Source: Octopus vulgaris
Lineage: Eukaryota
Assembly (NCBI GenBank): GCA_951406725.2
Contig: OX597842.1
Coordinates: 20,894,001 to 20,958,000, forward strand
Reading direction: 5' to 3'
DNA: 64,000 nt
Made by a program: the position numbers and the translations under genes. Every line of letters starts with the position of its first letter. Position 1 is the stretch's first letter. The notes beneath the pieces were generated by a model. That model made no database searches, was not told the origin of the DNA, and saw only the letters and a program-made list of their open reading frames with translations. Shown here piece by piece: positions 1-64,000 of the stretch.

Positions 1-640
1 AGGTACAGGAGAGTCAGCTTGACTATATGGAAATCGCTGGAATGCCTGATGCTCGTGCCTGAGTAACGACACACTGCATACAACACACACGTTGAAGTGT
101 TTCATCAACCACCTGAGAAAATAAGAGGTTTTGCGCGATGGGATGCTTTTAATTTATCGAGCCTCCTGCTATCCTAAACTCCTTGAGACGACTGGAAGAT
201 CACAAAATGTCTTAAGGAGTTGATGGCATGGGTTTACATGAGTCACAAGGACACCAAATCAAAATAGGTAGTCTTAGATGCAGGTACTGCTTCTCAGTCA
301 GTAGTGTTCATTTACAATCCATAACCTAGAAGAGAGTGAAAATTCTGGGAAAAGAGTTTTTAATGTAACCGGGGTGACATATAATCCATCAGTGAAGCCA
401 AGGAATCAGAAACTTGGTGCATGCCACCAAAGTGACAATGGGGTAAAATGTATAAAGCCCAGTATACTCATCATGAATACTCGTCTGATAAGGGTACACT
501 AGGCAAATCTGTGGTATTGAGCAGAATATATTTTCCAACCACCGAAATCTTTCGTTTGATACAAGGCCTTCCAGGAATTTCCAGATTTATATCACTGCGT
601 ATCTTTCTCACATTCATTCTACAGAGAAGAGTTTTCACTC

Positions 641-1652
641 TGTTGTGAACGACCGTACGTAAAGGAGTTGGTGACAGAAATGTCTCCTTTGAAACAACGC
701 ACGGTCGTCCCTAAGAAAATAAGAAAACCAGATATGTGGTATAAAAGAATATGAGTGCCAGTAAAGAATAAGGAGAAAAACACAACCGTTCTACTGCTTG
801 AGAGAAAGAAAGACTTTATTTACAGGATGTGTACATAGTGATAAGAGCGTGTGTGAGTGCTAGCAGAGTGTAGTGTCTGAGTGTGTGCACATGTGTCTGT
901 GTGTCCGTTGTAAGTTAAAAGAGTGAAACAACAATACAAAGCAAAGAAAGAATGTCCAGACACAAGATGGAGAATAAATACCAGTTCGTACAGGTACACA
1001 ATAGCAGTTCGCTCTGTGTCAAGGAAGTTGAGGCAAAGAGGAGAGCAGTTGGTATGCGTGTAGAAGTTGGGCGTCGATCCATTTGCCAGGTTACATCGGT
1101 ACAGAAGGTCTTGCCGGTCGTGCTGTGCTGTTAACCTTGGTGTGATTACACAAACAGCGTGTGAGCTAAACTCAAGCGAGTTGCTGTGTACGTACCGTTG
1201 AAGTCGACGGTGGTGATGGCGACGGTAGAGAACGGTGACGTTGAGATGAAGGCGACGGTGGTGGACACGCCCTGCATTGCTGGTGTATGTTGGCGTCGTC
1301 GCTGTCTGGAGCGGGAACATGGCTGGGTCGCTGGCTGTAGCAGGAACATGGCTGGGTCGCTGGAACTAGCTGGTCTGGTCGTCGATGGAACTGGCTTCTC
1401 TGGTGTGGTCAATGGTCAGAGACCAAAGACCCAGATTCACTGGATCACTGGGATTTTATAACATACTAGAGGCTCAAGAAGAAAACCCAAAAGACAGAGC
1501 CACATGATCTTATTGGAAGGTTCTGATTGGTTGGTTCACATATTGGCGCGAAATAAGTCAACAGACAAATTGTGCCAATGCCAACCAATCAGAGCAGTGG
1601 ACACAACAGCGTCGAAATAGCGGCCAAAACTTATCTGTTATCTGCTACGACA
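641..1652 (-). mobile_element. Solo-LTR-like element with Pol II promoter and poly(A) signal
   Basis: TGTCGTAG...TCACAACA termini on the minus strand. Five CCAAT/ATTGG boxes (1512-1589), E2F-like TTTCGCGCCAA (1543-1553), TATAAAA (1460-1454), AATAAA (820-815). No TSD found, so boundaries are uncertain. Confidence 0.5.
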
Positions 1653-2106
1653 TAATTTGTACTGCATATCTCAGAGAGTGCGGATGCATTTCACAAAACG
1701 CTATAACTCTTTCAGTCTTTCCCAGTAGCCAGTATGTTTCCTTGATGCAATTTCGTTTGTGTAGCTTCGTTGGATTGCTTCGAGTTTCGCCGTTATTTTA
1801 ATATTTATGTTGGTATAGTTGGGAGAGGTAGTTCAAACGTCTGAGAACGTATGCTCTCCAGATGACCACATTGAGAAATATATACACACACAAACACACA
1901 CACACACATACACACACATAATACAAATCACTGATGTAAACACCAAATTTTCATATTCGTAAACACTTTCACATTTGCAAATTCATAAGTGGAGAAAATC
2001 TGAGTTAGAGAAGGGCAATTTCAAGAAGTAAAAAACATAGGAAAGCATTAAATATTTAGAAATATACCGTCAAGTGAAGAGTATCAGCAAAACATATTCA
2101 ACTTAC

Positions 2107-2178
2107 AAAAAGTCTAAGCCGGTAAGATTCCTGAATGCTCCTTGCTCAATAGTCGAGATTCTGTTATTCTGTAGATAC
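2107..2178 (-). CDS. 72-bp single-LRR exon A: YLQNNRISTIEQGAFRNLTGLDF(L)
   Basis: Plus-strand acttac at 2101-2106 (= GTAAGT donor) and ct at 2179-2180 (= ttacAG acceptor). Exactly 72 nt, phase 2/2, typical-class LRR consensus. Confidence 0.93.
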
Positions 2179-2553
2179 CTGTAAGATAAAAGAGAACTCA
2201 TAAGAAATAACATAAAAGAGACCCGTTACAATATTTTTTACTATTATATCTGAGGGATAACAGGCAGGAAGATAAGAAAAGGAAGTCGAAGTTTTAGAAT
2301 TCGATGACGGATGTCACGATAATGATGTGTGAAGAACATGATTATAAAGGTGATGGTGAGTGATGACGAAGATTGATGATAATAACGATAACGCTGTTAA
2401 TTATACACTAGTTGGTATTGGTGACACTGTTGGTTGCTGAGCTGAGGATGCTGCGACTGTGGAGTATGATGATGATGTATCAGGTAAAATCTCATAAGAA
2501 GAGAAGGGGATGAGAGGAAGGAATGATGATGCAATATATAGCTATATGTATGG

Positions 2554-2557
<4 letters not shown>

Positions 2558-2638
<81 letters not shown>

Positions 2639-2652
2639 TATAGTATATATGC

Positions 2653-2689
<37 letters not shown>

Positions 2690-2761
2690 AAGGAAATTAT
2701 AATTGTTCCCTTTGAGGCTTTTGACGCCAACTACTTGATAAATTCTTATAAAGATTTTATG

Positions 2762-2855
<94 letters not shown>

Positions 2856-2860
2856 GCATA
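2558..2860. repeat. (TA)n microsatellites (others at ~8527-8765, 11228-11340, 26205-26320, 38434-38530)
   Basis: Direct reading. Confidence 0.95.
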
Positions 2861-3999
2861 TATATATGTATGTATGTAAGTACATATGTATGTAACTACA
2901 TATTTATGTTTGCGTCTTTGTTATTAAATACGTATGTTTTCTTCGATTACAAGATGTTCAGTTTGAAATACAAGTATTATACATGTGTGTTTATGTATAA
3001 ATATGTGTATATATACTATGTATTGCATGTATGAGTGTATATATATTTCTGCCTTTAAGACTTTATTTATATATATTTCCAAGACCCGTTAATTTTTCAC
3101 GGAAGTAATTTTAAGCCTATGCAATAATTTTTGAAATCTTTATTTATAAAATCGAAAGTGTAGACTGCGTTGTGTCTGCATGGAGAGATAGTTGCTCGTC
3201 TGCTATTCATTGGAAAACAAACGAGACTGTAATAAGAAGATTACTTAATGAACTTTATATGGGCACTTAATATATTTTACCTACAATTTTACGGATATAA
3301 TACAGAATACTCATAAAATGAACAGTCACTCTTATTTTTCCATATTTTGCTGTAAACAATAAACAAAAATAAACATCTCATACATATGATACAACATTTC
3401 GTAAAATTGTAAAAATTTGCCACGTCAATAAGCGTGAAAACTTTACGGGATTTCATTTATGCGCATGCGTTATGAGAGAGAGACACGTTGTATAAAACTT
3501 ATTTCAATTGAAAAGCATGCACGCTTTTCACTATCCAATGCAACCACCACTACCTCCACCACTTCCACCAACACAATCGTCATCAACTCTCTTCCTGTCC
3601 CTCTCTCCTCTCCTTCGACTCTGTCTATCTCCCTTCCTTCTTTGCCTAAGTTTACCTTCACCATCAGAACATTACATCTCTGCTAAAGTTATCCTTTCAA
3701 CTCTCCTCTCCGTACAACTAACTTTTAACCACGTTACTAAATATTACGTTGCCCTTATCTTATATCGTGGACGAAATTCCCTCTCCCTTTTACCTTCTCA
3801 CTCTTTTTCTTTGTCCCTTTTTCTCTCTCTCTCTCTCTCTCTCTTTCTATCTATCTATCTATCTATCTCTATCTCTTCACCTTATCCTCTTTCCTGTTTC
3901 CTTTTCCATTCGCTTCAACTACTCACGCGCAATTACATTCCCTCTGCCACACGTCCTGGATGCTCTTCTCTCCCTATTTTCCTTCCTCCCTCATTTTAA

Positions 4000-4006
4000 A
4001 ATAATG

Positions 4007-4074
<68 letters not shown>

Positions 4075-4230
4075 TGTGTACAGTGCTTAGGTGCACTACA
4101 ACTCATCTAAAGTGTATGTATAATCAGGTGTGGTTTCGGCGGATTTCGGAGAGCATGAGGGCCTTAAGGGATGCAGTGTCATGGCAGTCAACGACTGACG
4201 CAGGCAGTTTATTCCATGCTTCAGCAACTC
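4000..4230 (-). mobile_element. 3' tip of a CR1-group LINE with (TTA)n tail
   Basis: Minus frame RVAEAWNKLPASVV (CR1 ORF2 C-terminal motif), followed by a 3'UTR and a (TAA)n tract at 4000-4074. Confidence 0.7.
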
Positions 4231-5084
4231 TCCCCTTTCTTTCTCTCTCTTTCTCTCTAATTACATGAAAACGTTGCCGACACGCTAGGTAATGACATGA
4301 ACAATTTTTTGGTTAATTTTGCAAATTTACTCCTGTTCCAATGCAAAACTATAAATATCCTGATTTTGAAGAAGGATAAATTACATTACTTCTTGGACGT
4401 TCTAGGAAATGAATGTGGTCAACATTAATAAACTTTAATATTATAAATTCATTTGGATTCAAATTAACATTTATATTTATTTTTATGCAGTGTATATTCC
4501 ATGTGGTGTTGAAATAAGCATTATTAATGAATTAAACGTGATCAATTCTCAGTAAGGAAGAATATCACAAACACATTCATATAGAAAACGGGGATATATT
4601 AAAGTACACAAGTGAAGAATTTTTATATATGTGCATGAATCTGGGTATATATATATGTGTGTGAATGTATATACATAAGTATGTTTGTGTATATAGGTAT
4701 GTGTGTGAGTGTATGTGTGTTTGTGTGAACGTGTGTGTACATATATTTGTATATATTTATATTTGTGTGTATGTTTTTGTAAATTATGCAATCACGTATG
4801 TTTGCGTTTATATATGTTTCTAAGTTCCCTTTCAGTCGTTTTTTCGCCGCCATTCCCTGAAGGTGGGTCTAGTTGGCTCCCAAATAGGTGTTCACATCCT
4901 TCAGAAATGCTGACCGCATCCGATGGTCAGCCGCAATCGAAGCTATAATGGATATACACTCACAATTTAAACGCCCAAGTCTATAGACACAATGGACCGA
5001 TCGAACTTCTATGTTCGCCATTACCCATCATTGGCGCATTGTGTATATGTGTATAAAAATATATATATATATTTTGGATATACT

Positions 5085-5560
5085 TTGCATGTTTATATGT
5101 GCAAGGAAGGTCAGATCCATCTTTGATAAACTGATTCCTAGTGAACATATTTCAAAACTTAAGTTGAAGTATTACTTAGGCAAGAAAGGTTAGGCAACAA
5201 AGTGTTTTCTTAACCTATAGAAAAGGTAATGAAGTCTGGGAAGACGGTGTAATAATTAAACAAATAAGGAGAATGGTATTCCTGGTAAAAGGAGAACATG
5301 TCGAACATAAAAGCCATTAACAAACGGAAAGAAAGTTTCACGAAAATAAAAAAAGGAGCCACGAGAAATAACACCCTCATGGAAATATTGCATAAAATCT
5401 TTGAGGTACAAACATCAAAGCAATTTGAATCTAGACGTTCTTGAACCAGACAACGGATAATAAATGAACCATTGGGATTGAACCCTAAGGGTAATCGATA
5501 TTTAATATCAGAGCGGAGATCAATTCTCAAATGGGCAGAATATAGGGGAGACTGATGCAA
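5085..5560 (+). mobile_element. Degraded Gypsy/Ty3 pol C-terminus with purine-rich PPT-like tract
   Basis: ARKVRSIFDKLIP, WEDGVIIKQIRRMVFLVKG and MEILHKIFEV...RRS resemble the post-integrase region of K02A2.6-like Gypsy elements. Contains stops and frameshifts. Confidence 0.55.
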
Positions 5561-6611
5561 AAAGGGGACATTTCATGGAAGGATTCCGACCACCCCACAA
5601 GTGACATAAATGTGGACTGACTTATTGCTATAAATTAAAGCACTGAGCGATTAGCGTTTCGTGTTCCTAGCAGTTCAAGTGAGCTTTGATATGGAGCGTT
5701 GAGTCTCGTATAATAGTAATAGTAGTACGTTGCGTATATAGTTTCCTCCCCACCCCCACCCAGTGCTTAATCAATACAAGGATATACAAATAACCAAGTG
5801 GTAATCGCAAGCCTTAGTGTACAATTTGCCATATCAGGTCATCCTGGCAATTTTAAGTCCGGCATTTACCAATAACGCATTCTTCAGGGTGACATTTGGC
5901 AGCTCTTCTTATAAGAGATTCTGATATCCACAGTGAAGATGAGTCATCGGATTCCTATGAAAATAGATGAGATCAAAGGTACAGGAGAGTCAGCTTGACT
6001 ATATGGAAATCGCTGGAATGCCTCGTTGCCTGAGTAACGACACACTGCATACAACACACACGTTGAAGTGTTTCATCAACCACCTGAGAAAATAAGAGGT
6101 TTTGCGCGATGGGATGCTTTTAATTTATCGAGCCTCCTGCTATCCTAAACTCCTTGAGACGACTGGAAGATCACAAAATGTCTTAAGGAGTTGATGGCAT
6201 GGGTTTACATGAGTCACAAGGACACCAAATCAAAATAGGTAGTCTTAGATGCAGGTACTGCTTCTCAGTCAGTAGTGTTCATTTACAATCCATAACCTAG
6301 AAGAGAGTGAAAATTCTGGGAAAAGAGTTTTTAATGTAACCGGGGTGACATATAATCCATCAGTGAAGCCAAGGAATCAGAAACTTGGTGCATGCCACCA
6401 AAGTGACAATGGGGTAAAATGTATAAAGCCCAGTATACTCATCATGAATAATCGTCTGATAAGGGTACACTAGGCAAATCTGTGGTATTGAGCAGAATAT
6501 ATTTTCCAACCACCGAAATCTTTCGTTTGATACAAGGCCTTCCAGGAATTTCCAGATTTATATCACTGCGTATCTTTCTCACATTCATTCTACAGAGAAG
6601 AGTTTTCACTC

Positions 6612-7623
6612 TGTTGTGAACGACCGTACGTAAAGGAGTTGGTGACAGAAATGTCTCCTTTGAAACAACGCACGGTCGTCCCTAAGAAAATAAGAAAACC
6701 AGATATGTGGTATAAAAGAATATGAGTGCCAGTAAAGAATAAGGAGAAAAACACAACCGTTCTACTGCTTGAGAGAAAGAAAGACTTTATTTACAGGATG
6801 TGTACATAGTGATAAGAGCGTGTGTGAGTGCTAGCAGAGTGTAGTGTCTGAGTGTGTGCACATGTGTCTGTGTGTCCGTTGTAAGTTAAAAGAGTGAAAC
6901 AACAATACAAAGCAAAGAAAGAATGTCCAGACACAAGATGGAGAATAAATACCAGTTCGTACAGGTACACAATAGCAGTTCGCTCTGTGTCAAGGAAGTT
7001 GGGGCAAAGAGGAGAGCAGTTGGTATGCGTGTAGAAGTTGGGCGTCGATCCATTTGCCAGGTTACATCGGTACAGAAGGTCTTGCCGGTCGTGCTGTGCT
7101 GTTAACCTTGGTGTGATTACACAAACAGCGTGTGAGCTAAACTCAAGCGAGTTGCTGTGTACGTACCGTTGAAGTCGACGGTGGTGATGGCGACGGTAGA
7201 GAACGGTGACGTTGAGATGAAGGCGACGGTGGTGGACACGCCCTGCATTGCTGGTGTATGTTGGCGTCGTCGCTGTCTGGAGCGGGAACATGGCTGGGTC
7301 GCTGGCTGTAGCAGGAACATGGCTGGGTCGCTGGAACTAGCTGGTCTGGTCGTCGATGGAACTGGCTTCTCTGGTGTGGTCAATGGTCAGAGACCAAAGA
7401 CCCAGATTCACTGGATCACTGGGATTTTATAACATACTAGAGGCTCAAGAAGAAAACCCAAAAGACAGAGCCACATGATCTTATTGGAAGGTTCTGATTG
7501 GTTGGTTCACATATTGGCGCGAAATAAGTCAACAGACAAATTGTGCCAATGCCAACCAATCAGAGCAGTGGACACAACAGCGTCGAAATAGCGGCCAAAA
7601 CTTATCTGTTATCTGCTACGACA
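6612..7623 (-). mobile_element. Second copy of the solo-LTR-like element (duplicated with the unit)
   Basis: Nearly identical to 641-1652. Confidence 0.5.
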
Positions 7624-8076
7624 TAATTTGTACTGCATATCTCAGAGAGTGCGGATGCATTTCACAAAACGCTATAACTCTTTCAGTCTTTCCCAGTAGC
7701 CAGTATGTTTCCTTGATGCAATTTCGTTTGTGTAGCTTCGTTGGATTGCTTCGAGTTTCGCCGTTATTTTAATATTTATGTTGGTATAGTTGGGAGAGGT
7801 AGTTCAAACGTCTGAGAACGTATGCTCTCCAGATGACCACATTGAGAAATATATACACACACAAACACACACACACACATACACACACATAATACAAATC
7901 ACTGATGTAAACACCAAATTTTCATAATCGTAAACACTTTCACATTTGCAAATTCATAAGTGGAGAAAATCTGAGTTAGAGAAGGGCAAGTTCAAGAAGT
8001 AAAAACATAGGAAAGCATTAAATATTTAGAAATATACCGTCAAGTGAAGAGTATCAGCAAAACATATTCAACTTAC

Positions 8077-8148
8077 AATTCCTTTAAGCCGGAAAGATTC
8101 CTGAATGTTCCTTGCTCAAAAGTCGAGATTATGTTATTCCCTAGATTC
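8077..8148 (-). CDS. 72-bp single-LRR exon B: NLGNNIISTFEQGTFRNLSGLKE(L)
   Basis: acttac at 8071-8076, acceptor tttacAG at 8149-8150. 72 nt. Peptide is visible at the end of ORF 8073..8360. Confidence 0.93.
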
Positions 8149-8573
8149 CTGTAAATAAAAGAGAACTCATAAGAAATAACATAAAAGAGACCCGTTACAA
8201 TATTTTTTACTATTATATCTGAGGGATAACAGGCAGGAAGATAAGAAAAGGAAGTCGAAGTTTTAGAATTCGATGACGGATGCCACGATAATGATGTGTG
8301 AAGAACATGATTATAAAGGTGATGGTGAGTGATGACGAAGATTGATGATAATAACGACAACGCTGTTAATTATACACTGGTTGGTATTGGTGACACTGTT
8401 GGTTGCTGAGCTGAGGATGCTGCGACTGTGGAGTATGATGATGATGTATCAGGTAAAATCTCATAAGAAGAGAAGGGGATGAGAGGAAGGAATGATGATG
8501 CAATATATAGCTATATGTATGGATATGTATATATATATATACATATATATATATATACGTAAGTATATATGCG

Positions 8574-8778
<205 letters not shown>

Positions 8779-9502
8779 GTATGTAAGTACATATGTATGT
8801 AACTACATATTTATGTGTGTGCCTCTTTGTTATTAAATACATATGATTTCTTCGATTACAAGATGTTCAGTTTGAAATACAAGTATTATTCATGTGTGTT
8901 TATGTATAAATATGTGTATATATACTATGAATTGCACGTATGTGTGTATATATATTTCTACCTTTAAGACTTTATTTATATATATTTCCAGGACCCGTTA
9001 ATTTTTCACGGAGGTAATTTTAAGCCTATGCAGTAATTTTTGAAATCTTTATTTATAAAATCGAAAGTGTAGACTGCGTTGTGTCTGCATGGAGAGATAG
9101 TTGCTCGTCTGCTATTCATTGGAAAACAAACGAGACTGTAATAAGATGATTACTTAATGAACTTTATATGGGCACTTAATATATTTTACCTACAATTTTA
9201 CGGATATAATACAGAATACTCATAAAATGAACAGTCACTCTTATTTTTCCATATTTTGCTATAAACAATAAACAAAAATAAACATCTCATACATATGATA
9301 CAACATTTCGTAAAATTGCAAAAAAATGCCACGTACATAAACGTGAAAACTTCACGGAATTTCATTTATGCGCATGCGTTATGAAAGAGAGACGTTCTAT
9401 AAAACCGTATTTCAATTGAAATGCATGCACGCTTTTCACTATCCAATGCAACCACCACTACCTCCACCACTTCCACCAACACCATCGTCATCAACTCTCT
9501 TC

Positions 9503-9975
9503 CAGAAAATGCATTTAGGGTCAAATCTATTTCGAAGAACGCAAATTGAAGGTTTTGATCAGCAAGCTTCGATCTTGCACCGCCAGTATGAAATAGTCAT
9601 ACTCTGCTTTCAGTTCTGGGCTCCTCAGTCACTGATGGGTTGTTGCTTGGTCTACATAAGCATATCGGCTTCGAATTTTATAGTGTTCACGAAGAGGCTT
9701 CTGGCTCCACCGATCCTCAATTTGCTTATGCCCGTTCTCTTTTGCGGTCTGCTTGATTCGTTTGGCGTATATGGTAGCACTGGTTTCAGGTTGTTCATAT
9801 AAATCAGGATTAATGGCAAGTTCCCTTCCAAATTTGCAAGTTTCCTTAGCAATAAAATGTGTTTTTCCTGCTTTCGAGTTTGCACACAAGCTGCAGCATC
9901 CAGCCTTCTGTACTGCATGAGGATTTGTTCATTGCTATTGTCCTACCTTCATCCTTCCTCTTCCCCCATTATTTC
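9503..9975 (-). mobile_element. Dong/R4-clade non-LTR retrotransposon fragment
   Basis: KQIEDRWSQKPL...VDQATTHQ motif, adjacent to the (TAT)n tract at 9980-10058. Confidence 0.75.
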
Positions 9976-9994
9976 TAGGTATTATTATTATTAC

Positions 9995-10059
<65 letters not shown>

Positions 10060-11115
10060 GATGTTTGACTTTTGCTTTACATTTGCACAAGCTGGCTACA
10101 AGTCTCACCCAGAGATCTCAAGAGACAACAAGCTTGAAGTTCGTGTTGGTGTTATGCCTAGGGTGCCATATATTTGGTTTTGTACTTAGTGTTGTACTAG
10201 TGAATGTGTAAAAAAACATACGAAAATTATGTTTGAGGAGTGAGATGTGGTAATTTTCAAGCAGTGGAGATGGTTTGTGATCCCACCAGTTTTTATCATG
10301 GGGCAAGTCCGGGCTTTTGCAAATCATCCAGTTAATATATAGTGCAGCTCCATCATGCCTGTTGAGATACTCTGTAGACGCAAGAAGACTGCACTTGGAG
10401 ACAACATGATCAATGTTGACATACACGACATGTTGGGCTACTGCCGTTCTTTAATATGTTGGCCTGGTAGTTCCTTGTTGGTAGGCATTGATCTTCAGCT
10501 GCTATGATAAACCCTTCTGTTTCAGATTTTAAGCCAGAGGCCATTAGCCATTGATGGGTCAGGGCTTTGTCAACATCTGCATTATTCGCTCTCTTTGGGT
10601 ATTTGCCATTGAGAGGTTTTTCTTGCCATTTATCATTCAGAAAATCTAAGGCAGCAGTTTTAGCACGAGTTTTCATGCGCTTAGCTTTTTCTGTGCTTGT
10701 TTCTTGTGTCTAATTCCGAAATTTGTTGTATTCGGAATTCACTTAGATATTCCTTTGCCTGTTTTGTTACTGTGTATGATGCTTTCTCGTTTTGATGTTT
10801 TGAGATAAGTTTTAACATCCAGTCCTCAGAGTTTTTCAGGTAGGTGTCTAGGCCAATTGTAGAAATCTTCATTGTTATTGCCAGTTGTAAAGGTCCACGG
10901 CCTCCCTCTTTCCTTGGCAGATAAAGTCGTTCTATATTTGCCTTAGGGTGGTGCATTCTATGCATTGTCAACAGTTTTCGTATTTTTCTGTCAACATTAT
11001 ATATTTCAGAAATTGATCAGTTAACGTTGTTGAAACTGTAAGTCACGTCTGGTATGGCTAAAACATCAATCGCTTCGATCCTGTTTCTCGCATGCAGCTC
11101 TGTCTTGAGTATTGA
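10060..11115 (-). mobile_element. 5'-truncated Dong/R4-clade element ending in (TAA)n
   Basis: HHPKANIERLYLPRKEGGRG, KWQEKPLNGKY, GLKSETEGFIIAAEDQCLPTRNY, CRVC...IDHVVSKC..LA..EYLNRHD (CCHC region). 3' end abuts TAA repeats, the known Dong target. Confidence 0.88.
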
Positions 11116-11226
11116 GTATATCTCCTGCCAAAGACGAAACATTAAAGGACTATATATTTATCCACATATTTCAGACACAAATGTACATATGAATATGCAC
11201 GCACTTTACACATAATATATATTTGT

Positions 11227-11346
<120 letters not shown>

Positions 11347-12039
11347 TTATTATATATTTATTGTGTGTCCATTGTTCTTGCAGGCCATAAGTCATTTTAT
11401 CGCTACCTCTTTATTTATTTATAAATAAATTTAGATATTTTCCCCTCCGTTGAAATGCAAGACTCTATATAACACGGAATTCCAACAATAAATTTTGTTG
11501 CATTTAAACCTTTCTTTAAATGCACTTGGTTAAACTAATGATTGAGTATTATGATTTCGTTAGTTTTAATATTAACATTGATATTCATGAAATCTACGTC
11601 CCATGTAAATTTAAATTGAACTTGATTAAAATTTTGAATGTTGCAGCATAAATTCCAATTTCTGTTTGTTTAACCGTGAAAAGAGCTATAAAGAATCAAT
11701 TAGAATTAGGAAGGTAATAACTTCTCCATGTGAACAAGAAGAAATATATGTGAATTTATATATAAGTAAATGAAGAGGTAGGGGAAAAAGATTTGAGCTC
11801 AGGAACACAGATACACACACACACACAAAAATGAATTATATACATATAAATTTATATATATTTCTACACGGAAACACACTCTAGAGGGAATAAAGGGGCT
11901 GCCCAATACACTGCAATTGGCGCTGCCACCGACGGGATTGACTCTAGTCCGCTTCTCCAACGGTAAACACGAAGATTGTTTTCATTTTTGCATGCTTTAA
12001 TGACAATGTCCGACATATGGGTGAATGAGCGTAGGTGCA

Positions 12040-12800
12040 ACGTGGCAACGGAAAACAATTTGGTGTCGATGAAACAGGTGATATTCTAAGCAGATATTCG
12101 CGGCCTTTAGGGAACACTACGTGCATCAGTTTGTGGAGGTTAGTGGTCCATTGACTATGAAGGTCTTAACCGTCAACGTAGACGGCTTGCGGCAACACTC
12201 GAATGAAACTACGCCGTTCTACAAATGGTGGAAAATTGTTGCGGTATTCGAGATGCCGGGTTAGAGGTTGCCATGGCTTGAGGATCAGCCTTACGCAGTT
12301 TAAAAATATTTGGCATAAATAGCAGTGATTGTAATGGCAGGTGTCTACAACAAAGGAAAGTAGAACGAGATGATTCTTAGCCCTGATAAAAGGTGGGGTC
12401 ACGAAAATGTCGAGAAAGAACTCGAAAAAAATGTATTTGATAATAATTTGAGACCTGAAATTAGGCTAAATGCCGAAGATTCCATATCAAAATCATCTAA
12501 GCACAACAGGTTCCTGCTTGCACAGTACATCACAGACAGAATGAGTAACAAATGCGTTTCCAATGAAATCCTAATTTTGTGTTAGTCAAATGCCAACTGT
12601 TGGCGCCTGCACTGAAGGAAGCCGGATTCGATCCTGTTTCCAGGTGCTGGATCGCAGTAACCTACAACAAATTTTGCTTCTTGGAACCATTCAAATGAAC
12701 TGAAACTAAGAAGACCTGGCGAACAGGCTATAAGCAGAGAGGTAGTGTGGTGGAGAATACAGAACGGTTAAAGAGAGAGAGATAATACGATCAAACTCTC
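12040..12800 (+). mobile_element. Ancient, internally deleted Tx1/L1-clade ORF2 relic in the repeat unit (also ~19400-20160, ~39230-39990; more diverged at ~27880-28260 and ~30150-30620)
   Basis: Best-preserved copies read ALKEAGFGPVSRGWIAVTY, DNNLRPEIRLNAE and DSKQIFAAFRKHY, matching VLRAAGFGPVFRGWIAALY, DNFRPITLLNAD and EPSKMCEAFQRHF of the element at 33187-34521. Confidence 0.75.
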
Positions 12801-14349
12801 ATCGAAGCCTTAAAATTCCATTTAAAATGACGGTGAAGGTGGAGTGAGAGAGAAATCCACACCACCCAAGTAAATGTAGTGAAAAGTGGGGGAATACTAA
12901 ACTGCACCTGTGAGCTGAGTCATACCGAGGAAGATGGAGTACTTGTAGTCGTAGTCTTGACCTAACTTTCTTTACAACATCTGCCATAATGGCATGGACG
13001 ATCCTAAAATTACTTGAGTAGTTTATGACTGGGAGTCACATGAGATTCAGCTTCGTCAGTCAACAAAATTGGTCTTAGAAGCAGGTATTCCTCAGTCAGT
13101 AGCGGTCACTTATTATCCATCATCTAGAAGACAGTGAAAACCTGGGGAAGGTGTTTAAATTTAACTGGAGTGACACATAATCTAATTGTGAAAGCAACAA
13201 GGATTCTAAAAGGTGACTATCTACAGTGGACATGTGATGTCTCCCGGTAATTTTAAGAGCTAGAGTTAAAAATAGAGCATCCGCCATGGATCATTTAGCA
13301 GTTCTGCGTACATGACATATCAATATCCTCATTGAAGAGAAGGAAGCGATTTCTTGTGAAAAAGGCTGAGCAACGTAGTCCTGAGTGGAAAATACAACTT
13401 AACGCACTTCATAAGCAGCATCAGAGAAAGCTTGGTTCTCTGTGATTAGATGTTGTGTTAACGAGACTTTCGGTACGAGGGCAATACATCACGGAATTAG
13501 AGTGCGGTGGAGAATTTCTTGTCTTTACAGGTATGTGATGAAAAACCTGATTTGGGTAGCACCACAACAACTCACTGTGACAAGTGGCAAGCAAGGTTTA
13601 GGAAGTTACTGAAAAAGAAAGGTGTGTATGTCTTACTACTTTCTTACTAATAAACAGTCTATGCTTTTCTTGTTTGTCATCTAACCTTATGGTTACTCTT
13701 ATTTTACGGGAGTGGCAGAAGCTTCTGCGCACTCTTATATCCTACGACGGACGTATAGTTTATTTATATCTGCCTCTGGGAGATGCATGTAGTGTATTGT
13801 GAGAGAATTGCTTTGTTTTGATTCGGTGATACACATCTCATTCGTGGATCATTTTATGGTATCAAAGCTGCAGCCTAGAGGACCTATATATAAGGTATTC
13901 ATTGCATCAGTCTTTTCTTCAAATGGAAATAGGTTTTTGTGGTGGCGGCTCATAAGAATGCGGTGTGACGCGAGAAATCATATCAGCACATTCAATAATA
14001 GAAGAGACTAGCCATAACAGTTTTAATATATCGACGGAATTAAATGCAGGAAGATAAGGAAAAAATGCGGTGTTTGGGATTTCATGAAGGAGATGACCAT
14101 AATGATGTTCAAAGAATACGAGTTTCTTTCAAATCTTAAAATTAAATGCACAGTATTTTACGTAGGATATGGGCGGTTCCCATTAGCGCTATCTTTTGAG
14201 TTGCTGCCATTTTGGGGTTTCCTAGTATCTGAGATAGGTATGATTCAGGCTTTTTGCTATAATTCCTCGGGCAACTATGACAACAGGCATTGTTTTACTT
14301 CCACATTTTGCTAATTTCTATTTCAACATCTTTACACTTGCTCAGTTTT

Positions 14350-15600
14350 GTAGGTTTTGACAGATACTTTTATGTCGATTGGGACAGTTTTAAATGAGGA
14401 GGCATGGTTTTTTCCTGTAGTTTTTCTATATAATGCCTGGTCTATTCGCATCTATCTTTCTGTCACTTCGATTGGCAAGGTTCTAGAGGTTAAGATACGA
14501 TCATCTTCAGAAACTGGAGTGTGTTCGGGTCCCCAACCGATTGTATCATGTGGCACGTCTATGTTTTTGCAAATTAACCAGGGAATATGATGTGCTGCTC
14601 AATCATGCCTGTTGAGATATTCTGTATGCACAAGAAGACTGCACATGGAGACAACATGATCAATGGTTTCATTTTGTTGTTTACATACAAGACATGCTGG
14701 GTGACTGCCTTTCTTTAATATGGTAGTTTCTTGTAGGTAGGCCTTGATCTTCAGCTGCTATATTAAATCCGTCTGTGTCTGAGTTTAAGCCAGAAAACAC
14801 TAACCATTGATGGGTAATGGCTTTATCCACATCGGTACTATTAGCTCTCTTTGGGTATTTGCCATTGAGCTGTTTTCTTTGTCATTTATCTGTAAGAATA
14901 TCTAAGTCAGATTCTTTGCATGTACTTTCATTCGCTTAGCTTTTTCTGTGCTTGTTTCTAGTACGTCTAATTCTGGGATTTGTTGTATTTGGAATTCACT
15001 TAGATATTCCTTTGCATGTTTTGTTATTTTGTATGACACTTTCTTGTTTCCGTGCTTTGAGACAAGTTTTAACATCCAGTCATGAGAGTTGTTTAGGTAG
15101 GTGTTTCGGTCAATCGTTAATTCCATTGTTAATTCCAGTTGTAAATGTTACGGCCACCCTCTTTTCTTGGCAGGTAAAATCGTTCTACATCTGCCTTAGT
15201 GTGGTGCATTCTATGCATTGTCAACAATTTTCGTATTTTTCTGTTAAGATTACATATTTCAATAATTGACCAGTTAATGATATTGAAACTGTAAGCCACG
15301 ACTTGTACAGCATAGGTACTGATCACTTCGATCCTGTTTCTTGCATTCAGTTCTGTCTTGAATATTGCTTTTACCCTGCGATAATAATCCATTCGGATCC
15401 TTTCCCTCATCACTGAATATTTGATCATGTCCACTTCAAATACCGATAAGTACATGTATCTCTCCGCTGGTTCTAATTCCTTTATGACATTCTGCGTGAT
15501 GTTTCTGTCGTTTTCCTTTGATAAATGTAGCTTTTGCTCATTTATCGAGGTAAAATTGCAACGTGATATCATCAAAGAATTGTTTAGTATCTCCTGCCCG
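14350..15600 (-). mobile_element. Dong/R4 relic within the unit (paralogues ~21720-22930, ~40925-41835, piece at 30625-30772)
   Basis: YYRRVKAIFKTELNARNRIEVI...KIRKLLTMHRMHHTKADVERFYLPRKEGGR. Confidence 0.85.
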
Positions 15601-15932
15601 TGATGAATTGTTTAATATCTCCTGCCCAAGACGAAACATTAAAGGACTATATATTTATCCACACATTTCAAGAAAAGATATACATATGACTATATACGCA
15701 CTTTTCACAATATACCAAACAGTGATGTAGAACATAAAAACTTATGTAAACACACATCGTCACACACAAACACACTCAACTCACACACACTCACATACAT
15801 ATATATATAGAGAGAGAGACAATGTGAGGTAGAGAAGGGCAAAAGAAGGTTCAGAAAGAAAGATGGAAAGATATTAAATTTGAGGAAATATATACTCAGG
15901 AAGAAAGTATGAACAAGACTGGTTCAACTTAC

Positions 15933-16004
15933 ACTTGAAATAAGTATGGAAGATTTGCAAACGATCCATTTTCAATTTTCACGATTGCATTATGGGATAG
16001 ATAT
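15933..16004 (-). CDS. 72-bp single-LRR exon C: YLSHNAIVKIENGSFANLPYLFQ(V)
   Basis: acttac at 15927-15932, acceptor tctttcAG at 16005-16006. 72 nt, LRR consensus. Confidence 0.92.
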
Positions 16005-16725
16005 CTGAAAGATAATTCATGAAGAAAAAACATAGAAGTGATTAGTCACATATTTCAAATATTATGTCCAATGAATTAGCTGCTGAAATAGAAGAAAAAT
16101 AAGTAGAAGTGAGACAATTTGGTGAAGACGATTATGAAAATGATAAGTGAAGATTATGAAGATAATGATGAAGATGTATGGCATTGTGTTTAGTGATGAT
16201 GAAAGCGATAATTATTATGATGAGGGAATTAATGATAACGGATTTGGTAGTGATGAAGTTGTTTCGGTCTGCTGGCATTGCTCTGTGGTTTCAGATTATG
16301 ACTGATAAGGATGATGATGATGGTGATGATGACGATGATCATGATGACGATGAAGGTGACGACCACTACGAGGACGCAGACGATGATTATGATGACAATA
16401 TTTACTGATGGTGCTCTTAATATTTGGAATGATGATGAGGAGGAGGATGACGCTGATATACAAAGTTGAAACTATAACAAAAGAGAAGGATGAGAATAGG
16501 AATAAAATTAACGACGAGCAGTTATTGATAAATGAGATAAAAAGGGTAAAGAAGACTAAACTAGAACTGGAGACATGTATCTATCTATCTATCTATCTGT
16601 CTATCTATCTACCTACATATCTATCTATCTATCACTTTATCAATATATCTATCAATCGCCAGACAGATACGTAAACACATACACACGTATACCAATATAA
16701 ATATATGTATATATTTGTGTGTGTG

Positions 16726-16768
<43 letters not shown>

Positions 16769-17478
16769 AACACGTTTATACATGTACTTTTTTCAGTAAT
16801 TTGACAATGGCCATGCTAGAGCCTTTATTCGAACCAATCGAGCCCAGCATTTATTTGTTGAAAGTCTAGCACTTATTCTCTCGGTGTCTTTTGCCAAACC
16901 ACTAAGTTACAGTGTGTGTAACACCAACATTGCTTATTAGGTGATCTTGAGGGAACACAAATATAAATCTGTCTATATTTGTGTGTCTATGCTTATGCTA
17001 GGACTACCACTAACCACTTTCCAACACCCAGACCACAAAACATCATCTACACACCCATACACAATCATTCGCACACCCACACACTATAGACGCACACAGC
17101 TACGCACGCATACATCCACACATCATAGTCATTAGCCCCTATCAACTCACACACACACACACACACACACACACTTACACATTCTTACATACACAACGCA
17201 CGAGTACTGTTGCTTTGGGATCTCCAGTTGTTTATTATCTCCCCGACTCTCTATCTCTCCCGTCAAGCTATGCTTTTCCTAACTAGTAGCCCTGCTTGAT
17301 CCCTAAATCGACAAGATTTTTAATCACTTTTTGTTCATGTTCTCCTTTCTCTTTCTGTTGAGGAGCATAGGCTCGAAAGTAAAAGAATTTCTCTTTTCCC
17401 GAGCGTTGAATCTAACACCTGTTTTCGACTTTTAGTTTCCCGTAAATTTAATCTACCGACACACAAACACACACAGAC

Positions 17479-17515
<37 letters not shown>

Positions 17516-18081
17516 CTATATATTAAAAGGATGTGTGTTATAATACTATTCCACAACCATAGCAACAATCCAACATACCTGTATCATCAGCTACCCACGG
17601 TTACCATTATGGTTTCGAAACCTGGTCACTACCCTTCAATCCGGCGGTGTGAACAGCACTAAAATAAGTGTTGTTTGGGAACAAAGAAATCAAAGAAACC
17701 ACAAATTTCAACCACATTTACCCTATGTATAACCGTATCAATAAATAATTCAAATAAGTAAATTACAACTCCTAAATACGTAACTAAACAGCGTGAAATC
17801 TTTTAAATCATACAAAAATTATAATCTCTACCGTCTTCCGTAGATATGAAAGTAAAGCCTTAATGACCACAATAGGGCAATCAGTCGATATATAGGAGGA
17901 TAAGACACCAACTTCCACAGCATACCTCGAGACAGGTGTGATCGGACCGAAAGTTCTCATAGTGTGAGAGAGTCCGGAAGTGAATAGTATTAAATTTACG
18001 TCTAATATAGGATAAAACTTTCGAAAAATGTTATCAATGGCCAGCACGTTAAAAAAATGCCTTTAAAGGTTAAATTTACAA

Positions 18082-18656
18082 ACAACTTATAAACAAGGAC
18101 AAAAGAAAAATAATCCAATGCTAAATATGCCGAAATATTACTTAATCGTCAATAACCATATAATTTATCACTATAAGCTCGCGTCTCGAAAGCAAGCCGA
18201 TAGAATTTTCGAAAACAAATTTCGTAATTATCGGATCGATCCCCATTTCTGAGTTAATTCATTTAGAATTTTCTCTTCATTAGTGATAAGAGAATTCTCT
18301 AAGAGAATTTTCAGTCCGTTCACACGTGTCTCGGGGTATGATGCAGAATTTCTATTTTGGATATATTTGGGGTACTTAAGTGTGCTCATGACTTAGCGTT
18401 TACTTCTTCCATAGGTACAAGTAAGAATCTCATTTATTTTCTTATCGTATTTATCGCTGATGACGAGAAAATTCTAAATGAATTAACTCAGAAATGAGGA
18501 TCGATCCGATAATAACGAAATCCTTTTAGAAACTTCTATCAGCTTGCTTTCGAGACGCGTGCTTATAGTGATAAATTATATGGTTATTGATGATTAAGTC
18601 TATTTCGGCATATTTGGCATTGAATTCTTTTTCTTTTGCCCTTGTTTATAAGTTGT
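18082..18656. mobile_element. MITE / foldback element with ~200-bp imperfect inverted arms (copy with shortened left arm at ~37915-38435)
   Basis: acaacttataaacaag...gaattttctc on the left is the reverse complement of gagaaaattc...cttgtttataagttgt on the right. Confidence 0.8.
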
Positions 18657-18665
18657 ATATAAATA

Positions 18666-18703
<38 letters not shown>

Positions 18704-21700
18704 CATGCTTGTGTGTCAATTTTTCTTGCTGACCTTAAGTCATTTTATCGCTACCTCTTTATTTATTTATAAATAAATTTAAATATTTTCCCCTCCGTTG
18801 AAATGCAAATCTCTTTATAACACGGAATTCCAACTATAAATTTTGTTGCATTTAAACCGTTCTTTAAATGCACTTCTTTTAAAACTAATGATAGAGTATT
18901 ATGATTTCGTTAGTCTTAATATTAACATTGATATTCATGAAATCTACGTCCCATGGAAATTTAAATTGAACTTGATGAAAATTTTGAATGTTGCAGCATA
19001 AATTCCAATTTCTGTTTGTTTAACCGTGAAAAGAGCTATAAAGAATCAATTAGGATTAGGAAGGTAATAACTTTTCCATATGAACAAGAAGAAATATATG
19101 TGAATTTATATATGACTAAATGAAGAGGTAGGGAAAAAGATTTAAGCTCAGGAACACAGATACACACACACACACAAATATGAATTATATACATATAAAT
19201 TTATATATATTTCTACACAGAAACACACTCTAGAGGGAATAAAGGGGCTACCCAATACACTGCAAGTGGCGCTGCCACCGACGAGATTGACTCTTGTCCG
19301 CTTCTCCAACGGTAAACATGAGGATTGTTTTCATTTTTGCATGCTTTAATGACAATGTCCGACATATGGGCGAATGAGCGTAGGTGCAACGTGGCAACGG
19401 AAAACAATTTGGTGTTGATGAATCAGGTGAGATGCGTTCTCTTCGATTCTAAGCAGATATTTGCGGCGTTTAGGAAACACTACGTGCATCAGTTTGTTGA
19501 GGTTAGTGGTCCATTGACAATGAAGGTCTTAACCGTCAACGTAGACGGCTTGCGGCAACACTCGAATGAAACTACGCCGTTCTACAAATGGTGGAAAATT
19601 GTTGCGGTATTCGAGATGCCGTGTTAGAATTCGCCATGGCTTGAGGATCAGCCTTACGCAGTTTAAAATTATTTGCCATACATAGCAGTGAGTGCAATGG
19701 CAGGTGTATACAACAAAGGGAAGAAGAACGAGATGATTTTTAGCCCTGATAAAAGGTGGGGGTCACGGCAATGTTGAGAAAGAACTCGAAAAAAATGTAT
19801 TTGATAATAATTTGAGACCTGTAATTAGGCTAAATGCCGAAGATTCCATATCAAAATCATCTAAGCACAACAGGTTCCTGCTTGCACAGAACATCACAGA
19901 CAGAATGAGTAACAAATGCGTTTCCAATGAAATCCTAATTTTGTGTTAGTCAAATGCCAACTGTTGGCGCCTGCACTGAAGGAAGCCGAAATTCGGTCCT
20001 GTTTCCAGAGGCTGGATCGCAGTAACCTACAACAAATTTTGCTTGTTGGAACCATTCAAATCAACTGGAACTAAGAATACCTGGCGAACAGGCTATAAGC
20101 AGAGAGGTAGTGTGGTGGCGAATACAGAACGGTTGAAGAGAGAGAGATAATACGATCAAACTCTCATCGAAGCCTTAAAATTCCATTTAAAATGACGGTG
20201 AGGGTGGAGTGAGAGAGAAATCCACACCACCCAAGTGAATGTAGTGATAAGGGGGTGAATACTAAACTGCATCTGTAAGCTGAATCATACCGAGGAAGAT
20301 GGAGTACTTGTAGTCGTAGTCTTGACCTAACTTTCTTTACAACATCTGCCATAATGGCATGGACGATCCTAAAATTACCTCAGTAGTTTATGATTGGGAG
20401 TCACATGAGTTTCAGCTTCGTCAGTCAACAATATTAGCCTCAGAAGCAGGTATTCCTTAGTCAGTAGCGGTCACTTACTATCCATCATCTAGAAGACACT
20501 GAATAACCTGGGGATGGTGTTTAAATTTAACCGCAGTGACACATAATCTATTTGTGAAAGCAACAAGGATTCTGAAAGGCGACTATCTACAGTGGACACG
20601 TGATGTCTCCCAGTAATTTTAAGACCTGGAGTTTAAAATAGAGCATCCACCATGGATCATTTGGCAGTTCTCCGTACATGATATTTCAATATCCTCATTG
20701 AAGAGAAGGAAGCGATTTCCTGTGAAAAAGGCTGAGCAACGTAGTCCTGAGTGGAAAATAAAATTTGAAGCACTTCATAAGCAGCCTCAGAGAAATCTTG
20801 GTTGTCTGTGATTAGATGTCGCGTTAGCGAGGCTTCCGGTACGAGGGTAATACATCACGGAATTGGAGTGCGGTGGAGAATTTCTTGTCTTTACAGGTAT
20901 GTGATGAAAAACCTGATTTGGGTAGCACCACAACACCTCACTGTGACAAGTGGCAAGAAATGTTTAGAAAGATACTGAAAAAGAAAGGTGTGTATGTCTT
21001 CCAACTTTCATACTAATAGAGAGTCTTTGCTTTTCTTTTGTTTGTCATCTAACCTTATGGTTACTCTTATTTTACGAGAGTGGCAGAAGCTTTTGCGCAC
21101 TCTTACATCCTCACGTGGGACGTATAGTTTATTTATATCTGCCTCTGGGAGATGCATGTAGTGTATTGTGAGAGAATTGCTTTGTTTTGATTCGATGATA
21201 TACATCTCATTCGTGGATCATTTTATGGTATCAAAGCTGCAGCCTAGAGGACCTATATATAAGGTATTCATTGCATCAGTCTTTTCTTCAAATGGAAATA
21301 GGTTTTTGTGGTGGCGGCTCATAAGAATGCGGTGTTTCGCGAGAAATCATATCAGCACATTCAATAATAGAAGAGACTAGCCATAACAGTTTTAATATAT
21401 CGACGGAATTAAATGCAGGAAGATACGGAAAAAAATGCGGTGTTTGGGGATTTCATGAAGGAGATGACCATAATGATGTTCAAAGGATATGAGTTTGTTT
21501 TAAAACTTAAAATTAAATACACAGTATTTTACGTAGGATATGGGCGGTTCCGATTAGCGCTATCTTTTGAGTTGCTGCCATTTTGGGGTTTCCTAGTATC
21601 TGAGATAGGTAGGATTCAGGCCTTTTGCTATAATTCCGCGGGCAACTATGACAACAGGCATTGTTTTTCTTCCACATTTTGATAATTTCTATTTCAAGAT

Positions 21701-23235
21701 CTTTACACTTGCTCAGTTTTGTAGGTTTTGACAGATACTTTTATGTCGATTGGGACAGTTTTAAATGACGAGGCATGGTTTTTTCCTGTAGTTTTTCTAT
21801 ATAATGCCTGGTCTATTCGCATCTATCTTTCTGTCACTTTGAATGGCGAAGTTCTAGAGGATAAAATGCGATCATCTTCAAGAACTGGAGTGTGTTCGTG
21901 TCCCCAACAGATTGTATCATGTGGCACCTCTAAGTTTTTGCAAATTAACCAGTGAATATGATGTGCTGCTCAATCATGCCTGTTGAGATATTCTGTATGC
22001 ACAAGAAGACTGCACATGGAGACAACATTATCAATGGTTTCATTTTGTTGTTTACATACAAGACATGCTGGGTGACTGCCGTTCTTTAATATGGTAGTTT
22101 CTTGTAGGTATAACTTGATCTTCAGCTGCTATATTAAATCCGTCTGTGTCTGATTTTAAGCTAGAAAACACTAACCATTGATGGGTAATGGCTTTATCCA
22201 CATCGGCACCGTTAGCTCTCTTTGGGTATTTGCCATTGAGATGTTTTCTTTGACATTTATCTGTAAGAATATCTAAGTCAGATTCTTTGCATGTACTTTC
22301 ATTCGCTTAGCTTTTTCTGTGCTTGTTTTTAGTACGTCTAACTCTGGGATTTGTTGTATTTGGAATTCACTTAGATATTCCTTTGCATGTTTTGTTACTT
22401 TGTATGACACTTTCTTCTTTCCGTTCTTTGAGATAAGTTTTAACATCCAGTCATGAGAGTTGTTTTGGTAGGTGTTTCGGTCAATCGTTAATTCCATTCT
22501 TAATTCCAATTGTAAATGTTACGGCCACCCTCTTTTCTTTGTAGGCAAAATTGTTCTACATCTGCTTTAGGGTGGTGCATTCTACGCATTGTCAACAATT
22601 TTCGTATTTTTCTGTCAAGATTACATATTACTCCTGCTATAGCAAAAGTACTGATCACTTCGATCCTGTTTCTTGCATTCAGCTCTGTCTTGAATATTGC
22701 TTTTACCCTGCGATAATATTCTATTCTGATCCTTTCCCTCATCACTGAATATTTGATCATGTCCACTTCAAATACCGATAAGTACATGTATCTCTCCGCT
22801 GGTTCTAATTCCTTTATGACATTCTGCGGGATGTTTCTGTCGTTTTTCCTTTGATAAATGTAGCTTTTGCTCATTTATCGAGGTAAAATTACAACGTGAT
22901 ATAATCACAGAATTGTTTAATATCTCCTGCCCAAGCGAAACATTGAAGGACTATATATTTATCCACACATTTCAGGCATAAATATACATATGACTATATA
23001 CGCACATTTCACAATATACCAAACAGTGATGTAGAGCACAAAGACTTATGTAAACGCACATCGTCACATACAAACACGCTCAACTCACACACACTCACAT
23101 ACATACATATATATAGAGAGAGATAATGTGAGAAAGAGAAGGGCAAACGAAGGTTAAGAAAGAAAGATGGGAAGATATTAAATTTGAGGAAATATATACT
23201 CAGAATATAGTATGAACAAGACTGGTTCAACTTAC

Positions 23236-23307
23236 AAATATTGTAAGTTCGGAAGATTTGCAAACGATCCATTTTCAATTTTCACGATTGCATTATTGGA
23301 TAGATAT
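23236..23307 (-). CDS. 72-bp single-LRR exon D: YLSNNAIVKIENGSFANLPNLQY(L)
   Basis: acttac at 23230-23235, acceptor tctttcAG at 23308-23309. 72 nt. Confidence 0.93.
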
Positions 23308-24051
23308 CTGAAAGATAATTCATGAAGAAAAAACATAGAAGTGATTAGTCATATATTTCAAATATTATGTCCAATGAATTAGCTGCTGAAATAGAAGAAA
23401 AATAAGTAGAAGTGAGACAATTTGGTGAAGACGATTATGAAAATGATAAGTGAAGATTATGAAGATAATGATGAAGATGTATGGCATTGTGTTAAGTGAT
23501 GATGAAAGCGATAATTATTATGATGAGGGCATTGCCGGTGACGGATTTGGTAGTGATGAAGTTGTTTCGGTCTGCTGGCTTTGCATGTGTTGTTCCATAT
23601 TATGACTGATAAGAATGATGATAATTGTGATGATGACGATGATCATAATGACGATGATGGTGATGACCACTACGAGGACGCAGATGATGATTATGATGAC
23701 AATATTTACTGATGGTGCTCTTAATATTTGGAATGATGATGATGAGGAGGAGGATGACGCTGATATGCAAAGTTGAAACTATAACAAAAGAGAAGGATGA
23801 GAATAGGAATAAAATTAACGACGAGCAGTTATTGATAAATGAGATTAAAAGGGTAAAGAAGACTAAGCTAGAACTGGCGATATGTATCTATCTATCTCTC
23901 TATCTATCTATCTATCTATCTATCTATTCATCTATCTATCTACCTACCTATCTATCTCTATCAATCGCCAGACAGATAGGTAAACACATACACACATATA
24001 CAATATATATATATGTATATATTTGTGTGTGTCCATATATATATATATATA

Positions 24052-24094
<43 letters not shown>

Positions 24095-24559
24095 CACGTT
24101 TATACATGTACTCTTTTCAGTAATTTGTCAATGGCCATGCTAGAGCCTTTATTCGAACCAATCGAGCCCAGCATTTATTTTTTGAAAGACTAGCACTTAT
24201 TCTCTCGGTGACATTTGCCGAACCACTAAGTTACAGGGTATGTAACACCAACATTGGTTATTAGGTAATCTTGAGGGAACACAAATATATACTTAAATCT
24301 GTCTATATTTGTGTGTCTGAGTTTGTGCTAAAATAATATTAAATTCATAGATCCGAACAAAATCAAAACCATTTATTCTATTTTTTCCCTCTCCTTAAAA
24401 CTATTAAGACCATCGTATGAGAGAGATTTAGCTGTTATTTCCAGCAAATTTAAAAACCACACTGTTTTGTTCAACTGGCTCATAAAAAAACCTAAAAGAC
24501 GAACACACGTATATGAAAGTATGTATGCGTGTGTGGGTGCGTGTGTATGTGTCTGTGTG

Positions 24560-25400
24560 TCTTCTCAGATCTCCGACATCCTCCATCCACATGCACTCAA
24601 TTTTGATATGTAGATACCAACGGTATCAGGGCGTGTATAAGTCTTGAAAAAATTACAAGAATCGATTCCAGATGAGAATGCGATCGATAAAGCCGTGGGA
24701 AATCGTTTTTCTTTGGTTGCACAATCGACAATATGGCGCTGATAGGAGTTGCTTCCCTTAACACCAAGCATGCATATTTCATACACAGTCCATCAATTTT
24801 CTCTCTTTTTCTTTTTCAACTACTGTTGAGTGAGAAACAAATTTGCCAAAATCAATTTAGTTACCTCCCTTTACAGTCTAAGGTGAATAATCCTGCGTGG
24901 ACGTACTCCGGTGTCCCTGCATGGATATACTCCTTGAAGTAGTTACTCTACAGTCGAACTTTTTATTTTCATTTATTATGAATGGACAAACCCCAAAAAA
25001 AAATTTTTTTGTCTATTATATAAACTCCGTTCTGTCTGTATGTGTGTGTGCGTCTTCTATGATCTTGGGCATCCTCCATCCGATTGCGCTCAAAATAGAT
25101 ATGAAGATATCGACACTATCAGGGCGTGCATTAAATCTTGAAAAAATTACAAAAATCGATTCTAGGTAAGAATGCGATCGATAAAGCCGTGGGAACGTGC
25201 ATTTGTAAAATAGTTTTTCTTGAAATAGAGAAAACGTCTATCTTTATTTCTCCTTCTGCTGTTGTCTCAACTTTAGATGAAATCAGTGTTTCTCAAAGGG
25301 AAGACCTATGGGACTGTCAAACAAGTTGTTTGAGAAAATTTGGTTTAAATGTTTGACAACTTAGCATCGTCTATTTGACGGGGTGTTTTGTGTACATATA
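24560..25400 (+). mobile_element. Two related ~140-bp direct repeats, probably non-autonomous Helitron-like
   Basis: catcctccatcc...gaaaaaattacaa...gcgatcgataaagccgtgggaa at ~24575-24701 and ~25070-25195, each preceded by a TG-type microsatellite. Family assignment is by resemblance only. Confidence 0.4.
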
Positions 25401-25573
25401 TATATATATTGTTTCTATTTTATTAATATAGATATATATATATATATATATATTAACATATATATATATATTGTTTCTATTTTATTAATATAGATATTTT
25501 ATTAATATATATATATATTGTTTCTATTTTATTAATATAGATAAAAACAGAGAGGCAGATTTTGTTTCTATTT

Positions 25574-25622
<49 letters not shown>

Positions 25623-25684
25623 CATATATATATATATTGTTTCTATTTTATTAATATAGATATTTTATTAATATATATATATAT

Positions 25685-26607
<923 letters not shown>

Positions 26608-27060
26608 TGTAGGCTTTATACTGAGCAAACTAATAAACGCAACTGTCTCTATATGTATCGTTTGTTGTCAAAATGTCTTTGTTTCTGTCCGAATTCTGCC
26701 ATAGGATATTCTACTTCTAATTAGTGGCGCCTAATTGTCGAATATTGTTAGATCTGAATCTCTGGATTCCCCTCGTTGTCCTACATAGCATTTCCCCATA
26801 TTGGGGAATTTTGTCTTTAATCGTTAATTGTTACCTGTTACGTTGTTCACATTAATTTATATAAATCAATTAACAAATGTAAACCACAAACACTCATATC
26901 CTTAATCATTTTCATACCCACGCGCACACACACACATACACACACACAGACAAAGTGAAAGCCTGATAGAGAGGATGAAAGAGAGAGCGAAGATAGAAGG
27001 GAAGACAATATATGTAGAAACATACAATTAGATTAATAATATCAGGAAGATCAAATTTAC

Positions 27061-27132
27061 AACTTTTTTAAATTGGTGAGACCTTCGAACGATCCATGTT
27101 CAATAATCGCGATTTTATTATTGGCAAGATTT
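27061..27132 (-). CDS. 72-bp single-LRR exon E: NLANNKIAIIEHGSFEGLTNLKK(L)
   Basis: atttac at 27055-27060 (GTAAAT donor), acceptor cttacAG at 27133-27134. 72 nt, LRR consensus. Confidence 0.9.
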
Positions 27133-28870
27133 CTGTAAGTTGAAAGAGAATTGGTGAGAAATGGTATAAAAATGATTTGTCACAAAATTTTAAATACGCA
27201 TATGTCTAATCAACTGGATGTAGATGTAGAAGAAAAGGAAGTAGGAGTGCAAAAATTAGATGAAGATGAAGATAATGAGGAGTGCAGGTTATGATGATAT
27301 TGATAATCATGACTTGTGACGAAGTTTACTGATGAGGAAGATGATGCTAATGATGATGTCGTTTATGATGATGATGAGATGATAAGGAGTGTGGTGTTGA
27401 GCACGTTGGTGGTCGCGTTCATGGCCATGATGCTTATGACGACCATGAAATTATAGAGGTACAAAAAAAAGAATTTGAAGCGGAGATTACAAGAAAATTA
27501 TGAAGTGAAATATACATATATATATATATATTGTGAAAGATATATATATATATATGTCGGTCCCATAGGGGATAATGCAACTGTTGTTTATAGCTCCGGG
27601 ATGACATCTCGACTAGCTGCCAAAACGATACACCACTTGTGCCTTACTTGTATTTGCGAACTAATATCATCGTTCCCGTCTCTGGTTTTACGTAATAAAC
27701 ACAGGCCCTGATTTCTGGGTAGTAACTCGTTATCGAAACGCGGGCGTGTGTGTATCAAGTAAGGCTAGAGATGGCAATGTTTTTCTTTCCTTTCGCAAAT
27801 ACTAATCAGACACAACAGTGTGTCATTAGCCAAGTGGAGAAGATGTCCTCCTGGTGCTATAATCGTTTGAGTTGTCTGCTACTTTAGCTTATACAAATAT
27901 TTTCGGCTTTTAAGGAACACTTCGCGCAGCTCTTTGTGGAAGACAGTAGCTCATAATCAGGGATGTTCTTTATTGTCTACCAGGATGGCTTGCCGCGGCA
28001 TTCGAATGAAGATACGCTGTTCAGCAAAAGAGTAAAACAGCTGCGGAATTTCGAAAATCGATGAAAGGATGCCCTAAGTAGATGTCACCATCATCCTGAC
28101 ACGATTTATTCTGACATATGCTAGACATATTCGAGGCTCTTTCTGTAGATGACTACTGCAACGGGTAAGCAAAACAGGTGCAATGGGGTTGCTGAGAAAG
28201 ACCTAGAAAAGGAGGGCATTTTTGAAAGTGTCAGATGCATGATTCTGCTAAATGCAAACTTTTCTCCAACTCGTACTCTGATTACAATGTGTTTCTGACG
28301 GTAAACAGTCAAATTCTTTGGAAGCATAAAACAAATGCATTATGATCAGCTTAGTATTTTTTATTCAATAGGAAAACAATAAGGGAAAAGATTATGAAGG
28401 AAATGAAAGGAATGAATAATTATCCGGTGACTCGGTGACAGAAAGATAGATATGCGCATACCAACACTTATATAATATCCTTCCTAGCATAGGCACACGT
28501 CCTGGAATGCTGGCGGAGGGTGCTAACTGATTATGTCGAATCATTGATTACAAATCGATAAATGGTGAAGTTGACCTCGGTTGAATTTGAACTCAGCAAT
28601 CAAAAGCGGACGAAATGCAGCTCAAGATTTTGTCCAGCGTGATTACACATCTACCAGAACGCCACCTCAATCACATGCATAATATGAAACAATGATATCA
28701 ACCGCAGACATTCATATTCTCAAGTACCTTAACACATTCACAGACACACATAGCAAGAGGATGGGATTTAGAGAATGTTAAAAAGAAGGACGAGAAAGAA
28801 AGATGGGAATACATTAAATATTTAGAAATATAGTCAACAAAAATGTATCAGCGAGACTGATCCAGCTTAC

Positions 28871-28910
28871 AAAGCCTTTAATCTGGATAGATTTTCGAAT
28901 GATCCTACTT
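28871..28910 (-). pseudogene. Truncated LRR exon F (3' half only: VGSFENLSRLKA(L)); 5' half replaced by a CR1-group LINE
   Basis: gcttac donor at 28865-28870, with the same attaaatatttagaaatata intron motif as next to exon A. Sequence turns into LINE RT at ~28905. No acceptor at the 72-nt position. Confidence 0.8.
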
Positions 28911-30122
28911 TCAAAATTGGCAAATGTTGGAATCCGTGCAACATTTCTGCACTGGATTAAGTATTTCCTAGCGAATAGAACACAACATATTGTAGTCGAT
29001 GGAGTCCACTCAAGCTCAGCAAAAGTCACCACACTCTCTTGGGCCCGCTCCTCTTTATAATTTACAGAAATGACCTTTCCAGTGTCGTACATTACTGCAA
29101 CGTGAAAATATTTGCTGATGACACTAAGCTCCAGCAAATCATCAATGAAGTAGCAAACCGAACTCAACTCCAGTCTTATCTATATGCTGTGAGACAATGG
29201 GCAGACAAAAACAAAATTCAACTGAACGAGGGAAATTTTGAGCTGATGCATTTTGGAAGAAAGTCCACACTAAAGCAGCCATATTCTCTTCCATCAGGGG
29301 AACCGCTCACAGCCTCTAACAATATCAGAGACCTGGGCGTAATTGTTGATGACAATCTCAGTTGGAGTGCCCACTTCAACAATTAGGTCGATATAGCTCG
29401 TAGGATGATCTCCTGGATCTTAAGAACCTTCCGGTCCAGGGAACAAGGTGTCATCATACCACTTTTCTCCTTTGTACGGCCACACTCGAATACTGCAGCC
29501 CACTGTGGTCTCCCCATACAAGAAAAAACATCTCAAAGATTGAATCACCCCAGAAGGCATCCACTAAACGAATTGAAGGCATGACTGCTCTCGATTACTT
29601 GGACCGCCTTAAATCCTTAAAACTCTACTCTCTCCAGTGTCGCCGTGAGCGGTACATCATTTGTACGATGTGGAGAATATACCGCCAACTTTGCCCAAAC
29701 GAGCTGAGCATTACTTTCAAGGTTATTCCAAGGCTGGGTCCACAGGCCATACGTCCCCTGCCCAACTCAGGATCACAGCATATAGGTTCACTGCAACATA
29801 ATTTCTTTTTCCTCAACAGGCCCTACCCTGTTTAACATTGTGCCGGAAGAGATCAAAGAGGAAAAGGATCCCATCACCTTTAAACGGAGTCTGGACAGAT
29901 TTCTTCAAGGAATACCGAATAAGCCACCCATACCTGGATACAACTCACTCAACAAAAACTCACTAATTTAATGGACCATAAATAAAACTTGACTTAAACA
30001 GGATTTAGATAATCCTATTAAGTGGTGCCATTAAGTTAGACATGGCCTGGACCAATCTTTGGTCGAAACATATCTAAGTTTAACTAAGTTTATGTATGTA
30101 TGTATGTATGTATGTATGTATG

Positions 30123-30150
<28 letters not shown>
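28905..30150 (+). mobile_element. 5'-truncated CR1-group LINE with (TATG)n tail
   Basis: LLSKLANVGI..WIKYFLANRTQ, GPLLFIIYRNDL, IFADDTKL, RDLGVIVD, LYSLQCRRERY. (TATG)n at 30090-30150. Confidence 0.9.
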
Positions 30151-30154
<4 letters not shown>

Positions 30155-31153
30155 CGGTCATCTGTTTACAGTAGCGAGAGGTATTTGGCGGAGAACATGG
30201 AAACTATTGGAGACAGAGACTTCTACCAGAATCTCATCGAATGTTTAAAACTCCGTTTGAAAAGGAAAATGATGGTTGACGGAGATGTGCTTCCCACCGT
30301 CCAAGTAAATGCGATGAAAGCTGGGTGAAAGCAAAGCTGCCATCAGTCGCTTGATTGGTCCAAGAATGGAGCTGCATCAGATCAAGAAACTAAAATTTGA
30401 CATTTGATGAATCACTAAAGGCGAGTGTTCATTGATTTCAAGCAGATATTAGTAGCTTTTCTGGAGCGCTTTCCAATGCTCGTCGACAATGGTGGGCCTT
30501 GCACGGTTAAGGGATTCACCGTCTCACTGGACGTCTCGTGTCATGTCTTGAGTGAAGTTGTGAAGCTTTGGAAAAGGCTGGTAGCATCTCAGAAAATTCC
30601 TGTATCGATGTCTATATTCACGTGGCAGATGTCACCAGGCTTTGTCAACATCGGTACCATTAGCTCTCTTTGGGTATTTGCCATTGAGATGTTTTCTTTG
30701 TCATTTATCTGTAAGAATATCTAAGTCAGATTCTTTGCACGTACTTTCATTTGCTTAGCTTTTTCTGTGCTTTGACGGTGAGGGATTTGGTAGTGATGAA
30801 TTTGTTTCGGTCTGCTGGCTTTGCATGTGTGGTTAAAGATTATGACTGATAAGGATGATGATGATGATGGTGATGATGACGATGATCATAATGACGATGA
30901 TGATGACGACCACTACGTGGACGCAGACGATGATTATGATGACAATATTTACTGATGGTGCTCTTAATATTTGGAATGATGATGATGAGGATGACGCTGA
31001 TATACAAAGTTGAAACTATAACAAAATAGAAGGATGAGAATAGGAATAAAATTAACGACGAGCAGTTATTGATAAATGAGTTAAAAAGGGTAAAGAAAAC
31101 TAAATTAGAACTGGAGACATGTATTTATCTATCTATCTATCTATCTATCTATC

Positions 31154-31839
31154 CATCAGACATTCCAGTAAAAAAACTCGAAATATTGCTTCAAATCTCC
31201 CAAGAAGCAATAAACAATTTACCAGCCTGTGTTCAACTAGCAAACGACCAAAAATTGTATGTAATGGTGGAGGGCAGGAGACCAAGATGCTATTTATGCA
31301 ACAGTGAGGCACACCTTAGATACGAGTGCCCAACTGCTGTCAGAAATAGGCAACAGCAACCACTCCCCAAACCTGGAAGGAAACCCCTGCTACCCACACC
31401 TCCTTCAACCCAAAAGACAGGAAAAACAGCGGACGATACAAAAACTGTTTCCCCCTCACCAACCACATCACCAAGAAGAGAATTACCTCCGACATCGCAA
31501 CCAACAAAAGAAGCAACATCACCACCAACATCAAAATACATACCAACACCAACACCAACACCAGCACCAAGAACAACAACCAAAAAAACAAATAACAATG
31601 ACGAAAAGACAAATTCTGCCCCTAACACCCCAACAACACAAACACCACACAAAACAACAACACCTTCTACAAACACACATATAGATCCAAACGTTTTGCC
31701 TCTACCCTCTTCTGATTCGGACTCGTCGTCCAACGACGAAAGTTCGACGGAATGGCAAATAGCCACAGGGGGTAAAAGGAAAAGACCCCCAAAAAAACAA
31801 AGAAAACGCAACCAAAGCAGGGAGATACCTGAACCCTGA
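31154..31839 (+). pseudogene. Tx1 ORF1 (5'-truncated gag-like zinc-knuckle protein)
   Basis: VEGRRPRCYLCNSEAHLRYEC (CX2CX4HX4C), then a P/T-rich linker and a basic WQIATGGKRKR tail. Confidence 0.8.
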
Positions 31840-32210
31840 AAGCTCCATACATAACCAAACAAGCACCAAAACCACAAAAACACACACAATGCTATCAGCG
31901 ATAGACACAAAAGACTCCAAACTAATGGAGTACATCACAGGCTACACAAACATCTGTGAAGATGACTTCAAAACTAACAACCATCACCCAAACACATCAA
32001 AATACTACACATCACACAAACACAACACCACAAACTCAAAGCCCTCTTCCCAAATGCTGTAGGGGGTTTCCAGAAATATCTCTCCCAAAACCTTTATAAA
32101 AACCTCCTCCAAGACACATCAAAGAACGAGGAAGCCAAAACTTTCGACACAAGTAAGTAACTCTCTGTACTTTCCTTTTTGTGTTTTAAAGCACACACCC
32201 CAATAGATTC

Positions 32211-35200
32211 ATGGTCAAGATTGGTTGTGTGAATGCGCGTGGCTTGGGGTCTCCTTGGAGAAAAGGATACCTCCTAAATGACATCAAGTCACACGATTTG
32301 GGAATCATAGCCATAAGTGAGACCAGACTCCACGAGCCACGGGCCCTAAAGTCCATGTTTGGCGGACAGTTTAACATTTATTTTGCTCCCTGTCTGCCGA
32401 GGATGGGCGGTAGTGGCACCACGGTACTTTTTCACAAGAGCCTGGATCTCGAAGTCAAGACGATATTCGTAGACCCGGAGGGTAGACTGGTCGTCCTGGA
32501 TGTCGACGGCAGCAATGGGTGCGCTTTTCGACTCGTATCAGTCTACGCACCGCCTTTAACAGGTCGGCCGGATTTCTTTCGACGTCTAGAAGTATTCCTG
32601 GGAACGTCTCGCCCTTTACTTTTAGTGGGGGATTGGAATGCTACCTTGGACACGCATCTAGACTATGTGGGGAGAGACAAAAACAGAAGGGGATGCAAAT
32701 GCCTCAGAGACCTGCTCAGACGATTCCAACTGTCTGACAGGTACCGACTCGACCACCCAAATGCACCAACGTGGACATGGAGCAACCGCAGTGGGTCGTC
32801 GAGATCGTATCTAGATAGGATACTGTGTAGGACAGTAGACAAGGATAACTTAGGATGTCCACAATTCCATACAGTCAGCTACACGGATCACAAATTCGTG
32901 ACGTGTACGCTAGACTTAGATAAGGCACATAGACAGGGTCCTGGTTACTGGAAACTGAATGCATCATTCCGGTACAGACAAGTTTTCAGAGACAGAATCA
33001 ACACGTTAGTAAAAAGGGCTTTAACAGGAGCCATTCTCAATAACAAATAGTGGTTCGCCCTCAAGAGAGCAGTAAAAGCGGAAGCAATAAGATATAGCAA
33101 GGCACTAGCCGTAGATAGATAGAGTAGAGGGTGAGTTAGTTAAGAAATTAGAAGAGGCAATAAGAAGCGGCATCACACCCGACGTTTTGGCAGCAAGGTT
33201 GGCCCTTGACCAACACTTCAACGCCAAACACGAAGGGTGTGCTGTCAGGGCTAGGATACGGGCTCTAAGGATGGAAAGTGTTGGAGCCGCGAAGGAGGCC
33301 CGGGTGGCAGAGGCGCAGCAGGGCAACAAAGCCACCATTCGGTCTCTGGTAGATGAACAAGGGCGCGAATTGCTCGAGCCCAGCAAGATGTGCGAGGCAT
33401 TTCAGCGGCACTTTGCCCGACTGTACGGGACGAGTGGAGAGCGTGAACGCAGGGTGGACTTCAGTGCCTACCTGCACAGCCTACCACGACTCTCGGCAAG
33501 AGAGGCAGAGTGCTGCGAAGGTGCCATCACGGCGGCGGATGTGCAGGACGCGATGGCAGAATGCTCGAGAGACAAATCGCCGGGTTTGGATGGTCTGCCC
33601 TACGAGTTTTACAATTGTATGCCAGACTTGTTTGGAGACGTCTTGGCAGCGGTATACTGCAACTGGCAGCAAAACGGGAGCATACCCGGCTTTGTGAGTC
33701 GAGGAGCTGTAACACTGCTGAAGAAAGATCTAAACAAGGCAAACATTATAGATAACTTTAGACCAATCACTCTGCTCAATGCAGACCTGAAAATTTTGAC
33801 AAAGGTGTTAGCCAAGAGGTTGGCGCTTGTCATCGAGAAACTGGTCGACAACGCCCAAACGTGCGCCGTGCCGGGCCGGACCATCCATGACAACCTCCAT
33901 CTGATGCGCTACATCATAGACAGGGTAGTTAACGAACCTGGCATGGGTGGGGCCCTGATCAACTTGGATCAATCGAAAGCCTTCGATAGAGTAGACCATC
34001 GATACTTGGAGGCAGTCCTGAGAGCGGCTGGTTTCGGTCCCGTCTTCCGCGGCTGGATAGCTGCCTTGTACAGAGGCATCCGTTCGGTAATTCGCGTAAA
34101 TGGACATCTATCGAGACCTTTCGACATGGCACGTTCGGTCCGTCAGGGATGCCCCCTCTCAGCGCTTCTATACGTATTGACTCTTGAGCCACTACTGCGG
34201 AAGCTGGCGACTCTGAGGGGCATCCCGCGAGAATTAGGATGCGGGACGAGCGTGTCTGCATACGCGGACGACGTCACCATCATAGTGTCAAGCCACGAGC
34301 ACATCGAGCGGGTCGGCGAGACACTGAAAGACTACGAAGCGGTGACAGGAGCAAAAATCAACCGGGAAAAGTCAGTGGGCTTCGGCTCGGCAGCTGGAGA
34401 AGCAAGCCCATGCCGTCCACCAGCGCCTCCGTCGTGGGACGCTGGACAGACGGCCCGGTTGAGTTGCTCGGGGTCTGGTTCGGTCCGGACCTCCAAATGG
34501 AGAAGAACTGGAACGAGATAACGAGTAGGGTGGTCACTCTCGCCCAGCAATGGGCCGAGAGGAAACTGTCCCTAAAAGGTCGGGCGGAGGTGGCGAACGC
34601 GTACATCGCGTTCATCATCTACTACCGCCTGTCCGTCGTACCTTGTCCCGACCCTACCTTCACCAAACTAGAACGCATCCTCTTCCGCTTCTTGTGGAAA
34701 GGATGCGTCCCGATGGTCAGGCGATCCATTTGCTGTCAACACCCGTTAAAAGGAAGGCTGGGCATGCCGTGGTTGATGATGCGCAGACACGCGCTGAGAC
34801 TGCGACACCTCCGGCTCTATGTAGACGACGGTGAACAGGTGTGTTCGCCGTTTGTGAGGCACGCATTCCCGCAACTCGTCTCCATGACCGAACTGCAGTC
34901 GTGGATCAAAAAGAGGCCGAGGAAGGGCGAATGGCACCGCGAGTGTCGCGATGCTCTCAAGCAACTCTGCCGTCCCGGGTCGACCTTGAGTGAATTCAAC
35001 ACAACCAAAGCATTCTATAGGGGATTAGTGGAGGGGATGTACGACGACGATCTCGGGGCAAACCTGGACAACTTCCAGAGATCCCTGGCCTGGCGGTGCT
35101 ACCGAGAAGCTTTACCCGTTCGGGATAAGCTCTATAGGCATGGCTCGAGAGACACGGGGCCGACCTGCCCGAGATGCGGTCAGAGCGACGAAACCGCTCT

Positions 35201-35585
35201 GCACGCAATCGTGCAGTGTCCAGCAATTTCCGACCTGTGGTCTTATGTGGAACGACTGCTGTCACGTGTGGGACGTGCCGGTCTATCAGCCGAGTCTATC
35301 GTTAATATCGTCACGCCTCCTTCCATCAAACGGGAAGGAAGAGCTATTTTTATCATACTTGTGGCTATGGCGAAAGAATGTATCTGGTGGACGCGCCTGA
35401 AAGGATTAGAGACAAACACTTTCCTCTCTGGTCAATCTCTCATCAACTTCTTCAAGTACCACTTGAAGAGGAAAGTGAGAGTAGAGAGGCAAGTTTTGTC
35501 TAGTGAATGTTTTAAAAAAAGATGGGTGAATGTAGCAAAGATGGCACGTATGAATGACGAAGCCACCTTGACAATGATTCTATGA
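32211..35585 (+). pseudogene. Tx1 ORF2 (APE endonuclease + reverse transcriptase), disrupted
   Basis: NARGL, ISET, VYAP, GDWNA, SYLDR, TDH (APE). KSPGLDG, FRPITLLN, DQSKAFDRV, VRQGCPLS, YADD (RT). CPRCGQSDETALHAIVQC. Stop at 33048-33050 and frameshifts near 33120 and 34380. Confidence 0.93.
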
Positions 35586-35954
35586 ACCGTAAAAATTAAT
35601 ACAGAGAGTTGCTTATTTGCAAAAAAAAATGAAAAAAAGAAATATAACATGTGACTTCATTGACCGAGGTTACCGTGGTCTTTTCCGTAGGCTTTTCTTT
35701 CCACGGGTAAACCTCACCTGTCCTCCCCTTTACACTTCATATTGACATTTCTGTGATTACGATCCCTATTGATCAACTTTTTTCCTCTCCCCTTTTCTTT
35801 TTTTTTCCCCTCCTCCCCTTTTTCTGTCCTCTTTCTTTCCTTTTACGATCCCTTTTGATCGAATACTAACCCCCTTTTTTTTACCCCCAAAAGAAAAGCT
35901 CTACCTTGTAATTTGTTCTGTCTGTGTGCAGCCCTGTGTGGCTAATAAAGAAAC

Positions 35955-36061
35955 ATATCTATCTATCGATCTATATATCAACCTAACTATCTATCTATCT
36001 GTCTATTTATCTATCTATCTATCCATCCATCTATCTATCTATCCATCTATCTATCTATCTA

Positions 36062-36106
<45 letters not shown>

Positions 36107-36495
36107 ATCTATCAAACTATCTATCTATCTGTCTATCTATCTATCCATCTATCTATCTATCTACCTATCTATCAAACTATCTATCTATCTGTCTATCTAT
36201 CTATCTATCTATCTATCCATCTATCTATCTATCTACCTATCTATCTATCTGTCTATTTATCTGTATATCTATCTATCCATCCATCAATCTATCTATCCAT
36301 ATATCTATCTATCTACCTATCTATCAAACTATCTATCTATCCATCTATCTATCTATCTCTCTATCTACCTATCTACCTATCTGTCTATCTATCTATCTAT
36401 CTATCTACCTATCTACCTATCTACCTATCTGTCTATCTTCTATCTATCTATCTATCAATCTATCCATCCATCTATCTATCTATCGATCCATCTAT
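35955..36495. repeat. Expanded degenerate (TCTA)n tract 3' of Tx1
   Basis: Direct reading. The paralogous empty sites (e.g. ~16578-16635) hold only a short TCTA array. Confidence 0.9.
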
Positions 36496-36603
36496 CACTT
36501 TATCAATATATCTATCAATTGCCAGACAGATACGTAAACACATACACACATATACCAATATATAAATATATATGTATATATTTGTGTGTCTATATATAAA
36601 TGT

Positions 36604-36649
<46 letters not shown>

Positions 36650-38441
36650 CACGTTTATACATATACCTCTTTCAGTAATTTGACAATGGCCATGCTAGAG
36701 CCTTTATTCGAACCAATCGAACCCAGCATTTATTTGTTGAAAGACTAGCGCTTATTCTCTCAGTGTCTTTTGCCGAAACACTAAGTTACAGGGTGTGTAA
36801 CACCAACATTGGTTATTAGGTGATCTTGAGGGAACACAAATATATACATAAATCTGTCTATATTTGTGTGTCTGTGCTTGTGTTAGCACTAGCAATAACC
36901 ACTTTCCAACACCCAGACCACAAAACATCATCTACACACCCATACACAATCATCCGCACACCCACACACTACAGACGCACACAGCTACGCAAGCATACAT
37001 CCACACATCATAGTCATTAGCCCCTATCAACACACACACACACTTACACATTCTTACATACACATCCGCACGCACACCATTGTTTTGGGATCTCCAGTTG
37101 TTTATTATCTTCCCCGACTCTCTATCTCTCCCGTCAAGCTAGGATTTTCCTAACTAGTAGCCCTGCTTGATCCCTATATCGACAAGATTTTTAATCCCTT
37201 TTTGTTCATGTTCTCCTTTCTCTTTCTGTTGAGGAGCATAGGCTCGAAAGTAAAGGAATTTCTCAATTTCCCGAGCGTTGAATCTAACACCTGTTTTCGA
37301 TTTTTATTTTCCCGTAAAATTAATCTACCGACACACAAACACGCGAACACACACACACGCAAACACACACACAGACACACACACACACACACATCTATAT
37401 ATTAAAAGGATGTGTGTTATAATACTATTCCGCAACCATACCAACAAACCAACATACCTGTATCCTCTGCTACGCCACGGTTACCATTATGGTATCGACA
37501 CTTGGTCACTACCCTTCAATCCGGCGGTGTCAACAGCACTAAAATAAGTGTTGTTTGGGAACAAAGAAATCAAAGAAACCACAAATTTCAACCACATTTA
37601 CCCTATGTATAACCGTATCAATAAATAATTCAATAAGTAAATTACAACTCCTAAATACGTAACTAAACAGCGTGAAATCTTTTAAATCATACAAAAATTA
37701 TAATCTCTACCGTCTTCCGTAGATATGAAAGTAAAACCTTAATGACCACAATAGTGCAATCAGTCAATATATCGGAGGATAAAACACTAACTTCCACAGC
37801 ATACCTCGAGACAGGTGTGATCGGACTGAAAGTTCTCATAGAGTGAGAGAGTCCGGAAGTGAATAGTATTAAATTTACATCTAATATAGGATAAAACTTT
37901 CGAAAAAATGTTATCAATCATCAATAACCATATAATTTATCACTATCAGCTCTCGTCTCGAAAGCAAGCCGATAGGATTTTCGACAACAAATTTCGTTAT
38001 TATCGGATCGATCCCCATTTCTGAGTTAATTCATTTAGAATTTTCTCGTCATCAGCGATAAATACTATGAGAGAATTCTCTAAGAGAATTTTCAGTCCGT
38101 TCACATGTTCTCGAGCTATGCTGCGGAATTTCTATTTTGGATTTATTAGGGGTACTTAAGTGTGCTCATGACTTAGTGTTTACTTCTTCCATAGGTACAA
38201 GTAAGTATCTCATTTATTTTCTTATCTTATTTATCGCTGATGACGAGAAAATTCTAAGTGAATTAACTCAGAAATGGGGATCGATCCCAAACAACGAATT
38301 TTTTTTAGAAATTTCTATCAGGTTGCTTTCGAGACGCGTGCTTATAGTGATAAATTATATGGTTATTGAAGATTAAGTCTATTTCAGCATATTCGGCATT
38401 GCATTCTCTTTCTTTTGCCCTTGTTTATAAGTTGTATATAT

Positions 38442-38538
<97 letters not shown>

Positions 38539-41500
38539 TTCATGCTTGTGTGTCCATTTTTCTTGCTCGCCTTAAGTCATTTTATCGCTACATCTTTATT
38601 TATTTAAAAATAAATTTAGATATTTTCCCCTCCGTTGAAATGCAAAACTCTATACAACACGGAATTCCAACTATAAATTTTGTTGCATTTAAACCGTTCT
38701 CTAAATGCACTTGGTTTAAACAAATGATAGAGTATCATGATTTCGTTAGTTTTAATATTAACATTGATATTCATGAAATCTACGTCCCATGGAAATTTAA
38801 ATTGAACTTGATTAAAATTTTGAATGTTTCAGCATAAATTCCAATTTCTCTTTGTTTAACCGTGAAAAGAGCTATAAAGAATCAATTAGAATTAGGAAGG
38901 TAATAACTTTTCCATATGAACAAGAAGAAATATATGTGAATTTATATATAAGTAAATGAAGAGGTAGGGAAAAAGATTTAAGCTCAGGAACACAGATACA
39001 CACACACACAAATATGAATTATATACATATAAATTTATATATATTTCTACATGGAAACACACTCTGGAGGGAATAAAGGGGCCACTCAGTACACTGCAAG
39101 TGGCGCTGCCACCGACAAGATTTACTCTTGTCCGCTTCTCCAACGGTAAACACGAGGATTCTTTTCAATTTTGCATATTTTAATGACACTGTCCGACATA
39201 TGGGCGAATAAGCGTAGGTGCAACGTGGCAACGGAAAACAATTTGGTGTTGATGAATCAGGTTAGATGCGTTCTATTCGATTCTAAGCAGATATTTGCGG
39301 CCTTTAGGGAACACTACGTGCATCAGTTTCTGGAGGTTAGTGGTCCATTGACTATGAAGGTCTTAACCGTCAACGTAGACGGCTTGTGGCAACACTCGAA
39401 TGAAACTACGCCGTTCTACAAATGGTGGAAAATTGTTGCGGTATTCGAGATGCTGGGTTAGATGTCGCCATGGCTTGAGGATCAGCCTTACGCAGTTTAA
39501 AATTAATTGCCATACATAGCAGTGAGTGCAATGGCAGGTGTATACAACAAAGGGAAGAAGAACGAGATGATTCTTAGCCCTGATAAAATATGGGGGTCAC
39601 GGCAATGTTTAGAAGGAACTCGAAAAAAATGTATTTGATAATAATTTGAGGCCCGTAATTAGGCTTAATGCCGAAGATTCCATATCAAAATCATCTAAGC
39701 ACAACAGGTTCCTGCTTGCACAGTACATCACAGACAGAATGAATAACAAATGCGTTTCCAATGAAATCCTAATTTTGTGTTAGTCAAATGCCAACTGTTG
39801 GCGCCTGCACTGAAGGAAGCCGGATTCGGTCCTGTTTCCAGAGGCTGGATCGCAGTAACCTACAACAAATTTTGCGTGTTGGAACCATTCAAATCAACTG
39901 GAACTAAGAAGACCTGGCGAACAGGCTATAAGCAGAGAGGTAGTATGGTGGAGAATACAGAACGGTTGAAGAGAGAGAGATAATACGATCAAACTCTCAT
40001 CGAAGCCTTAAAATTCCATTTAAAATGACGGTGAGGGTGGAGTGAGAGAGAAATCCACACCACCCAAGTAAATGTAGTGAAAAGTGGGGGAATACTAAAC
40101 TGCACCTGTAAGCTGAGTCATACCGAGGAAGATGGAGTACTTGTCGTCGTAGTCTTGACCTAACTTTCTTTACAACATCTGCCATAATGGCATGGACGAT
40201 CCTAAAATTACTTGAGTAGTTTATGACTGGGAGTCACATGAATTTCAGCTTCGTCAGTCAACAAAGTTGGCCTCAGAAGCAGGTATTACTCAGTCAGTAA
40301 CGGTCACTTATAATCCATCATCTAGAAGACAGTGGAAAACCTGGGGAAGGTGTTTAAATTTAATCGGAGTGACACATAATCTAATTGTGAAAGCAACAAG
40401 GATTCTGAAAGGCGACTATCTACAATGGACACGTGATGTCTCCCAGTAATTTTAAGACCTGGAGTTAAAAATAGAGCATCCACCATGGATCATTTGGCAG
40501 TTCTCCGTACATGACATTTCAATATCCTCGTTGAAGAGAAGTAAGCGATTTCCTGTGAAAAAGGCTGAGCAACGTAGTCCTAAGTGGAAAATACAATTTG
40601 AAGCACTTTATAAGCAGCCTCAGAGAAAGCTTGGTTCTCGGTGATTAGTTGTTGCGTTAGCGAGGCTTTCGGTACGAGGGCAATACATCACGGAATTGGA
40701 GTGCGGTGGAGGATTTCTTGGCTTCACAGGTATGTGATGAAAAACCTGATTTGGATGGAACCACAACACCTCACTGTGACAAGTGGCAAGAAAGGTTTAG
40801 GAAGTTACTGAAAAAGAAAGGTGTGTATGTCTTACTACTTTCATACTAATAGACAGTCTATGCTTTTCTTTTGGTTGTCATCTAACCTTATGGTTACTCT
40901 TATTTTACGAGAGTGGCAGAAGCTTACATACAAGAATGATGTGTGACTGCCGTTCTATAATATGGTAGTTTCTTGTAGGTAGGCCTTGATCTTTAGCTGC
41001 TATATTAAATCCGTCTATGTCTTATTCTAAGCCAGAAAACACTAACCATTGATGGGTAATGGCTTTATCCACATCGGTACCATTTGCTCTCTTTGGGTAT
41101 TTGCCATTGAGATGTTTTCTTTGTCATTTATCTGTAAGAATATCTAAGTCAAATTCTTTGCATGTACTTTCATTCACTTAGCTTTTTCTCTGCTTGCTTC
41201 TAGTACGTCTAATTCTGGGATTTGTTGTATTTGGAATTCACTGAGATATTCCTTTGCATATTTTGTTATTTTGTATGACACTTTCTTGTTTTCGTGCTTT
41301 GAGACAACTTTTAACATCCAGTCATGAGAGTTGTTTAGGTAAGTGTTTCGGTCAATCGTTAACTCCATTGTTAATTCCAATTGTAAATGTTACGGCCACC
41401 CTCTTTTCTTGGTAGGTAAAATCGTTCTACATCTGCTTAAGGGTGGTGCATTCTATGCATTGTCAACAATTTTCGTATTTTTCTGTTAAGATTACATATT

Positions 41501-42147
41501 TCAATAATTGATTAGTTAATGATATTGAAACTGTAAGTCACGCCTGGTATAGCAAAAGTACTGATCACTTCGATCCTGTTTCTTGCATTCAGCTCTGTCT
41601 TAAATATTGCTTTTACCCTGCGATAATAATCTATTCTGATCCTTTCCCTCATCACTGAATATTTGATCATGTCCACTTCAAATACCGATAAGTACATGTA
41701 TCTCTCCGCTGGTTCTAATTCCTTTATGACATTCTGCGGGATGTTCCTGTCGTTTTTCCTTTGATAAATGTAGCTTTTGCTCATTTATCGAGGTCAAATT
41801 GCAACGTGATATCATCAAAGAATTGTTTAGTATCTCCCGCCCAAGACGAAACATTAAAGGACTATATATTTATCCACATATTTCAGGCATAAATATACAT
41901 ATGACTATACACGCACTTTTCACAATATACCAAACAGTGATGTAGAACATAAAGACTTATGTAAACACACATCGTCACACATAAACACACTCAACTCACA
42001 CACACTCACATACATATATAGAGAGAGAGAGAGATAATGTGAGTTATGGAAGGGAAAAAGAAGGTTAAGAAAGAAAGATGGGAAGATATTAAATTTGAGG
42101 AAATATATACTCAGGAATATAGTATGAACAAGACTGGTTCAACTTAC

Positions 42148-42219
42148 AATCCACGTAAGTTTGGAAGATTTGCAAACGATCCATCTTCAATTTTCACGAT
42201 TGTATTATTGGATAGATCT
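42148..42219 (-). CDS. 72-bp single-LRR exon G: DLSNNTIVKIEDGSFANLPNLRG(L)
   Basis: acttac at 42142-42147, acceptor tctttcAG at 42220-42221. 72 nt. Confidence 0.93.
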
Positions 42220-44383
42220 CTGAAAGATAATTCATGAAGAAAAAACATAGAAGTGATTAGTCATATATTTCAAATATTATGTCCAATGAATTAGCTGCTG
42301 AAATAGAAGAAAAATAAGTAGAAGTGAGACAATTTGGTGAAGACGATTATGAAAATGATAAGTGAAGATTATGAGATAATAATGAAGATGTATGGTATTG
42401 TGTTTAGTGATGGTGAAAGCGATAATTATTATGATGAGGGCATTGCCGGTGACGGATTTGGTAGTGATGAAGTTGTTTCGGTCTGCTGGCATTGCTCTGT
42501 GGTTTCAGATTATGACTGATAAGGATGATGATGATGGTGATGATGACGATGATCATGATCACGATGATGGTGACAACCACTACGAGGACGCAGACGAAGA
42601 TTATGATGACAATATTTACTGATGGTGTTCTTAATATTTGGAATGATGATGATGAGGATGACGCTGATATACAAAGTTGAAACTATAACAAAACAGAAGG
42701 ATGAGAATAGGAATAAAATTAACGACGAGCAGTTATTGATAAACGAGATAAAAAGGGTAAAGAAGATTAAACTAGAACTGGAGACATGTATCTATCTATC
42801 TATCTGTCTATCTATCTACCTACATATCTATCTATCTATCACTTTATCAATATATCTATCAATCGCCAGACAGATACGTAAACACATACAAACATATACC
42901 AATATATATATATGTATATATTTGTTATTGTGTATATATATGTGTGTGTGTGTGTGTATGTAAAACGTTTATACGTGTACTTTTTTCAGTAATTTGACAA
43001 TGGCCATGCTAGAGCCTTTATTCGAACCAATCGAGCCCAGCATTTATTTGTTGAAAGACTAGCACTTATTCTCTCGGTGTCTTTTGCCAAACCATTAAGT
43101 TACAGTGTGTGTAACACCAACATTGCTTATTAGGTGATCTTGAGGAAACACAAATATAAATCTGTCTATATTTGTGTGTCTGTGCTTATGCTAGGACTAC
43201 CACTAACCACTTTCCAGCACCCAGACTACAAAACATCATCTACACACCCATACACAATCATCCGCACACCCACACACTACAGACGCACACAGCTACGCAC
43301 GCATACATCCACACATCATAGTCATTAGCCCCTATCAACTCACACACACACAAACTTACACATTCTTACATACACAACGCACGAGTACTGTTGCTTTGGG
43401 ATCTCCAGTTGTTTATTATCTCCCCGACTCTATCTCTCCCGTCAAGCTATGCTTTTCCTAACTAGTAGCCCTGCTTGATCCCTAAATCGACAAGATTTTT
43501 AATCACTTTTTGTTCATGTCCTCCTTTCTCTTTCTGTTGAGGAGCATAGGCTCGAAAGGAAAAGAATTTTCTCAATTTCCGAGCGTTGAATCTAACACCT
43601 GTTTTCGACTTTTATTTTCCCGTAAATTTAATCTACCGACACACAAACTCGCAAACACACACAGACACACAAACACACATCTATATATTAAAAGGATGTG
43701 TGTTATAATACTATTCCACAACCATAGCAACAATCCAACATACCTGTATCATCAGCAACCCAACGGTTACCATTATGGTTTCGAAACCTGGTCACTGCCC
43801 TTCAATCCGGCGGTGTGAACAGCACTAAAGTAAGTGTTGTTTGGGAACAAAGAAATCAAAGAAACCCATAATTTCAATCACATTTACCCTTTTTATAACC
43901 GTATCAATAAATAAATTCAATAAGTAAATTACAACTCCTAAATACGTAACTAAACAGCGTGAAATTTTTTAAATCATACAAAAATTATAATCTCTACCGT
44001 CTTCCGTAGTATGATATGAATATAAAACTTTAATAAGTACAATATTTCAATCAGTCAATATATAGGCAGCATTAAACATTAACTTTAATAAAACTACAAC
44101 AAAGGAACATATAGGCCAACGTATATTGTATCGGTATTAATAGTAAACTGCAGTAATTAAATTAAATGCTAAATTGCAACCAATATTTAAGTCCATATAA
44201 ATAATATTCCCACCAGTCTTCCATGGATTCCACTATAATGAAAGTTAAAACTTTATATAAATCTCTCCAAAATAATATTAAGTTACCATGTATGTTTTTG
44301 TGTGGGGGTCTATGTCTGTGTGTTTGCTTGTTATTAAATACATACCTTGTATTCAATTATAAAATGTTCAGTTTGAAACTCAA

Positions 44384-44418
<35 letters not shown>

Positions 44419-44579
44419 ATGAATGTAAAAATTTGGAATAAGAGAGGAAGATAAGAAGGACGGTGATGATAAATCGATGTTGATAAATACGAAGAGAGAA
44501 AGAGAAAAGGAAACTGTTATATATATACCCGAATATATATGAAGTTTAAGGAGTCTATTAAAAATGAAAAAGCCTCTGT

Positions 44580-45400
44580 TTAAGACAGTATTTATTTGTT
44601 AACGTTATTTCCATTGCTTTCTAGAACTTCATTCCATCTGTAAACAAGATAATAAATGCCACACTTGTAAAATTGTTTAAGTTTTGATGCGAAATATGAA
44701 TCCAACTCATTTTCAATCTCTTGATGTCAAACTGAGACCATTCAAATGGTTCTGTTGTCCACGAAACAAGGGATAAATTGAAGGAGTAAGGTCTGGAGAA
44801 TAGGGAATATAAAGCAATATTTCCCAACCAAGCTCTCCCAAGAGTATTAGCATTCAAACGATGAGATTAGTAGTGTCTGTTACCTAACTGCGTAATGGAC
44901 CTTTTCCACTATACCCCCAACATGATCTTCCTTTGATGAAGACCTTGTGTTGGTTGTTGAACAAATGTTCCTCCTCAACTGATCCACGATCGACGGCGTT
45001 TAACGTTATGGTTAAGGATCCAGCTCTCATCACCTGTAACAAGCCTTCCTAAAAATCGTTATTAAGGTGGCGTGAAAGCAACACGTTGTTGCGGATTCTC
45101 TGGAGACAGTTTGAAAGGGTCCCATTTCCTATCCATTGAACCCTTTCCGATCCTTTGATCTTTTTCAGTTCGTGCAGAAAATTTGTATGGGCTACGTTAA
45201 ACAGTTCTACAAGTTCTCTAGAATTAGCGGTTGGATCTTCTATGATAACAACTTTTTCAACTCTGCGGAATCAAATTGTTTTGAACTACACTATTTTGGC
45301 CTGTCTTTCAAACTCAATCCCCCACTTCTGAAGCGAGAAACCTATTCCCTGCAAATTCTTTCACACACCACATTCTCTCCATAAACTTCCTGAGGATACA
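44580..45400 (-). mobile_element. Degraded mariner transposase
   Basis: Minus frame ELGWEILLYIPYSPDLTPSIYPLFR at ~44760-44835 (YSPDL motif). Confidence 0.8.
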
Positions 45401-46326
45401 GGCAAAACACCAATTACAAACATCAACTTAGTGCAAACACAACCGACCAGATAATGTTCTGTGGGACAGTGAACAAAAATCATGCAGTGTTGCAGAGGTC
45501 AACTACCCTGCAGATGTAAATGTAAAATCAAAAGTCCAGGAAAAAGAGAAAATTTATTACAAATTAATGCGGTACTCTTTTACCTTTACTATGAATTTTC
45601 ATTTGTACCTATCATCATAAGTGCACTAGATTATATATCAACAAATTTACACTAAAACCTAGAAATACTCGGTTTCACGGAAGAAGAGAATATAGAACTA
45701 ACGCGGATTATCCAAATCCAGTATATATTCCCGATATGAAATTTTATGTGAATAGAAGCACACACTTGGGTGTATGCATCGAGAGTTCAAACAACACACA
45801 AACTCAACCACACATCTACAAACGCCGGGACTTCATTTCACTTAAAATGTCTTGTCACTTTGTTAGTAACCGGCTTGAAATCTCCCAAGAACTCTAACAT
45901 AAAGAAAAGTCATACGTGCATACATACATACATAACACGAAGCGACCAGTCGGATGTTCTGAACTGTAAGAGGAGGTCCTTATTACGGTCGTGGGATGCA
46001 TGTGTAAGCGGAATAGCAAAGAATATCGAAAACAGTGTGGGAGTAGGAAGATCACCTTTTCAGTCGGGATTTCGTGAGACAATTTTCTGTTTAATACAAC
46101 CCGGTACAACCGCTTAGACATGGAAATTAGAGATAAGGCAATATGTACTGAAAAACAGTCTACTTGACTTCATAGCTAGAAATATATCGACTTCCTTTAC
46201 TACACTGTAACATGGTGTTTAACGATGTGAAATCAACACCATAAGGTATTTACTTACAACTTAATAAATGAGAATTTAAATCATTGAATGTGGAAAATAT
46301 GTAAAAAAGAAATGTCCAATACTTAC

Positions 46327-46451
46327 AAATGTTTGACGTTCTGGCCAATATTTTGTGGAACAGAAGTCAAACTGAGATGTTTACAGTCTACTTCCATCAC
46401 CTCCATACAACCATTCACGAATACTGCAAACGTCTGAAACAGCATGAGACT
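46327..46451 (-). CDS. Signal-peptide end + LRR N-terminal cap exon: SLMLFQTFAVFVNGCMEVMEVDCKHLSLTSVPQNIGQNVKH(L)
   Basis: acttac donor at 46321-46326 in phase 2, matching the LRR exons. VDCxxxxLTSVPxNI is the LRRNT signature. Acceptor ttcttttAG at 46452-46453; closer alternative AGs exist. Confidence 0.85.
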
Positions 46452-46786
46452 CTAAAAGAAATCTCATGTACATTATCAACACAAAAGTCAACATAAAATG
46501 GTGATTTTGCCGGAACATATTTTCATGTGTAGATTAATCTGTAAAACAAGAAAATACAAAATATCAGACACTCTATTGTTATTTCATTCATTTTGCAAAT
46601 TCTACGAAGGACAAATATTGGTCCCTGTTTCATGCGATGAATTTATCCTTGATTTCGCTTACTTTCAAAGTCATAATTTAAAAATTAAAAAAAATGAATT
46701 TCGATCAGTGTGAAGAATATAGTTATAGATTATAGCATCCATGAGTGATAATATGAAATAAAAACTGAAGACCTATCACCTTAAAG

Positions 46787-46884
<98 letters not shown>

Positions 46885-47170
46885 CGCGAACAGGCATGCC
46901 CGCGCGCACACTCGCAAATCATCTGTATATATAAAATCATTTGTCTCTCTCTTTGTTCCCAACGCATTCACAAACGGCTCAACAAAACCAAATCAAACTC
47001 TACATGATAATACTATCAGAACTCGTGAGTGTCAACATGTAAATTTTTCGCATTAAAACAATGCAACATTGGCACTGATTCCGTATTACGTCTCAAAACT
47101 CGAAGAATAAAAGTGAAAGAATAACATCTATATTGTAATGTGATATATTGTTTCACTTCCATATACTTAC

Positions 47171-47228
47171 TTTTAACTCTAACCACGACGACGACGACAT
47201 CACCTTTCGCATATGATTGTGTAATTGT
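47171..47228 (-). CDS. Candidate start-codon exon (ATG at 47212; MRKVMSSSSWLELK)
   Basis: AAA|GTAAGT donor (acttac at 47165-47170), ttcacAG acceptor at 47229-47230. 42 coding nt end in phase 0, in frame with the 125-nt LRRNT exon. Confidence 0.55.
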
Positions 47229-48299
47229 CTGTGAATGTATGAGTCTAAGTGTATGAATGTTTATATGTCTCACAGTGTGTGTTTGTGTCTTTCCGCGTGA
47301 GTTAGGTTATTAAACATACTATACGTGTGTGAGGGCTGATCAGGGTCAATGCCAGTTCCATTACCAGTTAATAACAATCGCAGCATTTGTAAGGTTGCAA
47401 GCTATTTGCAATTACTTATTTACCCTTACATTAAAACATTTATCCTATATCTATATACTTCTTTGTGTCTCTGTAATATTTGTTGTAGTATTTACCGTTA
47501 AATTAGCAGTTCTATACATGTGCTTTTATTTCGTTAATTTGCTTATATTTCGTCAACTTACACTGCATTCAAAATATAGACATACTATATACATACATAC
47601 AACGCAGTAAGCCAATATGCCTTATTTTTAAAGTAATTCATTATTACATATTCTCGTGTGATTGCATCGGCTCACTTTATGCTTCTTATTCTAAAGCCAC
47701 ACCAGCAATCCAATCTCAACACTTCGCCTTCTGCAACGTTTCAATAGTTCACTTCCCCGTTGCTGTCTCCCACTGCAGCCCATTTCCGGGATGTACACAT
47801 TTACATACAATATCCCCATTATAACTCCATTCGTTTTACTGTCAACCATACGATCGGTCGTATTAGACGGAGCGCTGATCGTCTCAAAGGGGAGTATATC
47901 CACTGACACCTTTTCGGTGGGTTCAATAATTACATACACACCTACTCCCAATTTTCCATTGTAGGTAAAGGCCTGGAATCCTCCAAACGGACGTATAACA
48001 TGTCGCTTAGTCGAGTTAGACCCCACAATAGTAATGATAGAGGTAGTATTGATAATAGCAACATTCGTAACAGCGTTAGTATTAACAATGGTAATATTAG
48101 TAATAGTATTAGTCAGATTAATAACAGTGGTAGTGTTGATGGTAACAATGACAGCATTTCTATTGTCAGGGATATTGCCGGTGGTAGTACAACTAATAAT
48201 AATAACAATAATAGAAATAGTGTAGTGATCAATGCTAGCAGTAATGGTAACAGCAATCAGAACAATAAAAACTCCGTTTTGATCTCGGAGGAAAACCCG

Positions 48300-48755
48300 A
48301 ATAGATTAAAGTTCTTATCCAGCAATTCCAAAATTAAAAACTCCATTTACCAGTGTAAGATTTCTTCCAGTACCGGTGTCTTCTTCTATATTGGCGCGAC
48401 AACTTCTCGATTGTCCCAGAGAATTTCCAATCATTATTCAACTTTCCGAGATAAGAGAAAACAGCATACTACAGGACTAAGTAAATTAGTTTGGCGTCTT
48501 AAGGACAGCAATATAACTTTCAAACTGGACTGGTCCATATTATCTGTATCCTTTCCTTTTGATAAGGGCAGGAAATTCTGTGGCATATGTTATTCCGAAC
48601 TCTTCTTTATCCTTTTCTCCAAATTTCCCTTGGTAAACACAAATTTACACACGGGAACACGGGATTTCTGCCCTTGGCATGTAGCTTCAACCGTGTTTTC
48701 TGACGTGAATTTGCTACCCAGATATCGGTTAACCAAATTATCCATACTAGGATAA
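48300..48755 (+). mobile_element. Penelope-like element GIY-YIG endonuclease fragment
   Basis: IYQCKISSSTGVFFYIGATTSRLSQRISNHYSTF...TGLSKLVWRLKD...WSIL...CGICYSE. Confidence 0.8.
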
Positions 48756-48866
48756 TTTATTCACTTTCTTATATATATATACATGCCTACCTACCTACCT
48801 ACCAACCTACCTACATACTTACATACCTACCTTCCTACCTACTTACCTACCTATCTACATACATAT

Positions 48867-48897
<31 letters not shown>

Positions 48898-49199
48898 CCT
48901 ATCTTTCTACCTATCTATCTATCCGTCTGACTGACTGTCTGACTACTTGTTGTCCTGTCTGTCTGCCTGCAGTCTGCCCGCCTTTTTGTGTGTCTGACCT
49001 ACTATTTGCCTTTATCTATGCACGTATCTATCGGTTTGTCTGCCTGTCTGTATCATTGAAACCTTGTAGCCCCAGGGAACTTTATGCTATATGAATCCCT
49101 TACAGCAATAGTTACAATCCATGCCAAATAACCAAGTTTACATCTGAAACCTGTCAACTGAATGTAATTGAATTTAACCAAATAAACACATAAAATGTT

Positions 49200-51800
49200 T
49201 TAATGAATCTCTCAATGCAAAATGTTTCCATCGAAATTAAATACAACCGGTTTTACCACCTCACCATTGCATACTCCGACAAAAAACCTTTCTTTCTTTT
49301 TTGATATCCGAAAAATCTTTAGCGATTGTTCTGTTCTCTACACCCAAAGGCAAAAGCACAGATCCCTCATCGTTTCATGAGTCCTCTTGATTCTCAGATA
49401 CTCCATTTACAGTCCGAATTTTCTGAATTGTCTCTCTCCTGAACAACCAGTGGCCATCAGGCTCAAGATATATTTCGAAGTGTTACATCAATATTTGGAA
49501 ATGTTTCAGCAGACCCCCTCACGTGGATAAAAAATGCCTGGCAGGATGGAGTGAGACATGGGCTGAGCTTACAAAGGTTGCAAATTTGGCAATTTCTTCT
49601 ATTTCAGGGGATTTAAGCCTCACATCTTATTTATGTGTCAGATAAACTACATAAGGTCACTATAACATTGAACTTGTCACACACTGGTTGATAGGCTACT
49701 CAGAGTTTTTATAAATCAACCGATAACTGATTTAAAATGATATTGAATATTCTGAATCCGAATTTTTCTCTTGTAGAAAGGACAAATTCCCCTGGGTCAT
49801 AATGTTTGTCTCTCTTCCTTGGCCAACCTATTGTTACTTTACGGTCTGTGTTTTCACACATGTCAATTGCATCCAGCGACAATTCTCCATATCTATTCCG
49901 AAGTGATTTCAGAAAGTTTCATAAAGCATCAGTTAGATCCACCACGTTATCAAGATCTACTTCAACTCCTTGAAAAGCTTTATATCTACTATTAAACCGT
50001 AGATGAATTATATTCCAGATTCTCACCAACAGAACGGTTTCAAGGCAATCCATTTTCTCTGCTACTGTCTGTATTCCATACCTTGCTTCAGGTGTTTGTT
50101 CCATATCATCTCCAATATTCTTCAGTAGATTTTGAATGCAGTTATGTCCATTCCGTTATATCTTTCCTTCTCTGTATTTAGGCAGATACGAAAAGGAGTA
50201 TAGACATAGTAAGAATGCAAAATAGTTAACAACTTCAAAGTAGCAAGATGCTGTAGTCTGTCCAACAAGATTCAGTGAATTAGCAACACGGTGAATGAAA
50301 ATTGTAGTTTGGTTCCTTGTCTTAAGTCTGAATCACAGTCCTATATGCTGACGGAACATATTACTAGTACTGTCATAGGACTGCTTCTCGCAGTCTTCAA
50401 TGTTGATTCTTTTTCAAGAAATTCTAACAGAGGTAGAACTTCAACTTTGTGAGAAACCGTCTGAAAAAAGTTTAAAACTTTCTATCTGCTTCGCAGAAAC
50501 AGCATAATGCACAGTAACTGTTAGCTTGTCAACATGAGCCTGGTCCAGTATAGAATAACAGAAACTGAGAAATACTTGGCAGCTTTAAATTCTGTTTCAA
50601 TATGATTCTTAACAGATTCTGACTGACCAATTTCTTTGTAAATGGTACGTAATATGATTGCTTATCACTTCTGAGATTGCCGACTGCTTTCAAATGATCC
50701 ATCACAAATGGTTCAAACTGGGCAATAAGTTTTAAAATTATTCCCACCAACAAAAAAAAACGTTCTTGATATGCTTAGATACTATGATCTCATCCCTAAT
50801 TCTACATTCAAGACCTCTCTCGACTAGAAATATTATGACAGCTACAACACGGCGCAATATTTCTTGCTTTCCTCTGTTTATTTTTCCAAGCCCCTGTTAA
50901 CATGAAAACCCCTACACTAATGATTGTTTTCGACGCAGAATGTTTAGGGCCTTGACTTTTCTCAAGTGTTTTCGTTTTCTACTTTGCTTTTTCCCGATCG
51001 TTGGAAAACCTGTCTCATCGGCTTAACATCAACGTACAGTAAAAGTAATAAACGGCACCCTTTGATGGGTGGCACAAGAGCCACTTTATCAGCTGCTCCT
51101 CAGCAATAACATCAATGGTATAAAATAATTGAGTTATTAAAATAATGACAGTTGCACCCGGTTTTCCTTCACCTGACAAATAATGGAGTCGAGATTCTGG
51201 GTAGGAATCAGGGGCCTGTTTGCTTTCACATATCACTGATTTTGACTGAAAGAACGTGGATACATATTTGTGCTGGCATAAAACCACATAGCTGGGCCTA
51301 GATCCCTTGATGGTGCTTCATTATTCAAGTCAGTACGATTTGCTAATTCTTCATCTTCAGTATTTTCGGTTGACACGTGGCCCCTATTTTCTGAAGATGT
51401 GATTAGTAGTGTAACTGGTTCCTAAAAAGGGATAGCCGATAGTCTCTAAGTTTTCCTTTTTCGAAGCATAACAAAATTTCTGTACTATGTGTCTTTGCCA
51501 ATGCAGCGGAATTTCTTTCACCATTCTCTTCGGAAATGTTTCTCTTCTAAGCTCCTCCGGACAGTTGAATGTTCCGGGGCATATTGGATATTTTTTTGAG
51601 AATATAACCTGAGTACAAAATACTTTCACTTTTTTAATTGAAATAGTGTCTGCAAATGTAAGTGTCCAAGGCATTTTCTGAGGATAGAGAGTGTTTGGAT
51701 TAATATGCGTAGCTGCTGCTGACGATCGTTAAGTTTATATATTTTATTGTCTTGGCTATTTTCCCACCTTTTTTTTTTACGTTTACTTTTTTTACGGTCA
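49200..51800 (-). mobile_element. Degraded hAT (ZMYM1-like) transposase
   Basis: WLLCHPSKGAVYYFYC (TTF-like), LKLIAQFEPFVMDHL, CEKQSYDSTSNM (cf. CRGQSYDGASNM), FIHRVANSLNLV (cf. HCxAHxLNL). Many stops. Confidence 0.75.
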
Positions 51801-53329
51801 GGAAATTATAATGGTAAGTCTACGATGAAATAACAGCAGCTGTTCAATAGAGCTAGGTAAAAATTGATGGTATAGACAACCTGAAAGATGACGTTGCAAA
51901 ATAGCACCACCAACCGTGACACGTTCTGAATCAGTTAAAATTATTGTATGTGGAAAAGGTATGTTAAAAAATACAGTCAGACAAATTTATATTTGCTTTT
52001 AATAACACGAAAATAACAATAAAAGTAATTATAATACATTGAAAACATTAATGACGAAACAATCTAAAATATTTTGTTTAAAAAATTAACAATAAGTTCT
52101 AATACGTCGTAAAATATAAATAGAAAAATTAAAAACCAATTATATTCGATTAATTAAGCTTTTAGAGATATATTGAGTTAAATATCAGTCAAAATGAAAC
52201 CAATAATAATGGGGAATGTTACAAAAATAACTTGGCTACCTTCAATGATCAAAATGAATTATTATTTTAGATTTAGTTTTATTTTTCAAAAGCATTATTA
52301 ATTTATTAAGATAGCATAGGAGGAAATAAAACATTCATTATAAATAAGGATAGCCAAATTATTTTTTGTACATTTCGTTATTTTTGGTTTAAGTTTCATT
52401 GATGTGTCCCTTACATGACCCTACAGATTTCCAAAGTGACCCTCAACTCACCAAAATTGATTTAGACCAATCTCTGGAAATGGCATTTTCATTGATAACA
52501 TTGTATTTCTAGATGGTTCATTTAGTTTTCAAGGTAAGAGCAGAATTTCTGTGAGGACTTCTATTACTATTGAATGAAGCAAAGTGAAAAGAAAACGATT
52601 CATACATGGCCGTCTGAGCTGCTTTGTACGCCCCATGGCAAAACTGAGGCCCATACAAACACAAACACCCAACACTAAAAACAAGAATTTATATAGTTAT
52701 GAAAACGAAATTGAAGTTCTAGAATGAACAAAACCATGAGATGCTAAAAATTGTAGTCGTTTTCGGCTTCATTAAAAGAACATTCTTTATAGAATGGTTG
52801 AATGTGTTATGACAAAGAATTTTCAAGGAGTATTTTTTCAGTTTCCAGAATAGTAATTTCAAATGTTTGAACTGGAATAGCATGAAATAGAGAGGAAAAG
52901 GTTATTCCGTGTTCCTGAGATAATAACAGTACAGTCAGTAATAACCATGGACACCTGATAGATTATATTCATGCGATCATTTCTTCAGGTTATATGGTAC
53001 TAAAGTTGGAAGTAGCGGATGTAGAACTGAGAATAACACGGGTGTGCAACTTATGCTTAGCGGAAACCGTGGGTATCATCGCATCCAGAGAAAACATAAA
53101 TAGACATTACGTGTCATGAAAGCAGATATCATGTAAGCATAGAAGCAAGGCAACAATCCTAGAATTCGAAAAATCATTTTGAAGGAGAAAAACATTAACT
53201 GCGTTTAGCATATAACGGAACAATAGAACGTATAAACGATTAAACAAAAGAACCATGATTTTCATATGCTATACGCTAAACCATTATACCACCAAAAGGA
53301 ATTAAAAGGAGAATATCATTTGTCAACTC

Positions 53330-55147
53330 AGACAACGAACTCCAACAAGTGAATCGCTGTACTTGTAGACCCTACTACGTCTGAATTCATTGAGCAGGTG
53401 CCAGCTGTGACTAATGGTATACCAACGAACTATACCACCCATCCTAGTATTAGCACTGCTTCTCAGGGGGAGGACGACTAGGGTCAGAAGTGAAACCACA
53501 ATGCCCAGGGCCTCTTTGCTTAACTCGATTAATTCACAAGAAGAAGGGAAGAATTTGAAAGCGACGAGGGTTCCACAAAAAAATTGCACGGGTGAATTTA
53601 GCTCCAGCGACAGATCTTAGAAGCGTCCGGTTGAACAATGACTTGAACATTATTCCGGACAACATTATGAAGGGTGACGCTACCGGGAAGGTAAGAAACG
53701 TGGTGCAATTGGTACAGCAGGCTTTCCAATATAATTTGGGCTTGAAGGAAAGCAAGAGCAACAAGCAGGACAGTTTCCATAAGAATCAGCGTCAGGTGGC
53801 AGAATTGAGGAAAGAGAAAGACAGCTTCAATATGGTGGAAAGAAGCATACGGTGAAAGAATAAAATTAGTTAAGTTAAGTTAATTTTTTGGCTCAAAAAG
53901 CAAAAACTAAGGCCATGTAGGGGGACATGGAGTTATGTACAGGATGGTGTTCATGCAAAGGGTCCCGGCCATTTCTGGTCAAGAGAGACTGTGAACCGAG
54001 CAGTCGTCGGCATCTTCACTATCTCGTCCGGCAACTTATTCCACGGATCCGCAACCCGGACGGAGAAAGCCCCTCTCCTTCGATTGAGATGAAATCGTCG
54101 CAGATACAGCTTTTCGGAGTGACCCCGCAGCCGACGCTCTGGAGCAGGAGTGAAGAACAGCTCGTTCGAGAGGTTACACTTTCCGCTTATGATGTTGTGA
54201 GCAAGAATGAGATCACCACGGCGTCGTCGTTTTTCTAGAGAATAAAGGTCGAGCGTCTTCAGCCTTTCTTCATAAGACAAATGCTTCTGACCAAGAACCA
54301 TGCGGGTAGCCAGCTTCTGGACTCTTTCGAGATGAATTAGTTTTAAAGCAACTGAGCGCGGAGTTACGAAACATTCTGCTCCACCTGCGCACGACAGAAT
54401 CATATTGGAAAAGAGAGCGAGAAAGAGGGACAAAGAGAAATAGAAAGAGACCAAGAGAGGGAGAGAGACATACATGGAAAGGCAGAGGTGGAGACAAAGG
54501 AAGGCCTTTATAAACTTCCAGTTCACGCGGGAGATTAATATACTGTGCGGAAGACGAGGAGAGCAGAGTAACATCTGTGAATGATGTCCCAAGAAGAAAT
54601 ATCCCTCTCTTCTGGTGGAGGGTTATCTTTTCTAGGGGTCATCATGCACAGAAGTGAAGGGATGTGCCCTAGTCTACTCAGAATGACCCCGAAAGCACAT
54701 CAGAGTTCGGCAATGAGGAAAAGGCGAACAACTCACTTTCTGTTGTTTGGTTGGATCTCGACAAAGCGTAACTAAGCGTGTCCTACCAGTTACTTCTAAA
54801 TGAAATGGAGTACTCCCAAGTAGCAACGGACATAGTTGGACTAACAATGTCCCACATGTATTCGTTGAGGCTGAGATTTACCGTGGGAAATTTCACAACA
54901 AAATGGTAGAGTAGAAAAGGGCATTATGTTAGAATACCCAATTTCCGTGGAGCTAATTGTGGCAGCCACGAATCTATTGCGAGAAGTGGTGGGGAGCAGA
55001 GAACCGGTCCCGAAACTGACGGAAACATACGAAATCCACTATGCAGGGCATTCAGGAAATCCTACGATTACTGAAGGTAGCAAAATAAAGGTAGAAAATC
55101 TACCGTCCTCGCAGCTTTATAGGAACCGTGGCAAAACAATGCTCTGA
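53330..55147 (+). mobile_element. Degraded RLE-type (Hero/R2-like) non-LTR relic split by a CR1 insertion
   Basis: LNNDLNIIPDNIMKGD...NQRQVAELRKE before the insertion and LRNILLHLR...KAFINFQFTR after it resemble the pre-RT region of Hero-like elements. Assignment by resemblance. Confidence 0.45.
53865..54350 (-). mobile_element. CR1 LINE 3' fragment
   Basis: LERVQKLATRMV..LSYEERLKTLDLYSLEKRRRRGDLI...RGH..KL...FSVRVADPWNKLP, with a (AACTT)n-like tail at ~53865-53885. Confidence 0.9.
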
Positions 55148-55591
55148 GATCCATACAAACACAAACAACCACCACTAAAACTTATGTGAATATAATCATA
55201 GAAAAAGAAATTTAATGACGAAAAGGAGCGAAAACATGGAATACAAAACAATTGTAGACTTATTTAACTTCATTAATGATCTTTCCTCTGCAGCATGCTT
55301 AAGGAGTCTTATGACCGATAATTAAAAAATCAGAGAATTTTGGAGGAGTACTTTTCCTCTTTCCAGAGTTGTAATTACAAGTGTTTGAGAACTGGAATTG
55401 TACAAAACGGCGGAAAATACAGAGGCAAAGGAAGATAAGAAAAAGAATCGTTATAGTAAAAAAACAAATTTTAGCAAGCATATAATAATTCTAAAACTGA
55501 AAATAATCTCCTTTGAGCAGATGAGAAATGTAATTTCACAACTAAAACGAAATACAAAATTTTTTTGATCATATATAAGTTATGTACTTAC

Positions 55592-55665
55592 ATGTTCTCT
55601 CACAAAGCCATTCCGAACTCTCCGATGTCGAACTGAACAATGAAGCTTTGGGGCCGCAATTTATA
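55592..55665 (-). promoter_or_regulatory. Candidate core promoter (TATAAA + TCAGTT initiator) and 43-nt non-coding first exon
   Basis: Minus-strand TATAAA starts at 55665, 31 nt upstream of the A of TCAGTT (55634). GTAAGT donor at 55591-55586. Same strand as the LRR exons. Confidence 0.55.
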
Positions 55666-56454
55666 AAAATGTGCGTGAGCGCACATGCATCTGTTTCTTA
55701 AATGGCAAACGGTCATTGATAGGTTATTCGCAGAAAATGACCTCAGAGAATTTGAACAAGAGAGAATGGCTTCTATCTTTCTATCTATCTCTTTATCTTT
55801 CTGTCTATTTATCGTTACACACACACACACACACATGTATATATAAATATGTGTGTGTGTGAGTGTGTATGTGTGACTATCTATCTATCTATCAATCAAT
55901 CAATATACATATGGATAACTAGAAAAATAGATATACACATATCTATATATGCGCAATACATAATTAAGCAATTAGTTATGACTTGTACAGAAACTTCTTG
56001 GGGAGTGTTGGCTTTCATATCTGTTGCTTTTGTTGTTTTTTCTCTCTTGTGTTCTTTGGCAATTCCCAGAATAATTTTAGTTGCTTCTGGGACTGACCAG
56101 CTACTTGAAGACTAATAGCTACTTGCTTTTGGGATTGACTAGCTTCAATTAATTGATGTCATCAAAGTAGTGAAAGATCAGAGTTACACATAAATGAGAA
56201 TCCGATAAATATTTTAAGGGGTCAGTGTATATTTGTATACTGGGAGAGGACCCCTTCAAACAAGATTGCCAGGATCGAAATGGGCCTTAGTCTTTGAAAC
56301 ACCCGGTACCCTCTGTTGTAGGGTGCTTCTTGATGCCGGGGATGTGGGCGACAATTGCCAGTTTTAATATGGAATAAATCCGTGTGTCGGTCTGTCTGTC
56401 TCTCTGAGAATACTTCAGTGTTTATCAATCTGTCAGTCAAACTATCTCTCTGTC

Positions 56455-56494
56455 GTCTGTCTATCTATCTATCTATTATCTTCTGTCTATTATC

Positions 56495-56546
<52 letters not shown>

Positions 56547-56553
56547 GTCTTCT

Positions 56554-56596
<43 letters not shown>

Positions 56597-56642
56597 GTCT
56601 GTCTATCTATCTATCTATCTGTCTGTCTGTCTGTCTATCTGT

Positions 56643-56684
<42 letters not shown>

Positions 56685-56945
56685 GTCTCTCTGTCTATCT
56701 ATCTATATATCTATATATCTATATATCTCTCAGTCTGTCTATCTATCTACCTGTCTGTCTATCTATCTATATATCTATCTATTTATCTATCTATCTATCT
56801 GTCTATATATCTATCTATGCAGTTATGTGTCTGTCTAATAGTATATTTATGTGTCTACCTATATAAGTATGTATGTATGTATGTATGTACGTACGTACGT
56901 ACGTATGTATGTATGTATGTATGTATGTATGTATGTATGTATGTA
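56455..56945. repeat. (TCTA)n/(TATG)n microsatellite block
   Basis: Direct reading. Confidence 0.9.
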
Positions 56946-57655
56946 TCAATCTATCTGTCTATCTCTGTCTGTCTGTCTGTTTGTAAGTATCTATTTAACT
57001 TCCATCTCTGTCTGTCTGTCACTTTTATATCTGACTGTACATCTTTTTTTCAATAAATGTATGTGTATATGTACGTATGTACCTATATGTATCTATGTAT
57101 CCACGTATGTAAGTATGCATGTATGTGTGTGTATGTATGTTGCGTGTGTACGTATGTATTTATCTTTTTATGTATGTCTCTGTCTATATATCTAAATATC
57201 AATAATAACAAAGGGTAAAATTAATTAATTAAGAAGTAATCAATAATTTCACCAAGTAGAATTCGGCATGAAAAAAGGACCATTTCATGGTAAACTTAAG
57301 TAATACTAAATAATTAGGGTTCAGCAAAGATTTGCTTCACCACGTACCGATTCCTTCTAGTTTAGAAATAGCAGCCAAAAAACGTTAGCTATTTTGGTTT
57401 TTTTCTTCTAACGTTTTTTTTATTTCTAAAATGTGGGACTCCCATTTATATCTAAATATCTATAAAAATCTATCTGTTTATCTATCTGTCTATCTTGCAA
57501 TCACTTAATCTGCCTGTCTGTATGTCTCTGCCTGTCTGCCTCTCTGTCTGTCTACTTGTCTTGCTAGTTTCTATTCATCTGTTTGTCTATCTGTCTTTAT
57601 GTGACCGAGTGTCGTTGTGTATATGCCTGCGTGGGTGTCTATTTATCTGTCTCTC

Positions 57656-57801
57656 TTGGTAAGTAGCTTGTTTACCAACCACATGGTTCCGGGTTCAGTC
57701 TCACTGTGTGGCATCTTGGGCAAATATCTTCTACTATAGCCTTGGGCCGACCAAAGCCTTGTGAGTGGATTTGATAGACGGAAACAGAAAGAAGCCTGTC
57801 G

Positions 57802-57835
<34 letters not shown>

Positions 57836-58050
57836 GTTGTGTGTCTGTGTTTGTCCCTCCAAGCCATCGCTTGACAACCGATGCTGGTGTGTCTACGTCC
57901 CCGTCAATTAGCGTTTCGGCAAAAAGAGACCTATAAAATAAGTACCGGGCTTAGAAAGAATAAGTCCCGGGGTCGATTTGCTCGACTAAAGGTGGTGCTC
58001 CAGCATGGCCGCACTCAAATGACTAAAACAAGTAAAAGAGTTAAAGAGAG
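57656..58050 (+). mobile_element. tRNA-derived CORE-like SINE
   Basis: TGGTAAGTAGC...GGTTCAGTC (B box-like)...CTTGGGCAA core, internal (TG)n, tail ending ACAAGTAAAAGAG. Confidence 0.85.
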
Positions 58051-58284
58051 TAAGAGTAACTACTTTTCTGTCCATGTCTGTCTCTCTCTCTCTCTCTCTC
58101 GCTTCTACCCTCCATACCTACCTACCTACCTACCTACCCACCTATCTATCTCTCTATCTATCTATGCCTCTCAATTCGTCTATCTATATGAGTCTGTTAC
58201 TCTCCCTTTGTCTCTCTCTCTCTCGGCGATGTAAATACACCGTCATCAGTTGTTCAGCAGTACGCGCGACAAACACAGGTACAA

Positions 58285-58362
<78 letters not shown>

Positions 58363-58389
58363 GTATATTACTGGGTCATAAATCTCTTA

Positions 58390-58785
58390 ACTCTTTTACT
58401 TGTTTCAGTTATTTGAATGCGGCCTTGCTGGAGCACCGCCTTTAGTCGAGCAAATCGACCCCCAGACTTATTCTTTGTAAGCCCAGTACTTTTTCTATCG
58501 TTCTCTTTTGCCGAACCGCTAAGTAACGGGGACATAAACACACCGCCATCGGTTGTCAAGTAATGCTAGGGGGACAAACACAGACACACAAACATATACA
58601 CACATGCATATATATATATACATATATGCGACGGGCTTCTTTTCAGTTTCCGTCTACCAAATCCACTCACAAAGCTTTGGTCGGCCCGAGGCTATAGCCG
58701 AAGACACTTACCCAAGATGCCACGCAGTGGGACTGAACCCGGAACCATGCGGTTGGTTAGTAAGCTACTTACCACACAGCCACTT
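58390..58785 (-). mobile_element. Same SINE family, inverted
   Basis: Reverse complement of the 57656-58050 and 60380-60750 copies. Confidence 0.85.
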
Positions 58786-58829
58786 CTGGGCCTATAATGC
58801 GTTTCTTTATACTTTTATTATTCAAACTT

Positions 58830-59715
58830 AAGATAATGTTCTCTTTTTTATCTAAAATATATTCTTTCATTTTCTATAATCCTCTTCCATCTATCTGGTA
58901 AACTTACAACATTCCTCTTCCAAAATTCGCTTGTCCGTGACCAAAAATACTTCTCCAGTACTCTTCTGACCTCGTCTAGAGAATTCATATTTTGTCTGTC
59001 GAATAAAGGATAATCCAATGGGGCAAACATGGTGGGTGGGGCATCGTTTTTCATTCAAACTGCTCCAGCCTTTGGAATGTCATCCTTGCTGTTTATGGCC
59101 GAGCATTATCCTGATGGAAGAACACCTTTCGTCTTGAAACCAAAGATAGTCGTTTCTATTCTAGCACTGACTTAAGCCGTTTAAGCTCCTCGCGGTAAAC
59201 CTCTTTTGTTATCGTTTGGTTTGAGCTTAAAAGTTCAAAGTGGACTAAACCTTTCATATCTCACTGTTCTCACTGTCTTTGGCGCATGACATTTTTATAG
59301 AGAACCCATTTCTCGTCACCAGTCAATCACTATTCGGACGGAAAAAAAGGTTCATTCGTGAGATGTGACAGAAAAAATTAACACGCATTCACCCTCCGTA
59401 CGCGATGTGTTTCGGAAATTTTGTGACGAACCCATTGACTCAATTTGCTGACTTCCTATGACACGCAGGTGTCGATGAATGGTTGAATGACCAAATACAA
59501 GCTGCTCTGCTAGTTGCTCAACCGTTACAATGGGATTTTGTTCCAATAGGGTTTGCAGGATGTCCTCGTCGAGCTCTACAGATCTTCCCGGACGAAGCTC
59601 GTCTCATAGGCTGTATTTTTCAGCTCGGAATTTCTGGATCCACCGTTGACACTAGCTTGAGCTTAGTTTGAACCCTGTACACTGCGTTAATGTTCGTCCC
59701 GCTTTCCGTTGCATA
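58830..59715 (-). mobile_element. Degraded mariner transposase
   Basis: HSTIHRHLR (HTH), TGDEKWVL, FFHQDNARP, SLPDRWKRIIENERIYF. Confidence 0.85.
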
Positions 59716-60024
59716 GATATATATATACAGGGTAAAGAATTATTAATTTAATAATTAATAACTTTTACCAAGTAGTTCGGTATGAAAAAAAAACATTATC
59801 GGTAAAAACTTATACAAAAACTATTTTTTTACTATTATAAAAGAGTTATTTCGTTTTTGGATTTAGTTTACAAGATTCTTTATATGAGTTCGTGTTTTGA
59901 AGCATATTTTGTTGTGTCTGGGGAGAGTCATTTTCTTTTTGTGCCTTATAATGTAACACACTCACCGGTAAAATTTCCACTTATTTCTTATTTTTATTTT
60001 CCTAAAATTTTCTTTGCGTCTTCC

Positions 60025-60290
60025 AACACTAAGTAACGGGGACGTAAACACACCAGCATCAGTTGCCAAGCAATGTTGGGGAGACAAACACAGACACACA
60101 AATACACACACATACACATATATACAACGGGCTTCTTTTAGTTTCCGTCTACCAAATCCGCTCACAAGGCTTTGGTCGGCCCGAGGCTATAGTAGAAGAC
60201 ACTTGCCCAAGATGCCGCGCAGTGGGACTGAACCCGCAACTGTGTGGTTGGTAAGAGAGCTACTTACAATATAGTCACTCCTGCGCCTAG
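60025..60290 (-). mobile_element. Same SINE family, 3'-truncated, minus strand
   Basis: Matches the head and body of the 60380-60750 copy in reverse complement. Confidence 0.8.
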
Positions 60291-60379
60291 GTATTTACAG
60301 CGAAAATTTTCCCCCAATACAACAATATACTGTGAACGTATATACTTGTATGTATGCATATATATTTATATATTATTTC

Positions 60380-60750
60380 AGGAGTGGCTGTGTGGTAAGT
60401 AGCTTGTGTACCAACCACATGGTACCGGGTTCAGTCCCACTGCGTGGCACCTTGGGCAAGTGTCTTCTACTATAGCTTCGGGCCGACCAAAGCCTTGTGA
60501 GTGGATTTGGTAGACGGAAACTGAAAAGAAGCCCGTCGTATATATGTGTGTGTGTCTGTGTTTGTCCCCCTAGCAGTGCTTGACAACCGATGCTGGTGTG
60601 TTTACGTCCCCGTCACATAGCGGTTCGGCAAAAGAAACCGATAGAATAAGTACTGGACTTACAAAACAATAAGTCCCGGGTTCGAGTTGCTCGATTAAAG
60701 GCGGTGATCCAGCATGGCCGCAGTCAAATGACTGAAACAAGTAAAAGAGA
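60380..60750 (+). mobile_element. Full-length copy of the CORE-like SINE
   Basis: GGAGTGGCTGTGTGGTAAGTAGC...GGGTTCAGTCCC...CCTTGGGCAAGT...GAAACAAGTAAAAGAG. Confidence 0.88.
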
Positions 60751-60925
60751 GAGTGTATGCGTGTATGTGTATGTGTGTGTATGTGTGTGTGTACCTGCAT
60801 GTGTATATTCGTTTATACTCGTACCTTCAAATGGCATTTTAAACAAACACTTCCTAGCTTAAGCTAGTAAAACACGCAAAGAAAAAGAATATTAAAAATG
60901 TTTCATAAAAGTATTTATTGTGCAC

Positions 60926-61835
60926 AAATTTTCCTTAAATTATTCATGTTTGCTCCCTCTCGTTGTATGCTGTTTGCTAGTATCAAGTATACGTTGTCCT
61001 TAAATTTTCCTTAAATTATTCATGTTTGCTTCTCGTTGTATGCTGTTTGCTAGTATCAAGTATACGTTGTCCTTAAATTTTCCTTAAATTATTCATGCTT
61101 GCTCCCTCTCCTTGTATGCTGTTTGCTAGTATCAAGTATACGTTGTCCTTAAATTTTCCTTAAATTATTCATGCTTGCTCCCTCTCGTTGTATGCTGTTT
61201 GCTAGTATCAAGTATACGTTGTCCTTAAATTTTCCTTAAATTATTCATGCTTGCCCCCCTCTCGTTGTATGCTGTTTGCTAGTATCAAGTATACGTTGTC
61301 CTTAAATTCTCCTTAAATTATTCATGTTTGCTCCCTCTCGTTGTATGCTGTTTGCTAGTATCAAGTATACGTTGTCCTTAAATTTTCCTTAAATTATTCA
61401 TGTTTGCTGCCTCTCGTTGTATGCTGTTTGCTAGTATCAAGTATACGTTGTCCTTAAATTTTCCTTAAATTATTCATGTTTGCTCCCTCTCGTTGTATGC
61501 TGTTTGCTAGTAGTCAAGTATACGTTGTCCTTAAATTTTCCTTAAATTATTCATGTTTGCTCCCTCTCGTTGTATGCTGTTTGCTAGTATCAAGTATACG
61601 TTGTCCTTAAATTTTCCTTAAATTATTCATGTTTGCTGCCTCTCGTTGTATGCTGTTTGCTAGTATCAAGTATACGTTGTCCTTAAATTTTCCTTAAATT
61701 ATTCATGTTTGCTCCCTCTCGTTGTATGCTGTTTGCTAGTATCAAGTATACGTTGTCCTTAAATTTTCCTTAAATTATTCATGTTTGCTCCCTCTCGTTG
61801 TATGCTGTTTGCTAGTATCAAGTATACGTTGTCCT
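60926..61835. repeat. 76-bp minisatellite, ~12 near-identical copies
   Basis: Unit aaattttccttaaattattcatgtttgctccctctcgttgtatgctgtttgctagtatcaagtatacgttgtcctt, head to tail with no spacers. Confidence 0.95.
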
Positions 61836-61965
61836 CGTGTACCATCTTGTAAGGTTTCGCTTTCATTCTGACTTGCTTTGTGCTTCTTTTTGGGGATCTT
61901 TTCCTTTTGAACGGCAGATGTCAACACAATTTCTAGTTAACTAAACACTTTTAAACTTCGTATCC

Positions 61966-62645
61966 TGGTAGAATGTGTTTATAAAACATCATTTTTTTCT
62001 TGGCTTTATTGAGAATATTCTATAGTTTGTAAGATATTTCGGCTGAAATTTCGAGCATTTCGGCAATTTTAACCAATCGCTCACCTCCATTTTGGGTGAA
62101 AAGATTCTGTGCTGTATGAATATGTTCCTTGTTTAAGAAACCGATTGGGTTTATTTACATTTGCGAAGAAAAAAAGATACCCTTGCCCACCCTAACCCTA
62201 ACCCTAATCCTAAAATAGTTTGAAATGCAATAGATCGATTCTAGGGTCATAATTATGGGTGACAATTTCATACGATACCTCTACGGAAAATGGGATTTTT
62301 TCTAGCGGTGTCAAATGAAAATGTCACCCATAATTATGACCCTAGTATCGATCTATTGCATTTCAATCTATTTTAGAATTAGGGTTAGGGTTAGGGTTAG
62401 GTTAGGGTTAGCGTTAGGGTTGGGGGAAGGGTATCTTTTTTTCTTCGCAAATGTAAATAAACCCAATCTGTTTCTTAAACAAAGGACATATTCATACAGC
62501 ACGGAATCTTTTCACCCAAAATGGAGGTGAGCGATTGGTTAAAATTGCCGAAATGTTCGATTTTAAAGTGGAAATACGTTACAAACTATAGAATTTTCTC
62601 AATAAAGCCAAGAAAAAAATGATGTTTTATAAACACATTCTACCA
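61966..62645. mobile_element. Palindromic MITE-like element (~300-bp arms) with internal (CCCTAA)n/(TTAGGG)n
   Basis: tggtagaatgtgtttataaaacatc... on the left mirrors ...gatgttttataaacacattctacca on the right. ~45-bp centre at ~62271-62314. Confidence 0.88.
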
Positions 62646-64000
62646 TTCTACCATTCGTTGTGCCTTTATGCTCCCCTAAGGATGCATAATCAGTGAGCCC
62701 TGAGTTTTCTTCTGACTCAATTTATTGCCAGATTTGAGTCCCTTATCATTTCCCTTTTCACAAACACAAACAAATATTGTGGGTTTATGTCGATGTCTTT
62801 TATGAGATGTTGGCAATGTTACGAATGACTAAGATGGAAAAAAACAAGGGTGGAATGAAAAATATTAAGATGACAATTTCATATTAGCAGCACCAGCGAG
62901 AAGGCCATGAATGGATAACAGAGAAATATAGAAAAGTGTACATTGGAGTGGGAAGCAACAATTGTTTTGATATGAAATAACTGGGTTCTCATGACAAACA
63001 CGAAGTTAATATTACGTTACACACATTTGAGAAGATTTATTTGATAAAAGAAAGGCTCCAACGAGGAAAAAATGACATTTGATCATTTCTGACAGTTTTG
63101 TCGTTTATTTCGACAAAATATTTGATCGGTGCAAATGATTATTCCGCAGCAAATATATCTCACGCGACGGCAAGACTTAAATGAGGATTTAAATTAAGTT
63201 AAAAAATAGATCATTAGAAGGTGAAATTTATTGATTTCTACGCTAATACGAAACATAAATATGTCTTATGTTATATATTTTATATAATGTGGTCAAAGTT
63301 ACAGAGTGACTCGAAGACTGGAAGTTTCGCTTATTGCCATTAACAGTCAAAGCAAATGTACTAAGCGTATTTCGTTATCTGTGCTTACGAATATTTTAAA
63401 TACTTTTCAAAATATTTCTGTTGTTAATTCTTAGTCATTCGTAACATTGCCAACATTTCATAAAAGACATCGACATAAATGGTTTTCATACAGAATAATA
63501 TTTCCAAACTTGTTTTCATCGCTTATGAAGAAGAAAAAATTATTAACGGACAACAAACACAGCAACTGCGTATGCGGCCAGGGTGTTTGGTAAGGAATAG
63601 TCACTCTTATTACATCCCTTTACATAATTTTGGTTTTCTCCCTTTGACCGTTATTATTCAGGTTTGGAGAAATATGCGGGGTTTTTCTTTGCAAAAACCT
63701 TTGAACAAATTTAATTTTTTGTACTTTCTAATTTCAGTTTCATAGAAAGAACAATTTGTTTCGTAAAACATAAATTTACCCCACTATTTTCCTCAGATTT
63801 CCCCCTTATTTTTGCTTCCATTTGGATATTATCTTTTGATAAACAAACCTTGTTTTCACTTTGAGTTTCTTGCAATTTTTGGCAAATTCCCAGTTGCAGA
63901 ATTTCTTTAGAAATTTGTTGTGCAATATCATATTTATATAATTTCCATCCTATATGTGCTTGGAATAACCTGATGGAAAGGCAAATAAAACAATCTAAAA

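Follow-up and report, generated by a model that had tools for sequence, protein, structure and literature searches.

The window, the 64,000-nt stretch of Octopus vulgaris DNA analysed here, carries part of a 147-kb adhesion G-protein-coupled receptor (GPCR) gene in which a 5.9-kb unit with a single leucine-rich repeat (LRR) exon occurs six times in tandem (Table 1). Beyond the window start lie U3-U6 and also U7, an older unit that is only partial. On the minus strand, the LRR exons are followed by exons for an LRR C-cap, a Cys-rich segment, the GAIN/GPS region and the 7tm_2 domain. This secretin-class 7TM domain was detected above the cut-off (E = 3e-10) in an exon at C29:20796728-20797303; the locus model has the GPS motif CSCNHLTSFAILM at residue 865, and the Pfam GPS domain was found in 4 of 4 relatives. 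A family profile matches the ADGRG2 and ADGRG6 structures over profile positions 608-1152 (E = 6e-87 and 5e-82), and similarity to O. bimaculoides adhesion GPCRs is 59-79%. In the public annotation, model CAI9743641.1 spans the locus starting at U4; exons A and B are absent from it, as are eight further cassette matches, either upstream or internal.

The ectodomain comprises 21 LRR-type exons, the C-cap, the Cys-rich segment and a beta-alpha segment; the last may be SEA-like, as read off a low-confidence part of the fold model. Among the 20 LRR exon matches in the gene, 18 are intact, with one LRR per 72-nt phase-2 exon; as the cassettes are all of this length and phase, unit gain, loss or putative skipping would keep the frame. 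The fold model is confident in the LRR arm alone (pLDDT 75-97 over most of it; mean 49) and places the x3-L-x5 positions of every repeat on its beta strand. Foldseek searches with this model returned generic LRR proteins and no hint of a ligand.

Table 1. Features of the receptor gene in the window
Feature	Position	Strand	Remarks
Start of intron after A	1-2106	minus	further units past window start
Old dispersed repeat in intron	632-1718		second copy ~5,971 nt on
LRR exon A	2107-2178	minus	72 nt, YLQNNRISTIEQGAFRNLTGLDF; unit 2 of six-unit array
B-to-A intron	2179-8076	minus	5,898 nt; 0.29-0.60% from the four other whole array introns
LRR exon B	8077-8148	minus	72 nt, NLGNNIISTFEQGTFRNLSGLKE; unit 1, array edge
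Upstream flank of B	8149-9503	minus	repeat unit ends here; near and far parts differ
Other-subfamily LRR exon	15933-16004	minus	YLSHNAIVKIENGSFANLPYLFQ
LRR exon	23236-23307	minus	YLSNNAIVKIENGSFANLPNLQY
LRR exon	27061-27132	minus	NLANNKIAIIEHGSFEGLTNLKK
Atypical or decayed LRR-like exon	28871-28946	minus	76 nt from nearest AG
First LRR exon	42148-42219	minus	DLSNNTIVKIEDGSFANLPNLRG
First coding exon	46327-46538	minus	ATG at 46518; signal-peptide-like stretch, LRR N-cap

Exons A and B share AG/GT ends, phase 2 and a length of 72 nt; one such repeat alone scores under the curated Pfam cut-off (LRR_8, E = 2e-4). Their alignment has exactly 12 substitutions, all between positions 2109 and 2177 (17%), and realignment bears out the first-pass annotation, which had reported 12 substitutions in 72 nt, eight residue changes and no purely silent codon; its eight codon pairs were recovered unchanged on recount. 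Path averaging gives 11.75 nonsynonymous and 0.25 synonymous changes, and the concave-face codons (18 of the 72 nt) take 9 of the 12 (p = 4e-4). Zero silent changes among 12 has a probability of 0.046 by chance alone, and other pairs in the array do show silent changes, so that their absence is a peculiarity of the A/B pair. For the adjoining 2.1 kb of intron, the earlier estimate of about four substitutions and one indel was close, the count between 1-2106 and 5977-8076 being six substitutions, of which two adjoin a 5-nt indel, and a further 1-nt indel; three more substitutions and a 1-nt indel separate 2179-2530 from its counterpart. The claim that exon divergence exceeds intron divergence is thus upheld (12/72 vs 9/2,458, Fisher p = 2.6e-14): proper alignment did not bring the introns near the exon level, and the contrast persists in flank bins (exon 0.171 vs 0.009-0.047 across the 15 pairs among the six units).

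With simple repeats masked, the five whole introns differ from one another at 14-31 positions per ~5,180 nt (0.27-0.60%; about 0.4%). The dispersed repeat within them is 98-100% identical among the six units; its copies elsewhere, on other contigs, match it at up to ~80% across 1 kb. Flanks at the array edges are 1.9-3.9% diverged, against 0.0-0.7% for inner flanks; upstream of B, the near part is identical to that of A, whereas the far part differs at 33/842 positions (3.9%).

The exon peak is patterned along the repeat. Array-wide, pN (pN and pS being uncorrected counts) is 0.448 in concave codons and 0.136 in the others, with pS at 0.152, and the framework residues L6, N9, I11, F19 and L22 are invariant across the array exons. 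To extend the comparison to the family, we used 69 of 75 profile matches (five were not clean 72-nt exons and one had no flank); among the 177 pairs with both flanks <10% diverged, 23 non-overlapping ones were chosen lowest flank first, a choice that biases flank divergence downward. In the 15 such pairs from three paralogues, concave pN (0.333) exceeds pS (0.143; p = 2e-6), non-concave pN (0.067) lies below it (p = 1e-3), and flank divergence is 0.042. The control, 8 pairs taken from two paralogues at a greater distance, is flat (exon 0.028 vs flank 0.026), which argues that the peak is not general to every LRR exon. These data support diversifying selection on the concave face. The diversifying selection first proposed for A and B thus stands as to the pile-up in concave codons and concave pN above pS, but not as selection on new mutations alone, since exon silent sites differ by 15% and introns by 0.4%.

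This array pS of 0.15 is ~35 times the intron divergence, making the exons older than their own introns (P = 1e-5 for at least four silent sites at the intron rate). The gap points to homogenisation of the introns, a process that the first-pass annotation did not name, and we infer that intron likeness stems from it and not from recent duplication only. Signals of recombination between units appear in the four-gamete test, which fails for 27 of 66 informative site pairs in the introns and 15 of 28 in the exons, and in the 5′ flank of U4, which has five alleles in common with the older unit U7. With a probability of roughly 0.7, the best overall explanation is a six-unit array in which intron homogenisation and diversifying selection on exons together produce a divergence peak of the opsin type. 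Each tandem exon-plus-intron unit would add one LRR to the outer receptor arm; recombination between units, through unequal crossing-over and through gene conversion, likely keeps the introns near-identical, while selection likely prevents the exon from being overwritten and promotes novel residues on the face predicted to bind ligand, and short conversion tracts would reshuffle exon halves.

It is quite unlikely that the units are instead very recent, with extreme positive selection on point mutations acting without homogenisation. The A/B pair by itself would suit such a history, its pS of 0.016 being near the adjacent flank divergence of 0.010 and 9 of its 12 changes being transversions; it is contradicted by an array mean pS of 0.152 against 0.003-0.006 for introns, by silent changes common to U4 and U6, by the four-gamete failures in introns and exons alike and by the more diverged edge flanks. 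An exon-directed process, germline or somatic, in which donor cassettes supply short tracts or mutation is aimed at exons, is unlikely too, although it would account for the patchwork exons and for the divergent island of U4, which extends past the exon by ~100 nt on its upstream side and ~40 nt on its downstream side. It also draws on the dispersed paralogue pairs, where pS is 0.149 and flank divergence 0.057, so that tandem homogenisation alone is insufficient, and, as a weak hint, on differences between exon variants of sequencing runs X1 and X3. The 3′ half of the U6 exon is likewise nearer an other-subfamily exon than its own kin (6 vs 9 differences), but the other 11 of the 12 array exon halves have no closer outside donor, and for the halves of A and B none closer than the array members was found among the 63 other 72-nt exons compared. 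Moreover, the changes track concave codons, as selection on ordinary conversion would explain, and the splice sites are normal in one continuous gene. Conversion from other cassettes, which had been raised at first pass, is therefore supported within the array only, and homogenisation with selection is a better reading than targeted mutation.

Read-derived contigs bear on whether multi-mapping short reads flattened the introns during assembly or polishing while unique exons escaped. Identity does peak mid-intron and drop close to unique anchors, and single-base indels suggest consensus errors, such as the extra base of A at 2030, which is absent from all contigs over it. Such an artefact is nonetheless very unlikely to explain the pattern: the read-anchored 150 nt beside the exon still diverge by 3.0-3.7% against 17%, the introns retain 43 variable sites and unequal lengths, and the excess recurs in dispersed paralogues with flanks 2-8% apart. 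In three of four runs (three samples from three studies), the intron is recovered as long, unsplit contigs in which one letter differs, while the exon variants of X1 and X3 fall into distinct contigs and the diverged U4- and U7-type flanks form contigs of their own; these Logan contigs bound intron divergence only roughly, as rare variants are dropped. An artefact could account for some of the closeness behind the 0.4% value, but it could not create the exon/intron contrast. Bases 2081-2168 of A (62 of the 72 exon bases) match an X1 contig letter for letter; the private letters of B were not among the X1 contig matches listed, with ~80% of the run read, and the sequence of B is known from the assembly alone. 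In run X4 no contig covers 2090-2169, a gap that proves nothing. The sequencing runs listed as matches included no RNA run, which speaks neither for nor against expression. Contig depths in X1 hint at extra U7-type copies, depth being no measure of copy number.

A pseudogene with drifting exons is highly improbable, despite two frameshifts in the assembly. One lies in the first coding exon, which near 46395 is one base longer than its paralogue and so runs into a stop at 46383-46381; the other is in U3, present as a 70-nt copy whose deletions are not among the contig indels. The allele in this assembly may be dead or mis-assembled. The atypical exon at 28871-28946 would be 81 nt and open if the next upstream AG were used, and has two similar copies in the neighbouring paralogue. 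Drift, moreover, would affect introns equally. Most LRR exon matches are intact, non-concave pN stays below pS, and the public model keeps an open frame through the downstream body.

Adhesion GPCRs are usually viewed as conserved mechanosensing or adhesion receptors. The octopus protein would recognise fast-changing ligands; the chances are about even that these putative ligands are microbial or other non-self surfaces, while cell-identity partners are a rather doubtful choice. A recent octopus clade in which the ligand face evolves in the manner of an immune receptor offers a concrete case on which variable recognition among cephalopods can be tested. It is conceivable, if on balance improbable, that octopuses possess a large and inherited repertoire of variable LRR receptors on an adhesion-GPCR chassis, with arms rebuilt between individuals by unit gain, loss or conversion and in-frame skipping, and with an immune or self/non-self role. 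Such a GPCR-based recognition system would parallel the lamprey variable lymphocyte receptors (VLRs) and the algal ROCO genes. VLRs have 24-residue LRR modules that vary on the concave face; their assembly is somatic, with flanking cassettes inserted into a gene that is incomplete in the germline. The octopus cassettes, unlike these, are spliceable exons with AG/GT ends, set between the N-cap and C-cap exons, and the gene runs on unbroken into its 7TM body, unlike the incomplete germline gene of the VLRs. Among 258 candidates, a search for shorter octopus proteins with A/B-type repeats gave nine matches and only one such protein, an O. sinensis fragment whose repeats belong to other subfamilies.

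The brown-algal ROCO genes (PMC3341825, PMC11378527) have one LRR per 72-nt phase-2 exon and concave-face selection, as well as inactivated exons, demonstrated alternative splicing and a proposed immune role. The octopus gene shares the exon format, the concave-face excess of change and, as assembled, inactivated exons. However, ROCO proteins are cytosolic GTPases, whereas the octopus body is GAIN-7TM with no ROC-COR GTPase domain; ROCO genes have inverted intronic exons, and none is inverted among the 20 LRR matches here; and the accessible portions of those reports do not describe multi-kb near-identical introns. Tetrahymena LRR genes, in the part of the source available, have tandem same-size phase-2 exons of 90 bp that spread with their introns in recent waves (PMC6564038), but belong to a ciliate, with short introns and no GPCR, against the long introns of the octopus array. 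The closest process is that of the primate red/green opsins, where the accessible text describes homogenised introns and a selected exon as the divergence peak (PMC3924837). The octopus array likewise has an exon-centred peak, low-divergence introns and recombination between copies, a likeness based on within-genome comparison in one species; the opsins are a pair of complete genes, each fixed in its function, as opposed to six exon units of one gene with many variable residues.

By features and sequence similarity rather than by tree, the gene resembles group 3 of an octopus-specific adhesion GPCR expansion, for which the available sections of the study report GPS and adhesion 7TM domains, LRRs in 5 of 22 sequences, tandem clusters and branch-level positive selection, with no selected sites detected (PMC6408891). 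Exon cassettes, variation in repeat number and intron homogenisation are not described in those sections. Site-level selection was missed earlier because the public model drops the cassettes noted above. The receptor family and the process are known; we found no report of the pattern in octopus in the literature searched, with subscription journals and supplements outside its scope, and the combination is what was not found in print. The six-unit array sets 5.8 kb of neutral DNA, diverged by 0.4%, against 72 nt diverged by 17%, and so presents a clean case in which to measure conversion against selection.

Alignment of the tandem units carrying exons A and B, each of which encodes a single LRR, reproduced the 12 substitutions in 72 nt reported in the first-pass annotation together with its eight codon pairs, and the adjacent introns were nearly as alike as it had described: one flank, of 2,106 nt, has 6 substitutions and the opposite flank, of 352 nt, has 3 (exon vs flank, Fisher p = 2.6e-14). 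This exon-versus-intron pattern is real; the annotation's further claim that no change is silent stands as a count (0 of 12), although by itself this is weak (p = 0.046). A and B belong to six tandem units (U1-U6; B in U1, A in U2) of 5.86-5.97 kb each, accompanied by a partial older unit, U7, with flanks 9-13% diverged. The five whole introns show 14-31 substitutions per ~5,180 unmasked sites (0.27-0.60%), as against 17.1% divergence of the array exons. An old dispersed repeat within the intron is 98-100% identical between units, yet reaches at most ~80% identity to its best long copies elsewhere; hence, function of the intron body would not account for the intron identity.

Locations of exons and other features (window positions unless a contig is named; C29 is contig OX597842.1)
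Feature	Location	Strand	Remarks
Exon A	2107-2178	minus	72 nt, AG/GT ends, phase-2 introns
Exon B	8077-8148	minus	72 nt, AG/GT ends, phase-2 introns
First coding exon	46538-46327	minus	
Signal peptide/N-cap	46327-46518	minus	
Signal peptide/N-cap, two paralogues	C29:21,305,182; C29:21,711,159		
Paralogue L055-L058	C29:18.80-18.83 Mb		19 LRR exons repeated in multi-exon blocks
Locus L031-L032	C29:21,371,589-21,382,464		
Related gene L064-L070	C28:5.639-5.692 Mb		30 LRR exon matches, same C-cap exon
Related gene L073-L077	C28:21.205-21.245 Mb		26 LRR exon matches, same C-cap exon
Retroelement frames	~32240-35060; C29:20,865,793-20,867,958 (L010)		in LRR-region introns
NAIVKIENGSF units	11363-23600; 38548-44085		~7 kb, 91-95% identical
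Tandem repeat	60909-61835		~76-nt period, copies 93-97% identical

Assembly collapse could also make introns look identical. Contigs of three public sequencing runs (X1, X3 and X4; three samples, three studies) were compared with window 1930-2520. In X1, one contig is identical to A over 2081-2168 and four further contigs match the letters of U4, U5, U6 and U7 (contig tables matched to the assembly by hand), while 2181-2483 is a single contig with one differing letter; the intron behaves likewise in X3 and X4. Because flanks of the diverged U4 and U7 types were resolved into contigs of their own, intron divergence at the exon level would have shown, and none was seen in these runs, which argues against collapse on that scale, though rare intron variants would have escaped. 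In the assembly itself, divergence between units is 3.0-3.7% up to 150 nt from the exon. B's private letters are absent among the contig rows listed, B being known from the assembly alone. The extra base of A at 2030 is missing from all covering contigs and the two deletions of U3 are not among the contig indels listed; thus, the assembly probably has single-base errors. Every X3 contig covering 2112 and 2123 carries letters other than those of A, which hints, if weakly, that individual animals have different sets of exons. Flank contigs of the U7 type in X1 (1930-2018, 2208-2316) reach a depth of 130-150, as against 29.5 for the exon contig of that type; this sample may contain U7-type units missing from the assembly, with the proviso that depth is no copy number.

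Using the numbering LxxLxLxxNxI, we took x2, x3, x5, x7, x8 and x10 as the concave, predicted ligand-binding face, an assignment from established LRR geometry that agrees with strand positions in a fold model and with the excerpted text of PMC3341825. These six codons take 9 of the 12 A/B changes (p = 4e-4). Across the six intact array exons, uncorrected counts, as opposed to codon models, give pN (nonsynonymous differences per site) of 0.448 for concave and 0.136 for other positions, and pS (silent) of 0.152, with framework L6, N9, I11, F19 and L22 invariant. When this gene is taken together with its two nearest paralogues, 15 non-overlapping exon pairs give a flank divergence of 0.042, a pS of 0.143, a concave pN of 0.333 and an other pN of 0.067 (concave pN vs pS, p = 2e-6); excluding array pairs (leaving 13) did not change these figures in substance. 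Eight pairs from two more distant paralogues have nearly equal exon and flank divergence (0.028 and 0.026). In the paralogue L055-L058 exons diverge no more than their flanks, the few changes being mostly nonsynonymous. Compared by eye, the paralogue L031-L032 and an O. sinensis protein (P0003) are identical throughout the C-cap exon (56 residues) and an LRR exon, but differ at 5 of 23 residues in the next LRR exon.

Silent sites of the array exons have diverged ~35 times as much as the introns: at least 4 silent sites vary, where the intron rate predicts 0.13 (P = 1e-5). Pairs of informative sites incompatible with one tree number 27 of 66 in the introns and 15 of 28 in the exons. The outer flanks of edge units lie 1.9-3.9% from the inner units, which are 0.0-0.7% apart, and in U4 older sequence survives around the exon, beginning ~100 nt upstream of it and ending 40 nt downstream, with five upstream alleles in common with U7. 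The array has the same signature as the opsin divergence peak described in excerpts of PMC3924837. Conversion and unequal crossing-over would flatten the array introns, with selection shielding the exon from that flattening; such ordinary recombination, combined with selection on the ligand-binding surface, is the most likely mechanism (probability about 0.68). However, it does not fully fit the dispersed paralogues, whose pS also exceeds flank divergence (0.149 vs 0.057; 147 non-independent pairs), suggesting either that exons exchange patches or that the flanks nearest to them are constrained. As far as the excerpted texts go, each component is known: PMC6408891 covers the octopus aGPCR expansion, PMC3341825, PMC11378527 and PMC6564038 describe selected arrays with one LRR per exon, and PMC3924837 shows introns homogenised on either side of an exon under selection. 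No publication turned up by the literature searches, supplements aside, deals with an octopus GPCR whose LRR cassettes are hypervariable.

The window spans C29:20,894,001-20,958,000 of a 2.8-Gb genome. The first coding exon is followed by 20 LRR profile matches (18 of them intact exons of 72 nt, the others a 70-nt exon and an atypical one), a final 69-nt LRR exon and, 3' of these, C-cap, Cys-rich, GAIN/GPS and 7tm_2 exons reaching C29:20,793,208. The public model CAI9743641.1 maps here and begins at U4, without A, B or the first exon. That exon has a frameshift in the assembly sequence, and this may be a broken allele. Structures matched by the family profile include those of ADGRG2 and ADGRG6; ~50 related 7TM exons occur in the genome with E < 1e-23, six of them on C29 at 74-100% identity. 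The putative ligand can be inferred only. According to the excerpted PMC3341825, variation of this kind on the concave face characterises VLRs, PGIP and algal ROCOs, and the excerpted PMC6408891 reports expression of the octopus expansion in nerve cord, suckers and skin, and in gills in another species; given these sites, non-self recognition and cell-identity signalling are both possible functions.

Across three paralogues the signal-peptide part is almost unchanged and differences in the LRR N-cap are clustered; the CxC cysteines are missing in the window gene and its closest paralogue and kept in the third. At L064-L070 no GAIN/7TM body match was found in the 28 kb beyond the C-cap, so its product may be secreted, or a long intron may intervene. 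The retroelement frames are open and presumably reverse-transcriptase-like, judged from their motifs. One copy of the second unit set, around the NAIVKIENGSF exons, is displaced by ~19 kb.
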